A stretch of DNA of 64,000 nt from an uncultured cyanobacterium (lineage in GTDB: Bacteria > Cyanobacteriota > Cyanobacteriia > PCC-9006 > JAAUQQ01). The notes under the pieces are model-generated. The model was not told where the DNA came from, did not search any database, and saw nothing but the letters and a program-made list of their open reading frames with translations. Of this stretch, positions 1 through 64,000 are shown in pieces. How positions within the stretch are numbered: the stretch's first letter is position 1; each line of letters starts with the position of its first letter. The position numbers were made by a program, and so were the translations under genes. The stretch lies in the NCBI GenBank assembly GCA_963718615.1, contig OY970368.1, positions 896,001-960,000 of the forward strand. The letters are read 5' to 3'.

Positions 1-247
1 AACTCAGCTCCGCACTGAAATCGCCCGACTCTATGATCAAGTCGACCAGCTCTCCCCCGTCAATCTTCAGGAAATTGCCCAAGCCGTTACCATTCCCCAA
101 TTTTGGCTGGATCTTTCTGAGGCAGAACGTCGTTTTTTCTTTCGAGAATTTATCCGACAGATTGAGCTGAGCTATGCCACGTCAGGCGCGGTCGAACCGC
201 CTTGGTCGCTGCGGCTTCAGCTTATTTTCTCTCTCCAGATAGGGTAA
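1..247 (+). CDS. 3' end of a conserved cyanobacterial recombinase-family (serine recombinase-like) protein, truncated by the window edge
   Basis: Frame 2 reads ..LRTEIARL..SPVNLQEIAQAVTIPQFWLDLSEAERRFFFREFIRQIEL.. to TAA at 245-247; motif recalled from cyanobacterial recombinase-family C-termini. Confidence 0.6.
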   Translation, partial: TQLRTEIARLYDQVDQLSPVNLQEIAQAVTIPQFWLDLSEAERRFFFREFIRQIELSYATSGAVEPPWSLRLQLIFSLQIG

Positions 248-508
248 TTAATAAGTCTTGCACAGGCAAATGTTCTGGAATCCGTCAAAGTGTAAGGTTC
301 TATGAACCTTGGCCGATCCTCTGATCTAAAGTAAGCAACAATAAAAGTCAGCAACAACAAACGCAACGGTTCAGACCTAGTCTTCCAGGGGCTCTTTATT
401 GATCGCGCCAAACCGCATGGAGCTCAAGGATATGTATTTGGGCCAAGCTGCGTGATCTGATCTTGCTGGGTCAGGACCCAAGCCGCTTTGCCTACGAGGC
501 CACAAGCT

Positions 509-1117
509 ATGAGACTTGCCCGCCGAACTGCTCCCCCAGAAGCCGAGACCAAAACTCGCATTTTGAAAGCAGCTCAACATCTTTTTGCTCGCTATGGCTA
601 TGACGGAACTACAACCCGTGATCTAGCCCAGGCCGCAGGGGTTGCAGAAGGCACCCTCTTCCGCCACTTTCCCAATAAGAAATCGATCCTGGTTGAGCTT
701 GCGACGGAAGGTTGGGTTGAGCTTTTAACCGATTTGCTTACCGAGCTCAGTGAAATGAGCAGCTATCAAGCCGTAGGGGATGTGATGCGGAAACGGATGC
801 AGCATCTCAAGGAAAATACAGATTTAGTCCGGGTTTGTTTCATGGAGACTCAATTTCACCCCGATCTGCAAGAGCGGATTCAAGGGGAAGTCTTAGACAA
901 AATGATGAATGTCGCGGAAGCCTTTTTTCAAACGGCGATCGATCGCGGCATTTACCGACCCATTAACCCCAAAGTGATTGCGCGGGTCTTTCTCGGGATG
1001 TTTATGGTGGCAGGATTTAGCGAAGTGACGATTTTGGAGCAAGATACCTCTCCCCAGATGCTGCGTGAAATGGCAGAAGGGCTTTCGGATATTTTCCTCC
1101 ATGGCGTTTTAGCCTAG
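509..1117 (+). CDS. TetR/AcrR family transcriptional regulator
   Basis: N-terminal HTH RILKAAQHLFARYGYDGTTTRDLAQAAGVAEGTLFRHF; ATG 509 preferred over TTG 488. Confidence 0.93.
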   Translation: MRLARRTAPPEAETKTRILKAAQHLFARYGYDGTTTRDLAQAAGVAEGTLFRHFPNKKSILVELATEGWVELLTDLLTELSEMSSYQAVGDVMRKRMQHLKENTDLVRVCFMETQFHPDLQERIQGEVLDKMMNVAEAFFQTAIDRGIYRPINPKVIARVFLGMFMVAGFSEVTILEQDTSPQMLREMAEGLSDIFLHGVLA

Positions 1118-1159
1118 CTCTCTCCAGTCAACACGGCCAGACAAAATAAAACTACAACG

Positions 1160-1196
1160 AAAAAGGGGGGAAGACTAACGGTCTTCCCCCCTTTTT
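1160..1196. terminator. Bidirectional Rho-independent terminator
   Basis: AAAAAGGGGGGAAGAC-taacg-GTCTTCCCCCCTTTTT between convergent tetR and mraY. Confidence 0.9.
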
Positions 1197-1249
1197 AATT
1201 TGATGGGTCGATGAGCCTAAAAAATCCTTAGCTGCGTTGGAGTTTGGTG

Positions 1250-2347
1250 TTAGTGAACCATCCAGGAGACGAAGCCCAGGGCGACGGTTAAGAAGTAAAA
1301 CGCCCCTACCACCTTCGTTTCCGCCCAACCCGATAGCTCTAGATGGTGATGAATCGGAGCCATCTTAAACAAACGCTTGCCGACACCATCCGGCCCCTTG
1401 GTTGCTTTGTAAAAACTAACCTGAGCAATAACCGATAGCGACTCCACTAGGAATAAGCCACCAATCACCAACAGAATCCAGAGCAGGTTTGCCATCAGTG
1501 CCACTGCGGCCAAGGCCCCCCCTAGGGCCAGGGATCCCGTATCTCCCATAAAGACGCGGGCCGGATTGCGGTTATGAACCAGGAATCCCATGTAGCTACC
1601 GCTGAGGGCCGCACAGAACAGCATCAGTTCGGGGGATTGGGGAGCCGCAAAGGCCCCCAGACCGAGGAGGGCGATCGCCCCAGTCCCAGCCGCCAATCCA
1701 TCTACCCCATCCGTAAGATTGGTTGCGTTACTTTCCGCTGTCATCACAAACAACGCTAAGGGCCAGAACAGGAATCCCAGGGGGAGAATCCAGCCAAAGG
1801 GCAAATTAACCGACGTCACAGACTCTAGACCCGAACCAAAGGCTAGCCAGAGACAAAAGAGTGAACCGAAGCCAACCTGCAGGAGCAGTTTGAGTTGGGG
1901 AGAGATTCCCTTGTTGGAGCGATCGCGCAGGATCCGCCAATCATCCAGCCAACCAATTAAACCGTAGGCAAAGGTCAATCCTGCTGCGGCCAAGACCTTC
2001 GGCGCAAACCCCGAGGCCAACACCGCAAACACCAGCGCCACTGGTACCACGAAGATTCCGCCCATCGTGGGTGTCCCAGCCTTCTTCAAATGGGCTTGGG
2101 GACCGTCCTCCCGAATATATTGTTCTGCCTTGATCTGCCGCAGAGCTGGGATCACCCAGTAGCCCAAGACACCGGACAGGAGCGTACAGCAAGCAAACGG
2201 GAGAAACAAGGAATAAACGCTGGCGAAGGACCGCTGGGCGATCGCATCGAGCACTAAAGCACCCACAATCAAACCGCTGGACAGAAACCAGAGGAGTTTC
2301 GTCCCCGAGAGACCACTAGACCGATTTGCTAAAAATTTGGCATCCAC
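1250..2347 (-). CDS. mraY: Phospho-N-acetylmuramoyl-pentapeptide transferase
   Basis: KKAGTPTMGG, NATNLTDGVDGLA, FMGDTGSLALG and MAPIHHHLEL motifs. Confidence 0.97.
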   Translation of the reverse strand: MDAKFLANRSSGLSGTKLLWFLSSGLIVGALVLDAIAQRSFASVYSLFLPFACCTLLSGVLGYWVIPALRQIKAEQYIREDGPQAHLKKAGTPTMGGIFVVPVALVFAVLASGFAPKVLAAAGLTFAYGLIGWLDDWRILRDRSNKGISPQLKLLLQVGFGSLFCLWLAFGSGLESVTSVNLPFGWILPLGFLFWPLALFVMTAESNATNLTDGVDGLAAGTGAIALLGLGAFAAPQSPELMLFCAALSGSYMGFLVHNRNPARVFMGDTGSLALGGALAAVALMANLLWILLVIGGLFLVESLSVIAQVSFYKATKGPDGVGKRLFKMAPIHHHLELSGWAETKVVGAFYFLTVALGFVSWMVH

Positions 2348-2477
2348 AGGTCAACTTTCTCGCTTCACTCTTCACAACACACCAAACAGCTTTCGCTGAC
2401 AGATTTCCGCAATCCGAATTTGAGCCTAAAAATATCGCAAAACAAAATGTTTGTCAGTGTACTTGCTCACAATACCC

Positions 2478-2723
2478 TTAGTCGTCGAGATCGTCGTCAT
2501 CATCGAAATCGTCGTCCTCGTCCTCGTAACGGCTGTCATCGGTTCCCATGAGGGCGCTGATCTCTTCTTCATCGCCTAGGATTTTTTCTAAATCAACATC
2601 ATCATCGCGGGAGATCAAACGACCGCTTTTTTCTAGCCACTCTAGAATCGACGGCTCTCCCGTTGAAGGAAGCACGGGGGCCTGCTGATAGCGAGGCTCT
2701 GCCCGAAGGGAAGGGTTATCCAT
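2478..2723 (-). CDS. Small conserved cyanobacterial protein (DUF3134-like) with acidic tail
   Basis: NPSLRAEPRY..SILEWLEKSGRLISRD; usual neighbour of mraY. Confidence 0.75.
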   Translation of the reverse strand: MDNPSLRAEPRYQQAPVLPSTGEPSILEWLEKSGRLISRDDDVDLEKILGDEEEISALMGTDDSRYEDEDDDFDDDDDLDD

Positions 2724-2887
2724 AGAAAATGCCGTTTTTGCGACTCAAGCTGAAACAATGCCTAACAATGCATGCATTTGGGCAGGGTATAACTTGCCCA
2801 TTATCGGCATGTCAAGGGCACCATTCATCATAATCGAAGAAGCGAAAAGCGCCCTAGAAAGACTCTACGAAGAACAGAACAATTCCC

Positions 2888-3466
2888 ATGCTAGGCAAAA
2901 CAGAACTCTTAGAAATGCTGAATGGCCTCAATCGCGGCATTGTAGCGACTTCCGAGCAGCGAACCTGGGTAGAAGCCGCCGTGACTCGCCTTGAAGAACG
3001 AAATCCCACTCCTACACCTACGGAGGCGGCCTCGCTGCTAGATGGCGACTGGCGACTGCTCTATACGACCAGTACCGAACTCTTGGGGATCGATGGTTGG
3101 CCTTTGCTCCAGCTCGGACCGGTGTATCAATGTATTCGGGTGGCTCAGGGCCAGGTGTTTAATCTGGCGGAAGTTGAAGGAATTCCCTACTGTGAGGGGC
3201 TAGTTTCGGTGGGAGCCCGGTTTGAGGCCACAGGCCCACGCCGCCTGACGGTCCATTTTGAGCGTGCCCTCTTTGGGCTCCAGCGCTGGGTGAACTATGT
3301 CAGTCCCGCTCAGTTTATTCCGAAGATTCAGTCGGGTGAAAGCTTTGCAGCGATCGACTTCATGATTCGCGATCGCCAGGGCTGGATTGATCTGACCTAT
3401 CTGGATGCCGACCTCCGCATCAATCGCGGAAACGAAGGGAGTCTTTTCATTCTGACCAAAGTTTGA
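2888..3466 (+). CDS. PAP/fibrillin family protein
   Basis: LEERNPTPTP, LLDGDWRLLYTTS, GWIDLTYLDADLRINRGNEGSLFIL. Confidence 0.93.
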   Translation: MLGKTELLEMLNGLNRGIVATSEQRTWVEAAVTRLEERNPTPTPTEAASLLDGDWRLLYTTSTELLGIDGWPLLQLGPVYQCIRVAQGQVFNLAEVEGIPYCEGLVSVGARFEATGPRRLTVHFERALFGLQRWVNYVSPAQFIPKIQSGESFAAIDFMIRDRQGWIDLTYLDADLRINRGNEGSLFILTKV

Positions 3467-3485
3467 GTATGATAATAAAACTCCT

Positions 3486-3567
3486 GCGGACGTGGCGGAA
3501 TTGGTAGACGCGCTAGATTTAGGTTCTAGTGCCGCAAGGCGTGAAGGTTCAAGTCCTTTCGTCCGCA
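3486..3567 (+). tRNA. trnL: tRNA-Leu(TAG)
   Basis: GCGGACG/CGTCCGC acceptor stem, TGGCGGAATTGGTAGAC D-arm, CTAGA-TTTAGGT-TCTAG anticodon arm, long variable arm, GGTTCAAGTCC T-arm; CCA not encoded. Confidence 0.97.
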
Positions 3568-3945
3568 TTAGCTCAGCTCATCCCCTGCAAACAACTTAGT
3601 TCATCGATGGGGATTCATTCATTGCGATAGGAATTAGGGTTATGAGAGCTTTCTGGAAGCATTCTCAGAAACTCAGGTTTTGGATCAATGGTATTCAAAC
3701 CCTTAGCCCAAGCTACTGCAAGGGTTTAGTCAGTGGAATCCTCCATTGACCGAGATGAAGCATCGTCCCGGATTTGCTCAGAATTGGGTTAAGAAACTTT
3801 ATTCTTTGTTACAACTACCGTATACTACCGAGGATAGTTGGCAGTCAGGGTGTTCAGGGGGGCTTAGCGCTTGATTTTTCAGCGTTTCAACCCTAGCATT
3901 TTGGCGTTCCGGTATCAGTCGAGAGTGGTAAGGAGTGGAACCAGA

Positions 3946-5037
3946 ATGTCGGAGGCGCAAATGCCCCTGACGGTGCCGAAGGAGTTTATACGTCCGCCGG
4001 GTCGCTTCAACCCCAATGTCTGGATGTTGTGCTCCGCGTTTGTGTTGATGGCACTGTCGGTCCTCGGTCATTTTTGCTGGCACTGGCTCGGCGTGGGTTG
4101 TTTTTTGCTGAGCGTTCTGTCGCTCCATTTAGCAGGCACGGTGATTCATGATGCCTCCCACCATGCGGCGCACCCCAATCGGGTCGTTAACGCTGTGATG
4201 GGTCATGCAAGCGCGTTGCTGTTAGGCTTTTCGTTCCCGGTTTTTACACGGGTTCACATGCAGCACCATGCCAACGTCAATGATCCGGAAAACGACCCAG
4301 ACCATTTTGTTTCAACGGGTGGTCCGCTCTGGATGATTGCAGCTCGCTTTTTCTATCACGAGATTTATTTTTTCCACCGCCGTCTCTGGCGCAAATATGA
4401 GCTGCTGGAGTGGTTTTTGGCTCGGTTAGCCGTTGCAGTCTTGGTTTACACGTCGGTGCAATTGGGTTTCTTGGGCTTTTTGATGAACTTTTGGTTCACG
4501 CCTGCCCTCGTGGTGGGCATTGCCTTGGGTCTGTTCTTTGATTATTTTCCTCATCGGCCCTTTCAAGAGCGCGATCGCTGGAAAAATGCCAGAGTCTACC
4601 CCAGTCGCATTCTCAATCTGCTGATCATGGGTCAGAATTATCACCTGATTCATCATCTGTGGCCCTCTATTCCCTGGTATCGCTATCAAGGAGCTTATTA
4701 CGCCACCCAGCACATTTTGGATGCAAAGGGCTCCCCCCAAACCCTAGGGATTTTGGAAAGCTGGAAAAGCTTTTTTAGCTTTGTCTACGATGTGTTTCTA
4801 GGCATTCGCTGGGGACACCATCCCTCCTCCGCCAATACCTCAGCCGTCACCGAAGACAATGCCACGGCCAACCTGCCCTCTTTCCCTTCCTTGAATGTCT
4901 CAACCCACACGGGTTCGACCAATAACTGTCTCTGCGTGGGCCATGGTCGACTGAGCCCCAACGGTGTTGTCGAGCAACAGCTCATGAGCGCGACCCATCA
5001 TTGTCCCACTCAACCGGTTAAAACCGGGATTCGCTAA
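3946..5037 (+). CDS. crtR: Beta-carotene hydroxylase (fatty acid desaturase superfamily)
   Basis: His boxes HDASH, HMQHH, HLIHH; DPENDPDHFVSTGGPLW; ATG 3946 preferred; low-complexity C-terminal extension. Confidence 0.92.
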   Translation: MSEAQMPLTVPKEFIRPPGRFNPNVWMLCSAFVLMALSVLGHFCWHWLGVGCFLLSVLSLHLAGTVIHDASHHAAHPNRVVNAVMGHASALLLGFSFPVFTRVHMQHHANVNDPENDPDHFVSTGGPLWMIAARFFYHEIYFFHRRLWRKYELLEWFLARLAVAVLVYTSVQLGFLGFLMNFWFTPALVVGIALGLFFDYFPHRPFQERDRWKNARVYPSRILNLLIMGQNYHLIHHLWPSIPWYRYQGAYYATQHILDAKGSPQTLGILESWKSFFSFVYDVFLGIRWGHHPSSANTSAVTEDNATANLPSFPSLNVSTHTGSTNNCLCVGHGRLSPNGVVEQQLMSATHHCPTQPVKTGIR

Positions 5038-5099
5038 ACGTCGGGCTCATGGAGTAGAGTCCTACGATCGCACCACTCTAGACAACAACCTTGCCTTGC

Positions 5100-5130
5100 A
5101 AAAGGGGGACGCTACATGCGTCCCCCTTTT
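5100..5130. terminator. Bidirectional Rho-independent terminator
   Basis: AAAAGGGGGACGC-tacat-GCGTCCCCCTTTT between convergent crtR and aroH. Confidence 0.9.
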
Positions 5131-5185
5131 ATTGTCTCAATATGATTTTCTTAATTCAGCGATTCATCCGGGTCAAGGTGCTAGA

Positions 5186-5632
5186 TTAAACGGTCGGTCG
5201 TGCCAAGTGCCAGTCCGGTCGTAATTGCTTAGCCTGTCGCAAATAGGGGTGATACACCGTCTCATCCAGGGTTTCGCTGTTGATATGAAGCAATAGTCGA
5301 ATGCAACGCTCCAAGCTTCCCACAACGTACATTTGTTGAACATCAAGCAAGGGCACATCTCCCCAACCTGGACGCTCACGGGCGACTGAAGCCGGAAAGA
5401 TCGCATCCAAGTCTTTTGTTACAGAAAACGTAAGACTCACAATCTGGCGGGGATCAATGCGATTATGGGACTCCAGCTCATCTAGGAGCTCAGTCACCGC
5501 TTCTCGAATCGCTGCCGCAGAGTTTTCCGGCACCGTCGTCGCCCCTCGAATTGCCCGCACTTGCCACGACACTACGCAATCCTCCTCAAATTTCCTAACG
5601 ATGATAGGTTTTGTTGCTATTCCCTTTGCCAT
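5186..5632 (-). CDS. aroH: Chorismate mutase, AroH class
   Basis: VRAIRGATT, FSVTKDLDAIFPA, LERCIRLLLH, HPYLRQAKQLRPD; true start may be GTG near 5572. Confidence 0.93.
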   Translation of the reverse strand: MAKGIATKPIIVRKFEEDCVVSWQVRAIRGATTVPENSAAAIREAVTELLDELESHNRIDPRQIVSLTFSVTKDLDAIFPASVARERPGWGDVPLLDVQQMYVVGSLERCIRLLLHINSETLDETVYHPYLRQAKQLRPDWHLARPTV

Positions 5633-5661
5633 TACGCTTCATTCCTAAGACTTCGTCCCCC

Positions 5662-6498
5662 CTAAGGACGATACAGCCAAAGGGGTAATCCGTTGGTCTC
5701 AAGTTCAAAGCCCAACTGCTCAAGTCCCATAGACCAACGGCTAGAAGACCGCTGGGTTCCTGAGACCAGACCACCGGAGAGGATCCGGCTCCAAAAGGGC
5801 TTGCGCTCTTCTAGGGTAAACAGCTCTGTCTTTTCTGGGTCTAGCCCAACCAATTCAGCCAGCCAACGACGGGCATCCTCTTCGGTTCCCAATCGATCCA
5901 CAATGCCTAAGGCCAGCGCTTGCTCCCCCGTAAAAATGCGCCCATCTGCAAAACTCTTCACGGCATCAACTGCTAAATTCCGGGCTTCTGCCACAGTCTT
6001 CACAAACTGCTCATAGCTGGTGTCGATGAGTTCTTGCAAAATCGACTGCTCCGAAGCGGTAAGTTCCCGGTCAAAGGCCAAAATGTCTTTGTAAGGGCCA
6101 GACTTAATCACCTGAAAGGAGATGCCTACCCGTTCTAATAGTCGCTCTAAGTTATTGCCTCGGAGAATTACCCCGATACTGCCAGTAATGGTCCCTGGAT
6201 TGGCGACAATATGATGGGCTCCCATACCGATATAGACGCCCCCCGAAGCCGAAATATTGCCAAAGCTGGCCACAATTTTTGTCTTTTTTTGTAGACGACG
6301 AAGGGCGCTGTAGATTTCTTGGGAATCACCAACGGTTCCCCCAGGACTATCAATTCGGAGCAACAGTCCTGGAAATTCCCGTTCTTCAACCGTCTTAAGG
6401 GCTTTGAGAACCTGTTCCCGAGTAGCTCCGGCGATCGCCCCTGAAACCTCAATACGAGCAAGTTTTTTACGAGACCGGCGTTTAAAGGGCCAAAACAT
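5662..6498 (-). CDS. sppA: Signal peptide peptidase SppA (short S49 form)
   Basis: LRIDSPGG, ASGGVY, TITGSIGV, KSGPYKD, ADGRIFTGEQA. Confidence 0.93.
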   Translation of the reverse strand: MFWPFKRRSRKKLARIEVSGAIAGATREQVLKALKTVEEREFPGLLLRIDSPGGTVGDSQEIYSALRRLQKKTKIVASFGNISASGGVYIGMGAHHIVANPGTITGSIGVILRGNNLERLLERVGISFQVIKSGPYKDILAFDRELTASEQSILQELIDTSYEQFVKTVAEARNLAVDAVKSFADGRIFTGEQALALGIVDRLGTEEDARRWLAELVGLDPEKTELFTLEERKPFWSRILSGGLVSGTQRSSSRWSMGLEQLGFELETNGLPLWLYRP

Positions 6499-6670
6499 AG
6501 AAAAAGCAGTTTTTTGACAAAAAGATAATCAGTGTAACGATGGACTAGGTGCGGAGCAAACCCATTTCCTCCATCTATTATGTCGGTCTAGGCCCCTGAC
6601 TGACTGCGCGAATCCTGTGAAGCCACTAGAATTTGTACATTGCGCCTCGTCCTTTTCCTCTGCCCGCTCC

Positions 6671-7900
6671 ATGCGTTTTCCTGTTTCCCGGTTTGATCTG
6701 AATCGTTCGCTCCTAGCTCGTCTTTTGTTGATTGCCCCGTTTTTTTTCTGGGGAACAGCAATGGTTGCGATGAAGGGTACCCTTCCCCATACCACCCCCC
6801 TTTTCGTGGCGACACTACGCTTGGTTCCCGCAGGATTGCTGATCTTGCTGGTGGCTTGGAGTACAGGCCGTCCAGGGCCGCGAGGCTGGCAGGCTTGGGC
6901 CTGGATCTTGGGATTTGCCGGGGTGGATGGCACGCTATTTCAAGGATTCTTGGCAGAAGGTCTCCAGCGTACGGATGCCGGTTTGGGCTCAGTTATGATT
7001 GATTCTCAGCCCTTAGCGGTTGCGCTGTTGGCCAGTTGGCTGTTTCAGGAGCGCATTGGTCTCTGGGGAGCGCTAGGACTATTGCTGGGGATTACAGGCA
7101 TTAGCTTTTTGGGTCTGCCTGATGAATGGCTGGTACAGGCGGCTCACGCCTTAGTGCAGCACCTAGGGGTCGGCTCTTTGGGGAGCTGGGATGGGGGGGC
7201 TCCGGGGCCACTGTTGCTGCCCGCCGGGGTGGGCTGGGATGTCCTGTTCCAAAATGGGCAATGGCTGATGCTCTTGGCGTCGTTGTCCATGGCGGTGGGC
7301 ACGATCTTGAGTCGATATGTGTCTCGTTGGGTTGACCCTGTGATGGCGACGGGCTGGCACATGCTCCTGGGGGGCTTGCCCTTGTTATGGCTTTCAGCCA
7401 CTCAAGAAGCTCATCAATGGGAGGCGCTGACCTGGACCGATTGGTCTGCGCTGGCCTATTCGACCGTGTTTGGGAGTGCGATCGCCTATGGTCTATTTTT
7501 CTACTTTGCCGCCCAAGGTAGCCTCACCAGTCTCAGTGCGTTGACCTTTTTAACCCCGGTTTTTGCCCTGCTATTTGGCAATCTCTTTCTCCAGGAAGTC
7601 CTGACGGGTCTCCAACAGGCTGGTGTCGCTTTAACGTTGGTCAGTATTTTTCTGATTAATCAGCGGGAGAGCTTAACCCCCTGGTTTTTAGCTTGGTTCC
7701 CCCCCCAGGCAGCGCTTTCCTCCGGTAATGATCCGGACAGCCCCAAGGGGTTCTCGCAATCTTTAACGGAATCGTCCACAGAGGCTATAACCTCTGTAGG
7801 CAGTACCCCATTACCAACCGCACTACCCAAATCGTCGTCCCCATCGTCTTCAGATCCGACCTTGTCCCCGTCTTCTAACCCTTCTCCAAACGCATCTTAA
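6671..7900 (+). CDS. DMT/EamA family transporter
   Basis: Two EamA repeats with about 10 hydrophobic helices (APFFFWGTAMVAMK..DSQPL..LTFLTPVFALLFG); Ser/Pro-rich tail. Confidence 0.9.
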   Translation: MRFPVSRFDLNRSLLARLLLIAPFFFWGTAMVAMKGTLPHTTPLFVATLRLVPAGLLILLVAWSTGRPGPRGWQAWAWILGFAGVDGTLFQGFLAEGLQRTDAGLGSVMIDSQPLAVALLASWLFQERIGLWGALGLLLGITGISFLGLPDEWLVQAAHALVQHLGVGSLGSWDGGAPGPLLLPAGVGWDVLFQNGQWLMLLASLSMAVGTILSRYVSRWVDPVMATGWHMLLGGLPLLWLSATQEAHQWEALTWTDWSALAYSTVFGSAIAYGLFFYFAAQGSLTSLSALTFLTPVFALLFGNLFLQEVLTGLQQAGVALTLVSIFLINQRESLTPWFLAWFPPQAALSSGNDPDSPKGFSQSLTESSTEAITSVGSTPLPTALPKSSSPSSSDPTLSPSSNPSPNAS

Positions 7901-8086
7901 GACGTCTCAAGGGCGTTTCAAGGGCGTCTAAAAACAGCCCATTAACCGTTTCTCCTATATTCTCTAGCCAGTGCTTTCGGTCTTCTTTTAGGTATAAAAA
8001 GTATTTTTTGTTATAAAGGCTGTGATGTTTGCGTCCGCCCATTTGCCCTTCCTGTTCGCTCTACCCCATTCACCCCTGCCAAACTG

Positions 8087-9472
8087 ATGATCTTCTATCG
8101 CCTAGTCTGGAGTGCAGTTTTCATCACCCTTGCTTGGGGCTGGGGGGGGCTGAGTGCTCCTTTGTCGTGGGGAGAGCGAGCGAGCGCAGCCAATCCAGCG
8201 GACGAAACCCCAGCAACCCCTGAACGTCCCACCCTCAGCCCTGGAGACAGCGGACCTTTAGTGCGAGATCTCCAGATCAAGCTCAAGCGGCTTTCTTACT
8301 ATAGCGATGACATTGATGGCGAATTCGACGCAGCAACACAGGCAGCAGTAGAAACCTTTCAGCAGGATCAAAAGGTTCCGGTTACTGGGGTAGTTGATGC
8401 AGAAACCTGGCGAGTTTTGGCCGATCCGGTTACGGCTCAAATCGAAGCCGCCATCAAAACAGCAGCCCAGGAGACAGCGAAAGAGAGCTCTGAAACGACG
8501 GATTCTCCTTCAACGACGGATACAGAATCCACGCAAGCTTCCCCCGAGAATTCCAGCTATCGTCTATTACTCATGGGAATTGCCCTCGGTGGCATTGGGA
8601 TTGGTGGCATTGGGCTTTGGCAAATGCTCCGTCCTGGGAATTCTAGACCTAAGCGAGTCAAACGGACAGTGCGTCGATCGAAGCAGCGCACCGTTGCCAT
8701 CGCGACTGAATTTGCTCGGGACGCCGCAGAGGAGACTAGCGAGTCTGTTGCACTTTCGGTTGCTGCACCGACCGAGTGGGTTCAATCCCAATCCCAATCG
8801 TCGCCCGACACTGCCTTGGATATGCCGCCCTCTCAACCTTCTACGCCGAAACCCTTGCCGCCCCACGCATCCCTTACTCCCCCCCCTCCGCCCTCAATGT
8901 TGCGCAAGCGGCAAGATGAAGCGATGCCCCTGACCCCGACCTCTCGGCTAGCCCGCATTGACATCATTGAAACGCTCATCGTGGATTTACAAAGTCCCGA
9001 TTCAACTAAGCGTCGCAAAGCCATTTGGGAACTAGGCCAACGGGCGGATTCACGCGCGATTCAGCCCCTGGTCAACTTGATGGGAACGTCGGATTCCAGG
9101 CAGCGAAGCCTGATTTTGGGCGCATTGTCGGAGATTGGCAGCCAAACGCTCAAGCCGATGAAGCGCGCCCTCGCGATGTCGTTGCAGGATAGCAATGCCG
9201 AAGTCCGTAAGAATGCCATCCGCGACTTAACCCGTATTTATGATTTGGTGGGTCAAATTAGTCACTTGCTGAGTGTCGCGACCGAAGACCAAGATGGAGA
9301 AGTACGAGAAACTGCGCAATGGGCCTTAGGTCAACTCAATCGGATTCGTTCTAATGCCAACCGAGAATCCCCAGGTCAGCAACAACTGCTGCAACAGTCC
9401 ATTAGCCCGCCAGAAACTTTTACGGAAGAATTACATTTCAATCCTCCCAAACCTAAAACAGAACTGAACTAA
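8087..9472 (+). CDS. Peptidoglycan-binding domain / TM / HEAT-repeat protein
   Basis: LSPGDSGPLVRDLQIKL..IDGEF..TQAAVETFQ..VTGVVDAETW, central TM helix, C-terminal HEAT repeats (RRKAIWELGQ..VRKNAIRDL..VRETAQWALGQL). Confidence 0.85.
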   Translation: MIFYRLVWSAVFITLAWGWGGLSAPLSWGERASAANPADETPATPERPTLSPGDSGPLVRDLQIKLKRLSYYSDDIDGEFDAATQAAVETFQQDQKVPVTGVVDAETWRVLADPVTAQIEAAIKTAAQETAKESSETTDSPSTTDTESTQASPENSSYRLLLMGIALGGIGIGGIGLWQMLRPGNSRPKRVKRTVRRSKQRTVAIATEFARDAAEETSESVALSVAAPTEWVQSQSQSSPDTALDMPPSQPSTPKPLPPHASLTPPPPPSMLRKRQDEAMPLTPTSRLARIDIIETLIVDLQSPDSTKRRKAIWELGQRADSRAIQPLVNLMGTSDSRQRSLILGALSEIGSQTLKPMKRALAMSLQDSNAEVRKNAIRDLTRIYDLVGQISHLLSVATEDQDGEVRETAQWALGQLNRIRSNANRESPGQQQLLQQSISPPETFTEELHFNPPKPKTELN

Positions 9473-9571
9473 TTCCCTCTCTCTTTGAATTTATGTTTTT
9501 CGGTCTGAAGCTTTTTCGGTTCGGGGCTTGGCTGAATTCCGAGAATGTCTCAAAATGGCTAGCTGGGACGA

Positions 9572-10012
9572 TTGGTTCTGCACTCTATGGTTGAAAACCT
9601 GGACAACCTCCGGATCACGCATCCTCTGGCCTCAGGTGCAATTATCTCTAGCACCGGGGGACATTTTACCTATCGAATTATTGGTCCTTGTTGTCGACTA
9701 TTTGACCGTGAACAACTGCCTTGGCCTTGCTGTCGTCTGCAATGGCGGGGTAAGGAACCTAGCTGGCGGCGGATTGGGCGTCGTTTTATTCCAGATCTTG
9801 CCACTCGTAAGTCCCCATCCTACAGCGTTGAAATTCTGGAACCGGGTTATTCCGGTGACATCGTGATTTTGACGCTTTACGAGACACGCTTAGATGCTAA
9901 AACTCAGGAGTGGTGGCATTCTCGCCGCCGGATAGACGCGATCGCCCCACTCCCCTCCTCTCCAGCATCCACCTACCTGTCCTCGGTTTATCAGGGAACG
10001 CTCCCTCTCTAA
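9572..10012 (+). CDS. Conserved cyanobacterial hypothetical protein
   Basis: GPCCRLFDREQLPWPCCRLQWRGKEPSWRRIGRRF motif; start may be ATG 9587. Confidence 0.7.
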   Translation: MVLHSMVENLDNLRITHPLASGAIISSTGGHFTYRIIGPCCRLFDREQLPWPCCRLQWRGKEPSWRRIGRRFIPDLATRKSPSYSVEILEPGYSGDIVILTLYETRLDAKTQEWWHSRRRIDAIAPLPSSPASTYLSSVYQGTLPL

Positions 10013-11391
10013 ACCTGAGTAGTGGTTTGGACGGACGCCTCACTTTTTTGACGATCCGCCTGGGGGACTACCGTCCCATCGCTGGCTGGCCCTTGGGAGA
10101 GTTGATCCAAGCCTGTAATCAGACGAGCCCCGCGATTGCGAGTGAAGTAGCTCCAAGCCCACTGAATCATAACCACCAGCTTATTATCAAACTCGATCAG
10201 ATAGTAAATATGGGCAAACACCCAAACGAACCAAGCCAGCGGCCCTGCAAATTTGACAAACTTGAGATCTACTACTGCTTCATTCTGGCCAATCACGGCC
10301 ATACTGCCACGATCCACATAGCGGAAGGGTTCTAGTAGGGTGTTGCCTTGGATTCGCTGAAGAATTCGCTGGGCTACATAGCTACCGGCCTGCATGGCGA
10401 CGGGTGCAACACCGGGCAAGGGACGACCGTCCTGATGGGCAAAATGTGCTAGGTCACCCACTACAAAAATATCAGGATAGTTAGGGACCGTTAGATCCGA
10501 CTCCACCAGGACGCGACCGGAGCGATCGAGTTCTGCTTGGGTCCGTTCTGCCAACACTGCGCCCATGCGAGAGGCTTTGACGCCCGCTGCCCAGAGCGCC
10601 GTATGGGTGGGAATCACCTCGGTTGTTTCCCCTTGGCGAATCGTGACGCTTTGGCCATCAATGTGAGTCACCATACAGCCGGTCCGCACACTAACGCCCA
10701 GCCGTTCTAGGGAGGATTGGGCTTTTTGGGAGAGATCCGGTGCAAAGGGAGGCAGGACACGATCGAGCCCTTCAATCAGCAGGACTTGGGCTTCGGTGGT
10801 GTCGATATCGCGGAAATCTGCTCGCAGGGTATGGTTCGCTAGCTCGGCGATCGCCCCCGCCAATTCCACCCCCGTCGGGCCGCCGCCCACAATCACAAAG
10901 GTCAGCAATGCCCTCCGCTTTTCCGGGTCGGTTTCTTTCTCTGCCGCCTCAAAAGCCGAGAAAATCCGCCGCCGCATCTGAATGGCGTCCTCAACGGTTT
11001 TGAGCCCCGGCGCGATCTCCTGCCACTGGTCGTTGCCAAAATAGTGATGGCTCACCCCCGTCGCCATAATGAGCGAATCGTAGGACAGGACACTGCCCTT
11101 AAGAATGACGGTTTTGCTGTCCGGGTCGAGGTCAATCACCTCATCGAGCAAAACCTTGGTGTTGCGATTGCGGCTCAAAATCCCACGCAGGGGGGAAGAG
11201 ATATCGGCGGGGGATACGGTTCCTGTGGCCACCTGATAGAGCAGGGGCTGGAAGAGGTGGAAATTGCGTTTGTCGATCAGCGTGACCTGGACAGGCGATT
11301 GCCCCAGGGACTTCGCTGCATAGAGGCCACCAAAACCTCCGCCCACAACGACAACATGATGAGGGGTTTGAGACTGAGCAGTGTGTGGCAT
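10009..11391 (-). CDS. Type II NADH dehydrogenase (NDH-2)
   Basis: GGGFGG and VGGGPTGVELAG nucleotide-binding motifs, FQPLLYQVATG, WAAGV. Confidence 0.93.
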   Translation of the reverse strand: MPHTAQSQTPHHVVVVGGGFGGLYAAKSLGQSPVQVTLIDKRNFHLFQPLLYQVATGTVSPADISSPLRGILSRNRNTKVLLDEVIDLDPDSKTVILKGSVLSYDSLIMATGVSHHYFGNDQWQEIAPGLKTVEDAIQMRRRIFSAFEAAEKETDPEKRRALLTFVIVGGGPTGVELAGAIAELANHTLRADFRDIDTTEAQVLLIEGLDRVLPPFAPDLSQKAQSSLERLGVSVRTGCMVTHIDGQSVTIRQGETTEVIPTHTALWAAGVKASRMGAVLAERTQAELDRSGRVLVESDLTVPNYPDIFVVGDLAHFAHQDGRPLPGVAPVAMQAGSYVAQRILQRIQGNTLLEPFRYVDRGSMAVIGQNEAVVDLKFVKFAGPLAWFVWVFAHIYYLIEFDNKLVVMIQWAWSYFTRNRGARLITGLDQLSQGPASDGTVVPQADRQKSEASVQTTTQV

Positions 11392-11756
11392 GGGCTATGA
11401 CCGTTCCTTAGCAACAGCGACGGCAAATTCGGCAATTTACGTAAATAACTCCGAGATAACTTCAAGGTCGGAATTGCATTGCATCCGACAAGCTGCTGAA
11501 CGTTGTGCTTAATAATATTTCACATTGTTACAGACTTGGCGAGGGCAGGCGCTATCAAACGTTACCGTTTCTCAAGATCCCAAGCGTCAGCGAACCGCGC
11601 TTGCTCCCTACTACAGGAAAGTTCCCCTCCGATCCGTAATTCTTCTTTAAGAAACTTTGAGCCTTTGGCTCTGCCCCTGTCATTTCCCGATCTCCCGCAA
11701 TTGGCAAAAGCGCCCTTAGAATGGAAAATTAGACAGGCTGTCTAACATTTCAGGAT

Positions 11757-12173
11757 ATGAACCCTATGAAGCTGGTAATGACGCTGGTAAACAAAATTTT
11801 GAAGCGGGTCGCGCTGATTATTCCTGCTCTTCTGTTGATCCTGGGGCCGATCTTTGTATCCGCCGTCCCGGCAGCAGCGGCTGACACCACCGTCAAGATG
11901 GGCGCAGACAATGGCATGCTCGCATTTGTTCCCAACAAAGTGGAAATTAGCGCTGGAGACTCGGTAACCTGGGTGAACAATAAGTTGGCTCCCCACAACG
12001 TCGTGTTTGAAAAAGCTCCTGCGGGCGCTGATGCCGCCTCCTTTAACCACAAGCAACTGGCCTTCTCGCCGGGCGAATCGTTCTCTGCAACTTTTGATAC
12101 TCCGGGAGAATACACCTACTACTGTGAACCTCACCGGGGTGCAGGGATGGTTGGGAGCATCGTGGTCAAATAG
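11757..12173 (+). CDS. petE: Plastocyanin precursor
   Basis: Signal peptide, [33 protein letters not shown] copper ligands. Confidence 0.97.
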
Positions 12174-12334
12174 AAAAGGTCAAATAGAGAAAGGGTTGAA
12201 TAATCATTCTTTGCCTTGCCGTTGACTCAGTGAGTAATGTTTGGAATTGAGCGGAGCAGTGGCCTTTGGGTTGCTGCTCTTTTTGTTGAGGGCATTTTGT
12301 GTAGAATAGGACGGTCGTTTTCCCCCGCCAGACC

Positions 12335-13630
<1,296 letters not shown>

Positions 13631-13640
13631 CGTTCACTGT

Positions 13641-13664
13641 CAGGGTGGGCATTGCCCCACCCTG
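13641..13664. repeat. REP-like hairpin, probably a terminator between convergent genes
   Basis: CAGGGTGGGCATTGCCCCACCCTG, close to the common cyanobacterial GTAGGGTGGGCATTGCCCACCCTAC palindrome. Confidence 0.6.
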
Positions 13665-13673
13665 TAGATAGAC

Positions 13674-14828
13674 CTAATGTGAACAGGACGCTTCGGGTCC
13701 TTGATCCACAATTGCACCCCCTAAGTCTTGACAAGCCTGAGTCCAAGCATCCCAGGTTCCCTGCCCCTGATTTCGATAGTCTTGATAAAGCGACTCGACC
13801 TGTTGATTAAAATTCCCACTGGCTGCTGCCGCTGGTGCTGGAGCCGCACTAGGCACGCTGGCCAGCGGTGCAGGGGCACTATAGCTAGGAGGCGGCGTAG
13901 CTGCTTCTTCTCCATAGGCTGGAGCCTGAGGGGCTAAGCTACTTGCGGCTTCCCCTGCATAGGGTGCTGCGTAGGAACCCGACGAGGCCGCTGCGATCGC
14001 CCGCTGTCGATCGGCAGCCACTTCGGCTTCATATTGCTCCACGGCTGCAATGCCGTCATTGGCTTGTTTCAGCAGCGGCTTGGATTGGTCTTGCCAAAAC
14101 TTAACGGCTGCCACCTTCTCCAAGGTATTCTTGGCGGCTAACCACTGCCCCCGATTTAGCAGGGCTTTCGCCTCTTTCACAGCGGCTTCGCTTTTCTGCC
14201 AATCCGTCTGCCAAGTTTTGATGCGGGTCTCAACCTCAGCAGCTTGGGGGGCTTCCGCCGATAGGGTGCGGAGCATGGCGATCGCTTCCGCCAATTTTCC
14301 CGACTGAAACAAAGCTTCCCCTTGCTGGGTCACTTGGTTCGACCAATCTTGGATCAAGGGCTGCGCTTCCTCACGGGCCGTTTGATTTGTATTGGGGATC
14401 GCTACCGCCGTTGCGATCGCCGCCAACCAATCCTCTTCCGCTGCTAATTGCTTTGCTTTACCCAACCGACATTGCTCCGCCAAGGACTGAGTTGCCGTGA
14501 AATAGCGAGATTTGGGTGAGACTGTATCGCTTTGCTGCAGACAGCGATCGAAATCTTCTGCTTTTGCTAAAGCCTGAATGGTTGACCATTCCGCCTGTTC
14601 TCTGCGATATTTTTGCAGCCCCAAATAGCCATAGGTTAACGCTGCCGTCACACCAACGGTCACGAGCCCACTTCCGAGGAGAATGGTGACCCTGCGCCAG
14701 GTAGGACTTGTTAGTTGCTCAGACTGTAGACTCATCCAGCCACCCTTCAAAAATCGTTTTGATGATTTTGCGCTTGATCCCGATTGGCTCTTCTCTCGCC
14801 TGGAAACAGGTTTTCTGCTTCGCAGCAT
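13674..14828 (-). CDS. Membrane-anchored helical (TPR-like) hypothetical protein
   Basis: One N-terminal TM helix, Ala/Gln-rich helical repeats, Pro/Ala linker, small C-terminal domain with two Cys. Confidence 0.7.
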   Translation of the reverse strand: MLRSRKPVSRREKSQSGSSAKSSKRFLKGGWMSLQSEQLTSPTWRRVTILLGSGLVTVGVTAALTYGYLGLQKYRREQAEWSTIQALAKAEDFDRCLQQSDTVSPKSRYFTATQSLAEQCRLGKAKQLAAEEDWLAAIATAVAIPNTNQTAREEAQPLIQDWSNQVTQQGEALFQSGKLAEAIAMLRTLSAEAPQAAEVETRIKTWQTDWQKSEAAVKEAKALLNRGQWLAAKNTLEKVAAVKFWQDQSKPLLKQANDGIAAVEQYEAEVAADRQRAIAAASSGSYAAPYAGEAASSLAPQAPAYGEEAATPPPSYSAPAPLASVPSAAPAPAAAASGNFNQQVESLYQDYRNQGQGTWDAWTQACQDLGGAIVDQGPEASCSH

Positions 14829-15350
14829 ACGTTATAAGTCCTAAACCGATGCAGAATTGAAGGCGATCGGTAGACCTTCAGTTCCCCAATCTCTTGACGG
14901 AGTTCAAGGAGCTAAAGTTTCTTCTGTTTGATCTGTTTGAATAGATATCCCTTGACTCATCTAAGACTTGACTGCCCCGGCCAGTATTAGGGAATTCCCT
15001 GAATTACTGGGGTTAACAGCAGTCAAAAAACAGATGGTGCGGATGATTCCACTGGCAATCCAGATTGAACCGAACACCGCTACTCGCTGTACGATCGACC
15101 GCCCCTAGTCCTGGCCTAAGTCATCTGCAAACTAGCGGAAACCTGTGTGCTAAAACTTGGGGTTTGTATCGGTGGTCTCGGACATCTTAGCTGTTCATAG
15201 GTTAGCGCGGATTTCTGGTGCTTCGAGTGGCGAAGCATATATTTACATACAGATCGCATACAAAGATACAAATCCTTGGCGATCGCCCCAGAAATTCCCC
15301 CTTCCAGAGGCAGACAGACCGTCGCCAATCGCTCTGGGATGTCGAGTAAG

Positions 15351-16643
15351 TTAGGCAATTTCGCGTAACCACACGGACTGGGCGGGTATTTGTTTGAGCA
15401 GCAGTTTTCCCTTGGCGATGACATGGGTCACAGGGGAGCGATTTTGTAAGATTTCGTGAATATTTCTTCCTGCAAGAACAATTAAATTAGCGGGCATACC
15501 AATTCCCAAACCATAATCAGCCACCCCTAGGGTCCGAGCTCCGTGGGTTGTGACCATGTGATAACAGGCCTGCATTTCATCGAGACCCGTCATCTGGCAG
15601 ACATGGATCGCCATGTGGGCGACGTCGAGCATATTGCCTGTCCCTAAGGAATACCAGGGATCTTGGATACAGTCATAGCCAAGACTCACGTTCAGCCCCT
15701 GCTGCCAGAGTTCTTTCACCCGCGTGATCCCCCGGCGTTTGGGGTAGGTGTCGGAGCGGCCCTGGAGCGTGATGTTGATGAGGGGATTGGCGATGAAGTT
15801 GATGCGCGATCGCCTCAGCAATCCCATTAGTTTCAATGCATAGGCATTGTCATAGGAGGCAAAAGCAGTGGTGTGGCTGGCGGTGACGCGGGGACCTAAG
15901 CCCGTGCGACAGGCGCAGGCGGCGACCACCTCTAGGAAACGAGACTGGGGATCATCGATTTCGTCGCAGTGGATGTCGATGGGGCGATCGTATTGTTCTG
16001 CCAACTCAAAAATTCGGTGAACCGATCGTACACCGTCTTCCCGTGTCATTTCATAGTGAGGAATGCCACCCACAACATCAGCCCCGAGGTTGAGTGCTTC
16101 CTCCAAGAGGGATTCATTTTGGGGATCACCGTAGAGCCCGTCCTGGGGAAACGCGACGATTTGCAGGGTCATCCAATCTTTGACGCGATCGCGCAAATCC
16201 AGCAGCGCCTTGAGCGCTGTCAGACTTGGCTCGCTCACATCAGCGTGGCTGCGCACGAACAAAACACCGTGGCTGGCTTGGCGTTTGAGGGCTGCCAAGG
16301 CGCGATGCTGGACATCTTCATAGGTCAGCGATCCCTTACGCTCGGCCCAAATCTGAATGCCTTCAAACAACGTTCCGCTTTGGTTCCAGCGAGGATCGCC
16401 AGCGGTGAGGGCAGAGTCGAGATGAATGTGGGACTCGACAAAGGGAGGGCTAACAAACTGCTCCCTAGCGTCAATTTCCTCGGGGGCGCTGCCGGGGAGG
16501 GTGGGGGCGATCGCCACAATTTTGCCCTCGCGAATGCCAATGTCCTGAGGCCCCTGCCCATGCTGACCCTCAATGTTCAGCAGATGCCCCTGACGGAGGA
16601 TAAGGTCGTAGCGATCGCCCCTCTGTTCCATGCTCTGTTCCAT
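15351..16643 (-). CDS. codA: Cytosine deaminase
   Basis: PPFVESHIHLD, WNQSGTLFEGI, DIHCDEIDDPQSRF, ASHTTA, DPWYSLG. Confidence 0.95.
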   Translation of the reverse strand: MEQSMEQRGDRYDLILRQGHLLNIEGQHGQGPQDIGIREGKIVAIAPTLPGSAPEEIDAREQFVSPPFVESHIHLDSALTAGDPRWNQSGTLFEGIQIWAERKGSLTYEDVQHRALAALKRQASHGVLFVRSHADVSEPSLTALKALLDLRDRVKDWMTLQIVAFPQDGLYGDPQNESLLEEALNLGADVVGGIPHYEMTREDGVRSVHRIFELAEQYDRPIDIHCDEIDDPQSRFLEVVAACACRTGLGPRVTASHTTAFASYDNAYALKLMGLLRRSRINFIANPLINITLQGRSDTYPKRRGITRVKELWQQGLNVSLGYDCIQDPWYSLGTGNMLDVAHMAIHVCQMTGLDEMQACYHMVTTHGARTLGVADYGLGIGMPANLIVLAGRNIHEILQNRSPVTHVIAKGKLLLKQIPAQSVWLREIA

Positions 16644-16702
16644 GGTCCGAATCCTCGCTGCACAATTGTATTAATTTAGATCAAGCGTCTCAATTCAGGA
16701 TT

Positions 16703-17041
16703 TCAGTCCTCGACCGCTTCTTCCCCGTCTAGTTCTGGATCAAAGCTAGGAATCCAAGTCGCAACGGTGCGAAGCACCTCTGGCGCTTCGGCTCCATCCA
16801 AAAACTCTAGCTGGGTTTCCCGCAGCCCTAAATAGCCCGATCCGAGAAAGGACGTTAGCATCCGCTGGAGCGCAAACCAGACTTCGGACTCAAACTCCCA
16901 GGGCTTGTCGTAGGGCGATCGCGCCGAAATCGATCGCAAGGCCCAAAAATAGCTGTTGCGCACCACGGAACCCTTTTTTTTATAGAACGGCACATCATCC
17001 GCGTGCAGATACAAAACCTCATTGTCTATCCAGGCTCTCAC
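16703..17041 (-). CDS. Conserved cyanobacterial hypothetical protein
   Basis: SVVRNSYFWALRSI..WFALQRML..SGYLGLRETQLEF; protein-like composition. Confidence 0.7.
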   Translation of the reverse strand: MRAWIDNEVLYLHADDVPFYKKKGSVVRNSYFWALRSISARSPYDKPWEFESEVWFALQRMLTSFLGSGYLGLRETQLEFLDGAEAPEVLRTVATWIPSFDPELDGEEAVED

Positions 17042-17160
17042 AGGTTTGGCTCCGGGGGAAATGCTAGGCTAACCATCTTCTTTACCCTAGCGAAGATTGC
17101 AGCCTTCGTTGCCCAAAGATTGCCCCAAAAATTGCTCCAAAAATTTCCCTAACAATTGCC

Positions 17161-17532
17161 ATGAAATACGTTGACCTCCAGCAATTACCCCAGGAACCCG
17201 TTTCCCATAACCCAGAAATCCAGAAACAAGTGATGCTGCGGGCAGGCGATCTCCCCCACCTCACCAACTTTTCCCAAGCTCGTTTTTCCCCCGGTCAAGT
17301 GGCCATAGCCCATCGCCATCTAGATATGGCTGAAGTCTTTTTTGTTGAGGCGGGTCAGGGTGAAATTCGAGTTGAACAAACGGTGTATTCCCTATCTCCC
17401 GGCGTCTGCGTTGCGGTGGAACCGGGGGAGGAGCACGAAGTCACGAATACCAGCGGAGAATTCTTGGTTTTGACCTATTTAGGTCTGCGAGTACCGGAAG
17501 CCTTGGTCACGCAGCTTAAGAATAATCAATAG
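17161..17532 (+). CDS. Cupin domain protein
   Basis: AHRHLDMAEVFFV..GQG..VEPGEEHEVTN cupin motifs. Confidence 0.9.
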   Translation: MKYVDLQQLPQEPVSHNPEIQKQVMLRAGDLPHLTNFSQARFSPGQVAIAHRHLDMAEVFFVEAGQGEIRVEQTVYSLSPGVCVAVEPGEEHEVTNTSGEFLVLTYLGLRVPEALVTQLKNNQ

Positions 17533-18017
17533 TTTTTGGCTTTTGTCAAGGGCAGAGAGTCGGCTTTTAATATGTCAAAAGATTACGGAAGTTGTAGGGC
17601 GATCGCAATTTTGGGGTCATTGTCCTGACTAAGCCTCATGGCCCTTGAAATGCAAGATAGATTCAAAAGCAATCTTAGCCAGTTCAGCCAATTGGCTGTT
17701 GCTTCGATGTCAAGCGTACCAAACGAAAAGGCCGACTAAAACCGCATCCCTGACCGTATTCCTGAGCATAGGCCTAAGATTTCGCAAGCAAATTATGCTT
17801 TATTTGTATAATTTGATTCATTCAAAAGGATGCATTTACTTAGGGTTTCTGCTACAGTCCTTAAAGGTCATCAAAATCGATGGCACCAGAGTCAGAGAAA
17901 GGTTTTTGCAAGCAGTCCTCGTTAGTTCCGCTTTTTCTTAAGCATCTTGCCCCTTCGTCAAGAAGCCAGATGCCTACGCTTCAACGAGCCAATTGCGATC
18001 ATTTTTGATAGAGGTTT

Positions 18018-18782
18018 GTGATGAATTTGACCAAGCGCTGCGTCGCAGAATTGATGGGAACCTGTTGGTTGGTTTTGGGGGGATGTGGGAGCGCCGTGTT
18101 GGCTGCCAATTTCCCCGTGGACAATGAGTACAATGCCCTAGGAATTGGTTTGGTCGGAGTTTCCTTGGCCTTTGGATTAACGGTTTTGACCATGGCCTAC
18201 GCGATCGGCCATATTTCTGGCTGTCACCTCAACCCAGCTGTATCCTTTGGTCTATGGGCAGGGAAGCGCTTCCCCGGTTCGGAGTTACTCCCTTACATTG
18301 GATCTCAGGTTGCTGGCGCAATTTTGGGTGGTGGCATTGTTTATCTGATCGCTAGTGGGCGTCCTGGATTTGAACTGTCCGGCTCTAATCCCTTGGCAAC
18401 CAATGGTTTTGGAGCACATTCACCCGGCGGCTATGGTTTAATGGCTTGTCTGCTGACGGAAGTCGTGCTGACCTTCGTATTCTTGATGGTGATTTTGGGC
18501 TCAACCGATCGCCGTGCGCCCAAGGGTATGGCTCCGCTGGCCATTGGCTTCTGCCTGACGCTGATTCACCTGATTAGCATTCCGGTAACTAATACCTCCG
18601 TTAACCCAGCCCGCAGCACGGGAGTTGCGCTCTTTGCCGGGGCTGAGTTGTTTAGCCAAGTGTGGCTTTTCTGGTTCGCTCCGATTGTGGGGGCCGTCCT
18701 AGCAGGTATGGCCTATCTGGCACTCTTTGAGGATGCACCTGAGGTGATGGCACGCGATCGCGAAGAAATACCCGCATCCTAA
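18018..18782 (+). CDS. aqpZ: Aquaporin Z
   Basis: [11 protein letters not shown] and [13 protein letters not shown] motifs. Confidence 0.97.
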
Positions 18783-19402
18783 TCCCACCCAGCGGCAAGA
18801 AACCCAACAGGCCCCGGCACTCGCCCAAGCTTGTTGGGTTCTTGTGCTGTGATCAGCCACTGATTGCCATAACGTTTCAGGTACCCCTGCTGCTGTAGAT
18901 GCTGAAGTAAGCGCGTTACGGTCACGCGGGTTGAACCAATCAGTTCGGCCAACTCTTGATGGGTCAGGCGTAGGGGCAAAAGCCAACCTTGGGTGGTCGA
19001 ACGGCCAAATCGTTGTGCCAACCACTGAAAAGCAACCCAAAGACGAGTTTCGGTACAACGAATCTGATAGATTTGCAAAAATTCTTCGAGTTTTTGCATC
19101 CGGGCAATCACACAGGCCAGCGGATAGTCGCCTGTAATGCAGTGAAAGCAAGCCTGAACAGGGCTCAAACAATCTAATTGGGCAGGATCGGTGGTGAGCA
19201 AAGCCGGCACAATTTGTTCTCCAGGTCCCCAAATTCCAAGAGTATTGACTACGCCATCTTCATCCCAGGTAATCAACCGAATAAAGCCTGTTTCTAATTG
19301 CCAAAGCCCCTCTACGTTTAAGGGCAGTTGTTCTTTGCGCCTCAGTTTCAGAACAGCCGGTGATGTTAGCGGAGGATGATGGAGAAGTAAAGATGAAACC
19401 AT
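18779..19402 (-). CDS. Crp/Fnr family transcriptional regulator (short, CysR-like)
   Basis: [24 protein letters not shown]; ATG 19402 preferred over 19498. Confidence 0.88.
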
Positions 19403-19475
19403 GGCAAAGAAGCGTTGAGCTAAGGTCGGGATAAATTTTAGAGTCAACGGGATTGAAGGTTCAGCAGGGAGAGAT

Positions 19476-20213
19476 TCAAAGGTGTGATGTGCTGGCAAAG
19501 GACTCTAGCTCCATCGCAGTCTGCCCCAAGCCAGCCCAAAATTTGGAGATTTCTCGACTGACAAGAGCTGCCTGAAAAAAATGGAAAAAATGTCCACCTT
19601 CTGGACAAAGCCAGAGACGATCGCTTGCCGCTAACCAGGTTTGCCAAGCTTTTAATAAGGGAGGATGCACAACCCCATCATCGGCAGCTCCACAAATTAA
19701 AAGCGGAACCTCAACGCCACCGACAGGTAAGGATTCAACTTGAACCAGGGAGTGGAGGAGGGGCGATCGCACTAAATCTTTTTGTAAGACGTTGACTAGA
19801 TCAGCGGCTGGATAAGGACGTTTGCCTTTGAATAATTGCTGGGCCATTTGCGCCAGGATACAAGCTTGGGAACAGGGTAAGAGGTGACGTTGGACGTAAT
19901 AGTGAGCGTGCCAAGTGACAGCCGGTTGCTCTGCGACAGCGAGGAGGGTAAGCGATCGCACTCGCTCAGGATAACGGCGGGCATAGAGCAAAGCTAGGGT
20001 TCCGCTAAGGCCGTGACCCAGCAGGTGAATCGGTTGGCCTCTGGACTTGAGATAGTCGTGGAGAAGCGTCATAGCAATTTCCAGGGAACAGGGCTCATCC
20101 GGTTCATGGTTGTATTGCCACTTGGCGATCGCGATGCGTTTAGCTAGTTCGCGCAAAAGTGGGTGATCGAAGGTGGATAAGCTTGGACTAGCATTGAGCC
20201 AAAGTGCATTCAT
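19476..20213 (-). CDS. Alpha/beta hydrolase fold protein
   Basis: PIHLLGHGLSG elbow (nucleophile Ser replaced by Gly), GGHFFHF; typical of cyanobacterial iron-stress clusters. Confidence 0.85.
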   Translation of the reverse strand: MNALWLNASPSLSTFDHPLLRELAKRIAIAKWQYNHEPDEPCSLEIAMTLLHDYLKSRGQPIHLLGHGLSGTLALLYARRYPERVRSLTLLAVAEQPAVTWHAHYYVQRHLLPCSQACILAQMAQQLFKGKRPYPAADLVNVLQKDLVRSPLLHSLVQVESLPVGGVEVPLLICGAADDGVVHPPLLKAWQTWLAASDRLWLCPEGGHFFHFFQAALVSREISKFWAGLGQTAMELESFASTSHL

Positions 20214-20249
20214 CTAAATATCTATCTCCAAATGAAAAATTAGTTCTAA

Positions 20250-20293
20250 GAAAAAGCCTTTGGGAGAAGCCGGGTCTGTCTACTTCCCCCAAA
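20250..20293 (-). terminator. Intrinsic terminator or attenuator ending a candidate small RNA upstream of the hydrolase gene
   Basis: Minus strand CTTTGGGGGAAG..CTTCTCCCAAAG 12-bp stem followed by GCTTTTT; no CDS ends immediately upstream. Confidence 0.6.
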
Positions 20294-20372
20294 GCGCAGA
20301 GAGGAGAGTATCGATTGTGAATTAGTTCTCTAGACCAAACTCTTCGGAGAGCCGAATCGTTCCTTGGCTTTA

Positions 20373-20424
20373 TTGAGAATTAAAATCATTAGCTTGATGA
20401 AGACTAGTTTAGAATCTTTCTCAA
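20373..20424. promoter_or_regulatory. Two Fur-box-like sites
   Basis: TTGAGAATTAAAATCAT (20373) and TTTAGAATCTTTCTCAA (20408) resemble TTGAGAAT-N-ATTCTCAA. Confidence 0.55.
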
Positions 20425-20655
20425 GAAGAAGCTATTAAGTTTTATTTAAAACTGTTGTTTAAGCTACAAAAAGCTCTGAAAGTCTTTGTCTTGTAGGAAT
20501 TTTTAGTAATTTTCAAGTATTGAATAGACAGCAAAAAACCAAGATCAGAGATTCTGCCTTGGCCAAAAAGGAAGGTACATGAAAATTTTGTCATTAACTA
20601 ATGCTTGAGCATCCCTGTCCGCTTGAGAAAGTGGAGCCGAATTAGGGGACTGTGC

Positions 20656-21252
20656 TCACGTCGTCGATCCAATGCAGGCTAGGGTCTGGGGAAAATGCTT
20701 AGCTAAAATTTGGGGCAGATCATCGGGATTGACTTGTTGATATCGCATTCTGCCAATCACTAAATTAGGGCCTTTACTACATTGCTTAAGACATCCGGTT
20801 AGGTGCAGTTTGGCTCGATCTTGAAGATTTTGCTCCCTGAGTTCCGCCTCTAAGGCTTCACAAAGCGATCGCCCCCCTCGCTTGCGACAGGCTGATTTTT
20901 GACAGACCAAAATCTGGGTTTTAGGCCCTTGTTCTGGCAAAGGAAGTATCGTTTCTAAAGCAGACTCCAACGATTCTGGAACTGTATTGATTGCAGGTAA
21001 AAGCTGGTGAACTTTGAGTTTCAGCCGACCTTCTTTCCATTCTTGAGTCCCAGAAATCAAAACTTGGTCTCCCACGGTCAGTTGACCCTGCAAAGCAGCA
21101 CGGAGTAAATCATCCCGAGCGGTATTGTCCAGCTTTAACCAGTACGGCCCTTGGGAGGTTTCGAGCTGAATGCGCCGAATTTTATAACCTTTGAGCTCAT
21201 AGCCTAGAAATTTACCCAGTAGACTAAAGCTCATCTTTTGAGAACAGCTCAT
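20656..21252 (-). CDS. Thioredoxin-like (2Fe-2S) ferredoxin domain protein
   Basis: ILVCQKSACRKRGG..TGCLKQCSKGPNL Cys pattern. Confidence 0.88.
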   Translation of the reverse strand: MSCSQKMSFSLLGKFLGYELKGYKIRRIQLETSQGPYWLKLDNTARDDLLRAALQGQLTVGDQVLISGTQEWKEGRLKLKVHQLLPAINTVPESLESALETILPLPEQGPKTQILVCQKSACRKRGGRSLCEALEAELREQNLQDRAKLHLTGCLKQCSKGPNLVIGRMRYQQVNPDDLPQILAKHFPQTLACIGSTT

Positions 21253-21258
21253 GGCGAA

Positions 21259-21489
21259 TTACTTAGAAAGATGATGGCGATCGCGCTGCCAGGTCCATGA
21301 AACCCGCAGTACCCAAATCGAGAACAAGACTGAAACCCCCAGCAAAAGCCAATGATGCCAAATCGTGGGATTAAAGGCTGAGGACGGGTTCGGGGGTACT
21401 GAAACCTGAGCAATCACTGGCTGCTCAGTCATAACAGGCTGTGAAGTTGAAGTCGATTGTGAAATAAGTCGTGAAATCGGTTCTGTCAT
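21259..21489 (-). CDS. Small single-TM hypothetical protein
   Basis: GGAG RBS upstream, one hydrophobic helix, stop 6 nt before the ferredoxin-like gene. Confidence 0.5.
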   Translation of the reverse strand: MTEPISRLISQSTSTSQPVMTEQPVIAQVSVPPNPSSAFNPTIWHHWLLLGVSVLFSIWVLRVSWTWQRDRHHLSK

Positions 21490-21536
21490 AGCGCTGATCT
21501 ACCTGGAGATAAGGCTGCAAGATGCAGAAGACAACA

Positions 21537-21601
21537 TTGAAAGCTATTGTCGATAAGCCCGGCTGTAGGACAGCTTACGTTCATTTGAGAACTATTGTCA
21601 A
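21537..21601. promoter_or_regulatory. Tandem Fur-box-like operator pair
   Basis: TTGAAAGCTATTGTCGA (21537) and TTGAGAACTATTGTCAA (21585), 48 bp apart. Confidence 0.55.
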
Positions 21602-21642
21602 GTGAAAAATCAATCCTAGAGGCGTATCCTCAGCCTTAGGAA

Positions 21643-21721
21643 TCCTGTTTCAACAGGTTTAAGCGTTTAGCCTGGGGTTTGAACCCTAGGCAGTCATCGC
21701 AATCGGTGCAAGATCTCAGTT
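21643..21721. repeat. REP/MITE-like short dispersed element
   Basis: Two hairpins CCTGTTTCAACAGG and GCCTGGGGTTTGAACCCTAGGC followed by GGTGCAAGATCTCAGT; layout recalled from cyanobacterial dispersed repeats. Confidence 0.45.
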
Positions 21722-22060
21722 CAGGCTGATTGCCGATACTCGGATTCGGCCAAACTTGATCGTAGCCCGTTAGATTAATGATAAACCTTTGCGTTCCGGG
21801 ACTCTAAGCCCGAGAAAACGTACGAAAATATAAGCTTTTCAGGACTTCTCAAACAATCTGGTGACAAATGATGTCAATAAGGATATAGTGGTTTTCAGAA
21901 AGCTATTGGTTTAGATCTCAGGGAAACTCAGGTCATCCCTCAGGTTAATATTCGGATTAACGCCAATCGCCCTAACTTTTATCCCATTGGCATCTGCCAG
22001 CAGTGTGAAGGTTAAGGCGATCGCAGGCTATTAGGGCAATTCAGGTCGTCACGCAAAGAC

Positions 22061-22651
22061 CTAGCCGAGGCGAGTCACGAGAGTGTCCAATGCCAAGAAG
22101 TGGTCAAGGTGATAGGCCCGTTCCTCAGTTTTGAGCAGAATTTGTTCGTAGAGGTAACGGCTAGCGCGATCGCCCAAACTTTCAGCCTGTGCCGCCTGAC
22201 GTCGGAGCATTTGGATGATGCTTTGTTCGGCTTTCAAATCGTTTTCAACCATTTGACGGCTCGTAAAGGCACCATCCGGTTCGGGCGTAAAACAGCACAG
22301 TTCTGCTAACTTCGTAAAACTGGTTGCTGGAATTCCACCTAAGCCGTTGAGGCGTTCACCGACACTATGGGTATGGTCTTGGGCGGCTTCATAGGAGTCC
22401 TCAAAGAACTCATGCAGACTGTAAAACTCGGCCCCTTCTACCACAAAGTGATGCTTCTGATATTGCAAGTAAAGGGCCTGGAAACTGGCTAGCGCAATGT
22501 TAAGACCTTCACAAATCGGTTCAGTGGCTGTGCGATCCAATAGCACGACATTATCCGCGACTTCTCCAAATGCTCGTAGTGGGGTTTGTGCAGTAGACAT
22601 AGAGCCAGATATGGAGCCAGACGTAGAGTCAGACATAGGGTCACCTCCCAA
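22061..22651 (-). CDS. dps: Dps family ferritin-like protein
   Basis: [44 protein letters not shown]. Confidence 0.94.
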
Positions 22652-22825
22652 TGAGTTGAAACAATCGTGATGCGATTTAGATCACTGTCATATTAGCAGC
22701 TAAAAATTATGAAATCTGAGCTCGATCAAAACAGAATCTCTTGGTGCCTGAGAATCATTTTTATTAATAGAGATAGCTTAAGCAGTCTATCTCAGGCTGA
22801 TTAACTATCGCTGCACAGATACGTC

Positions 22826-23125
22826 ATGAATTGCCCCCATTGTGCCTCTAGTTCAATCATCAAAAATGGGCGCAGAAAAAATCGACAAAATTATCGATGT
22901 AAATCCTGTGGAAAGCAATTTTTGGAATTTTATAATCCGAGAGGCTATCCCAGCATGGTCAGGCAGATCTGTATTCGTATGCATCAAAATGGCATGACTT
23001 ACCGGGAAATCGAACGCTTAACCGGAGTTAGTCACAATACGGTTATTGGTTGGGTGCGAGAGTTAGATACAGCAGAAGCGATCGCAATTGAGATCAATTT
23101 AGTTGAGAAAGTAGAGGAACCATGA
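22826..23125 (+). CDS. Stand-alone IS1 InsA-like zinc-ribbon/HTH protein
   Basis: CPHC..KNG..QNYRCKSCGKQF and GMTYREIERLTGVSHNTVIGWV; no InsB/DDE frame follows. Confidence 0.75.
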   Translation: MNCPHCASSSIIKNGRRKNRQNYRCKSCGKQFLEFYNPRGYPSMVRQICIRMHQNGMTYREIERLTGVSHNTVIGWVRELDTAEAIAIEINLVEKVEEP

Positions 23126-23329
23126 CCCAAACAATTATCTTTTTTAGCGCTGAATCTATCATGACAAAACTGTGCAGGCCATAATTAGTTCGCAAAAATT
23201 AGGCATATCATTCCCAACACGATTTAGCTTCACTCATGGGAGTTATTTTCAAAAAAAATATCAATATATTTTTCTATCTTTTAATTTTGTGATCTCAAGT
23301 TTGTTTTTCTTGACACTGCAATTCACACA

Positions 23330-23596
23330 TTGATTGACATTAGGAGAAACCCAATGATTGTTGTTCAAGCTGAAGACCGCTGGCAAGTTTATCGCCGTTT
23401 GCAAGAGCTAGAGATTGATTGCAGTTGTCGGGCACATCAGCCGTTGTATGTGCAGGTGAATACGCCCTATCAATTGCTCCAGGTTTGGGCAACCCTGCAA
23501 AGAATAGACGGCACTCGGTCTAGATTAATTGAACGGTTGAGGCTGTGTTGGCTACTACCAACGGCTCTGGAGACTAAGCCGATCGATCCGGGCTAG
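23330..23596 (+). CDS. Asr1405/Asl0597 family protein
   Basis: DRWQVYRRLQELEIDCSC..QVW..LIERLRLCW; start probably ATG 23354. Confidence 0.82.
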   Translation: MIDIRRNPMIVVQAEDRWQVYRRLQELEIDCSCRAHQPLYVQVNTPYQLLQVWATLQRIDGTRSRLIERLRLCWLLPTALETKPIDPG

Positions 23597-23638
23597 GGTT
23601 TTGGCGTTGAAGGGCTGGATGAGCCATGGAGATCGCCG

Positions 23639-24451
23639 TTAAAAGAGTTCTCCTTTAAAAATTGTCACGGCTTGCCCCGCGAGGATGACGCGATCGCCCG
23701 CCACTTCAACCTGAACCACCCCACCCCGAGTAGAGGCCTGATAGGCCAGCATTTGAGATTTGCCGAGGCGATCGCCCCAGTAAGCCGCCAGTCCACAATG
23801 GGCTGAGCCTGTCACTGGATCTTCGTTGATGCCAAACCGAGGAGCAAAAAACCGGGAAACAAAATCATAGGGAGCGTTGCCGCGACTGGTGACGATCACG
23901 GCATGGAACGGCAGAGTTTTGAGCAGCGCAAAATCAGGCTGAAGCTGCTGGACGATCTCGGGGGTTGCCACCTCAACAAAACAATAGCCAAGGCTGTCTT
24001 GGGAAAGCGCTGTCTTTTGGGGATCGAGGTCGAGGTGAAGCGATCGCCCCAGATCCAGCGGCAGCTCCGTTAGGCGTTGGGGAAGCTGGATCGGAAAGTT
24101 AAGTGCAATCCAGTCCCCTGGCAGGACATTGGACTGAAGCTGGGCGGTGAGCAGACCACTCCGCGTTTGAAAACGTGCGGCTTGATGCGGTGGCAGAAGT
24201 CCTTCGCTCCAAAGGGCATGGGCACTGGCTAAGGTTGCATGACCACAGAGATCCACTTCAACCGCAGGCGTGAACCAGCGGAGCCGATAGCCATCCCCTT
24301 CTGGTAACAAAAACGCTGTTTCCGACAAATTCATTTCCTGGGCCAGTTGCTGCATCCAGGTATCGGACTTGGGACTTTCTAGGAGACAAACTGCTGCTGG
24401 ATTGCCGCTAAATGCTTGATTGGTAAACGCATCAATTTGAAGAATTTTCAT
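23639..24451 (-). CDS. PhzF family isomerase/epimerase
   Basis: QIDAFT..GNPAAV, MNLSETAF, EVDLCGHATLA, EDPVTGSAHC. Confidence 0.93.
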   Translation of the reverse strand: MKILQIDAFTNQAFSGNPAAVCLLESPKSDTWMQQLAQEMNLSETAFLLPEGDGYRLRWFTPAVEVDLCGHATLASAHALWSEGLLPPHQAARFQTRSGLLTAQLQSNVLPGDWIALNFPIQLPQRLTELPLDLGRSLHLDLDPQKTALSQDSLGYCFVEVATPEIVQQLQPDFALLKTLPFHAVIVTSRGNAPYDFVSRFFAPRFGINEDPVTGSAHCGLAAYWGDRLGKSQMLAYQASTRGGVVQVEVAGDRVILAGQAVTIFKGELF

Positions 24452-24464
24452 GAGGTTTGATTCG

Positions 24465-25061
24465 TCAAGGAAAAGGGACGTTTTCCACTTGGAAAATGCT
24501 CATCCCCATAATGTGAGCATCAACCTTGGGATTATTTGTATTGATCGTGACATGCAGAGGTTCGTTTTCAATCGCCACTCCATAGCCTCCATAACGCTGC
24601 CATCTGCCCAAGGCCAACTTACCCACATCCGTCGCAACGCACTCGTTGCCAATGCTGATTTCTAAGGCGTGCCAATAGGTTTTGTAGTTTTCTAAAATCC
24701 ACAAATAGATTTCATAGTTGCCATTGGGCAGATCCTGGGTGATTTCCAGGGTCTGCGGCTTATAGATGACAGAATTGAGCATGATTGCAATTTCAGGCTC
24801 TGCTTTTGGTTTGATTTTGACCTGAGTGGTCGCAGACTGAATACCGGAGACAGACAATCCCTCCGCCAAGGCTTCTTCAAAGCTCAGCCAAGACTCACCT
24901 TGAATCGTGAGGCGATCGCCCCCAAAATTAATCCCCTTGACAAACTTGCCTGAAGTAACGGTGAAAAGTGATTCGGCGAAACGTGATTCGATAGAACGCG
25001 ATTCAGTAGAACCAAACAAACTTTTTACGCGATCGGTTAAACGAGAAAACATAGTATTCAT
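24465..25061 (-). CDS. Hypothetical protein with a possible carbohydrate-binding beta-sandwich (malectin-like) domain
   Basis: FVKGINFGG..LPNGNYEIYLWILEN..WQRYG pattern; fold assignment tentative. Confidence 0.55.
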   Translation of the reverse strand: MNTMFSRLTDRVKSLFGSTESRSIESRFAESLFTVTSGKFVKGINFGGDRLTIQGESWLSFEEALAEGLSVSGIQSATTQVKIKPKAEPEIAIMLNSVIYKPQTLEITQDLPNGNYEIYLWILENYKTYWHALEISIGNECVATDVGKLALGRWQRYGGYGVAIENEPLHVTINTNNPKVDAHIMGMSIFQVENVPFP

Positions 25062-25115
25062 TAATACTCAAGGTCTTCTACAGTATCTAGCAAATCGTCC
25101 TAGTCTCGCTCAGCC

Positions 25116-25595
25116 TCACCAAATCCTCAACATCTGATTTCCTCCTTTCTGTAGCTCATAGGATACGGTTACGACTTCAGCCTTGAGGCCTTGGGCCTTT
25201 GCCCAAGTTTGCACAGGGACTAGATCTGGCGAGCGCTTCAAGGCCAGTGTCATCAGCGGAAAGATGCGAACTTCCGTGGCAACTCGACAGAGTTCAGCGA
25301 TCGCCTCCAAATGAAACGCCGGTGGCAACAGATCCGAGTACAAAAACAAAAATGCGAACACAAAGCCAAGTCAAATGAGCCATTTGCAAATGGTAAATGG
25401 GGGAGCTCTGCTTGAAGATATCGGCCCGCTTTTAGCCCTAATTCGTAATCCACTAAAAACGTATTCAGCGCCTGGATACGATTGTGCCTGAGCTCACTCC
25501 GGTTGCGATGAAAAGACCACACCCAGTCTTGAGGCTTTGCTGATTTCTTAGAGCGATCGCCCAAACGGAACGACTCGTTCTAAAACCATACTCAT
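25116..25595 (-). pseudogene. Class I SAM-dependent methyltransferase pseudogene
   Basis: N-terminus MSMVLERVVPFGRSL ends in TAA, then jumps to ..QDWVWSFH..LPFANGSFDLALCSHF; 1-nt frameshift in a T run, then LFLYSD..ELCRVATEVRIFPL..YELQKGGNQMLRI. Confidence 0.8.
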
Positions 25596-25622
25596 GGCTT
25601 TAAATCCTAAATTAACGCAATC

Positions 25623-25982
25623 CTAGGGTTGATTGTAGCGAGATTCTAGCCAAATCCGGGTCGCTTGAGCCGTATCGAATTTGTGGGTTTGATGACGCAT
25701 CGAATCGATCACTTCGTAATAGGAACGACCTTGGCGATCGCGTTTCCAAGTCACTTTAGGTTCACTGCCGATGCCTGACTCCCCCGCTAGCCAGTTGACC
25801 AGGGTTTTAAGAAATTGGGTCAGTCGAGTTTTTGGAGCTTCTGCGGTAGAGGGCGATCGCCCCAGCGAGTGCGCTCGATAAAATCGACTTTCGGCAATTG
25901 CATCAAGGCTTGAAAATTTGTACCCCTGCACGGATTCAATTGCAGCGTTTTGTCTATCCTGCGATTCCTGAGAAATTTTCAT
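25623..25982 (-). CDS. Small conserved cyanobacterial protein divergent from the MocR regulator
   Basis: EPKVTWKRDRQGRSYYEVID..RIWLESRYN motif. Confidence 0.7.
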   Translation of the reverse strand: MKISQESQDRQNAAIESVQGYKFSSLDAIAESRFYRAHSLGRSPSTAEAPKTRLTQFLKTLVNWLAGESGIGSEPKVTWKRDRQGRSYYEVIDSMRHQTHKFDTAQATRIWLESRYNQP

Positions 25983-26179
25983 TCCATTTCATCCTGGGGA
26001 TGTTTCACCCCATCCTTAATCGTGGTCTCACGATTGCTATCTCATGCTCCCATTGTCTTCTCCTTCCTCCAAAGCGAACAGATTCAGTTACCCTAAATTG
26101 TAACGGGTACAGTTTTAGGAAACAAAACTGTTATGCCCGATTTTCGCCAAACCTGTACCCCTTAAAGCGAGGCACTATC

Positions 26180-27628
26180 ATGCAAACATTGGCTCACCAT
26201 CTTTCGCCAGAACTCAGCGATCGCAGTCTCTACGAACAGGTGGCCGATCGCATGGAGTCGTTAATCGCGGAAGGAACCTTGCAACCGGGCGATCGCATGC
26301 CTTCGGTGCGCAAGCTCCACAAACAGCTCTCAGTCAGCATTTCCACAGTCCTAGAAGCCTATCGCTTATTAGAAGATCGAGGACTGATCCTGGCCCGACC
26401 TCAGTCCGGCTATTACGTGCGTCAATCCGCTTTGGAAGTCCCCGCAGAGCCCATGCTCTCCATGCCCCCGGAGGATGTGCGGCGGGTGGACAATTCCCTC
26501 GCGTTTCGGCTGATGCGAGCCATTCGTGACCCCGATACAATTCAGCTCGGTGCGGCGGTTCCGGCCATGGAGTTGCTGCCGCTGAATGCGCTCAATCGCT
26601 TGATGAGCCAAGTGATTCGCCAGGATCCAGTCCTCGCCCATTCCTACGATATTCCCCCCGGCTGCGAACCCCTGCGCCATGAAATTGCTCGACGGTTGCT
26701 GGATGCAGGCTGTTCGGTTTCTCCGGATCAAGTTGTTACCACCAATGGGACCTTTGAGGGCGTGTATTTGGCGCTGCAAGCCATTACCAAACCAGGAGAC
26801 ACGATCGCCATCGAATCCCCCGCCTATTACGGCATGCTAGAAGCACTGGAAGTCCTACATCTCAACGCCCTAGAACTTCCCACCCATCCCCGCGACGGCA
26901 TTTCCCTAGAACATCTGGAAACGGCTCTGCACCGCAAACAGGTCCAAGCCTGCGCCCTCGTCTCCAATTTCAGCAATCCCCTCGGCGGTTGCATGGATGA
27001 TGCCAAGAAAAAAGCCCTAGCGGAATTGTTGGCCCAGTACGATACGCCGCTGATCGAAGACGACATCTACGGCGATTTGCATTTTGGTCCCGATCGCCCC
27101 AAGGCCATCAAAGCCTTCGATCGCCACGACCTGATCATCTATTGCAGTTCCTACAGCAAAACCCTCTCCCCAGGACTGCGGGTGGGCTGGACCGTGGCGG
27201 GGCGATATCAGGCGCGGATTGAGCAGATGAAGTGGGTGATGAACCAAACAACGGCCATTATTCCCCAACTGACGCTGGCGGCTTTTCTCAGCAATGGCGG
27301 CTACGATCGCCACCTGCGACACCTGCGCCGCGCCTACCAGGACCAAATGGCCAAAATGCGTCAGGCGATTTGCAATTATTTCCCCGAGGAAACCAAGGTC
27401 ACCCGTCCCAACGGCGGTCATGTGCTTTGGGTCGAGCTACCGCCCCCAGCGGATGCGGTGGTCCTCTACGAAAAGGCCCTAGAACATCGAATTAGCATCG
27501 CACCGGGAATCATTTTTTCTCCGTCCCAAAGTTACCGCAACTGCTTCCGGCTCAATTGCAGCAAGCCCTGGTCCGCAGAAATCGAACAGGCGATGGTAAC
27601 ACTGGGACAGTTGACCACTCAGTTTTAG
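26180..27628 (+). CDS. MocR/GabR family GntR regulator with PLP-dependent aminotransferase domain
   Basis: LYEQVA..PGDRMPSVRKL..STVLEAYRLLE wHTH; IEDDIYGDL and SYSKTLSPGLRVGW; ATG 26180 with GAGG RBS. Confidence 0.94.
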   Translation: MQTLAHHLSPELSDRSLYEQVADRMESLIAEGTLQPGDRMPSVRKLHKQLSVSISTVLEAYRLLEDRGLILARPQSGYYVRQSALEVPAEPMLSMPPEDVRRVDNSLAFRLMRAIRDPDTIQLGAAVPAMELLPLNALNRLMSQVIRQDPVLAHSYDIPPGCEPLRHEIARRLLDAGCSVSPDQVVTTNGTFEGVYLALQAITKPGDTIAIESPAYYGMLEALEVLHLNALELPTHPRDGISLEHLETALHRKQVQACALVSNFSNPLGGCMDDAKKKALAELLAQYDTPLIEDDIYGDLHFGPDRPKAIKAFDRHDLIIYCSSYSKTLSPGLRVGWTVAGRYQARIEQMKWVMNQTTAIIPQLTLAAFLSNGGYDRHLRHLRRAYQDQMAKMRQAICNYFPEETKVTRPNGGHVLWVELPPPADAVVLYEKALEHRISIAPGIIFSPSQSYRNCFRLNCSKPWSAEIEQAMVTLGQLTTQF

Positions 27629-27680
27629 AGCGGTTTTAGAACCGCTTTAGAACCTTCCAATCCACCCAGTTCCTTCAGCC

Positions 27681-28208
27681 CTAAGATGGCAAAACTCGAT
27701 TGACCAGGGTGCTGAGCGATCGCTTGATCTTCCGATTACGCTGCCACACCTCAAACCTCCGCCGATATTCCTCCGTCCCCAGCCAGTAGGTTTTGCGAGC
27801 CTTCATGGCCAAGCCAAATCCCCAAAAGACCAACACATACAGCGACCAAGTTAGGCCACTGCTGGTCAGCAAGTTGAATAGGACTAAAAAGCCATTGATC
27901 ATCAAAAACTTCAGCGCCTGCTGTTGAAAGGCTTGGTGGCGATCGCGGTCAAAAGCCTGTCGATGCAGCAATTCCCCTTGATTCAAACGCCAATCCTGTT
28001 CAGCCACTTCAATTTCGCTAGGGCTGATTCCCAATTCGGCGGCAATTTCTAGAAGTTGCGATCGCGTCACATCTTCCTGTTCAGTTTGGCGCGCAATGGC
28101 CAAATGCAAAATTTGCTGAACTTCGTCCTGACTGTAGGAGCTTAGGTCAGAAAAGTTCGAGCCAGAAAAGTTTGAGCTAGGAGATTCAGCCATAGGATGC
28201 CGCGCCAA
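27681..28208 (-). CDS. 2TM domain-containing protein
   Basis: YSQDEVQQILHLAIARQ..LLEIAAELGIS and two C-terminal TM helices. Confidence 0.8.
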   Translation of the reverse strand: MARHPMAESPSSNFSGSNFSDLSSYSQDEVQQILHLAIARQTEQEDVTRSQLLEIAAELGISPSEIEVAEQDWRLNQGELLHRQAFDRDRHQAFQQQALKFLMINGFLVLFNLLTSSGLTWSLYVLVFWGFGLAMKARKTYWLGTEEYRRRFEVWQRNRKIKRSLSTLVNRVLPS

Positions 28209-28440
28209 TCAATCCGTCTCTAGCCTCCCACATTTGCCAGAGACAACCTAGGGGGGATTTCTCAACTTCAGAGGACGGCTTACCCCCTCAGGAATCTATC
28301 CCAACCGTTTCAAATCTCAATAAATTTACATAGACCAGAAAAAGCCGTCACAATAGGCTTTCTGGCGCTTGTGTGATTCCAATCACGGGAGATCGTCGTT
28401 GATACTACTTTCTTTTTTGGGGAAGTCAGTGCATATTATA

Positions 28441-28524
28441 GATGGCTCAACTTTAGCCGAGTCATCAACAGGGAACACACAGTTGGCCGACGGAGATCTT
28501 TTGAGATCATCGTCGGTTTTTTTT
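28441..28524 (+). ncRNA. Candidate small RNA (5' hairpin, single-stranded linker, intrinsic terminator)
   Basis: GATGGCTC/GAGTCATC hairpin, AACAGGGAACACACAG linker, GCCGACG..CGTCGGT stem plus T8; both flanking genes are on the minus strand. Confidence 0.5.
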
Positions 28525-28570
28525 CGTTAACGGAATTTTCTCCGTGGGTCCCAAAATCAAGCAATTTCAG

Positions 28571-29182
28571 CTATCGTAAGACCCCCAAGGTATTACGCCA
28601 AGTGAGCTCTTTGCAGAGCATTTCCAGCGCCCGCTGATCCTGCGGCTCAAACAGTTGGAATTGAATCAGTTCCTGGAGCACCTGCTCAGTGAGATGGGCC
28701 GCAAAGCTGCCTCCGTAGCGCAGCAGCAGGCTGTAATAGCGAAACTGAGGCCGCTCCTGGGCATCTAAATGAAACCGATAGATTTCCTCAGTATCCATAC
28801 AGCAGACCGACGCATTGACCGGAACCACTTCTCGGGGAATGCCTTGGTTGCCGTAGCGCCGGCTGTCCGTTTCTAGGGTGCCGATCAAAACAATCCCCAG
28901 GAGCGTCCGCGTTTCATGAATTAAATCCGGGGCAAACACCGGGTCGGGTTCGCTCGATAAACGCGGTCCATTGTTGAGAAATGTTGGATTAACCAACTGG
29001 GAATTGTAGATAATTCCCACAATCGGGGGGCGATCGCCATTGGCCAGCTTGACAAAACTCCCGAACCCATAATCCCCCGGCTGGGGTGGGCAGCTCGTGC
29101 TCATGATGTCGTCGAGCTGAACCACGTAATCGCAGTGGGAGTTGGATTTGACGACTTTGCCCAAGATTTGACCCGCCTGCAT
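28571..29182 (-). CDS. HAS-barrel domain-containing protein
   Basis: GKVVKSNSHCDYVVQL..YGFGSFVKL..VGIIYNSQL..GPRLS. Confidence 0.7.
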   Translation of the reverse strand: MQAGQILGKVVKSNSHCDYVVQLDDIMSTSCPPQPGDYGFGSFVKLANGDRPPIVGIIYNSQLVNPTFLNNGPRLSSEPDPVFAPDLIHETRTLLGIVLIGTLETDSRRYGNQGIPREVVPVNASVCCMDTEEIYRFHLDAQERPQFRYYSLLLRYGGSFAAHLTEQVLQELIQFQLFEPQDQRALEMLCKELTWRNTLGVLR

Positions 29183-29284
29183 GGCGATCGCGCTCCTGAA
29201 TTTAATACGGATTCAATTGGGGTATATTCAATCGGGGTATATCAGTGCAAAAATACTATGCAAAACACCATGATGGGCATCGTA

Positions 29285-30349
29285 CTACAGCAGCCGCGCA
29301 TAATCCGGATTTTCGCCGATTTGTTTTAGCAACTGCTTGATTTCCTGGGTCCGTTCTTTTTTGACGATCAGCGTAGCTTTCCCAGCCCGGACCACCACCA
29401 CATCTTCAAGACCAATCGTGGCGATCAGCTCTTCAGAATCCTGGGTGTAGAAAATACAGCCTGCGCTTTCGTGGCCAATGTGACGGCCCAGGACGATGTT
29501 GGGCTCCTCTTCCTGTTTGAGCAATCGCTCGATCGCATTCCAGTCTCCCAGATCATCCCAGGCAAACTGAACGGGTAGAACACAGGCGCGATCGGTCTTT
29601 TCCATCAGGGCATAATCAATGCTCAGCTTGGTCAACGTCGAATAGGCCTCGACACCTTTTTCTTCCAAGGGAATCAGAATTTCGGGGGCATGGCGACGGA
29701 GTTCGGCGATCGCCGTTTTTAGCTGAAAAATAAACATGCCCCCATTCCAGCTAAACCGACCGCTATCGAGGAACCCACGGGCCGTTTCCGGGTCTGGCTT
29801 TTCGGTGAAGCGGCTGACCCGATAGGCAGGCAGGTCTTGGAAAATCCCGACTTTTTCGCCCTGTTCAATATAGCCATACCCTGTGGATGCATAGGTGGGC
29901 TGGATCCCGAGGGTGGCGATCGCCCCTTGTTCTTGGCTGAGGATGGCCGCCGCCGTCAGAATTTGCTCAAACGCCGCCTGGTCTTCGATCCAGTGGTCTG
30001 CGGGGAAAAAGCCCACCACCGCCTCTTCGCCGTAGCGCTGAGCTGCCTCTAACGTTGCCCAAGTGACCGCTGGAGCCGTATCTCGCCCCTCGGGTTCCAC
30101 CAGCAAATTCGCCTCCGGTAGCTCCGGTAACTGCTTGCGAACGCCATCCGCCAAATGGGCCGCCGTAACCACCCAAAGGTCATCCCAGCCCCCCGCAACC
30201 GTCAGCAACCGCTGAGCCGTCGCCTGCAATAAACTGAGCCCGCTCCCATCCAAACTCAAAAACTGTTTGGGATAGGACTGGCGACTCAGGGGCCAAAAAC
30301 GCTCCCCCTTACCGCCCGCGAGGATCATCGGAATCAACGTGCGAGCCAT
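29285..30349 (-). CDS. manC: Mannose-1-phosphate guanylyltransferase
   Basis: ILAGGKGERFWPLSR..PKQF, EPEGRDTAPA, TGYGYI, FTEKPD, SIDYALMEK, WDDLGDW. Confidence 0.94.
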   Translation of the reverse strand: MARTLIPMILAGGKGERFWPLSRQSYPKQFLSLDGSGLSLLQATAQRLLTVAGGWDDLWVVTAAHLADGVRKQLPELPEANLLVEPEGRDTAPAVTWATLEAAQRYGEEAVVGFFPADHWIEDQAAFEQILTAAAILSQEQGAIATLGIQPTYASTGYGYIEQGEKVGIFQDLPAYRVSRFTEKPDPETARGFLDSGRFSWNGGMFIFQLKTAIAELRRHAPEILIPLEEKGVEAYSTLTKLSIDYALMEKTDRACVLPVQFAWDDLGDWNAIERLLKQEEEPNIVLGRHIGHESAGCIFYTQDSEELIATIGLEDVVVVRAGKATLIVKKERTQEIKQLLKQIGENPDYARLL

Positions 30350-30680
30350 AGCCTCAATACCTTTTTAAGAAACCTTTTGTCAGCCAGTGCAGTCAAAAAT
30401 TTTAGAAGTCCGCTCAACCGCATTGACTCAACGCAGTTGAAGGAATTTGCCCTGACCCATGGCACCAGTGGGTCTGATACAGCCCAATCCCAGGGGTTTC
30501 TACCCTACGCAAGTTTACCCAGATTTGCAGCTTTTGAACCTTTGCGCCTTAAGAATTGGCGCTATAATTGCGACGTTGAAGTTTACGAAACATTACAAGT
30601 CAAAACTTCAATTCACCTATGGGTGGTGTGAAAAACCGTTTGCCTAGCGAGGTTTTCTGGCTCAAGGTCTTTGTTGGCCT

Positions 30681-32105
30681 GTGCTGGTGATTCAGTGCCA
30701 CTCGTCTCAACTCTATCTACAAGCGTATCAATCCCAACAGAGAGGCCCCTTGAATTCATCGAAGCATTATTCGTCGAAACCCTCTCTGTCCAGCGTCGAG
30801 GGAGCCGTCACTTCTAGCAGTCCACGACCGTCCCAGGTTCAACGATGGTTTTGGCAAATTGCTTGTACGACCTGCGCGATCGTCTCTGCCTCAGCAGGGC
30901 TGGCGGCCTCCCTATGGTTGCCGGATCCGACTCAAGCGATCGCAACGGGCCAAGGGGAAGAACTGGCGACGGCCAATGGATTTATGAGCCCGATCGCCCG
31001 TCCGATCAATGTTTTGGTCATGGGTGTGGACCGTGTGCCGGAGGCAGAGCCGGGTTCGCCTGAAAGTTTTACCGGGCGCAGTGACACCCTGCTTCTACTG
31101 CATCTCGATCCGCGTCAAGAGGCGGTCTCTGTACTCTCAATTCCCCGAGATACTCAGGTTGAGGTGCCTAACTACGGGCTAACCAAAATTAATCATGCCA
31201 ACTGGATGGGGGGACCCGCTCTCATTCGCTCGGTTCTCCAGCATAACTTTAATGATGTGCCGGTGGATCGCTACATTCGCGTGAACACCGGGGCGTTTCG
31301 CGAAATTGTGGATGCCGTTGGCGGGGTGCGAGTCTTTGTGCCCAAGCCCATGCAATACACCGATAATACCCAGGGCCTCAAAATTGACCTCGCAGAAGGT
31401 TGGCAGACGTTGAATGGGGATCAGGCGGAGCAGTTTGCTCGGTTTCGTCATGATGAGTACGGGGATATTGGCCGGGTTCAGCGGCAGCAAACGCTGCTCA
31501 AGGCACTGCGCAAGCGATTGACCCAGCCAACCATCGTGGCGCGGGTACCGCAATTGCTAGATATTTTTGGCCGCTATGTCGACACCAATCTTTCTTCTGA
31601 AGAAATGTTGGCGCTAGTGCGGTTTGGACTGAAGCTAACGCCGGAAGAGCTCAAAATGGTGATGTTGCCCGGTCGTGCCAGTGAGGTGGGCGAGTTTAAC
31701 GCCAGCTATTGGCTGATGGATGAGGACAAACGCGATCAGATTCTGGCGGATTATTTTGACACGAAGGCGATCGCCCGCACCTACACCGGCTGGGATGACG
31801 TCTCGACGGAGCGATCGCCCTACGATATCCGCATCGCCGTTCAAAATGCCTCCTTGGAAGAAGACCAGGGCTACCGCATGGCCGAGTCTCTGCGGGAATT
31901 GGGCTTTAGCGATGTCTACGTGGTGGATGATTGGCCCGATATCAATTCCAACACCGAAATTATTGTTCAGCAGGGTGATCTGAAAGCGGCGGATCTGGTG
32001 CGCGATCGCCTCGGGCTCGGTCAGGTGGATTCTGCCTCCACTGGCGATCTAGAATCTGAGATTACAGTACGGGTAGGCTCAGACTGGCATCCGCCGACCT
32101 GGTAA
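30681..32105 (+). CDS. LCP (LytR-CpsA-Psr) family protein with LytR_C domain
   Basis: GRSDTLLL, LSIPRDT, KINHA, ARFRHD..DIGRVQRQQ; start uncertain. Confidence 0.9.
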   Translation: MLVIQCHSSQLYLQAYQSQQRGPLNSSKHYSSKPSLSSVEGAVTSSSPRPSQVQRWFWQIACTTCAIVSASAGLAASLWLPDPTQAIATGQGEELATANGFMSPIARPINVLVMGVDRVPEAEPGSPESFTGRSDTLLLLHLDPRQEAVSVLSIPRDTQVEVPNYGLTKINHANWMGGPALIRSVLQHNFNDVPVDRYIRVNTGAFREIVDAVGGVRVFVPKPMQYTDNTQGLKIDLAEGWQTLNGDQAEQFARFRHDEYGDIGRVQRQQTLLKALRKRLTQPTIVARVPQLLDIFGRYVDTNLSSEEMLALVRFGLKLTPEELKMVMLPGRASEVGEFNASYWLMDEDKRDQILADYFDTKAIARTYTGWDDVSTERSPYDIRIAVQNASLEEDQGYRMAESLRELGFSDVYVVDDWPDINSNTEIIVQQGDLKAADLVRDRLGLGQVDSASTGDLESEITVRVGSDWHPPTW

Positions 32106-32260
32106 TATCCCACCTGTCGCGTTCAGCGGGTCCTGGGGGATTAATAAGTAAACCGAAATTCATTCGACTCAGGGTCAGACGACTCAGGGTCAGACGGTGC
32201 TTCTACCTGAAAGGTCTGCTCTAAGGCCCGCACCTCATCTGTTCTTGACGCTTTGCCCCC

Positions 32261-32992
32261 ATGACCTACAGCCTACGCGTTGCAGATTTGCCCGCAGCCG
32301 AACGCCCTCGCGAACGCCTGATGGAAGAAGGAGCCCGTGCTCTGGCGACGGCAGAACTGCTGGCGATTCTGCTGGGTACCGGTCAAGGACCCGGTAAGCT
32401 TTCCGCCCTTGGACTGGGCAACTACATCTTGCATACGCTGGCTCAAAATCAACAGGATCCGCTGGCGGTGTTGCGTCAGGTTTCTTTGGCGGAGCTGACC
32501 TCCATTGTGGGCGTTGGCCCCGCAAAGGCCTGCTCGATTCTGGCAGCAGTGGAGTTGGGCAAGCGGGTATTTTTGGCCCGTCCGCTCGATCGCCTACCCT
32601 TAGAAAGTCCGGAGGCTGCTGCGCTCTATCTGACGCCAGATTTGATGTGGGAAAGCCAAGAGCATTTTGCGGTGCTGTTGCTGGATATCAAAAATCGCCC
32701 CATTGGCACTCGCATCGTTTCCATTGGCACCGCCACCGAAACCTTGGCCCATCCCCGCGAGATTTTCCGCACGCTGATTCGCCAAGGGGCAACCCGCGCC
32801 ATCATTGCCCACAACCATCCCTCTGGCAGCACAGACCCCAGTCCCGAGGATCTGGCCCTCACGCGACAGTTGCTCCAAGCCGCTCAAATTCTTTCACTTC
32901 CGTTGCTGGATCATCTGATTCTCGGCGGTGGACAGTTCACCAGTTTGCGCCAAACAACCCACCTCTGGGAGGACTATCCCCAAGAGGGCTAA
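32261..32992 (+). CDS. radC: RadC family JAB-domain protein
   Basis: [41 protein letters not shown]. Confidence 0.95.
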
Positions 32993-33025
32993 GTCAGCCG
33001 CTGTTTACATCTTTGACTTCAGGGT

Positions 33026-33478
33026 CTAAAGCATTTGAAACTGAGGATTGCTCCGCAAGCCAGAGACCTGGAAATTCCAGAGCCCTTCCATGAGCAGAGG
33101 GTCGTTAGTCTGGATTAAAGACGTGTCGAGCAGGAGAGCAACGTAATATTCCTGTTGTCGCAGAATAAAAGCGGTATGGGCTTCACACAACACCTTGGCG
33201 TAGTGAAAGTTTTCCAGATTTAGCGTCGACATCAACAACCAGCGCAGACCCAGAACCTGAAAAACGGTCTTTTCCCACAGCAAAGGTTCTGAAGCCTGGG
33301 AAACAAAATACTCCTGAGGCAAACCATTCCAATCAAAAATCACGGCTCCCACGATCGCATCTTCAAAGGTGCTGGGTGGGGAAAGGCAACTCCCAGGTTC
33401 AAAGACCCCCGCAGAACTAGAGCAGAGTGGCATCGCCATAGGCCAAGAATAGAGAGGACAGAAATAACAAAAATACAA
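33026..33478 (-). CDS. Hypothetical protein
   Basis: 150-aa ORF filling the gap (IVGAVIFDWNGLPQEYF..YYVALLL); start probably later at MAMP. Confidence 0.6.
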   Translation of the reverse strand: MYFCYFCPLYSWPMAMPLCSSSAGVFEPGSCLSPPSTFEDAIVGAVIFDWNGLPQEYFVSQASEPLLWEKTVFQVLGLRWLLMSTLNLENFHYAKVLCEAHTAFILRQQEYYVALLLDTSLIQTNDPLLMEGLWNFQVSGLRSNPQFQML

Positions 33479-33527
33479 AAATAAGGACAGTATGCCCCGC
33501 TTTAAGATGCCCGACCCTGAGGACGAA

Positions 33528-34283
33528 CTAAAACTGCGGGGGTAGAAAATTATGCTTTAAGCTTTTCTCGAAACTTTGCTCTGAACTTTGCTCTGAACGC
33601 CATGCGGCAGGCACATCTACCTGTCCTTGCGCTTCGCATTCGAAGGCTTGGGTTTGCCAAGTCTTGAGATCCATCTCCGATAGACGATGTAGTCCTAAAC
33701 AACGAGGCTGATAGACCTGGCTAACGACCATCCAGCCAAAACCGCGCAACCAATCCAAACCTGTTTTGATCCAGGATTCTCGATTGCCAGGACGTCCAGT
33801 CTCTGCCACTTGCACCGGTGAAACCCAAATGCCCTGTCCCCCTAAAATAATTCGCCCCAATCCCACCGCCCGCGCAGTGTGTGATCCTGAGGTTACTAAC
33901 TGGAGATGGCGAACGCCCCAAGCGTTGAGGGTGGCAGTGCTAAACCGATAATTGCCCAAGGTGGACTGGGCACAGGGCTCAATCCATACCTGCTCCATTG
34001 GAGCATGGGATCGCCGAAAAATCAGCCAAATACAAGGCTCTGCCGAACCCGCAGAAATTAAAATGGGCCGTTCAGGAAACTGTTGGGCTAGCTGCGCTGC
34101 ATAGATTTCGCGGCGGATACTGCCGCCTAGGACTAAGACCCCATCAATCGGCTGCCGTGCGGCTTGGACCAGGGCCAAGCCTTGATGGGCGCTCCAAAAT
34201 AACAGACAACCCAGCAAGAGACCGAGGAGCAATCGCGGCCCCGTCTTCCTACGCTCAATCTTTGGTTGCTTACTCAATCCCAC
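33528..34283 (-). CDS. YdcF/DUF218 family protein
   Basis: N-terminal TM, VLVLGGSIRRE, AQSTLGN, LVTSGSHTARA. Confidence 0.88.
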   Translation of the reverse strand: MGLSKQPKIERRKTGPRLLLGLLLGCLLFWSAHQGLALVQAARQPIDGVLVLGGSIRREIYAAQLAQQFPERPILISAGSAEPCIWLIFRRSHAPMEQVWIEPCAQSTLGNYRFSTATLNAWGVRHLQLVTSGSHTARAVGLGRIILGGQGIWVSPVQVAETGRPGNRESWIKTGLDWLRGFGWMVVSQVYQPRCLGLHRLSEMDLKTWQTQAFECEAQGQVDVPAAWRSEQSSEQSFEKSLKHNFLPPQF

Positions 34284-34609
34284 TTTGTCCTGAAGAACCC
34301 TTGTAAGGCTTGGAAAGAAACAAAACAGGGCACGCGGGAACCAATCCCAGAACTGTCACACCTCCCCCGCTGTCCGCGAACCCATCATTGGATAGTCTAA
34401 AAACGAACCCCTGATAGGGCGTGCGTTCCCGTGAGAGACAGCGAAGCTCCATTACTCCCAATCCTCTGCTCCCAACCCTTCCCCGCTCCAAACCCTCCCC
34501 CGCTTCCGTAATCGGGGATTACAATTTCTATCATTAGCCATTTAGCCACTTCTATATTTCCCAAATTTCTCAATCGTTGCGTTGACCCCTTGCTGCCGCT
34601 GGAGATTTC

Positions 34610-35899
34610 ATGAAGCTATTGACATCCTTACCCCCTGTTCAGGCCCTGTTCTTTGGAAGTGCGATCGCCACAACCTTTGCGCTTTCTCTCGTTGGCCCCG
34701 GCGTGGGCAATGTCGTCCGGGCAGCGTGGCAGGATAGCCCGAAGGCCCTAGTTGACCAAGCTTGGCAAATCGTTAACCAGGAGTATGTAGATCCAACCTT
34801 TAATCAACAAGATTGGCAGCAGGTCCGTCGCGACCTCCTGGGCCGGGAATATGCCTCTCAGCAAGATGCCTATAAAGCCCTGAGCCAAGCCATTGGCAAG
34901 ATCGGCGACAAGTATACTCGCTTCATGGATCCGCAGCAGTATGCGGCCCTGACGGATCAGACCTCGGGCGAGCTTTCTGGGGTAGGTATGCGTCTCTCGT
35001 TGGATCCGAAAACGGAAGTCTTGACCGTCGCAGCCCCCATTAAGGATTCCCCCGCCATGACGGCAGGGATCAAAGCGGGAGACCAGATCCTCATGATTGA
35101 TGGCCGCTCCACCCGCAATATGACCGTGGAGGAAGCGGCGGAGCTGATTCGTGGTAAAGAGGGTACCTCAATCAAAATTAAGTTTTCCCGCGATGGGCGT
35201 CCGTTTGAGCGGCAGATCACCAGGGCAAGGATCGAGATTCCCAGCGTGCAATACAGCCTTCAGCAGGAAGAGGGCAATCGGATTGGCTACATTCGCCTGA
35301 GCCAGTTCACCGCCCATGCGGCGCAGGAAATGCAGTCTGCGATTAAGGATCTTAATAGCCAGGGTGCAGACGCTTTTGTTCTGGATTTGCGGGGGAATCC
35401 TGGGGGCTTGCTCTATTCCAGTCTCGACATTGCTCGGATGTGGATCCAAGACGGCGAAATTGTCAAAACCGTCGATCGGGATGCAAAGGATGAACATATT
35501 ACGGCCAACCGCACAGCGCTGACCGATCGCCCCTTGGCGGTTCTGGTGGATAAAGGTTCGGCCAGCTCCAGCGAAATTTTGTCGGGCGCGCTCCAAGACA
35601 ACCAGCGGGCGACGATCGTGGGTACGCATACCTTTGGCAAAGCCTTGGTCCAATCCCTCCATCCTTTGGCTGATGGCTCGGGTCTGGCGGTGACGATCGC
35701 CCACTACTACACCCCCAACGGCACCGACATCAGTCAAACAGGGATTGCGCCGGATGTGGAAGTTAAGCTGAGCGAAAATCAACAGCAGGCTCTGGCCAAT
35801 AATCCCGATGATATTGGTACAGTTAAGGATCCCCAGTATGCCTCGGCCATTGCGGTGCTTGCGAAGCAGATCCGCCCGAATGTTTATACTCAGCGTTGA
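34610..35899 (+). CDS. Carboxyl-terminal processing protease (S41, CtpA/CtpB family)
   Basis: PDZ domain, LDLRGNPGGLL, SASSSEILSGALQD, TFGKALVQS. Confidence 0.94.
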   Translation: MKLLTSLPPVQALFFGSAIATTFALSLVGPGVGNVVRAAWQDSPKALVDQAWQIVNQEYVDPTFNQQDWQQVRRDLLGREYASQQDAYKALSQAIGKIGDKYTRFMDPQQYAALTDQTSGELSGVGMRLSLDPKTEVLTVAAPIKDSPAMTAGIKAGDQILMIDGRSTRNMTVEEAAELIRGKEGTSIKIKFSRDGRPFERQITRARIEIPSVQYSLQQEEGNRIGYIRLSQFTAHAAQEMQSAIKDLNSQGADAFVLDLRGNPGGLLYSSLDIARMWIQDGEIVKTVDRDAKDEHITANRTALTDRPLAVLVDKGSASSSEILSGALQDNQRATIVGTHTFGKALVQSLHPLADGSGLAVTIAHYYTPNGTDISQTGIAPDVEVKLSENQQQALANNPDDIGTVKDPQYASAIAVLAKQIRPNVYTQR

Positions 35900-35938
35900 T
35901 ACTCAATGCGTTGATACTCGTTGATACTTCCTCAGTTC

Positions 35939-37243
35939 ATGACTGCATCGACCTCCCTGTCTCGCTCCCTGCCGGAATTAGCCCAGGCAACCCGAATGGC
36001 CGCCCAGCAGCTTGCAGGGTTGCCTACAGACGCCAAAAACCAAGCCATTGAGGCGATCGCCCAAGCCCTCGAAGCGGCCCAAACCGAGATCTTGGCGGCG
36101 AACCAAGCCGACTGCCAAGCCGCTGAGGCCGATGGCATTGCCCCGGCGCTCTATGCTCGGCTGAAGCTGGATACTGCAAAGCTCAAAGGGGCGATCGCCG
36201 GGGTGCGGGATGTGGGTCGATTGGCGGATCCCGTGGGCCAAGTGCAAATTCAGCGGCGGCTGGATGAGGGCCTGGTGCTGCGGCGGCTCTCCTGCCCAGT
36301 GGGGGTGTTGGGCGTGATTTTTGAGGCACGGCCCGATGCGGTGATGCAGATTGCCGCTTTGGCGATCAAGTCGGGGAATGGAGCGATTCTCAAGGGCGGT
36401 CGGGAGGCGGTGCGTTCCTGTCAGGCGATCGTCCAGGCGATTCAAGCGGGGTTAGCCCAGAGTGACGTGGACCCAGCGGTGATTCAATTGCTGACCAGTC
36501 GCTCGGAAATTGCTGAACTGCTGAAGCTAGAGCAAGATGTGGATTTGATTATCCCTCGGGGCTCCAACGCCTTTGTGCGCTACGTTCAGGAAAATACGCA
36601 GATTCCCGTTTTGGGCCATGCGGATGGCATTTGTCATCTCTATTTGGATGGGGCGGCGGATGCGGAAAAGGCGGTGGCGATCGCCGTTGATGCCAAAACC
36701 CAATACCCCGCAGCCTGCAACGCCATCGAAACGCTGCTGGTCCATGAATCCCTGGTGACCTCAATCTTGCCCCCGGTGGCCCAGGCGCTGCAAGCGGCCC
36801 AGGTGATGCTCAAGGGCGATGCCCGTTGTGTGGAGATCCTAGGGATCGCAGCGGCCACGCCGGAGGACTGGGGGACGGAATATAGTGATTTGGTGCTTTC
36901 CATCAAGCTGGTGGCCTCCTTGGACGAGGCGATCGCCCACATCAATCACTACGGCTCGCACCATACCGATGCCATCGTCACCGAAGACCCAGCCGCTGCC
37001 GATCGGTTCTTGGCCCAGGTCAATAGCGCTGGGATCTACCACAACTGCTCAACCCGGTTTGCCGACGGCTTTCGCTACGGCTTCGGAGCCGAGGTGGGCA
37101 TTAGCACCCAGAAGCTTGCACCACGGGGGCCGGTGGGACTGGAGGGGCTAGTGACGTACAAATATCAACTGGTCGGCGCAGGGCACATTGCAGCGACCTA
37201 CAGCGGTGCCCAGGCCAAAGCCTTTTTGCACGAGGATTTCTGA
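35939..37243 (+). CDS. proA: Gamma-glutamyl phosphate reductase
   Basis: [58 protein letters not shown]. Confidence 0.96.
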
Positions 37244-37247
37244 GGCG

Positions 37248-37604
37248 GTGGACTACCTAGAAGTCAAAGGCATTCGTTGCTACGGCTATACCGGCTACTT
37301 TCCCGCCGAGAATGAGCTGGGCCAGTGGTTTGAAGTGGATTTAAGGTTTGGCTTAGATCTGTCCTGCGCCGCCCAATCCGATGCGCTTGACGATGCGTTG
37401 GATTATCGCCAGGTGATTGATCAAGTACAGACGTTGGTCCGAACTCAGGTTTTCAAGACCATTGAACGGCTGGCGGGGGCGATCGCCGAAGCGCTCCTCT
37501 CCCTCAAAAAATTTGACCAGATCACCGTGCGGCTCACCAAACTCTCGCCACCCATTCCAGACTTTCTGGGATCGGTCACCGTTGAACTAACCCGCCGTTC
37601 TTAG
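37248..37604 (+). CDS. folB: Dihydroneopterin aldolase
   Basis: GIRCYGYTG..ENELGQWFEVDL, DYRQV, IERLA, LTKLSPP; GTG start at 37248. Confidence 0.92.
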   Translation: MDYLEVKGIRCYGYTGYFPAENELGQWFEVDLRFGLDLSCAAQSDALDDALDYRQVIDQVQTLVRTQVFKTIERLAGAIAEALLSLKKFDQITVRLTKLSPPIPDFLGSVTVELTRRS

Positions 37605-37627
37605 GTCCAGGGGTGATGGGCCCGTTC

Positions 37628-38755
37628 CTAGGCATAGGTTGGCTGAGCCGGGGTGAGATTAGGGCTAATCCGGCCCAACTCCAGGCTAAAAATTGAGCCT
37701 TGGGGCCGATTATTCATGACTGTGATCACGCCACCATGGGCCTCAACCGCGAGTTTGCAAAAGGCCAAGCCCAATCCGGTTTGCTTCACCCCTTGGAGAT
37801 TGAGATCCGTGGCAAATTTTTGAAATAAACGCTCCTTGAGCTGGTCGCTTACCCCTGGCCCTTGATCGCGAACACGGATATGAACGGTTTGAGGGGTGGG
37901 ATAGGCGACCTCAACAGAAATTTCGCCCCCCGGTGGAGAAAACTTGAGGGCATTACTCAACAAATTGTCCATGACTCGCCGAATCAGTAATGCATCTAGC
38001 AAGACGGTGTGAGCTGTAGCGGGAAATTCAGTGCGGAGGGTGAGCGATCGCTGCTGAGCCAGCAACCGAAAATCATCCAGGGCCTCCTGAGCCAGTCGAG
38101 CCACATCCACCGGCTGCAATTGCAAGGTCATCCGCTCCGAGCGCAATTTGGACAGCATCAAAACGCTGTCGACCATGCAGTGCAATCGCTGGATCGACGA
38201 ACTAATGCGCTGTACCTGTTTCCGCTGGGCTTCCTCGGGACAAAGACGCAGCAGCAGCTCCTGGGACATGGTCATACTCGTCAGCGGGCTGCGCAGGTCA
38301 TGAACGATCATGTGGGTCAGATCATCCTGAAGATCGATGAGATTTTGCAAGCGATCGTACTGCTGCTTGATTCGCAGCATCGAGCGAATGCGAGCCCGTA
38401 GCTCTACGCTATCAGTGGGTTTAGAAATAAAATCATCAGCCCCTGCGGCCAGACAAGCCTCCAGATCCTTACGGGAGGAGAGGGCCGTCAGCGCAATAAT
38501 CGGAATATGCTGCCACTGGGAATTGGATTTGAGGATTCGACAGATCGCCAAACCATCCAGGTCTGGCATCATGATGTCGAGCAAAATGAGATCAGGCTGA
38601 CAGTCCTTCAAGTAACTCAGCAATGCACGACCACTATCGAGAAACGCTAGCTGGTAATTTTCCTGGTAGAGCAGAATCTCTAAAATATTGAAATTTTCTG
38701 GCTGATCATCAACCACCAAGATGAGCGGTGCCATACAACACCTAACCTCCATCAA
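37628..38755 (-). CDS. Hybrid response regulator / histidine kinase (REC-HisKA-HATPase)
   Basis: ILVVDD..DLILLDIMMP..GADDFISKP; HDLRSPL; NLLSNALKF, DQGPG, TGLGLAFC. Confidence 0.93.
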   Translation of the reverse strand: MMEVRCCMAPLILVVDDQPENFNILEILLYQENYQLAFLDSGRALLSYLKDCQPDLILLDIMMPDLDGLAICRILKSNSQWQHIPIIALTALSSRKDLEACLAAGADDFISKPTDSVELRARIRSMLRIKQQYDRLQNLIDLQDDLTHMIVHDLRSPLTSMTMSQELLLRLCPEEAQRKQVQRISSSIQRLHCMVDSVLMLSKLRSERMTLQLQPVDVARLAQEALDDFRLLAQQRSLTLRTEFPATAHTVLLDALLIRRVMDNLLSNALKFSPPGGEISVEVAYPTPQTVHIRVRDQGPGVSDQLKERLFQKFATDLNLQGVKQTGLGLAFCKLAVEAHGGVITVMNNRPQGSIFSLELGRISPNLTPAQPTYA

Positions 38756-38936
38756 GCTGCACTAGAGAACAAAAAGGGAAACGGAGGAGGGGAAAGGAGC
38801 ATGATTAAACTAAGTGACTTAGCTTCCTGTATATAAACATACCCAAACCCACAAAACCAAGGGTAGGACATTCCGGAAACCGAACGTTCCGATTCTTGAA
38901 CCTGGTTTTGTGGGGTTTGCCTGGCTGGAGCAGCTC

Positions 38937-40844
38937 CTAAACCCCGACGGCAACCGCTTGGGGCTGGAACTGTTTGAGGACTCGCTCTGCCATTTGGGCC
39001 GGGGTGAGCTCTAGGTCGATCATGGACTCATTGGGTGTGGCATGGTCCACCAGGATGTCGGGGACACCGAGGCGGAAGAGCGAGACCTTGAGATGGTGAT
39101 CGAGGAAGGATTCGGCGATCGCCGAACCAAATCCCCCCATCAAACCGCCTTCTTCCAGGGTGACCACTTTGCCAATGCGCTCGGCCAAGGGCAAAATCAG
39201 TTCCTCGTCCAGGGGTTTAGCAAACCGGGCGTTCACTACCGTGGCTTCTAGGCCATGCTCGCTGAGAATTTCTGCCGTCTGAACTGCCGGATACACCATC
39301 GAGCCATAGGCAAGCAGCAAAACATCATCGCCGCTGCGCAAAATTTCGCCCTTGCCGATGGGTAGGTCTTCCCAGCCCTCTTCCATGAGCGGAACGCCGT
39401 AGCCATTGCCGCGAGGGTAGCGCATGGCGATCGGCCCATCGGTATAGTTGATTCCGGTAATCAGCATCCGCTGGAGCTCGCCTTCATCCTTGGGGGCCAT
39501 GACGACCATGTTGGGGATACAGCGCAAATAGGCAATGTCGTAGAGCCCTTGGTGGGTGGGTCCATCCGCCCCGACAATGCCTGCTCGATCAATGCAGAAG
39601 AAGACGGGAAGGTTTTGGATACAGACATCGTGGACAATTTGATCGAAGGCCCGCTGGAGGAATGTCGAGTAGATGGCGGCAACGGGGCGCATGCCTTCAC
39701 AGGCCATGCCTGCGGCGAGGGTAACGGCGTGCTGTTCGGCAATGCCCACGTCGATGTATTGCTTGGGCAAACGCTTTTGCAAAATATCGAGGCCGGTGCC
39801 CGTTGCCATGGCGGCAGTAATGGCGATAACCCGAGGATTATCCTCGGCAATTTTGGTCAGGGCTTCGCCAAAAACCTTGGAGTAGCTGGGGGGTTTGGGC
39901 TTGTTCGAGGGTTTAGATTTGCCGGTGGTGAGGTCAAAGGGAGATTGGGCGTGGTAGCCGACTTGGTCCTGTTCGGCGATCGCATACCCCTTGCCCTTCG
40001 TCGTCGCCACATGCACCAGCACCGGCCCCGGAATCTTGTGGGATTCCTTAAACGTATGGATCAGCTCTTCCAAATTGTGACCATCCACTGGACCCACGTA
40101 GGTAAAGCCCAATTCCTCAAAGACTGCGCCAACCTTAGGCACGGCCAAACGCTTCATCCCCTCCTTGACCCGCTGAAGCTCAGGAGGCAGCGTACCGCCC
40201 ACGAACGGCAATTGCTTGAACTGCTCCTCTAGATTGTCCGTGAGGAACTGCATCGGCGGGCTGAGGCGGATTTTGTTGAGATAGCGGGGAATCGCGCCGA
40301 CATTGGGCGAGATCGACATTTCGTTGTCGTTCAGGACCACCATCAGGTTGGTATGGGGCAGATGACCCGCATGGTTGATGGCTTCTAGGGCCATGCCACC
40401 GGTCAGGGCACCATCGCCGATCACCGCGACAGCTTTGAAATCTTCCCCTTTGGCATCGCGGGCGATCGCCATCCCCAACGCCGCCGAAATACTCGTAGAC
40501 GCATGCCCTGCGCCAAAGTGGTCAAAGTCGCTTTCACAGCGCTTGAGATAGCCTGCGACCCCGTTCTTTTGTCGCAGCGTCTGGAAATTTTGATAGCGTC
40601 CCGTCAAGAGTTTGTGGGGATAGGCCTGGTGACCCACGTCCCAAACCACCTTATCTCGGTCTAGATCCAGGGTTTGGTAGAGTGCGAGCGTCAGTTCCAC
40701 CACACCCAATCCCGGTCCCAAATGTCCACCGCTTGCGGCGACTGTCTCTAGATGCTTTTCCCGAATTTGGCGGGCAATCTGCTCCAGCTCATGGATAGAG
40801 AGGCCGTGGAGTTGATTGGGATGGGTCAGTTCACTTAGGTGCAT
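38937..40844 (-). CDS. dxs: 1-deoxy-D-xylulose-5-phosphate synthase
   Basis: [56 protein letters not shown]. Confidence 0.98.
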
Positions 40845-41213
40845 ACTTGCCGTACCCCTTAGGGTGATTCAGTACCGATGAGTTGTTGATCGAAAGCGGG
40901 CAGCGGATACGCAGTTTGTCCGCCTCTTTTCACTCTAGTCGAAAGCGTCAGCTAGAGGGTTTTAACTGTTCTAGGTTGCAACATTCTGCAAGGCACAGTT
41001 GTAACGAAAGCGCTGAAATCACGAGGATTTGAGTGGAGGATCAAAAAAACTTCCCAAAAGCCTCCCAAAAGCCTCCCAAAACCCTTCCCAAAATACCCCA
41101 CAAAAAAGAGCCCGAACCTGGGCTCCCTGTTTCCAAGAACAAGATCAGGACAAAATTCTCTAGGCTACTGGTCGAACAGAACCGCCACCATGTCATCCCA
41201 TTACCACATCCCA

Positions 41214-41696
41214 TTACCACATGGCGCGAACGGGAGCAGCCGGAGCTGGGGGCTGGGCCGCAGGGGCCGTAGTGGCTGCAGGGGCTGGTGGGGGTGGCGG
41301 GTTTGTCGCAGCAGGGGTTGAGGGGGCTGTAGTGGCCGCAGGGGGCGTTGCTCCGGGGGTGGGATCGAGATTGCCCGTGGTGGAACCGGCTTGGGCGGTT
41401 GTGTTCTCTGTACTGGGTTGAGCGACAAAGACATCCCTGGTGTTGGGACTGGTCGTTGAACGGGTTGTCTCCGAAGTGGCAGAGGGGGTTGCTGCGTTTT
41501 GTCCCACCTGCCGTGCCCCTAGGTTGGAGGATTGGGTGGTTTGTCCATTGGCGGGAATATTCGGGACCGCCGGCAAGACCGTGGGATCTGCAACCTGGTT
41601 GGTTGAGCCCAGGCGGAAGGCAGGGACTTTGCTCAGGCCCAGAACCGCTGCAATGGCCGCGATCGCCGCGAAAATAATTGAAATCAGGTTTGCCAT
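41214..41696 (-). CDS. Membrane-anchored Pro/Thr/Ala-rich hypothetical protein
   Basis: N-terminal hydrophobic anchor, disordered body, C-terminal PVRAMW; AGAGG RBS. Confidence 0.65.
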   Translation of the reverse strand: MANLISIIFAAIAAIAAVLGLSKVPAFRLGSTNQVADPTVLPAVPNIPANGQTTQSSNLGARQVGQNAATPSATSETTRSTTSPNTRDVFVAQPSTENTTAQAGSTTGNLDPTPGATPPAATTAPSTPAATNPPPPPAPAATTAPAAQPPAPAAPVRAMW

Positions 41697-41949
41697 GGGT
41701 TGCCTCTGGACTCGCCCCGTTAATATAGCGCGATCAAAAAATCTGCTCTACGCTTTTACCCCGTTCACTTCCTGGCGTCAAGCCCAAAATCAGGCTTCTC
41801 GGGTAACAGATTCCTCCAACCTCCAACAAATTGTTTCGCCTATCCGTTTCTCCCCCAAAACCTGGATATGTTGAGACCAGACATGGCCGGAGCCCCCCTC
41901 GGGCAGCGCCCTGTCTTGACGGAATGCTCTCGATTTTTTCGCTAGACTC

Positions 41950-43620
41950 ATGGTCACACCCTCTTCGGTTTCTACGTCGGTTTCTACGGCTGCTCTTTTT
42001 CCTGCTCCGTCCTCTTCGCTCGTGCTCTACGACACCACCCTGCGGGACGGGGCGCAGCGGGAAGGAATTGCCCTGTCGCTGGCGGATAAGCTGCGGATTG
42101 CTCAGGCCCTCGATCGCCTCGGAATTCCTTTTATCGAAGGGGGCTGGCCCGGTGCAAACCCAAAGGATGTGCAGTTTTTCTGGCAGCTCCAGCAACAGCC
42201 ACTTCAGCAGGCGGAAGTCGTGGCCTTTTGCTCCACCTGTCGGCCAGGGCAGCGCGCGGATCAGGATGAGCTCCTCCAGGGCATTTTGGCGGCGGGAACG
42301 CGCTGGGTAACGGTTTTTGGCAAGTCCTGGGATTTGCACGTCACGGAAGGGCTCAAAACCACGCTGGAGGAAAATCTGCGGCTGATCCGAGACAGCATTG
42401 TCTATTTGCGCAGTCAGGGTCGCCGGGTAATTTACGATGCCGAGCATTGGTTTGATGGCTATTGTCAGAACCCGGACTATGCGGTCAAAACCCTGGAGGC
42501 AGCGTTGGATGCGGGAGTGGAGTGGCTGACGCTGTGCGATACCAATGGGGGAATGTTGCCCCATGAGGTCACTGAAATTGTGCAGGCAACCCGTAAAGCC
42601 CTAGGAGCCCTGCCACCGCTGGGCATTCATACCCACAATGATTCGGAGACGGCGGTGGCAAATGCGATCGCCGCTGTCCAAGCAGGAGCCACCCTCGTCC
42701 AAGGCACGATCAACGGCTACGGCGAACGCTGCGGTAATGCCAACCTCTGTGCCCTCATCCCCAATCTTCAACTCAAGTTGGGTTACGACTGTCTGCAGCC
42801 CGAGCAGCTTCAAACCCTAACCTCTACGAGTCGTCTCATCAGCGAAATTGTCAACTTGGCCCCAGACGACCACGCCGCCTTCGTGGGGCAATCCGCCTTT
42901 GCCCACAAGGGCGGCATCCATGTCAGTGCCGTTGAGCGCAATCCTCGGACCTACGAGCATGTTTCTCCCACAACCGTTGGCAATAGCCGCCGCATTGTGA
43001 TTTCTGAGCAATCGGGGCTGAGCAACTTGATCGCGAAGGCTCGCAGTTTTGGCCTAGACCTAGACCGGCAGGCTCCCGCCACGCGGCAGTTGCTCCAGCG
43101 ACTGAAGGAATTGGAACACAAAGGCTATCAATTTGAAGCAGCGGAGGCCAGTTTTGAATTACTGATGCGGGAGTATTTGGGTGGGCGAGACCCTATTTTT
43201 ACCCTTGGCGAATTTCAGGTTCACTGCGGCCACCGGGGCGAACGGCTTTCTTCCTTGGCGACGGTCAAAGTCAGCGTCAATGGTCAAGACATTTTGCAAG
43301 CGGGAGAAGGCAATGGTCCGGTGGACGCGCTGGATAAGGCCCTACGGACGGCGCTGGAAACCTTTTATCCAGCGGTCTCGCAATTTTATTTAACGGATTA
43401 CAAAGTTCGAATTCTCGATAGCTCCGCTGGTACGGCTGCAACCACTCGTGTTCTGGTGGAATCGAGCAATGGGGAACAGCGGTGGACAACGCTAGGGGTT
43501 TCGACGAATATTATTGAGGCATCCTATGAGGCGGTGGTGGAGGGCTTAGAATATGGGTTGTTGCTGGAACAACGACAAGTGCGCACGACTTCTAGCCCGG
43601 TTGCTGGAACAATGGGGTGA
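41950..43620 (+). CDS. cimA: Citramalate synthase
   Basis: YDTTLRDGAQREG, IEGGWPGANPKD, YDAEHWFDG, GIHTHND, AFAHKGGIH, GYQFEAAEASFEL. Confidence 0.94.
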   Translation: MVTPSSVSTSVSTAALFPAPSSSLVLYDTTLRDGAQREGIALSLADKLRIAQALDRLGIPFIEGGWPGANPKDVQFFWQLQQQPLQQAEVVAFCSTCRPGQRADQDELLQGILAAGTRWVTVFGKSWDLHVTEGLKTTLEENLRLIRDSIVYLRSQGRRVIYDAEHWFDGYCQNPDYAVKTLEAALDAGVEWLTLCDTNGGMLPHEVTEIVQATRKALGALPPLGIHTHNDSETAVANAIAAVQAGATLVQGTINGYGERCGNANLCALIPNLQLKLGYDCLQPEQLQTLTSTSRLISEIVNLAPDDHAAFVGQSAFAHKGGIHVSAVERNPRTYEHVSPTTVGNSRRIVISEQSGLSNLIAKARSFGLDLDRQAPATRQLLQRLKELEHKGYQFEAAEASFELLMREYLGGRDPIFTLGEFQVHCGHRGERLSSLATVKVSVNGQDILQAGEGNGPVDALDKALRTALETFYPAVSQFYLTDYKVRILDSSAGTAATTRVLVESSNGEQRWTTLGVSTNIIEASYEAVVEGLEYGLLLEQRQVRTTSSPVAGTMG

Positions 43621-43626
43621 ATTCAC

Positions 43627-45156
43627 GTGAGTCTTTCTCTCATCACTCGGGCGACGGAACAGAGCGACAACACCGCTATCGTCACCGCCGAAGGACAGTT
43701 TACCTACTCCGATCTCCTTCGCCGTTCCGGTCAAATCGCCACCCAGTTGCTCAAGGGTGGCGAGGGTTTCGATGCCAACGGTCTTGATGATTTGCAAGAA
43801 CAGCGGGTCGCCTTTCTCATGCCTTCCGGCTTTGACTATGTCGCAACCCAATGGGGAATCTGGCGAGCGGGGGGCATTGCGGTGCCTTTGTGCGTTATCC
43901 ATCCGCGCCCTGAGCTGGACTATGTGATTACGAATGCTGGTGCATCGATTGTGGTTGCCCATCCCGAATTTGAGGCCCTGCTACGCCCGATCGCAGCAAC
44001 CCACGGCTTGCGCTTCATCCTCACTTCAGAACGACTTCCCGCCGCTATCGCGAAGCTGCCAGACTTAGATCTAAGCAGACGGGCCTTAATTCTCTACACG
44101 AGCGGTACCACCGGCAAACCGAAGGGTGTTGTCATGACCCATGGCAATATTCAGGCCCAGGTCACTAGCTTGGTGACCGCTTGGGGGTGGGGGGAGCGCG
44201 ATCGCATTCTCCATGTCCTCCCGCTGCACCATATCCACGGCATTATCAATGTCTTGACCTGTGCCCTGTGGGTTGGGGCCGAGTGTCATATGCTCGCCAA
44301 ATTTGAGGCCGAAACCGTTTGGGAGCGCATTGCCCAAGGCGATCTAACTTTATTTATGGCGGTGCCGACCATCTATGCCAAATTAATCGCAGCCTGGGAA
44401 CAAGCCTCCGGCGAACAGCAGCAGCTCCGCTCCCAAGCCTGTGGCAAAATGCGATTAATGGTGTCCGGCTCCGCTGCCTTGCCCGTCCAATTGTTAGAGC
44501 GCTGGGCGGGGATCAGCGGCCATTTCCTGCTGGAGCGCTATGGCATGACCGAAATTGGCATGGCCCTTTCTAATCCCCTTCAGGGTCAGCGACGGGCGGG
44601 GTTTGTGGGACAACCCTTGCCCCAGGTTGAGGTGCGATTGGTGGATGACCATGGGAGTGCTGTTCCCAGTGGAACCTCCGGTGAAATTCAGGTCAAAGGT
44701 CCGGGGGTCTTTCTGGAATATTGGGAGAACCCAGACGCCACAGCCAAGGCGTTTCAATCGGGTTGGTTTTGTACGGGAGACTTGGCGATCGTTGAGGAAG
44801 ATTGCTATCGCATTTTGGGGCGAATGAGCGTCGATATTATCAAAACCGGCGGCTATAAAGTTTCGGCCTTAGAAATCGAAGAAGTCCTCCGCACCCATCC
44901 CGATATTCAAGACTGTGCCGTGGTGGGCGTGGCTGATCCAGAGTGGGGCGAGCGGGTTTGTGCGGCTTTGGTGCTGAAGGATCAGGCAGAATTAAGGATT
45001 GAAGACTTTCGCCGTTGGGCTAAAGATTATCTCGCGGTTTATAAAGTGCCCAGTCGGATTTTGGCGATCGCCGAACTCCCCCGCAATGCCATGGGAAAAG
45101 TCACCAAACCCGCCGTCGCTAAACTCTTTTCATCCCCCTTGATAGACCCTATCTAA
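43627..45156 (+). CDS. Acyl-CoA synthetase (malonyl-CoA synthetase MatB/ACSF3-like)
   Basis: YTSGTTGKPKG, LPLHHIHG, LERYGMTEIGM, IIKTGGYKVSALEIE, PRNAMGKV. Confidence 0.9.
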   Translation: MSLSLITRATEQSDNTAIVTAEGQFTYSDLLRRSGQIATQLLKGGEGFDANGLDDLQEQRVAFLMPSGFDYVATQWGIWRAGGIAVPLCVIHPRPELDYVITNAGASIVVAHPEFEALLRPIAATHGLRFILTSERLPAAIAKLPDLDLSRRALILYTSGTTGKPKGVVMTHGNIQAQVTSLVTAWGWGERDRILHVLPLHHIHGIINVLTCALWVGAECHMLAKFEAETVWERIAQGDLTLFMAVPTIYAKLIAAWEQASGEQQQLRSQACGKMRLMVSGSAALPVQLLERWAGISGHFLLERYGMTEIGMALSNPLQGQRRAGFVGQPLPQVEVRLVDDHGSAVPSGTSGEIQVKGPGVFLEYWENPDATAKAFQSGWFCTGDLAIVEEDCYRILGRMSVDIIKTGGYKVSALEIEEVLRTHPDIQDCAVVGVADPEWGERVCAALVLKDQAELRIEDFRRWAKDYLAVYKVPSRILAIAELPRNAMGKVTKPAVAKLFSSPLIDPI

Positions 45157-45176
45157 ACCCATGAACGATGCTCGGC

Positions 45177-47234
45177 CTAATCCCCCGATTCCACAATCCA
45201 ATTCAACGCATATTCAACTCGCTTCTGCCCGCCGTTCACCACCACAAATTCGTACAGTCCCGTTTCCGCTAGCGTTCCCTCCCAGTGGTAATCCCCAGAG
45301 AGAGACTGGAGAGCAGACCGCTGGGCAGTTGGGGGATAAATGGCTAAACTCAAACCGGGAGGAGCTTCCAGGGTGACGCGCAAATGCTGACCGGCTTTGA
45401 GATTGGCGATCGCCACCCTCCCCGACTGCGGCTCTACTCCTTTGCGCCAATAGCCATTCCCCGCCGCATCAATCGCCACAGTTGCCAAAGCATCTCCCTG
45501 GGTCACCGCCACGACCTGATCCTTCGCCATGGCCCGCCAAAGCTGATCGATGGCCCCATGGCCATCCCCCGGTTTACGAAGCGATTGCAGCTCGGGAAAG
45601 CGATCGCGAAACCCCAGATCCACCAGATCGTAAAGCGCTCGGCTACTGAGAGATTTTTGATTGACCTGGGCAATCCAGCCCTGGAGAACGCCGTCGCTGT
45701 AGGTTCCCAGTTGCGATCGCTGCTCAGGACTCAGCCGCGCTAACCGATCTAACCACTCCGCCGCCAAGGCATCCCAGGCGGCTCGTAGGGGGGCATCTTC
45801 AGGGGTCGTGCTCAAGTTGCGTCCGGCAAGGTCCGGGTGCGTGGCGTAAAAACTTTCGTTGATCAGTTGGTTATAAAAGGATGGGGGGATGTTGAGGCGA
45901 TCGCGCGCTTGCGTCAAAGCTTGTTTACGAGCCAACTCTTCGGCAGAAAGGGGCGGGGGTTCAGGACTGGTTTCCGGGATGGGGGTGGGGGATGGGGGGG
46001 CGAGGGATGGCGTGAGGGTGACGGCTGCGGGGTTGGGGTTCGGGAGCTGGTTTTGGCGGTGCAGGATCCCATAGGCGGTGCCTAGGGCCAGGATTGCTAA
46101 TACAATAATCTGTCCCCAAGACCGGGACCCAAGCCAAAACCTAGGGCGCTGGGAGGGGGCGGGGCTCGTTTGGGCAGGGGGGGGAGCTGTCACGGGGCCT
46201 TGGATGAGGTTCTGGGTAACGGAACTTTGGGTGACGGCACTTTGGGTAACGGAACTTTGGGTGATGGAACTTTGGGTTTTGAGCTGGGAGACCGCGACGA
46301 TTTGCGCTAGGTCCTGGAGGGCGGCGGCGGCGCTGGGGTAGCGATTGGCAGGGCGGAGTGCAACCATGCGGTAGAGGACGTTGCCTAGCCCTGGATTAAG
46401 GGGTAACGTTTGGGGCCAGGTCCATTCCAACGTATGAACATCCATCAGCCGCTGGGGTTCCCAGCCGCTCAGAAGCGTCAGCGCGGTTACGCCCAGAGCA
46501 TAAACATCACTGTGGGGAAACACCGCCCCATGCTGCATTTGTTCCGGCGGCGCATAGCCCAGTTTGCCCAGACGGGTGCCGTGAACGGTTGTCGCCTGGG
46601 CGGCGCTCGGGCTCATCATTTGCGAGAGCACGGTGACAGCGGCCTGTTTGACCGCCCCAAAGTCGATCAGCACGGGTAAACCGTCGGGTCGCTGGATTAA
46701 ATTATCCGGTGCAATATCCCGGTGAATCATGCCCTGCTGGTGCAGATAGTCCAGCACTGGCAAAATCTGCCGCAACAGCAAGGCTACTTCCGCTTCGCTC
46801 AGGGTTTGGCCCTGGCGCTGTCGCTCCTGGAGCCAGGTTTGGTAGGTGCGTCCTTCGATGTAGTCTTGCACCAAAAACAAATAGTCGTAGCCGCCAAACG
46901 GAAGCCGCCGCAGTTCGCGGAACTTGGGAATTTGCGGATGATCGAGGCGGTAAAGGACCCCCGCTTCCCGCTCAAATAGCCGCTGGGCCTTTTCTAACCC
47001 GGCAGTTCCCTGGACCTGAGGGGCAAACTCCTTCAGCACGCAGGTTTCGTCAAACCGCTGGGTGTCCTTGGCCAGATAGCTGCGGCCAAAGCCGCCTTGA
47101 CCGAGCATTCGGAGGATGCAGTAGCGATCGCCCAACAAAGCCCCCGAAGGAATGATCGGTGCAAACAGCGAAGGGGAATGGGGGAGGGGAGTCACCATAG
47201 GAATTATCCAGCGCAGGATGGGCGATCGCACCAA
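45177..47234 (-). CDS. Membrane Ser/Thr protein kinase (Spk family)
   Basis: LGQGGFG, VLKEF, HRDIAPDN, DFG, GYAPPEQ; TM helix; extracytoplasmic C-terminal domain. Confidence 0.94.
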   Translation of the reverse strand: MVRSPILRWIIPMVTPLPHSPSLFAPIIPSGALLGDRYCILRMLGQGGFGRSYLAKDTQRFDETCVLKEFAPQVQGTAGLEKAQRLFEREAGVLYRLDHPQIPKFRELRRLPFGGYDYLFLVQDYIEGRTYQTWLQERQRQGQTLSEAEVALLLRQILPVLDYLHQQGMIHRDIAPDNLIQRPDGLPVLIDFGAVKQAAVTVLSQMMSPSAAQATTVHGTRLGKLGYAPPEQMQHGAVFPHSDVYALGVTALTLLSGWEPQRLMDVHTLEWTWPQTLPLNPGLGNVLYRMVALRPANRYPSAAAALQDLAQIVAVSQLKTQSSITQSSVTQSAVTQSSVTQNLIQGPVTAPPPAQTSPAPSQRPRFWLGSRSWGQIIVLAILALGTAYGILHRQNQLPNPNPAAVTLTPSLAPPSPTPIPETSPEPPPLSAEELARKQALTQARDRLNIPPSFYNQLINESFYATHPDLAGRNLSTTPEDAPLRAAWDALAAEWLDRLARLSPEQRSQLGTYSDGVLQGWIAQVNQKSLSSRALYDLVDLGFRDRFPELQSLRKPGDGHGAIDQLWRAMAKDQVVAVTQGDALATVAIDAAGNGYWRKGVEPQSGRVAIANLKAGQHLRVTLEAPPGLSLAIYPPTAQRSALQSLSGDYHWEGTLAETGLYEFVVVNGGQKRVEYALNWIVESGD
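46213..46276. repeat. 15-bp in-frame tandem repeat x4
   Basis: TGGGTRAYGGMACTT units encoding TQSSI/TQSSV/TQSAV in the kinase linker. Confidence 0.9.
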
Positions 47235-47340
47235 AAGTCGCCACCACTAACGATAGGATAAAACACAGACCGCTGCTGAAAACCGCGCCGTCGGCAACTT
47301 GTTCTAATCCTTAAGTTTGGCTGCCCAGGTACCCACTGTG

Positions 47341-48453
47341 ATGAAATCGATTATCCCCGTCCCATTGCCCCAACAGTCCTACAACATCGCCATTGTGCCC
47401 GGCGGCTTGGCGCAGCTAGGGGATTGGATGGTGGTCCAGGATGGGGGGTTGAATCTGGGCAAAAAGGTGTTGCTGGTGTCCAATCCGGAGATTTTTGCAG
47501 TTTATGGCGATCGCGCCTGCCAATCTCTCCAAGCCGCAGGCTTTGACGTGGCGACTCACCTGATCCCAGCGGGGGAAGAACACAAACACCTGGGCTCGAT
47601 CCAAGCGCTCTACGACAGCGCCTTAAACCACAAGCTGGAGCGCTCTTCCACGCTGGTGGCCCTGGGCGGTGGCGTAATTGGCGATATGACGGGGTTCGCG
47701 GCGGCAACCTGGCTGCGGGGGATTAACTTTGTCCAGGTGCCGACGTCGCTATTGGCCATGGTCGATGCTTCAATTGGCGGCAAAACGGGGGTGAATCATC
47801 CCCAGGGGAAAAACCTGATTGGGGCGTTTTATCAACCGAAGCTGGTTCTCATTGACCCGACGGTCTTGGCAACGCTACCGGAGCGGGAGTTTCGAGCGGG
47901 AATGGCGGAAGTGATCAAATACGGGGTGATTTGGTCGGCGGAGCTGTTTGAAGCCTTGGAGCGCAATGAGCGATTGATGCAGCTAGAAGACCTGAGCCCG
48001 GAGTTGCAAACGGCGATTCTGGACCATTCCTGTCGGGCCAAGGCAGAGGTGGTGGGGAAGGACGAAAAGGAATCGGGGTTGCGGGCGATTTTGAATTACG
48101 GCCACACCATCGGCCACGCGGTGGAGAGTCTGACGGGCTACACCGTGGTCAATCATGGGGAAGCGGTGGGGATTGGTATGGTGGCGGCGGGTCATTTGGG
48201 TGTGGCGTTGGGGCTGTGGGATGAAGCCTCGAATGGGCGGCAGTTGGCGCTGATTGAAAAGGCGGGGTTGCCGACGCAATTACCGGCGGGGATTGATCTG
48301 GAAGCGATTATTGATGCTTTGCAAAGTGATAAGAAGGTAAAGGCTGGAAAAGTGCGGTTTATTTTGCCCCAGGCGATCCGTTCTGTGGTGATCACCGATG
48401 AGGTTTCGCGGGAGGTGTTGCGGGAGGTGTTGGCGGGGATGGAAAAATTTTAA
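47341..48453 (+). CDS. aroB: 3-dehydroquinate synthase
   Basis: [57 protein letters not shown]. Confidence 0.97.
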
Positions 48454-48540
48454 AATTAAAAAATAAAAAAAAACGCGCTGCGCGCGCAAGAGGAGAAAAG
48501 ACCCAAGGGCAGAGGGCAAAAGGTTAAGAAGTGTAAAGTG

Positions 48541-48669
48541 CTAGTGAGTCCTCGCGCTAACACACACCACCCGAAACCCGCAGTAGTAGTTGCGATTGTC
48601 GGGCGAAGCGTTGTTGCGGGAGGCCGAGCGGCAGTCCCTCGGAGATCTGAGCCACGAACCGCCCCGCAG
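48541..48669 (-). pseudogene. Orphan FGE-sulfatase (C-type lectin fold) C-terminus, DGR variable-region-like
   Basis: Minus strand reads LRGGSWLRSPRDCRSASRNNASPDNRNYYCGFRVVCVSARTH*; no upstream GNVWEW part; followed by a pyrimidine tract and a GCGCGCGCAGCGCG hairpin. Confidence 0.82.
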
Positions 48670-49109
48670 GCAAACTTTTGTCGAGTGGGTCACCCATGCT
48701 CGGTCTCGTTCGGTCTGGTCACAGGCATTTTATCAACAGCAACGACTGTCGGGTAAATCCCATCAAAAGGCCATTCGTGCTTTGGCTTATAAATGGGGGC
48801 GGATTCTTTGGCGATGTTGGCAGGATAGGACTCCTTATGATGAGGAAAAGTATCTCGCTGCTCTCCGGCGCAAAAACTCTCCTTTGGTCGCTCTTTTACC
48901 GGATTAGTTCTCTATCTTGTTGCTCGATTGAACTGCTTTAGGTTTTGAACCAATCGAATACAAAAAATACGAAGATGGCTCTGATAGACCAGTTTGGCTG
49001 ATACTCAAAACTGACTATTAGGTGGTTTGCGCTGGCTTCAATTCGCTCGGATATTACATCAGAGTTATTTTGTATCTTCTCTATTGACCCTGTCCGCCTC
49101 AGGGCCTAT
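48666..49109 (+). mobile_element. IS110 family remnant: transposase C-terminus plus 3' non-coding end
   Basis: RQTFVEW..SVWSQAFYQQQRLSGKSHQKAIRALAYKWGRILWRCWQDRTPYDEEKYL..SPL to TAG at 48907; N-terminal DEDD domain absent; right boundary inferred. Confidence 0.78.
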
Positions 49110-49119
49110 GTTATGCTGC
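49110..49119 (-). other. R'' box of the interrupted attC of cassette 2
   Basis: Minus strand GCAGCATAAC is the exact reverse complement of GTTATGCTGC at the start of this cassette (52286-52277); no complementary L'/R' arm found. Confidence 0.7.
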
Positions 49120-49356
49120 AATCTGGGCATAATGTGTTCCCCAAAATTTATCGGTTGGGCAGTAGAAGTTGTGGTTGGGAATGCATCCTACAAGCTCGGA
49201 GATTGCATTTCATCCCTAAAGCTGACTTCATAGAATCTTGAGCAAACTTGGGTAGCACGCCAGCCTGATTTTTTAATCAAATCGCTGATGACTCTATAGC
49301 CGTTTACATGAGGTAGATAGTTAATTTGGAACAGTTGAGCTAAAGAATACTTTCAG

Positions 49357-51981
49357 TTATTCAATTTTAGCAATCACTCGAAACTCATGCCTTGTTGAAG
49401 TGCCTTCAACAATCTCAGCGAAATAAGTTTTTCCACCAATGCGATCCCCTCTTTCTTCAAATTGAACTGTCCCTGTTGCTCCATCAAATTTAATGGTGGT
49501 CATGTTTCGTTGGATGGACTCTCGCGTGAATCCTCCTTGTAAGCTATCTTGTAAGCTATCTTGTAAGCTATCTTGTAAGCTATTGACCAGTGCCAAGACA
49601 GCATCATACGCCATTGGCGTGCGCCAAGTGCCTACAGCAGCACCCCAAAGTTTTTCAGCATCGTTCGCGAATTCTTGAGCCGCTTCAGAAATACTTGGAT
49701 CCCAAGGCGTTAAAACGACTGTTCCCAAAATATTTGTGTTTTCCGCCGCCAGGATTTCACCCAGATACATGGAGGGGCTGGCGACGACATCCTGCAAAGC
49801 TTTTTCCCCTTTTGCATAGTCTAATGCTTTAATAACCTCACTTGTATCCTCCGTCGATGGCACAATAAGGAGTCCGGTTGCTCCATCTTCTGTAAGTGTT
49901 TTCAGAAGCATCTCGTTTAAATCTGCCTGAGTAGCTTCAACACCAGCTTGAGCAACAGGACTGAGAATACTCTGAAAGTCGCAACTTCCTTTTAAGAGTT
50001 CAAAGTTATCATCGCTGGATTCTTTCTGCTTATCAATGATATCGCTTGTGAAGGAGTCACTAAAGAGTGAACCAGAATTGAAGCAAACAGAGACGTTCCC
50101 ACTCAAATTCTCTTTTGCGTACTGAATAAATGCCTCGGCTATCTCTTTATCATTTGGGACTGTTCGAAAAAAGTATTTACTCTTAACAGCTAAATCTGTC
50201 TCGCTGCTGGTGGGAGAGATAATAGTCAAGCCGAAGTCATCATAATCCTTGAGAGCGGCTTCAGTTGTACTGCTCGAATTGTGACCAACGACTGCCAGTA
50301 TGTCAGGGTCAGATCCGAAACTATTAGCCACCTGCGCCGCAACGGCACTTTCATTACCATCATCAGCAATCTCGACCTGTAGCAGGAAACCATTGTTTTG
50401 CATCCCTTCATTGCACGTAACTGTTGATTGCTTATTTCTGATTTCTTCTAAGATATCTGTAATTTCTCCGCAATTCTCCTTTGATTGTGCATGAGCAACC
50501 CCTCGAAGTATTTCTTCTGCCCGATCTTTTGATACGCCACTAATAGGGACGCTTACCCCTATCTTGACTACTTGTACATTTTCACCCTCTTTACGTTGTC
50601 TTTCAGCTTCTGCGTTGTTTAGATAGATAAGAGCTTCTGGATCATTTGGATAGCCCGTAAGCCACGCTTCCAGCACTTGCACAGCGTCTTCATATCTACC
50701 CTCTTGAAAATGGGCTTCAGCTAATTCTCTCAGAGCGTTCAGAGGACTGTCACTGTCACTCGCAATCAAAAACTCTTCGCCAAGACTCTTTCTAGACTCT
50801 GGAAGAGGATTACCGGCTTCAAAGATAGCTTCAAACAGCCTAGCCCCGACAGAGAAAACGAGACTGAATCCTATCAAGGCAACAAAGATATAGCCAACCA
50901 GCGAGGCAATAGGCTTGCGATCTTCGGATGCTGACTCAGGCGTTGATGGAGATGGTTCGGCAGCATCCCTTGGTGGAGGGGCATACGTTCGCGTCCTGCC
51001 TTCGGTTACACTTTCTTCTTCAGAGGAAGCTTCTTCTGTCGAGTCTTTTCTTGTAGGAACTTCTTTTGATAGAGAAGCTCCTCTTCGAAGGAGTGTTGGA
51101 TATTGATGCCCCTTCATACCTTCCATATGAACCGCGTTTCGACCATACTCACATGAATCCTCAATTGGGGTTCCTGCACCGAGTGCATCATAAAAGCCAA
51201 TTGCAAATTCAATCGCTGCCTCATCGCCAATAGCCTTACTCATACCGATGACGTAGTTGATATGCCGACTGATGGCTTCAGCCTGAAACTCGGAGTAACA
51301 AGCATTGAGGACAACGCATTCAACTGTTTCCGAACAGAGTTTAAAGAGATTGGCGAGAGCTTCGCTATCAAGTAAGTGATAAGCCCCTAATCTGTTTTCT
51401 ACCACTAATCCATCTTCGCCAGCACCGTGCCCTGCAAAATGTATCAAGTTTGGTTTACAGTCCAAAATTTTCCGTCTTATATCTTTGGTACGGACTGCGC
51501 CAGCTATTTCTATAGAAAAGTTTGAGGAGTAACGAGATCTTTGAATCGCTTCTTGTATTTCTCGCACTTCCTCATTAAGGGACAACCGCTCCGTATTTTT
51601 AGGATTAGCCGATAATATTAATATTTTCCATGTTTTAGTTGGAGCCTTTACGATAGTAGGACTTGATGTTCCGTGACCGATTTCATACTTACTGATTAAT
51701 GTATCAAGCCATTGCTGGTTCTCAACGCCTGTAAATTGTCTTACGGCTTTTATAAATTTTCCTAAGGCATAAGTTCCATCATCCAGACGACCATAACTCG
51801 ATAATTGCTTAACAATTTGACTAGTTACAACAAACGTATCACCGGATAAATCAATCGTAGCGACAAACTGGCTCAACCCAGCAAAGTCAAGTATTGCCTG
51901 ACGACCAGGTTTCGTAGCTAGCTGTGGCAGATCCTTAAGGAGAATGACGAGGTGCTGGAAATCTTCAGTGCTAAGCTGCAT
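49357..51981 (-). CDS. Cassette-encoded EAD-like / CHAT protease / TM / branched-chain-amino-acid-type periplasmic binding protein fusion
   Basis: N-terminal helical domain resembling EAD8; ILILSANP..IHFAGHG..VVLNACYS..FAIGFYDALGAG (CHAT); TM LVGYIFVALIGFSLVFSV; PNDPEALIYLNNA; VVGHNSS, ISPTSS, YFFRTVPND, MAYDA, GATGTVQF (LivJ-type fold). Confidence 0.88.
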   Translation of the reverse strand: MQLSTEDFQHLVILLKDLPQLATKPGRQAILDFAGLSQFVATIDLSGDTFVVTSQIVKQLSSYGRLDDGTYALGKFIKAVRQFTGVENQQWLDTLISKYEIGHGTSSPTIVKAPTKTWKILILSANPKNTERLSLNEEVREIQEAIQRSRYSSNFSIEIAGAVRTKDIRRKILDCKPNLIHFAGHGAGEDGLVVENRLGAYHLLDSEALANLFKLCSETVECVVLNACYSEFQAEAISRHINYVIGMSKAIGDEAAIEFAIGFYDALGAGTPIEDSCEYGRNAVHMEGMKGHQYPTLLRRGASLSKEVPTRKDSTEEASSEEESVTEGRTRTYAPPPRDAAEPSPSTPESASEDRKPIASLVGYIFVALIGFSLVFSVGARLFEAIFEAGNPLPESRKSLGEEFLIASDSDSPLNALRELAEAHFQEGRYEDAVQVLEAWLTGYPNDPEALIYLNNAEAERQRKEGENVQVVKIGVSVPISGVSKDRAEEILRGVAHAQSKENCGEITDILEEIRNKQSTVTCNEGMQNNGFLLQVEIADDGNESAVAAQVANSFGSDPDILAVVGHNSSSTTEAALKDYDDFGLTIISPTSSETDLAVKSKYFFRTVPNDKEIAEAFIQYAKENLSGNVSVCFNSGSLFSDSFTSDIIDKQKESSDDNFELLKGSCDFQSILSPVAQAGVEATQADLNEMLLKTLTEDGATGLLIVPSTEDTSEVIKALDYAKGEKALQDVVASPSMYLGEILAAENTNILGTVVLTPWDPSISEAAQEFANDAEKLWGAAVGTWRTPMAYDAVLALVNSLQDSLQDSLQDSLQGGFTRESIQRNMTTIKFDGATGTVQFEERGDRIGGKTYFAEIVEGTSTRHEFRVIAKIE
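49536..49583. repeat. 12-bp perfect tandem repeat x4
   Basis: CTTGTAAGCTAT x4, encoding SLQD repeats. Confidence 0.95.
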
Positions 51982-52279
51982 GTCTAGCGATCTTCCTCAA
52001 AGGACAACGAGGGAACGTACCCGGATTTCAGGATCTCTAACGCTTGGAACTACTTACAAAATTCGGCTCATGTTAATGGAAATGTTGACAGGAAAGTGTT
52101 TTGATAAACACCTAGACGCAATTTTAAGAGAATTCTGATCTTTTTTCACAATTTCGCCAAGTTTATTAGCGTGAATTCCCAATTGTTCCAATACTGTGAC
52201 TTCTGTCACTAAACTGCATGACGAAATGCTGCGTGACAAGCAGATGAACTTCAAGTACCTTCACAACAGAGGACTAGCA

Positions 52280-52395
52280 GCATAACGATTTAGCTCAGCC
52301 GCGCCAAGAAATCTAGCTATTATCAACGCATGTTGATAGCGCGGCTGGCTCATCAATCCTTTTTTTGTGGCGTCGGTTGCAGCGATGTGTTAATT
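52280..52395 (-). other. attC site (116 bp)
   Basis: Minus strand AATTAAC-acatc-GCTGCAACCGACGCC...GGCGCGGCTGAGC-taaatc-GTTATGC: R''/L''/L'/R' layout with two unpaired bases, as in canonical attC sites. Confidence 0.9.
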
Positions 52396-52424
52396 CGTAG
52401 CGGAGTTGTTTACAGTGTTCCCAA

Positions 52425-52450
52425 GCGCTAACATTAAATCTATAGGCAAG
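52425..52450 (-). other. Putative attI recombination site
   Basis: Minus strand TTGCCTATAGATTTAAT-GTTAGCGC; GTT core between the intI upstream region and the first attC. Confidence 0.6.
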
Positions 52451-52490
52451 CCTCCTCAGTGATTCATATTTCCGCTGCGATTTAACTCTT

Positions 52491-52627
52491 AATAGGCAGA
52501 AATTTTCTGTATATCATCCTCATAGAGCATGATAGCCAGAAACTTTCTACATATCCCCTAGACGATATCCCGAAACTTTCCGTATAACCCGCATATAGGG
52601 GTGATAGGCAGAAATATTCTTCATATC
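52491..52627. repeat. Four imperfect palindromic 25-bp repeats between attI and intI
   Basis: AATAGGCAGAAATTTTCTGTATATC (52491), GATAGCCAGAAACTTTCTACATATC (52531), GATATCCCGAAACTTTCCGTATAAC (52564), GATAGGCAGAAATATTCTTCATATC (52603). Confidence 0.85.
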
Positions 52628-52634
52628 GCCCACC

Positions 52635-53606
52635 ATGGAAAACCGGCCTAAGAAGCTCCTAGAACAGGTTAGTGAGCAAATTCGCCTTAAACACTACTCT
52701 TATCGTACCGAGGAAACCTATATTCAGTGGATAAAACGTTACATTCTGTTTCACAATAAGCGTCATCCTAAGGATATGGGAGTCCCAGAAATTGAAGCAT
52801 TCCTAGGCCATCTGGCTGTCGAGGGAAAAGTCGCAGCCTCAACCCAAAATCAAGCGCTCAGCGCAATACTTTTCCTCTATCAACACGTCCTCAAACAAGA
52901 CCTAGACGGGCAAGTTGATGCAATCCGAGCCAAACGCCCTCACTACTTGCCGACTGTTCTTACCCCAGAAGAAGTTCGGGCCATCCTAACCCAGATGTCT
53001 GGCGTTCACCGACTCATTGTTCAAATCCTCTACGGGAGTGGTCTTAGGCAGACTGAATGTCTGAAATTACGCGTGAAAGACCTCGATTTCCAACAATCTC
53101 AAATTATTGTCAGGATGGGCAAAGGTGGCAAAGACCGCGTCACACCACTTCCTCAAAAGCTCACTGAGCCCCTACAGGAACACCTCCAAGCCATTCGCCG
53201 CCTCCACCAGCAAGATCTAGACCGTGGCTATGGACAAGTTCCACTCCCTTTTGCTATGGCCAAAAAACATCCTCATGCAGGACGGGACTGGCTCTGGCAG
53301 TTTGTCTTTCCGGCCATCAATATCAAAAAAGACGATAGTGCTCCCTTCCCTTACCGCCATCCACTCCACGAAACAGGTATCCAAAAAGCGCTCAAAGCAG
53401 CAACCTGTCTTGCAGGAATACAAAAGCGTGTGAGTTGCCACACCTTCCGCCACAGCTTCGCCCCCCATCTCCTACAAAACGGCTACGACATCCGCACCGT
53501 CCAAGAACTGTTGGGCCACAAAGATGTCAAGACAACCATGATCTACACCCATGTCCTCAATCGCGGAGGCCGAGGCGTTCGCAGTCCACTGGATATCACC
53601 TCGTAA
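52635..53606 (+). CDS. intI: Integron integrase (tyrosine recombinase)
   Basis: [45 protein letters not shown], IntI patch [51 protein letters not shown]. Confidence 0.96.
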
Positions 53607-54759
53607 TCTGGTCCACCACCCACCGAGCCGAAGCCGGAGCCAACAAAACACCATTGCGATAATGGCCCGTCGCCAGCAAAACATTGTCATAGCCCTGGAG
53701 CGTTTCCAAAATCGGAGCCGGACGGCCCTGGGGGCGGGGACGCAGACCCGACCAAGCGCGGACGATTTCCCCCTGGGCGAGGTCCGGGCAGAGCGCGATC
53801 GCCCCCCGCCACACCTGATCCAGCAAAGATTTATCCGCGATCGCCGCCATCCCCCCATCATCCGGCAATTCCACCGTCGCTCCCACCCAATATTCCGCCG
53901 CCTTAGGCGAAAGTTCCGTCTCCGTCATCCAGGGCTTCAGGAGCGGCACGATATGAATATCCTGGCCCGTAACCACCGGTTGCAGATGATCACCGCCCAA
54001 GGGCCGAGGCAACCACACCTGCAAGGCTTGGCCTAACACCGGACGAACCTCCAAAGGCGTTTGCAAACAACGGGTCAACGCCATCGAGCCCAACCCAGCG
54101 GTGATCACGACAATATCTGCCGGTTCAGAATCCTCCGCCCAGCAGACCTGGGTACAGTGGAGCAACGGGGAATCGAGGGCATCGGACGGGTTGGGGGTCA
54201 GGGTCGTGAGAAAAGCATCCACGGCGGCATCAAACCGGAAGCGTACGCCTCGCCGTTGGGCCGCTGTGACGAGGGCTTGGGTGAGCGCGGTGGGATCGAC
54301 CTGGCGATCGCCCTCAGAATACACCCCACCGATCAAATCTGGTCGCTGAGCATTGACTTGGGGATAGCGCTCCTGGAGGCGATCGCGGTCGAGGAGTTCC
54401 AGGGCAAAGCCCTGGTCTTGGCGGCTGGTTTGGAGCGATCGCCACCGCTCCCAGTCATCCCCCTCAAACAGCAATTTCAAAATGCCCTGGCGATTAAACG
54501 GCACATGCTGACCCGTCGCCGCTTCGAGCTCTGGAATCAGTTGCTCATAGCGCGCCAGACTCTCCCGCCGCAGTTGCCACTGGCGTCCTTTGACCTTATG
54601 GCTGATCACGCCCATGAGTACCCCCAAAGCCGCCGCCGTGCAGGCTTGGGCCGGGGGCTGGCGATCGAGCACCGTAATCTTTAATCCTGGAATATGGCTG
54701 AGTTCATAGGCCGTCATTGCCCCTACAACCCCGCAGCCGATAAGAGTCACCCGAGTCAC
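53596..54759 (-). CDS. FAD-dependent oxidoreductase (glycine oxidase/DadA family)
   Basis: [31 protein letters not shown]. Confidence 0.9.
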
Positions 54760-54879
54760 GTCCGTCCGTCCCCTTAAGGATTCGCTTTAATCATGAGACC
54801 CCACCGCCATCCGTTTGGGTAGGAGACGATGGGGTCAATGGGCATAGGGGGTATCACCCCATAAAGCTGGTTTGGGCGT

Positions 54880-56301
54880 CTATTCACCGTTGGAGGGGTC
54901 GGAGGTTGTGGCGATCGCCGCTTCTGCCGGTTGAACCGCAACCTCACCGCTGTCTCGATCAAAGGCAAACCGCAACAGCGGCGGAGCCAGGAACGTCGTC
55001 AAAATCACCATGACGATAATCGCCGCATTCAGCGAATCCGACAGGGCTCCACTGGCCGCGCCAACCCCAGCAAAGACCAAGCCCACCTCGCCCCGAGGAA
55101 TCATGCCAAAACCAATGGCTAGCTTGTTGACCTTTTCCGGGCCAAAGACCGTAAAGCCAGTGACAACCTTACCGATAATCGCCACGACAATCAAAAAGGC
55201 CGCAATAATCAAGCCCTCGCGGTTGCTTGGGTCCATCGGATTGAGCACCGACAGCTCGGTTTTGGCCCCGACACTGATGAAGAAAATCGGCACCAACACA
55301 TCGGCGATCGGCACCACCTGTTCTTCTAGCTCATGGCGTTTTTCGGTTTCGCCCAAAATCAAGCCCGCCGCAAAGGCTCCCAGAATCGCCTCTAGGTGAA
55401 TGACTGCACCGATATAGGACAACACCAGCGCCACGATCAGCGCCGCCACCAGGAGCTGACCGCGAGTTTTCATTTCGTTGACTACGCCCAGAAAATAGGG
55501 AGCCAACAGCCGCCCCACCACAATCGTGCCGATCAAAAAGGCCGCCGCGCTAAAAATCAGCAGCGCCACGTTGGTGAGCTTCACTTCGCCGGTTTTGGCC
55601 AAGCTCGCCACCACCGCCAGGACCACAATCCCGAGAATATCGTCGAGAATCGCCGCGCCAATAATAATTTGGCCTTCCCGCGAGCTGAGCTGGCGTAGTT
55701 CTGACAACACCTTGGCGGTAATGCCAATACTCGTTGCCGTCAGCGCCGCCCCCGCAAAGATCGCCGGGACCGTGGGCATGTTAAACAGCGCAATCAACCC
55801 CAGTGTCCCCAGGGCAAAGGGCGTCACCACCCCCACCACAGCCACCACGGCAGCCTGGGGACCGACCTTGATGAGTTCCTTCAGGTCCGACTCTAGGCCA
55901 ATTTCAAACAGGAGCAAAATAACCCCCATCTCGGCCAAGACGGAGATAACTTCACTTTGGGCCTTAAAGACCTCGGTGGCGATCGCCGGGGTCAATCCCG
56001 CTGTCTTTTCCAACATGCCGATCAGCATCGAGTCGGCGGCAACGGCTCCAGATTCCGGGAAGACCAGCAGATGCAGGGCCGAAACCCCCACCACCACGCC
56101 CCCCACCAATTCTCCGAGAACCGGCGGCAGATTAATGCGAGCACAGAGCTCCCCGCCAATTTTGCTGGCCAAAAAGACCACGACTAAACTGAGCAAAACC
56201 CCGGCAAGGACCAGCGGTGCCACTTCAGCCGAGGGGGCCTCGGCGGCTTCGGCCAAAAACCGCAGAGGCGTAAGGGTAGACGGAAGATCAAAAACGGACA
56301 T
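54880..56301 (-). CDS. nhaS3: CPA2 family Na+/H+ antiporter (NhaS3-like)
   Basis: LPPVLGEL, LFEIGLESD, ATSIGIT, AAILDDILG, GMIPRGEVGL; ATG 56301 preferred. Confidence 0.88.
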   Translation of the reverse strand: MSVFDLPSTLTPLRFLAEAAEAPSAEVAPLVLAGVLLSLVVVFLASKIGGELCARINLPPVLGELVGGVVVGVSALHLLVFPESGAVAADSMLIGMLEKTAGLTPAIATEVFKAQSEVISVLAEMGVILLLFEIGLESDLKELIKVGPQAAVVAVVGVVTPFALGTLGLIALFNMPTVPAIFAGAALTATSIGITAKVLSELRQLSSREGQIIIGAAILDDILGIVVLAVVASLAKTGEVKLTNVALLIFSAAAFLIGTIVVGRLLAPYFLGVVNEMKTRGQLLVAALIVALVLSYIGAVIHLEAILGAFAAGLILGETEKRHELEEQVVPIADVLVPIFFISVGAKTELSVLNPMDPSNREGLIIAAFLIVVAIIGKVVTGFTVFGPEKVNKLAIGFGMIPRGEVGLVFAGVGAASGALSDSLNAAIIVMVILTTFLAPPLLRFAFDRDSGEVAVQPAEAAIATTSDPSNGE

Positions 56302-56551
56302 GATAAATCGGTCCTGCAAACCGGTTTGCTTTGACGGTTCACTGAGGCGAATCACCTAGGCGAATCACCCAGTGAACGGAAACTATCAGAAACTATCAAT
56401 TGAGCTGGGCAATTGAAATCCCCTCAACAATGGGTTTATTTTCTATCAACCTGAGGATTTTGGCCCATCTGCTTCTGGATCCATTGGATTTGATCATCAA
56501 TGGGTTAAGTTATTTCTTCAGCTATCCGTTACACAATCCCTCGGCGATCGC

Positions 56552-57370
56552 TTAAGCAAAAATGCGGTGCTGGAGTGACGGCATTTGTCGACGCACCTGG
56601 CTGAGACGGTTGGGGTCGATGGGGGCGATCGCCACCCCCGGTTTTTCTCCAGCGTCTGCCAAAATCACCCCCCAGGGATCCACAATCATGGCGTGGCCGT
56701 GGGTTTGACGACGGGCGTAGTGCTGGCCGGTCTGGGCTGGAGCAATGATGTAGCACGTATTTTCGATCGCCCGCGCCTGGAGCAAAATCTTCCAGTGGTC
56801 CTTGCCCGTATAGGCCGTAAACGCCGCCGGGACAAACAGGACCTCCGCACCAGTTTTGGACAAATGGCGATAGAGTTCCGGGAAGCGCACGTCATAGCAA
56901 ACCGAGAGCCCTAGCTTGCCAAACTGTTCGGAATCCACTAAAACGGGCAATTGGCGACCGGGCTGGACCGTGCTGGATTCCCGGTAGGTATTGCCATCGG
57001 GCAGATCTACATCAAACAGGTGAACCTTTTCGTAGCGGCTGAGATCTTGGCCATCGGGACCCACAAGTAGCGCCGTGTTGTGCACTTGGCCTTGGCCCAC
57101 AGGCACCGGGAAGCCGCCCCCTAGGATCGTCACCTGGTAGCGCTGGGCCATGGTTTTGAGGAATTTGCTGGCGTCCTGGGCGATCGCCCCCGCCTGGGCA
57201 ATTTTTTCTTCTTCTTCGCCCATAAAGGCAAAGTTCTCGGGGAGACTGATCAGCTCGGCCCCCTGGTGAACCGCCAGATCGATTAGTTCTTCTGCCTGAA
57301 CTAGGTTTTTCGCCAGGTTTGGCAGACTGGTCATTTGAATGGCAGCGGCCAGATAAGACTTCATGGGCAT
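56552..57370 (-). CDS. Carbon-nitrogen hydrolase (Nit1 / deaminated glutathione amidase family)
   Basis: LPENF, YEKVHLFDV, VCYDVRFPELYR, ARAIEN catalytic E-K-C motifs. Confidence 0.92.
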   Translation of the reverse strand: MPMKSYLAAAIQMTSLPNLAKNLVQAEELIDLAVHQGAELISLPENFAFMGEEEEKIAQAGAIAQDASKFLKTMAQRYQVTILGGGFPVPVGQGQVHNTALLVGPDGQDLSRYEKVHLFDVDLPDGNTYRESSTVQPGRQLPVLVDSEQFGKLGLSVCYDVRFPELYRHLSKTGAEVLFVPAAFTAYTGKDHWKILLQARAIENTCYIIAPAQTGQHYARRQTHGHAMIVDPWGVILADAGEKPGVAIAPIDPNRLSQVRRQMPSLQHRIFA

Positions 57371-57514
57371 GGGACGAGGAGTAAGGTGAGGGATAGATTA
57401 CCTCTAGGTTTCACCGGACAATAACCGTTTTTAGCAGCTCAAGCGAAAATCTCCAGCGGTACCGATCGGCGTCAAATCCCGAACAGGGATTATAGTTCAA
57501 ACCCGTGACTCCTG

Positions 57515-58204
57515 TTGTATTCCCACTGTTTTATTCCGACTATCCATTACTGCGAACCTTTTGCGGTTACTCGAAATATGTTGAATCGTTCTGTGAGGCT
57601 GGAGGCGATCGCCTCCCTTCTGACGGGTGTTTTCCGAAACCCGGACCAAGCCTTGGAAAATCCAGCTTGGTTTGTCCATTTGCAGCTTTGGCAGCGCCGA
57701 ACGCCGCTATTCGCAGCGGATAGTGTGACGTTGTTTTTGGAACAGGCCAATGTGCTTTATCTGGATCGGCCCTATCGTCAACGGCTGCTGCGACTAACGG
57801 AGGAAGCTGGCCAGGTTTGGGGGCAGTATTACCAGTTCCAGGATTTTTCCCGATGGCGGGGTTGTGGGGAAGCGTCGGAGCGATTGCAGGGGCTGATGCT
57901 GGCGGATGTGGCGGAGTTGCCCGGTTGTCGAGTGGCGATCGCCCCAGTCCCAACCGGAGACCCAACCAGAGACCCGACCGGAGACCCGACGGAAGAATGG
58001 CAGGCGCGGCTCGTACCGGGAGGCTGTTGCGAATTTGAGTACGAGGGTCAAAAGCGCCAGGTTTTAGTGGGGTTTGATGTGGCAGAAACTGAGGCAGGGG
58101 TGAGTCTCAAAACCTATGATAAGGGCATCGATCCGGAGACGGGGCAGGGGCTATGGGGCGCGTTGATGGGTCCCTATGAGTTTTGGAAGCTGGGAGACCG
58201 TTAA
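57515..58204 (+). CDS. CpcT/CpeT family phycobiliprotein lyase
   Basis: NPDQALENPAWFVHL, PYRQRLL, YDKGIDPETG..LWGALMGPYEF; start probably ATG 57578. Confidence 0.88.
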   Translation: MYSHCFIPTIHYCEPFAVTRNMLNRSVRLEAIASLLTGVFRNPDQALENPAWFVHLQLWQRRTPLFAADSVTLFLEQANVLYLDRPYRQRLLRLTEEAGQVWGQYYQFQDFSRWRGCGEASERLQGLMLADVAELPGCRVAIAPVPTGDPTRDPTGDPTEEWQARLVPGGCCEFEYEGQKRQVLVGFDVAETEAGVSLKTYDKGIDPETGQGLWGALMGPYEFWKLGDR

Positions 58205-58265
58205 AGGAGATCGTTCAAGGAGATTGTTAAAATAGGAATATTGCTGTCTTGCTCAGGAGATTGCT

Positions 58266-58643
58266 ATGCAACCGATCCCAAAATCTTATTCGGACACGCC
58301 CGCATCCCTTGCTTCACCATCCCCTGCTTCAGTGCCGCCCCCAACTGCCGACCCTTGGGCAGAAGCACTGCCAGCAGAAGCACAATCCGTGGAAAATCCG
58401 TCCGTGGAAAATCCGTCCGAGCCTTCCGCCTTGCTCGACTCTCCAGCCTTTCCGCTGCTTTTGCTAATTTGTATGGCAGTAGTGGTCGTCCAGGCTGCCG
58501 TTGAGCTCCTCGTGGAACTGGGTGTGGTCCTTGTGGTTTTGGTTCAATGGGGCGTCCGTCGCTATCAAGCGCAGGGGCACAGCAATCAACCGCCCTTTGG
58601 CGAAACTTCTGTTGCTCATCTGGCCCCTCTCGCCATGAGTTAG
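58266..58643 (+). CDS. Hypothetical membrane protein
   Basis: GGAG RBS, Pro/Ser-rich N-terminus followed by a long hydrophobic stretch. Confidence 0.5.
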   Translation: MQPIPKSYSDTPASLASPSPASVPPPTADPWAEALPAEAQSVENPSVENPSEPSALLDSPAFPLLLLICMAVVVVQAAVELLVELGVVLVVLVQWGVRRYQAQGHSNQPPFGETSVAHLAPLAMS

Positions 58644-58684
58644 TACTTGAGTTAATACAGGGGGGATGGTGGGTTGCATCGCCC

Positions 58685-60127
58685 CTAGCGCCTTGGTTGC
58701 CGATACCACTGTGCTAAGCGATCGCCTGAAATCCCCACCCGATAGCCCAAAATCATGAGTTGATTCAGCATCGTCGTCCGCACAATGCCAAGCTTTTGCC
58801 AGCGCCGAGCCGAAGTGGTGACCGCTGCGGGGGCGATCGCCACCTTCCCCTGCCGTCTCACCCGCTGCATCAACTCAAAATCTTCCATAATCGGTAAATC
58901 CGCAAACCCGCCCAGGGCCTCAAACACCGAGCGCTTGAGGAAAATTCCCTGGTCCCCGTAGGGCAATTGGAAAAACCGCGATCGCCACTGTACCCCCCGT
59001 TCAATCCAGCGCAGTTTGGGATCCGGTCCGTCAATGCGCAATTGAAAGGCACCGGCCATGACGCCGGGTTGGTTGAGGACTGTTTGGGCGATCGCCTCAA
59101 ACTGCTCTGGCAATTCCGTATCCGCATGGAGGAACAGTAAAATTTCCCCATGGGCCAAGGCCGCGCCGCGATTGAGCTGTCGGGCTCGACCGCCGGTTTC
59201 GATGATGACCCTTGTGCCTTGGGTTTGGGCGATGGCCACGGTATTGTCGGTGCTGCCGCCGTCGCAGATGATCAGTTCCGCCTGGGGGGCGATCGCTCGC
59301 AGTCGGGTTAAGAGCCGGGGTAAGTTTTCCGCTTCGTTGTGGGTGGGAATGATCACCGAAATCGAAGGGCGGGGTCGGATGGGAAGCGTCCAATCCTCCG
59401 GGCGGTACATCTCCCACACTGGCAAATCCTCGGGATAGTCCACATCCTGGAGGGGTTGAAGTTGCGCCACCTGCAAGCCTTGGACCGAGGCCCGAGCCAA
59501 GGTCTCCGCTAAAACTTGCTCCGTTCCCCAAGCCATCTCTGCCAATAGGGCCGGAACCGCCTGGGCAAAGGCTTCGGCGCGCAGACCAATGAGGTAATAG
59601 CCGCCATCTAAGGCTGGTCCTAGGACTAAATCTTGGTTGTCTAAGCGTTCAAAGGCTTGACTCAAGAGCTCAGGGGTGATGCCGGGACAGTCGATGCCGA
59701 TAATCACAATCCGTTTGCTGGCTGCGGCAAATCCTGCTTGAAAGGCTTGGGCCATGCGATCGCCCAAATCCCCCGTCGCCTGGGGCCGATATTCCCACTG
59801 GGGTCCTAGCCAGGATTGCAGGCGATCGCCATCTCCCCCCGCAAATAGCACCTGAACCTGCGTATTCTTAACCGGGGAATCTTCAACCGGGGAATCTTCA
59901 ACCGGGGAATCCTGGGCCGGGTCTAAGGCTTGCCACTGAGCCACCGTTTGCAGCGTATGCTCCGTCATTTGCCGCTGCAAGTCTGCCGCTCCCGCCGCCC
60001 CCAGGGCTGGAATCAGTCGAGTTTTCGTTGTGCCCGGTTCGGGATAGCGAGTAAAGACGATCAGTTGGTTGAGTCCTTGGCGCGATCGCGACTCCGGTGA
60101 CGGCCCTAGCGCTGACACTGCTGACAC
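58685..60127 (-). CDS. Fused DUF2064 (TIGR04282-like) and GT2 (TIGR04283-like) glycosyltransferase
   Basis: FTRYPEPGTTKTRL, GDLGDRM, IGIDCP, LGPALDGGYYLIG, then ISVIIP, DGGSTD, LFLHADT, PYGDQG, MEDFEL, TTSARRW. Confidence 0.9.
   Translation of the reverse strand: MSAVSALGPSPESRSRQGLNQLIVFTRYPEPGTTKTRLIPALGAAGAADLQRQMTEHTLQTVAQWQALDPAQDSPVEDSPVEDSPVKNTQVQVLFAGGDGDRLQSWLGPQWEYRPQATGDLGDRMAQAFQAGFAAASKRIVIIGIDCPGITPELLSQAFERLDNQDLVLGPALDGGYYLIGLRAEAFAQAVPALLAEMAWGTEQVLAETLARASVQGLQVAQLQPLQDVDYPEDLPVWEMYRPEDWTLPIRPRPSISVIIPTHNEAENLPRLLTRLRAIAPQAELIICDGGSTDNTVAIAQTQGTRVIIETGGRARQLNRGAALAHGEILLFLHADTELPEQFEAIAQTVLNQPGVMAGAFQLRIDGPDPKLRWIERGVQWRSRFFQLPYGDQGIFLKRSVFEALGGFADLPIMEDFELMQRVRRQGKVAIAPAAVTTSARRWQKLGIVRTTMLNQLMILGYRVGISGDRLAQWYRQPRR
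59871..59911. repeat. 15-bp tandem repeat, about 3 copies
   Basis: ACCGGGGAATCTTCA units encoding DSPVE. Confidence 0.9.
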
Positions 60128-60128
60128 T

Positions 60129-60686
60129 TTAAATCACCGCCTCCGATTCCGGTTCCTGCAAGGGCTGGGTCAACCGTTCAAATTCCTGTTCGGTCACCAG
60201 ATGTCCCGGCTCTTCCCGATTCACCCGATCGATAAATAAAATGCCGTCCAGATGGTCCAGCTCATGCTGAAAAATCCGAGCGATGAAGCCTTGGAAATGC
60301 GATCGCGTCAGATTCCCCCCCCGATCCACATATTCCACCTGAATTGACCGAGCCCGCAATACCTGCCCCCGCCGATTCGGCACACTCAAACAGCCCTCCC
60401 AACCCAGCTCTTCTGCCTCCGATCGGTCTACCAAACAGGGATTAATCATCGCCGTCGGCTCCATCTCCGGCGCATCGGGATAGCGAGGATTGGGCCGCGA
60501 CGCCACAATAAACAGCCGCTGGGGCACCGCCAGTTGGGGAGCCGCAATGCCTACCCCATCCTTTTTTTGCATCATCCCCATTAGGTCCTCAATCAATCGC
60601 TGAACCTGGGGGGATTCGGGGTTTGCGATCGCCTCCGCCACCCGCCGCAACCGCCGATCCCCCACCCGAATTAAACGTCTCATCAT
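60129..60686 (-). CDS. def: Peptide deformylase
   Basis: GVGIAAPQ, EGCLS, QHELDHLDG. Confidence 0.96.
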   Translation of the reverse strand: MMRRLIRVGDRRLRRVAEAIANPESPQVQRLIEDLMGMMQKKDGVGIAAPQLAVPQRLFIVASRPNPRYPDAPEMEPTAMINPCLVDRSEAEELGWEGCLSVPNRRGQVLRARSIQVEYVDRGGNLTRSHFQGFIARIFQHELDHLDGILFIDRVNREEPGHLVTEQEFERLTQPLQEPESEAVI

Positions 60687-60746
60687 GGTGATTATTTTTC
60701 CCGTTTCCCGCGTCCGTCCTCTGCCCTGCGACTGTCCTCTATCCTG

Positions 60747-62096
60747 CTACCGCTGATTTTCCCGGCGCTCTGCCAACTCCGCTGGCTTCACGCTCAACTG
60801 CAAGATCTTTCCCTGGCGATTGACCTCAACCGGCAAATCCTTGCCCACATTTCCCTCCGCTACCCGGTCTTGTACATCCTGGGCGGTTTTGACCCCTTTG
60901 CCACTTACCTTTTGGAGCACATCCCCAGGCCGCAGCCCCGCCAGTTCCGCCGGAGATTTGGGCACTACTCGGGCGATTAAAACCCCGTCTTCCTGGGAGA
61001 TCTCAAACCCCACATTGGGATTGGAGCGAATCTGCTCGACCAAATCCGGGGTCAGCGTCAGCATTTGAATTCCCAAAAAAGGATGCTCCACCTTGCCCTT
61101 GCTAATCAACTGCTCCGCCAACCGTTGGGCCGTATTGATCGGAATCGAAAACCCTAGCCCTTGGGCATCGCCAATGATCGCCGTATTCATCCCAATCACC
61201 TCGCCCCGATCGTTCAGCAGCGGCCCCCCCGAGTTCCCTGGATTAATGGCCGCATCGGTTTGAATAAAGCCCACCCGCTTATCTGGAACGCCCACCTCTG
61301 AGCTGCTGCGTCCAGTGGCGCTGATAATGCCGACTGTCACCGTATTGTCTAGACCGAGGGGATTGCCGATGGCGATCGCCCATTCCCCCGGCAAAAGCTG
61401 ATCCGAATTTCCTAGGGGTACCGTCGGCAAGGTCACCGCATTAATTTTGATAACGGCCACATCGGTTACCGTATCTTGACCTAACACCTTGCCTTCAAAA
61501 CTGCGGCCATCCTTGAGTTTGACCTTGACCCGTTCTGCCCCTTCCACCACATGGGCATTGGTCAAAATTACGCCATCCTGACGAATGATAAATCCCGATC
61601 CCGACCCTTCCTGCACCCGCTCCGGGGGCTGAGCCCGTCGCCCGAAAAATTCCCGAAACAGGGGATCCTCAAAGATCTCAGGCATCCCCGTGCGCACCGT
61701 CCGCGACGCATCGATCCGCACAACCGCTGGACCCACCCGCTGCACCGCACTCACAATAAAATTCTCCTCCCCCTGCGCCGCCACCGGGCGAGTTTGCAGC
61801 GCCGCAGACACCAGCGCTGGATTAGGCGTACCCCCACCAGGCTCCGGTGTCGCTTCCGCTAGGATCTGGGGCGTGCGCCCTAGGCTCCAGGGGTTCCAAT
61901 GGCCAGACTGGGCGGCCCGCAGACCCGCTAAGGTTGCGCCGACGCCCACGAGCAACGAGAACAATGCAATCGGCCAGATGTTGTTTTTGCCCGAACGCCT
62001 TGGCGCGCCAGACCCGTGGTTGTCCTGGGGCGATCGCGACGAAGAAGAAAAACTGTTAGAAGAATCAGAAGGCGTAGGTCTCATAGGGAGCAACAA
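60747..62096 (-). CDS. HtrA/HhoA/HhoB family serine protease with PDZ domain
   Basis: GSGSGFI, TNAHVV, DVAVIKI, IQTDAAINPGNSGGPL. Confidence 0.95.
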   Translation of the reverse strand: MLLPMRPTPSDSSNSFSSSSRSPQDNHGSGAPRRSGKNNIWPIALFSLLVGVGATLAGLRAAQSGHWNPWSLGRTPQILAEATPEPGGGTPNPALVSAALQTRPVAAQGEENFIVSAVQRVGPAVVRIDASRTVRTGMPEIFEDPLFREFFGRRAQPPERVQEGSGSGFIIRQDGVILTNAHVVEGAERVKVKLKDGRSFEGKVLGQDTVTDVAVIKINAVTLPTVPLGNSDQLLPGEWAIAIGNPLGLDNTVTVGIISATGRSSSEVGVPDKRVGFIQTDAAINPGNSGGPLLNDRGEVIGMNTAIIGDAQGLGFSIPINTAQRLAEQLISKGKVEHPFLGIQMLTLTPDLVEQIRSNPNVGFEISQEDGVLIARVVPKSPAELAGLRPGDVLQKVSGKGVKTAQDVQDRVAEGNVGKDLPVEVNRQGKILQLSVKPAELAERRENQR

Positions 62097-62758
62097 AAGT
62101 CCTCAAAATGCACCGAAGGAAAATCTAGCCAGACCGTTAGTCTAAGGGACCATCTCTACATCGCTCTGCCGACGCAACGCTGGACTTGAAGATAGCCTTG
62201 GGTAGGCCTTGGGTATGGCCTTGAATATCAAGATTTATCATTCTGGCTAGCCTCTCGCCGGACAATGCTGACAGAATAGCGCTTGCCAATGGCTCTATTC
62301 CCTAAACCCACTTTTCCCCTCACGCTCTGATTCTATCGCCCGATGCTCGCTCCTGAGACCCTGCTTCTCTTTGACCGGACGCTTGCAGGTTTGTCGTGAA
62401 ATTCAGTATAATTACGTAAATATCATGATGAACGCAATCCCTTTTCTTGCCTCAGCCCTCGGTTTTTCTATGGGGCTAGATGGGGTAACTTGATAGACTC
62501 TGGGTGAGGTTTTTTGCTTAATCCCAGGGAGGCACACAGTAGCTTAGGTCAGTAGCTGGAGCCCCCCGCTGATCTGTTGCCCCGCTGGCCCGGTCGGCGA
62601 ATATCCGTGTTTTTGCGAGGATGCTGGTTTTTGAGTCTGACCCCTGGGCTGATTTCTGGGGCGATCGCTTGTCGCCGGGTTTAATCACCTGTCCCTTAAA
62701 TCATGCTCCTGAATCAGGCTCCGTTTTCGTCGTTTCCGGTTCACAGTAGGCAGTTAAC

Positions 62759-64000
62759 GTGGCTCCTTATTCTCCCGAACAGCTCTGGCATGAAATTTTG
62801 GAGCGGCTTCAGCTACAGCTTAGTCGTCCCACCTTTGAAACCTGGATTAAAACAGCCAGTGCGGAGAAGCTAGAAGGCAATTGCCTGTATATTTGTACGC
62901 CCAACCCGTTTGCGCGGAACTGGCTCCAAAAGTACTATTTGCAAACGATTGCCGAGGCGATCGAAGCGATTTTGGGCTATGCCCTAGAGATTCAATTCAC
63001 GGTGCCTGTGACGGGGGATGAGGCCGGGGGCACGACCACAGGCGATAGTCTCTGGACAACGGCGGCTGCGGCCCCAGTGGAGGCCCCCGCAGCGTCAGAG
63101 TCTAACGCTGGAAATAGCGCTGGAAATAGCGCTGGAAATAGCGCTGGAAATAGCGTTGGCAGCGAGGTCAAGCGGGGGCAGATGCGTCCGTCTGAACTCA
63201 ATCCCAAATACGTTTTTTCACGGTTTGTGGTGGGAGCCGGAAGTCGCATGGCTCATGCGGCGGCGCTGGCGGTGGCAGAATCACCAGGCCGAGAGTTCAA
63301 TCCGCTATTTCTCTGTGGCGGCGTTGGATTGGGCAAAACTCACTTGATGCAGGCCATTGGTCACTATCGCTTGCAGATTGATCCCAATACGAACATCTTC
63401 TATGTCTCGACCGAGCAGTTTACCAATGACTTAATTGGTGCGATCCGGCGGGACGGAATGCAGGCATTTCGGGAGCATTACCGAGCAGCGGATGTGCTGT
63501 TGGTGGATGATATTCAATTTATTGAGGGGAAGGAATACACCCAGGAAGAGTTTTTCCACACCTTTAATACGCTACATGAAGCGGGCAAGCAGGTGGTGCT
63601 GGCCTCCGATCGCCCCCCCAGCCAAATTCCCCGACTCCAGGAACGACTCTGTTCACGTTTCTCCATGGGGCTGATTGCGGATGTACAAGCGCCGGACTTT
63701 GAAACCCGGATGGCAATTTTGCAGAAGAAGGCAGAGTACGAAAATATCCGTCTGCCCCGAGAGGTCAACGAATATATTGCCTCGCGCTATACCTCCAACA
63801 TTCGGGAATTGGAAGGTGCGCTCACCCGTGCGGTGGCCTATATTTCCATTTCTGGCATGTCGATGACGGTTGATAATATTGGTCCCGTGCTCAACCCTCC
63901 CATGGAGCAAGTTGAAGTTTCGCCAGAAATTATTTTATCCATCGTGGCCGAGACCTTTGGGATCTCTCTGGAAGACCTCAAAAGTAGCTCACGGCGGCGA
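62759..64000 (+). CDS. dnaA: Chromosomal replication initiator DnaA (3' end beyond the window)
   Basis: GTG start; [68 protein letters not shown]; missing from the ORF track because no stop lies in the window. Confidence 0.97.
63107..63154. repeat. 12-bp perfect tandem repeat x4 in the DnaA domain II linker
   Basis: GCTGGAAATAGC x4 (AGNS). Confidence 0.95.

Follow-up and report, generated by a model that had tools for sequence, protein, structure and literature searches.

The locus between the aroB gene and an FAD-dependent oxidoreductase gene of an uncultured cyanobacterium raises the question of whether one array can combine two diversification systems, namely the cassette shuffling of an integron and the adenine-directed mutagenesis of a diversity-generating retroelement (DGR). 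The window analysed here is a stretch of 64,000 nucleotides (contig OY970368.1, positions 896,001 to 960,000) from a genome that is 100% complete and consists of one contig; coordinates refer to this window unless given as genome positions. The original prediction had proposed that the cassette array ends in a DGR target gene. An integron whose shuffling is coupled to DGR hypermutation would have embodied a new principle, and no description of such a coupling was met in the accessible portions of the literature naming both, on which the supplements of Cury 2016 and Doré 2024 may also bear. The locus turned out to be a genuine small sedentary chromosomal integron between the FAD oxidoreductase gene and aroB, and the adjacency of this integron to the tail of an FGE-sulfatase gene is probably a scar, not a design.

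The chromosomal flanks are aroB on the left (3-dehydroquinate synthase; 47317–48453, plus strand; PF01761 and PF24621; GC 0.57, GC3 0.69) and the oxidoreductase gene DAO on the right (53596–54759, minus strand; PF01266), with GC3 values of 0.68–0.69 for the two genes. All elements listed in the original prediction are present, some of them in refined form, and their arrangement is not due to chance, since unit boundaries fall exactly at G|TT in three independent copies. Rfam gave no matches between 47000 and 55000 at E<=1, neither for attC nor for an IS guide RNA, and megablast of 48600–53700 against plasmids gave no match.

The integrase gene intI (52635–53606, plus strand) is intact, encodes 323 aa and overlaps with its end the end of DAO by 11 nt. 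It matches the IntI-specific profile TIGR02249 with 444.2 bits (cut-off 265) over profile positions 1–313 of 315, which identifies it as an integron-type tyrosine recombinase and not Xer. It is the sole copy above this cut-off in the genome; the same cut-off was passed by intI in 124 of 401 cyanobacterial genomes and by none of 14 control genomes. The attI region adjoins intI (52480–52634, minus strand) and contains the core GTTAAAT at 52486–52480, the only exact GTTRRRY within 52250–52640. A decayed copy of intI at 1.907 Mb matches exactly as far as ...AAGAG|TTA and diverges beyond, and comparison with this relic and the other copies in the genome places the crossover at G|TTAAAT. Copies elsewhere in this genome thus define the attI crossover and the cassette boundaries to single-base precision, and together with the integrase score these bear out the claim of an integron. 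The attI region also holds four 24-nt direct repeats (52492–52627). A search for this four-repeat motif in all 161 loci gave matches only in loci of this genome, so the motif is not common to the 30 other intI loci. A search for a Pc promoter reading into the array returned a single promoter-like match within 52250–52760, which lies on the plus strand and points towards intI.

Cassette 1 (52286–52485, minus strand) is ~200 bp long, has no ORF of at least 20 aa, and occurs at three places in the genome: the copy at 5044951–5045154 is 97% and that at 4665770–4665997 is 90% identical, with G|TT boundaries on both sides of the copies. It had not been set apart as a unit in the original prediction. 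A contig from sequencing run X6 is alike up to 52486 and then unlike the window. The putative attC of cassette 1 (about 52280–52396, minus strand) is an imperfect palindrome that ends in the core GTTATGC at 52286–52280, and homology with the two other cassette copies stops inside this core. Its predicted fold is a GC-rich stem with one unpaired base (z of -2.3 to -3.3). The site had been called a canonical attC, which is right only in part, as the first box is non-canonical by eye. The attC sites were all identified by comparison and visual inspection, and a crude genome-wide scan for RYYYAAC...GTTRRRY pairs returned 96 pairs without useful clustering.

Cassette 2 (49109–52285, minus strand; 3,177 bp retained; GC 0.44, GC3 0.36) carries the CHAT-receptor gene (49357–51981, minus strand), whose product, a membrane protein of 874 aa, has the order EAD8, CHAT, a hydrophobic segment, TPR and a periplasmic-binding protein (Peripla_BP_6/ANF_receptor), and matches 'chat' in PADLOC with E=2.6e-12. 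The gene is an integron cassette, as had been claimed: the surviving first box of its attC (R'' side; 49109–49118, minus strand), GCAGCATAAC, is over 10 nt the exact complement of the cassette start, G followed by TTATGCTGC, at 52286–52277. No full-length relative of the CHAT protein was found in the 400 other cyanobacterial genomes sampled, and a search of genome contigs for related loci also gave no relative. Nearly all matches listed cover residues ~100–330 only (~45–59% identity), and one covers residues 395–860 with 40% identity. Read cover in four runs left 49209–50412 bare in all of them, and the stretch 49209–52218 with the CHAT gene had no cover in run X6, neither of which says anything on absence. 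Runs X3 and X2 gave thin, patchy cover within 50413–51616, and the pieces from runs X1, X2 and X3 were short and mostly under 90% alike.

The locus shares with sedentary chromosomal integrons (the 'complete integron' of IntegronFinder), as far as the accessible parts of Cury et al. 2016 (PMC4889954) describe them, the IntI profile, an attI beside intI, cassettes on the opposite strand, G|TT crossovers, ORF-less cassettes, an IS in the array and, at other sites of the genome, attC clusters along with decayed copies of intI. The same parts of that paper place Cyanobacteria among the phyla with integrons. The present locus differs in that it is very short, with two cassettes left, the second being unusually large (3.2 kb), and in that the array ends in a deletion scar and not in a last attC.

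Of the attC of cassette 2, the first box alone is left, and the right end of an insertion sequence abuts it, as is also seen at the other copies of this IS, which confirms that this attC was broken by an IS110-family element. What remains of the element (48668 to ~49108, plus strand) is the right-hand ~440–450 bp of a ~1.9-kb IS1111-type element, comprising the transposase C-terminus (stop at 48907; NF033542 positions 282–343 of 343) and a ~200-bp non-coding tail. It is 95–96% identical to the right ends of four other copies in the genome. A full copy at genome positions 2245116–2247013 encodes a 421-aa protein with DEDD_Tnp_IS110 (PF01548) and Transposase_20 (PF02371), and three others are ~1-kb internal-deletion derivatives, as seen when the copies with internal deletions were compared by BLAST. 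Boxes of the RYYYAAC type and GTTAKGC flank all IS ends examined (8 right, 5 left), and all five copies that have an intI, intact or decayed, no more than 15 kb away lie on the array side of that gene and share its strand. The IS is attC-seeking, sits at one end of attC and has spread through the arrays of this genome. PMC11187229 describes, in its accessible sections, IS1111 members that target attC sites at one end, and the group treated there (ISPst6, ISKpn4; Tetu & Holmes 2008, Post & Hall 2009) shares with the present element the DEDD transposase, the non-coding tail past the transposase gene and the fixed-orientation insertion at one attC end. Unlike that group, the element has a cyanobacterial host, is reduced to a 440-bp stump in the window and has given rise to the three ~1-kb derivatives. 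The loss of the left part of the IS and of the rest of the attC had been predicted correctly. The stump is cut internally at 48668, where it is joined to an FGE-sulfatase gene of which the 42 C-terminal codons are left; since 48668 is not an IS end, this junction was not made by transposition.

This FGE-sulfatase (C-type-lectin-fold) remnant spans 48541–48669 on the minus strand (42 codons and the stop), in cassette orientation as originally noted and convergent with aroB, and matches PF03781 with E=1e-5 over profile positions 214–254 of 255, which is a fragment only. The gene is known from these 42 codons alone, which show neither its N-terminal domains nor how far from the array it originally stood. 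The remnant is the part that forms the variable region of DGR targets and is 53–55% identical to FGE proteins encoded beside DGR reverse transcriptases in relatives, and its assignment to a DGR-diversified family was thus upheld. It shares about 70% nucleotide identity with the 3' ends of eight paralogs in the genome. Its GC is 0.64 and its GC3 0.79, as against a GC3 of 0.36 in cassette 2, a difference of 0.43; the 3' ends of 10 of 11 paralogs, in backbone contexts, have a GC of 0.56–0.69. The FGE stop is followed after 53 nt by a terminator-like hairpin of the intrinsic type (48464–48488, minus strand), with a stem of 6 pairs at 48487–48473 and then TTTTTTTTAT, which includes nine consecutive T. 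Neither GTTRRRY nor RYYYAAC occurs in exact form within 48440–49150, so that this search gave no attC, and no FGE domain was found in 40 array-side stretches (559,612 nt in total) beside cyanobacterial intI genes. All 11 full FGE paralogs are more than 100 kb away from any intI relic, and the 12 FGE matches in the genome include no orphan FGE N-terminus. Composition, terminator, lack of an attC and the absence of FGE domains from all 40 arrays favour a chromosomal neighbour over a cassette, and argue against the claim that the next array position held a DGR target.

A search of the complete genome for PF00078 gave no match and hence no reverse transcriptase, an outcome that the original prediction had itself named as refuting it, and the same search gave matches in 17 of 30 relatives. 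Likewise, four DGR reverse transcriptase ORFs and three small ORFs in accessory position from relatives had no match in the genome by tblastn (E<=1e-4). The genome contains a single TR-like, AAC-rich relic (5133911–5133983, at 5.13 Mb), which differs from a neighbouring paralog at 13 positions, 11 of them adenines, and whose comparison with five paralogs reveals variable regions with adenine-biased differences. Compared with the FGE remnant, the relic is 65% identical, with 39 mismatches of which 16 are at TR adenines and 23 elsewhere. No template repeat that pairs with the remnant by adenine-only mismatches was found in the genome, and the other genome matches to the remnant are paralog 3' ends with 53–71% identity. 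As the genome has no reverse transcriptase, this is not a working combination of an integron and a retroelement, and the idea of two nested diversification systems falls with it. The DGR is probably now dead in this genome, an example of a system that lost its reverse transcriptase but kept the target family and a template relic. The features shared with cyanobacterial FGE/C-type-lectin DGRs, as they appear in the accessible parts of the sources (Vallota-Eastman 2020 via PMC10907252; Kaur et al. 2020, PMC7159879), are an FGE C-terminus, multiple paralogs of which some are remote, and a TR-like AAC-rich relic with adenine bias; in contrast to those systems, there is neither a reverse transcriptase nor an accessory gene here, and the remnant in the window is unpaired with the relic.

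The interval from aroB to the oxidoreductase gene, which had been proposed as informative in related strains, was not so in the 30 relatives compared, none of which is of the same genus. A kinase-aroB pair is kept in only two of them, G001 and G003, with a weak partial kinase match in G016, and nothing downstream of the pair is shared with G001 or G003. The genes right of DAO are kept in G001 and those on its left are not. In these two nearest usable relatives, neither flank adjoins an FGE gene or the other flank. The other neighbours of aroB and DAO in G001 and G003 map to 3.69 Mb and to 0.82, 0.98 and 1.89 Mb in this genome, and the locus is thus a synteny breakpoint.

Taken as a whole, the locus is probably an integron that took up an attC-targeting IS and was later joined, through a deletion, to the 3' end of a native FGE gene. 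IntI would recombine cassettes at attI, with the crossover G|TTAAAT read on the minus strand, and the IS1111-type element inserted at the first box of the attC of cassette 2. The later loss would have come about by illegitimate deletion, or by a rearrangement of which the other product has disappeared. It would have removed ~1.45 kb on the left of the IS, what remained of the attC, any sequence beyond it, and, except for its last 42 codons, a chromosomal FGE gene that stood tail-to-tail with aroB. The lost gene would have been one of the dozen native paralogs, and the ancestors of some of these may have been diversified by a DGR. To judge from the genes present, cassette shuffling may still work here; adenine mutagenesis presumably cannot, given that the genome holds no reverse transcriptase, no accessory gene and a TR relic only. 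It is very unlikely that the FGE gene was instead the next cassette of the array and a DGR target, with one sensor repertoire subject to both shuffling and adenine mutagenesis until the deletion occurred. The remnant is indeed co-directional with the cassettes and directly past the broken attC, it belongs to a family that DGRs diversify in relatives, and the genome keeps a TR-like relic along with five paralogs with adenine-biased variable regions; yet a terminator and not an attC lies past its stop, its GC3 is far from that of cassette 2, 23 of its 39 mismatches to the relic are at non-adenines, the genome has no reverse transcriptase or accessory gene, and neither the 40 arrays nor the surroundings of the intI relics hold an FGE gene. 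The locus consists of known kinds of element joined by a deletion scar, and as this scar joins two unrelated things, the integron-DGR claim is not carried forward.

Alternatively, the IS could have been joined to a distant FGE gene by inversion or translocation, in which case the FGE gene never stood beside the array; this would agree with the synteny breakpoint and with aroB and DAO not being neighbours in G001 or G003. It is nonetheless unlikely, as there is no reciprocal junction, no left part of the IS that ends at a matching position and no orphan N-terminus among the 12 FGE matches. A different origin of the lost gene is suggested by EAD8 (PF19961), which matches only once in the genome, in the CHAT cassette protein, and leaves this protein without an EAD8 partner. 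At small EAD8 effector loci of other cyanobacteria, the next co-directional gene also encodes EAD8 in four of four cases, and in one of the four (G165) this gene is EAD8-FGE; moreover, an EAD8-nSTAND1-FGE target beside an EAD8-peptidase gene is described in the accessible part of PMC10907252. It is thus conceivable that the CHAT gene and the lost gene were functionally linked, and the lost gene could have been the EAD8-bearing, FGE-tipped half of a two-gene conflict module that lay across the array end, as a cassette or not, with the deletion orphaning the CHAT effector. I regard this as quite improbable: the G165 pair is alike in GC3 (0.28 and 0.27, FGE tail 0.30), but the two genes here differ by the 0.43 given above, a true attC start separates them, the CHAT protein has sensor domains of its own, and the N-terminus of the lost gene is irrecoverable. 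The boldest version, in which such a sensor partner was co-carried in the array with the EAD8-CHAT effector and its tip was once DGR-diversified, is a long shot. If it were true, cassettes would have delivered both halves of a caspase-type immune module, and the coupling of cassette shuffling with targeted hypermutation would have been real and would now be extinct.

The CHAT cassette itself resembles the EAD8 effector/core pairs of NTPase conflict systems (Kaur et al. 2020, PMC7159879) in its N-terminal EAD8 followed by a caspase-like peptidase. In contrast to those pairs, the genome has no second EAD8 protein, and the effector, carried as a cassette, has a TPR and periplasmic-binding sensor within the same protein. 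An orphan EAD8-CHAT protease-receptor cassette of this kind is in keeping with the idea that components of conflict systems are stored in integron arrays.

The region begins at its left end with aroB (47317-48453, plus strand) and closes with a gene for a FAD oxidoreductase, which is convergent with a tyrosine recombinase gene and overlaps its end by 11 nt (53596-53606). Between them were found a minus-strand ORF of 50 aa in which the final 42 codons match the end of an FGE-sulfatase domain (the remnant, 48541-48669; PF03781, profile positions 214-254 of 255, E=1e-5), an ORF on the plus strand whose profile match covers the final 60 residues of IS110-family transposases, a minus-strand gene for an 874-aa protein with EAD8, CHAT, TPR, and Peripla_BP_6/ANF_receptor domains (the CHAT gene), a 650-bp non-coding stretch, and the recombinase gene intI (323 aa, plus strand, TIGR02249). 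A low-GC island (~48750-53250, GC 0.41-0.48) lies here between flanks of 0.55-0.61, in a genome consisting of a single contig of 6.10 Mb with a GC of 0.52. In G001 and G003, the two nearest usable relatives (loci L031, L032, L058, and L059), the aroB flank and the oxidoreductase flank do not adjoin, and by comparison with either of them synteny is broken at this locus. Counterparts of the flanks' other neighbours lie at 3.69 Mb and at 0.82, 0.98, and 1.89 Mb in this genome, which places the integron on a rearrangement breakpoint. The position beside the oxidoreductase is shared with a further relative, represented by read run X6 (~98% identical on aroB), since an X6 contig crosses the same intI/oxidoreductase junction (53513-53878).

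The integron that had been claimed here was confirmed, both by an integrase above its cut-off and by recombination points that can be read from other genomic copies. IntI scored 444 bits against TIGR02249 (cut-off 265) over the full profile, while none of 14 control genomes passed this cut-off, though their Xer-type recombinases match the model. A decayed intI at 1.907 Mb adjoins a second copy, 91% identical, of the 286 bp from inside intI to 52483; on the minus strand, window and relic show no difference as far as ...CTGCCTATTAAGAG|TTA and diverge beyond. Given this break, GTTAAAT (52486-52480), the sole exact GTTRRRY within 52250-52640, is the attI core. Likewise, 204 bp (52486-52283) recur at 97% identity at 5.045 Mb (5044951-5045154) and at 90% at 4.666 Mb (4665770-4665997). 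All three copies start at G|TTAAAT, two of the three end in ...AAATCG|TTA (the 90% copy is unlike at this end, ...AAATTGATAGCC), and the sequence beyond differs in each, which makes this ~200-bp unit without an ORF a discrete cassette (cassette 1, 52485-52286, minus strand). Its 3' half is predicted to form a GC-rich stem with one unpaired base (fold z -2.3 to -3.3), but the first box of this attC is non-canonical. An X6 contig matches the window up to 52486 and then continues for 569 letters unlike it. By sequence, the locus thus holds an intact IntI, a defined attI, and one complete mobile cassette; IntI would still be able to mobilise the ~200-bp cassette and take up further ones.

No cassette promoter was identified near attI, where the one promoter-like match within 52250-52760 lies on the plus strand and points to intI. 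The space from the crossover to the intI start is occupied by four near-palindromic 24-nt direct repeats (52492-52627), 75-100% alike and spaced 33-40 nt apart, which are kept in the 1.907-Mb relic, were not found in 30 other fetched cyanobacterial intI loci, and may be candidate binding sites for IntI or a regulator. The window copy is the genome's only intact integron integrase; four decayed copies lie at 3859666-3860405, 4712672-4713822, 4646232-4646402, and 1907122-1907277. Similar attC-like ends precede cassette 1 at its two other sites, suggesting attC clusters that lack an integrase.

The CHAT gene had been proposed as a cassette, and its boundaries mark it as the second one. Cassette 2 begins TTATGCTGC at 52285. 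Its own attC should open with a box complementary to this start, and GCAGCATAAC, located on the minus strand ~240 nt past the CHAT stop codon (49118-49109), complements G+TTATGCTGC exactly. The broken attC with an adjoining IS110-family fragment also held up: the right end of the IS directly abuts this surviving box, and only about the last 450 bp of the IS remain (48668-~49108). The CHAT cassette is thus immobilised through loss of its attC, and would no longer excise.

The one full copy of this IS (1.9 kb at 2.245 Mb) encodes a 421-aa protein with DEDD_Tnp_IS110 and Transposase_20 domains, and a full relative, 72% identical, lies at 1.919 Mb. Each copy compared has on one flank an RYYYAAC-type box and then a palindromic attC body, and on the other GTTAKGC. 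Wherever an intI, intact or decayed, lies no more than 15 kb from a copy (five cases), that copy occupies the array side and shares the strand of the intI. PMC11187229 describes IS1111-family members that target one attC end and have a non-coding stretch downstream of the transposase gene, and it cites Tetu & Holmes 2008 and Post & Hall 2009 for attC-targeting IS1111. Of the 40 array-side stretches examined in other cyanobacteria, two contained homologous transposases (51-66% identity). Three MITE-like derivatives of ~1 kb (3852922-3853986, 3845755-3846752, and 4716675-4717592) share the same 830-bp internal deletion, all in arrays beside decayed intI copies.

A matching RT (reverse transcriptase) or TR (template repeat) was not found in the genome, which has 12 FGE-sulfatase matches and no PF00078 match. 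Of 30 relatives, 17 yield RTs in the same PF00078 search, among them DGR-sized ORFs of 360-390 aa. Four such DGR-size loci were inspected: FGE genes adjoin the RT in all four, and a small ORF occupies the accessory-gene position, assigned by position only, in three. Neither the four RT ORFs nor the three small ORFs matched this genome by tblastn at E<=1e-4, while the FGE neighbours of these RTs matched all of its paralogs. An orphan TR relic lies outside the window between two of three tandem FGE genes (5133851-5133985, locus L091), with a 73-nt AAC-rich segment (5133911-5133983). It differs from the next gene's variable region at 13 positions, 11 of them relic adenines. In four further paralogs, 66-78% identical to it, adenines account for most or a plurality of the mismatches. 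The remnant differs from the relic at 39 of 110 aligned positions, only 16 at adenines and including synonymous sites of the conserved scaffold, and compared with every paralog it shows 53-71% identity and no adenine bias in either direction. The genome evidently once had a DGR and now has none, and the remnant pairs with nothing in it.

The remnant had a GC3 of 0.79, versus 0.36 for the CHAT cassette and 0.68-0.69 for aroB and the oxidoreductase; the 3' ends of 10 of 11 FGE paralogs had a GC of 0.56-0.69 in backbone contexts of 0.52-0.57. Past its stop codon, on its own strand, lie a hairpin and nine consecutive T. The interval 48440-49150 contains neither a core nor an inverse-core box in exact form, which argues against FGE as the last cassette, since that would carry an attC. 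The array sides of 40 intI genes from other cyanobacteria, picked for long contigs from more than 150 matches listed, were also screened over at most 15 kb each (559,612 nt in total), and neither an FGE domain nor a small-ORF homolog occurred in any of the 40 stretches. GC3, the terminator-like hairpin, the missing boxes, and this screen all oppose the FGE gene as a cassette. One stretch contained a weak RT-like match (L123:12377-13054, 25% identity to a DGR RT) that may represent an attC-targeting group II intron.

At the IS/FGE junction, IS homology starts at 48668 and FGE-paralog homology extends to 48669-48670, an overlap of 2-3 nt. The break is internal to the IS, not at its end, and is distinct from the deletion point of the short derivatives, so the join is illegitimate. 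A deletion probably made this junction. Less likely, it stems from a rearrangement whose other product was lost, as the breakpoint relative to G001 and G003 would favour; no left IS part ending at a matching position was found among the genome's IS copies compared, and no orphan FGE N-terminus among its 12 FGE matches. Three X6 contigs match the remnant and continue past 48669 into non-IS sequence, in frame on the minus strand (...SERSRV|LRGGSW), so intact versions or paralogs are present in that relative; as a sign of an intact FGE gene beside aroB, they may offer a weak hint.

The original prediction of cassette shuffling nested with DGR diversification is therefore not supported: there is no RT, no matching TR, and the FGE tail is not cassette-like. 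The locus is composed of known kinds of element (an integron, an attC-targeting IS1111, and an FGE sensor) joined by a scar. Cyanobacteria are already listed among integron phyla (Cury et al., 2016, PMC4889954), and 124 of the 401 sampled cyanobacterial genomes have an integron integrase above the cut-off. Insertion into attC sites, as here, is known for the IS1111-attC group, and FGE sensors diversified by cyanobacterial DGRs are likewise known.

The lost FGE gene could also have been the partner of the EAD8-CHAT protein. EADs occur on effectors as well as core components (Kaur et al., 2020, PMC7159879), and DGR targets of the form EAD8-nSTAND1-FGE, next to an EAD8 peptidase, are described in PMC10907252. 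Few cyanobacterial genomes have EAD8 (7 of 201), and it occurs once in this one. At all four other loci where a small EAD8 effector occurs, the gene that follows in the same direction carries EAD8 too (L087:7073-9438, L088:5789-8185, L084:3281-8154, and L086:5110-9698). The first gene there is EAD8-trypsin or PNP-EAD8, and the second encodes EAD8-FGE, EAD8-unknown, EAD8-nSTAND1-WD40, or EAD8 then NB-ARC-TPR; the EAD8-FGE protein, of 420 aa, is that of G165. Such pairs make a lost partner conceivable, but the G165 pair is uniform in GC3 (0.28 and 0.27, FGE tail 0.30) while the CHAT/remnant pair is not, and the start of an attC separates the CHAT gene from the remnant, which leaves this reading with a low probability. 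The EAD8 adaptor of the CHAT protein would be without a partner in this cell.

From its domain order and a hydrophobic stretch read by eye at residues ~365-395, the CHAT product would be a receptor in the membrane, its ligand-binding part periplasmic and its caspase-like protease cytoplasmic. The 3' part of its gene contains a perfect 12-nt tandem repeat of four units (49536-49583), which encodes an (SLQD)n run within the periplasmic-binding domain and is a possible slippage site.

Follow-up and report, generated by a model that had tools for sequence, protein, structure and literature searches.

A predicted EAD8-CHAT receptor-protease with a periplasmic binding domain in an integron cassette of an uncultured cyanobacterium

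The 64,000-nt window analysed here, a stretch of the genome of an uncultured cyanobacterium, contains a gene for an 874-aa protein in which an EAD8 domain and a CHAT domain are followed by a linker, a single predicted transmembrane (TM) helix, TPR-like hairpins and a periplasmic binding protein (PBP) domain (Table 1). On balance, this protein is probably a single-pass receptor-protease with its N-terminus inside and its C-terminus outside the cell, in which an extracellular ligand would gate proteolysis by the CHAT domain, and the gene appears to have come as an integron cassette that was trapped by an insertion sequence (IS). The analysis establishes the domains, the dyad, the folds, the single TM helix and the anatomy of the integron, together with the rarity of the architecture and the absence of a partner protein; from these we infer the topology (by general rules), the class of the ligand, the gating, the substrates and any outcome in cell death or immunity.

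The gene has a GC content of 0.44 and a GC3 of 0.36, against 0.523 for the genome and a GC3 of 0.69 for aroB, and so low a GC3 suggests that its codons are poorly adapted to this host. Judged from its sequence, the gene is foreign in composition, accessory and cassette-borne. A Shine-Dalgarno-like GAGGA is located about 10 nt upstream of the ATG. Promoter-like and terminator-like sites in 48900-52700 were near expectation (8 against a shuffle mean of 6.6, sd 2.5, and 6 against a mean of 3.0, sd 1.6, respectively). Among the sequencing runs matched to the sequence there was no RNA run, and the DNA runs contained just 0.05-0.11 of its words.

Table 1. Features of the receptor gene and the adjoining integron (positions within the window; aa, residues of the receptor)
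Feature	Position	Strand	Details and evidence
EAD8-CHAT-TM-TPR-PBP gene	49357..51981	-	874 aa, ATG start; ORF list and translation
EAD8 domain, aa 6-99	51685..51966	-	PF19961; five-helix bundle in model
CHAT domain, predicted caspase-fold protease, aa 109-300	51082..51657	-	PF12770, phmmer, Foldseek, VIA
Predicted dyad codons	51427-51429 (H185); 51298-51300 (C228)	-	
Disordered S/T/P/E-rich linker, aa 301-355	50917..51081	-	pLDDT 49-66; composition
Predicted single TM helix, aa 356-387	50821..50916	-	Hydrophobicity; long helix in model
TPR-like helical hairpins, predicted periplasmic, aa 415-465	50587..50739	-	TPR_14; model helices
Type I PBP domain (LivJ-like, Venus-flytrap), aa 472-859	49405..50568	-	Pfam, model, Foldseek
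Perfect 12-nt tandem repeat encoding (SLQD)n, within PBP domain	49536..49583	-	Repeat search, family D2
Cassette 2	49110..52285	-	3,176 bp, GC 0.434: 304-bp leader, gene, 237-bp tail ending in R''-type core
First core of cassette 2 attC, R''-like GCAGCATAAC	49110..49119	-	Rest of site missing
IS110/IS1111-type 3' remnant within attC	48668..49109	+	~440 bp
ORF66 in cassette leader	52054..52254	-	TTG start
Cassette 1	52286..52485	-	200 bp, no ORF, attC hairpin ~52290-52352; repeated copies and folding
attI	52480..52627	-	Core GTTAAAT (52486-52480), four 24-nt direct repeats (52492-52627); repeat family D1
Integron integrase IntI, intact	52635..53606	+	323 aa; TIGR02249

Domain architecture and predicted topology

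All Pfam domains of the protein score above their curated cut-offs, which bears out the set of domains (EAD8, CHAT, TPR and Peripla_BP_6) named in the preliminary description, and two structure models of the receptor have pLDDT values of 86.2 and 88.4. The EAD8 call of that description is confirmed by PF19961 (E 1.2e-23; 84.1 bits against a cut-off of 27); positions 2-96 of 96 in the profile are matched, directly N-terminal to the CHAT domain, and the N-terminus is thus an EAD. The AF2 model places helices at residues 5-16, 24-33, 49-63, 72-81 and 86-100, with a pLDDT of about 90.

The CHAT domain was detected at aa 109-274 (E 9.3e-9; 35.6 bits against a cut-off of 24), with a match to positions 73-256 of the 289 in PF12770 that leaves the N-terminal part of the profile uncovered. 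A caspase/hemoglobinase fold is supported by Foldseek and VIA comparisons of the model. The closest solved CHAT domain is that of SAVED-CHAT (PDB 8tl0; phmmer E 1.3e-11, Foldseek E 2.7e-13; VIA Z 24.1, rmsd 2.3 over 183 residues), the second-best structural match is DdvA (8rot; Z 14.6, rmsd 2.9 over 166 residues), and VIA Z values of 11-14 were obtained against C11 proteases, metacaspases, caspases and separase.

The His-Cys dyad, initially described as intact, lies in the motifs FAGHG (H185) and LNACYS (C228). Across 51 aligned CHAT relatives, H185 never varies and C228 is kept in at least 90%, and the two residues align with the catalytic H375 and C422 of SAVED-CHAT (matched with an index offset of 20, from the phmmer and VIA alignments), the dyad named by Steens et al. 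(10.1101/2023.06.23.546230). With its dyad intact and aligned with a proven one, the CHAT domain is predicted to be catalytically competent rather than inactive. In PADLOC-DB 2.0, a library that dates from 2023, the receptor matched the generic 'chat' model alone (PDLC02988, E 2.6e-12) and no system-specific defence model.

The single TM helix proposed at the outset corresponds to the one hydrophobic stretch in the whole protein (19-residue Kyte-Doolittle mean up to 2.41), and appears in the model as a long helix at fragment residues 16-45. The N-terminus is non-hydrophobic, and hydrophobicity analysis gave no signal peptide. Because the protein has a single TM helix and lacks a signal peptide, general topology rules would place EAD8-CHAT inside and TPR-PBP outside, on opposite sides of the membrane, as had been supposed. 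The lysine and arginine residues flanking the helix (one on the N side, two on the C side) give no clear positive-inside bias.

On the predicted outer side, TPR_14 matches aa 415-454 (32.5 bits against 23.5), and the model places helices at fragment residues 71-82, 86-99 and 104-121. The domain that follows is matched by Peripla_BP_6 (E 5.1e-25; 89.3 bits against 31.7) and ANF_receptor (67.4 bits against 25.4), and was modelled with a pLDDT of 88.4. Foldseek matches it to the leucine-bound binding protein 4q6b (E 3.5e-21; TM-score 0.82 normalised on the target), and further matches include LivJ/LivK, Atu2422 and the flytraps of class C receptors (mGluR ectodomains); going by the model, the closest solved binding proteins are ones that bind amino acids. 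In the phmmer alignment, S79 and T102 of LivJ, which presumably hold the carboxylate and amino groups of the ligand, face Ser and Ser of the PBP domain, and lobe 2 is not alignable. The ligand would thus be small and probably amino-acid-like. The (SLQD)n repeat is absent from the ortholog P0002, and its recent expansion could disturb the binding domain.

The integron and the interrupted attC site

The borders of the cassettes were set from repeated copies, not from attC pattern scans. The IntI encoded in the window (444.2 bits against a cut-off of 265; positions 1-313 of 315 in TIGR02249) is the sole intact copy in the genome and is divergent from the cassettes, and the receptor gene is found on the strand leading away from intI, in the array beside intI and attI. 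The homology of attI to the region beside an intI fragment at 1.907 Mb ends at the core, where cassette 1 begins. Cassette 1 has two further copies in the genome (97% and 93%) with the same end points at GTT cores, and the folding of its attC hairpin (z -2.68) is matched by only two of 200 shuffles. These copies lose homology at GTTA (52286-52283), i.e. at the G|TT crossover where cassette 2 begins.

Cassette 2, which carries the receptor gene, opens with TTATGCTGC, immediately behind the G of the cassette 1 attC core, and closes with GCAGCATAAC, which is exactly reverse-complementary to that opening. It is large, as integron cassettes are usually under 1 kb. Neither its leader nor its tail folds better than shuffled sequence (z 0.21 and -0.55, respectively), and a complete attC (R'', L'', L', R') was not found after it, the part beyond the first core being absent from the window. 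A strict scan of the window (RYYYAAC, 35-140 nt, GTTRRRY) returned five pairs per strand with none near the gene, and a scan of the whole genome for the core variants present locally returned 11 pairs, mostly chance, and no array.

An IS remnant sits within this attC. NF033542 (transpos_IS110) matches ORF 48590..48907, and the remnant is 95% identical to positions 1662-2113 of the sole complete copy in the genome. Five of the six other IS copies listed abut GTTAGGC, GTTATGC or GTTAGGT, and one end of attC sites is described as a known target of IS1111-group members (PMC11187229). The same 10-mer, GCAGCATAAC, also adjoins the complete IS copy at 2.247 Mb, beyond which the remaining attC is preserved (an imperfect stem, then GTTAGGC). 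This arrangement indicates that an attC-targeting IS cut the cassette 2 attC just past its first core site. Since the site is cut and its far part gone, the cassette would have been mobilised formerly and is probably fixed now, IntI probably no longer being able to move it. The placement of the gene in an integron cassette, made in the preliminary description, therefore stands in that this is the second cassette of a real integron, but the broken attC makes it probably immobile at present. Besides the IS remnant, a second repeat family is found between the receptor gene and aroB.

A second large cassette of the same attC type (~3.4 kb, at 2.247-2.250 Mb) is present in the same genome. It carries a NACHT NTPase, is preceded by an attC and shares its start and end core with cassette 2; the similarity of the two is limited to the first 24-25 nt (88%) and 13 nt spanning the end core.

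The leader ORF of cassette 2, ORF66, was considered as a regulator or inhibitor gene and rejected, given its TTG start and the lack of a Pfam, NCBIfam or PADLOC match. It has three marginal matches alone in 400 other sampled genomes of the phylum (E 0.006-0.008), and is probably not a gene. It is the sole cassette ORF upstream of the receptor gene and has no Pfam match at E<=0.001; the EACC1 gene of 'System 4' (vide infra), for which a Pfam model exists, was thus not found there.

Proposed mechanism and comparison with known systems

In the proposed mechanism, a small, probably amino-acid-like ligand would close the periplasmic flytrap, and closure would alter the packing or pairing of the receptor across the membrane. 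The CHAT domains could thereby be brought into an active arrangement, by analogy with the ligand-driven oligomerisation of SAVED-CHAT, and the activated protease may cut targets in the cytoplasm or the linker of the receptor itself. In the usual arrangement, EAD8 would bring the protease to a partner that also bears this domain. The gene would have come from a donor of lower GC, in the form of an integron cassette, and the IS would later have destroyed the attC, trapping it.

SAVED-CHAT from Haliangium ochraceum (8tl0) resembles the receptor in that a ligand-binding sensor is fused to a CHAT protease with an aligned dyad. It is reported to be switched on by ligand-induced oligomerisation, its SAVED domain binding the cA3 that a type III CRISPR system produces (Steens et al., 10.1101/2023.06.23.546230). 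The sensor there is the cytoplasmic SAVED domain, whereas the receptor would sense through a periplasmic binding domain across the membrane, and SAVED-CHAT as described has no EAD, TM helix or integron context.

A second likeness is to cyanobacterial metacaspase/orthocaspase receptors. A protein with Peptidase_C14, a TM region and ANF_receptor has been noted in Cyanothece PCC 7424 (Asplund-Samuelsson 2012, PMC3501461), and MaOC6 of Microcystis is described as similar (Klemencic and Funk 2017, PMC5756287). As described, these also combine a caspase-fold domain inside, one TM helix and an outer ligand-binding domain; however, their protease is of the p20 type, whereas the receptor has a CHAT domain that is preceded by EAD8 and is encoded by a cassette-borne gene of foreign composition. 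Caspase-fold, TM and PBP receptors have thus already been noted in print and are known from sequence analysis only: a literature search for such receptors found passing sequence-based mentions alone, and none was found for a CHAT domain with a periplasmic binding protein in cyanobacteria or an orthocaspase with Peripla_BP.

Among the mentions are caspase-superfamily proteins with C-terminal TM helices and an extracellular PBP, noted by Kaur et al. (2020, PMC7159879). There, the variable C-termini of caspase proteins, including TM and PBP, are read as deployed effectors, whereas the PBP domain is here read as a sensor. The 'System 4' of that account is defined by a 5' EACC1 gene, encoding a small single-TM protein, and its EAD systems differ from the receptor, which has no EAD8-bearing NTPase or other partner in the genome.

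DdvA of Myxococcus xanthus is, like the receptor, a signalling protein that crosses the membrane once and contains a TPR-CHAT module (Bernal-Bernal 2024, PMC11506125), and is described as a transmembrane anti-sigma factor linked to antiviral defence (PMC11506125). Its topology is reversed, with a periplasmic CHAT domain whose active site is incomplete and a cytoplasmic part that binds the sigma factor. Finally, phage-defence genes have been reported in integron cassettes ('Mobile Integrons Encode Phage Defense Systems', 10.1101/2024.07.02.601719). These are likewise accessory genes with conflict-type domains stored in a cassette, whereas the present case involves a chromosomal cyanobacterial integron, a 3.2-kb cassette and a broken attC.

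Distribution, alternative readings and significance

The TM-TPR-PBP module was detected in 105 of 401 sampled cyanobacterial genomes (E<=1e-20), and roughly half of the 150 matches listed are in open frames of at least 700 aa. Six of these long frames were scanned, and carry an N-terminal CHAT domain (four) or Peptidase_C14 (two); the closest relative of the sensor module, P0004, has a TIR domain in place of the protease end. In other cyanobacteria the module is thus joined to CHAT, Peptidase_C14 or TIR, as would be expected if one type of sensor were coupled to exchangeable effectors in the cytoplasm. An 871-aa CHAT-PBP paralog is encoded on the chromosome in the same genome, and the existence of CHAT-PBP relatives lacking an EAD (P0008, P0136, L012, L013, L016 and L019) indicates that the receptor-protease unit can do without one. 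By sequence comparison, receptors that combine a caspase-fold domain, a TM helix and a PBP domain are common among cyanobacteria, and this architecture is not peculiar to the present protein.

The EAD8-bearing form itself is rare, as a single further full-length cluster is found within the best 150 matches out of 1.84 billion representatives. P0002 (ENA-derived, from an 8,366-bp contig), the sole full-length ortholog among the best 150 matches, keeps every domain. Identity to it is 50% in TPR and 58% in PBP, and falls to 13% in the linker, against 73-79% in the flanking EAD8 (79%) and CHAT (73%) domains; conservation of all domains beside a drifted linker points to selection on all parts. In a plasmid collection, none of the 57 matching records covered at least 80% of the receptor query, and a whole-protein search of genome contigs gave one irrelevant TPR match, from an Armatimonadia MAG.

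The prevalence of the module, the presence of CHAT or Peptidase_C14 in all six long frames and the paralog make the architecture look like a standard cyanobacterial receptor class, and the chromosomal paralogs hint that ordinary signalling, rather than conflict, may be the role of such receptors. An environmental or nutrient receptor with no part in death or immunity is therefore the alternative to be taken most seriously, although it is a good deal less probable. Its flytrap would sense an amino acid, as do the closest solved binding proteins, or a related metabolite or a cell-cell cue in a filament, and its CHAT domain would carry out limited regulatory proteolysis of one factor, by analogy with HetF- or separase-type CHAT proteins and anti-sigma cascades. 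What speaks for conflict instead is that EAD8 is otherwise tied to such systems, described as nSTAND1 or iSTAND NTPases with protease effectors in the literature. EAD8-trypsin effectors, often clustered, make up nine of the 11 cyanobacterial EAD8 proteins scanned. The TIR domain of P0004, the accessory, foreign and cassette-borne character of the gene and the NACHT NTPase in the other large cassette of the same attC type likewise argue against an ordinary receptor.

EADs have been read as homotypic recruiters of effectors, EAD8 being listed among them (Kaur et al. 2020, PMC7159879), and such an adaptor role had been expected here. The domain is indeed present, but a search of the genome for proteins with the same EAD found no partner: in a six-frame PF19961 search of the 6.1-Mb genome, seven candidates were scored and the one match was the receptor gene. 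EAD8 occurs once and has no homotypic partner here, and so can just self-associate or stay idle; a predicted complex of two copies of residues 1-300 scored 0.00 against a mark of 0.42 with no controls run, which speaks neither for nor against self-association. This raises the doubtful possibility that the protein is an orphan effector, its EAD8-CHAT end activated at home from the cytoplasm by an EAD8-bearing STAND or MoxR-type sensor, and the membrane anchor and periplasmic domain serving to localise it or being deployed, as in the reading of C-terminal TM and PBP regions by Kaur et al. (PMC7159879). It would then be inert cargo here, its partner absent, its cassette immobilised and its codon usage foreign. 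Of the 18 cyanobacterial genomes with EAD8, 10 have two to six occurrences of it, frequently in tandem with large proteins, but the other eight likewise have a single EAD8, and the EAD-less CHAT-PBP relatives also weigh against a dependence on such a partner. Moreover, the ORF runs uninterrupted through 874 codons and keeps its dyad, the binding domain has remained 58% identical to that of P0002 while the linker drifted to 13%, and a periplasmic flytrap is a classic sensor, which a cytoplasmic protease cannot release into the cytoplasm.

It is very improbable that the gene is part of a low-GC block brought by an IS or another island mechanism and merely placed beside the integrase, as might be proposed from the missing complete attC, the fruitless strict scan and the IS remnant and other repeat family before aroB, because the block starts exactly at the preceding attC crossover and ends in a reverse-complementary 10-nt core, the same start and end core flank the 2.247-2.250 Mb cassette with its remaining attC beyond the complete IS, and IS1111-group members are described as targeting one end of attC sites (PMC11187229).

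The receptor-protease reading thus remains the preferred one. A bolder and unlikely extension of it is that the protein is a bacterial counterpart of animal death-receptor signalling, with the binding ectodomain, membrane span, EAD8 adaptor and caspase-like protease united in one polypeptide. A molecule from outside, e.g. an amino acid or peptide that escapes from nearby cells of a filament or mat after lysis or infection, would trigger caspase-like proteolysis and altruistic arrest or death, and cyanobacteria would trade the protein as a self-contained cassette alongside NACHT-type cassettes.

The two large cassettes, one with the receptor and one with the NACHT NTPase, show that cyanobacterial chromosomal integrons store large conflict-type cassettes, and that attC-targeting IS elements can freeze these in place. 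The receptor offers an experimental handle, as a compact, single-gene, horizontally moved protein whose dyad is intact, whose binding domain is modelled with confidence and for which one clear ortholog is available for comparison. If an outside ligand does control caspase-like proteolysis, it would provide a direct outside-in route to bacterial proteolytic signalling or cell death, and would be a simple model of the way in which a logic like that of death receptors can emerge.

Domain architecture of the putative receptor-protease

The preliminary description of the 874-residue protein P0001 was borne out in every element, the assignment of the EAD8 domain included. Each of the four domains listed in the table scores above its Pfam cut-off, and the CHAT domain retains its His-Cys dyad (H185 in FAGHG and C228 in LNACYS). 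By hydropathy over 19-residue windows, the protein is hydrophobic only at residues 356-387, the one proposed transmembrane (TM) helix, and not at its N-terminus. Residues 301-355 are rich in Ser, Thr, Pro and Glu, with low model confidence.

Features of the integron and of the P0001 gene
Feature	Position	Strand	Details
Integron integrase IntI	52635..53606	plus	TIGR02249, 444 bits (cut-off 265), full length
Four 24-nt direct repeats	52492-52627		between attI core and intI start, upstream of intI
attI core GTTAAAT	52486-52480	minus
Cassette 1	52485-52286	minus	200 bp, ORF-less, attC hairpin
P0001 gene	49357..51981	minus	ATG start, 874 residues
EAD8	aa 6-99 of P0001		Pfam, 84.1 bits (cut-off 27)
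CHAT	aa 109-274 of P0001		Pfam, 35.6 bits (cut-off 24)
TPR_14	aa 415-454 of P0001		Pfam, 32.5 bits (cut-off 23.5)
Peripla_BP_6	aa 472-859 of P0001		Pfam, 89.3 bits (cut-off 31.7); ANF_receptor overlaps same region
IS110/IS1111-type remnant	immediately beyond end core of cassette 2		last ~440 bp of element

In an alignment of P0001 with 50 relatives, H185 is invariant and C228 is kept in at least 90%. Among proteins of known structure, the SAVED-CHAT protease (PDB 8tl0) is the nearest in sequence, aligning with residues 119-275 at E 1.3e-11. It is also the best Foldseek match of an AlphaFold2 model of residues 1-345 with a mean pLDDT of 86.2 (E 2.7e-13, rmsd 2.6, 190 columns) and the top match in a Foldseek-independent aligner (Z 24.1, rmsd 2.3, 183 residues), where DdvA, C11 proteases, metacaspases, caspases and separases follow at Z 11-15. 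The chain indices of 8tl0 used in the sequence alignment and the entry numbering used in the structural alignment are offset by 20; once this is corrected for, H185 pairs with H375 and C228 with C422, which are given as the catalytic dyad of SAVED-CHAT in Steens et al. (10.1101/2023.06.23.546230). With its dyad placed in this way, the CHAT domain of P0001 has the features required of an active CHAT protease and may be active.

In the model of residues 345-874 (mean pLDDT 88.4), the TM segment forms a long helix, after which come three helices resembling TPRs and an alpha/beta domain of two lobes. The best Foldseek matches of this model are amino-acid-binding proteins (leucine-bound 4q6b, E 3.5e-21; TM1135 LivK; LivJ; Atu2422), with metabotropic glutamate and calcium-sensing receptors next, through their flytrap ectodomains. 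The positions opposite S79 and T102 of Escherichia coli LivJ, which hold the carboxylate and amino groups of the ligand, are both Ser in P0001 by phmmer; the second lobe is not alignable, and the ligand is only tentatively read as amino-acid-like. Within a late helix of the binding domain, a perfect 12-nt tandem repeat of five units (49536-49583) encodes an (SLQD)n tract. It is missing from the ortholog P0002 and is therefore a recent in-frame expansion.

Binding-protein domains of this type normally work outside the cytoplasm. Since the charges flanking the TM helix do not decide its orientation, we infer an N-in/C-out topology from this domain type, the single TM helix, the lack of a signal peptide and the folded 355-residue N-terminal part.

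Relatives and exchange of modules

A word-indexed search with P0001 gave 1,230 proteins at E<=0.001 among 8,000 candidates scored, of which P0002 (817 aa, 58% identical) is the only one covering the full query. When 1.84 billion cluster representatives were searched exhaustively with HMMER, 16,177 matched at E<=0.001, of which 3,816 reached E<=1e-30; among the best 150, nearly all match the CHAT domain only, and P0002 alone aligns over residues 1-872. It carries the same five parts as P0001, with identities of 79% in EAD8, 73% in CHAT, 13% in the linker, 19% in the TM segment, 50% in the TPR region and 58% in the periplasmic binding protein (PBP) domain, a regional pattern which indicates selection on every folded domain.

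Other relatives show module swapping. P0004 (730 aa) has a TIR domain ahead of the same TM-TPR-PBP part, which is 54-57% identical to that of P0001, and P0006 combines EAD8-CHAT with LRR-Roc-COR. P0008, P0019 and P0136 are EAD-less CHAT-PBP proteins, P0013 and P0014 contain CHAT plus two PBP domains, and P0023 (1,180 aa) is a CHAT-nSTAND1-PBP protein with its PBP domain at the C-terminus. Residues 345-874 of P0001 have matches at E<=1e-20 in 105 of 401 sampled genomes of the phylum, and nine ORFs scanned from these comprise four CHAT-PBP proteins, two Peptidase_C14-PBP proteins and three binding proteins alone. A chromosomal 871-aa CHAT-PBP paralog is encoded in the same genome as P0001, at about 3.243-3.245 Mb. 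Among 57 matching PLSDB plasmid records, none covers at least 80% of P0001, and no full-length plasmid relative was found there.

A large integron cassette and its probable fixation

The integrase gene is the sole intact copy in the genome, the other matches being fragments. A stretch of 146 bp that includes the attI repeats has a second copy, 97% identical, next to a broken fragment of intI at 1.907 Mb (G000:C1:1907305-1907450, on a contig of the same genome). Cassette 1 is an ORF-less cassette with an attC, and its terminal hairpin folds better than 198 of 200 shuffles. It is present in three copies; in the copy at G000:C1:5044951-5045154 (97% identical) similarity begins and ends exactly at the GTT cores, and in that at 4665787-4665985 (93% identical) the start is shared and the end core has diverged. 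It might encode a small RNA or supply a promoter, or simply be an empty cassette.

Cassette 2, which carries the P0001 gene, begins directly after cassette 1 with TTATGCTGC (from 52285 downward). Its last bases, GCAGCATAAC at 49119-49110, are exactly the reverse complement of its start plus the crossover G. This complementarity is expected when the R' core is re-formed from the first bases of the cassette itself. Neither of its non-coding parts folds more stably than shuffled sequences do (z 0.21 and -0.55); no hidden attC is therefore apparent within it, and 49110-52285 is read as a single unit of 3,176 bp, in agreement with the unusually large integron cassette first proposed. Its composition is foreign, with a GC content of 0.434 and a gene GC3 of 0.358, versus 0.523 for the genome and a GC3 of 0.689 for aroB.

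The element beyond the end core inserts into attC sites directly behind their first core. This is apparent from the sole complete copy (G000:C1, about 2.245-2.247 Mb), which encodes a 421-aa DEDD transposase and has on its far side the rest of an attC, consisting of an imperfect inverted repeat and then GTTAGGC. Among six other copies listed, five abut GTTAGGC, GTTATGC or GTTAGGT, and the pattern fits the targeting of one end of attC sites described for IS1111 members in PMC11187229. In the window, an unrelated repeat and, after it, aroB lie beyond the truncated remnant; with its distal attC gone, cassette 2 is probably no longer excisable. Most copies of the element are internal deletions joining positions about 300-773 to 1604-2107 of the full element (on G000:C1, about 3845774-3846749, 3852922-3853983 and 4716675-4717584); with both ends kept, they look non-autonomous and MITE-like. 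The stretch from the aroB stop to the remnant (48454-48667) belongs to a repeat family, with at least six further occurrences in the genome at about 70% similarity.

A second integron-type cassette, preceded by an attC, lies at G000:C1:2247013-2250411 (about 2513-5911 of the extract L021; 3,399 bp, GC 0.39). It starts with TTATGCTGCTTAGTCCTC and ends in the GCAGCATAAC core, sharing its first bases as well as this core with cassette 2, and the complete IS copy is inserted after the core. It contains a 154-aa ORF without a family match and a 704-aa NACHT and NCH2 NTPase, which makes large conflict-type cassettes a feature of this genome and not a lone oddity. Elsewhere in the window, a block at about 19400-26000 has a lower GC content (0.44-0.50) and has ordinary-looking genes on the minus strand, for an alpha/beta hydrolase, a 2Fe-2S thioredoxin-like, a ferritin-like and a PhzF-like protein, plus three ORFs without a family match; no integron features were found in it.

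Proposed working and known architectures

The integron setting of the gene, the fold of its product and the dyad are solid; how P0001 works we infer. We favour an outside-in, ligand-controlled receptor, which is somewhat more probable than not. A small ligand would close the flytrap outside, the packing of the receptors would shift across the membrane, and the CHAT domains would be activated by proximity, as in the SAVED-CHAT filament, whose formation is driven by ligand; they might then cleave cytoplasmic targets or the disordered linker of P0001 itself. The presence of EAD8, the TIR-bearing sibling P0004 and storage in a cassette alongside a NACHT cassette may make conflict or cell death a likelier output than housekeeping. 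That P0001 is instead an ordinary signalling receptor is a less likely alternative.

EAD8 is read, in passages of PMC7159879, PMC8195603 and PMC10907252, as a homotypic adaptor bringing protease effectors to EAD8-bearing NTPases. It occurs in 18 of the 401 sampled cyanobacterial genomes, including this one, with two to six copies, often in tandem, in ten of the 18; of 11 EAD8 proteins scanned, nine combine it with Trypsin_2 (about 355 aa) and one with CHAT (307 aa), while the last shows no second domain. A Pfam model search of the whole genome of P0001 found EAD8 once, with no counterpart to that of P0001. That P0001 is an effector activated from inside and orphaned in this genome is unlikely, and that the gene block is not a cassette at all is very improbable.

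Related architectures are described in several surveys, whose supplements may list more of them: a metacaspase of cyanobacteria that carries an ANF_receptor domain and a metacaspase-CHASE2 membrane receptor (Asplund-Samuelsson et al. 2012, PMC3501461), MaOC6 as probably an orthocaspase that spans the membrane and has a receptor domain in the periplasm (Klemencic and Funk 2017, PMC5756287), and, in the EACC1-linked 'System 4', caspase proteins that also carry TM helices and a PBP domain outside the cell (Kaur et al. 2020, PMC7159879). The literature search found no paper on CHAT with a periplasmic binding protein in cyanobacteria or on orthocaspase with Peripla_BP, and no experimental study of a receptor combining a caspase fold, TM helix and PBP. 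The architecture class is known from sequence surveys, and within it P0001, with its EAD8 and its cassette setting, is a rare variant. Together, P0004 and P0023 suggest that binding-protein domains may serve as sensors across several cyanobacterial conflict-type architectures.
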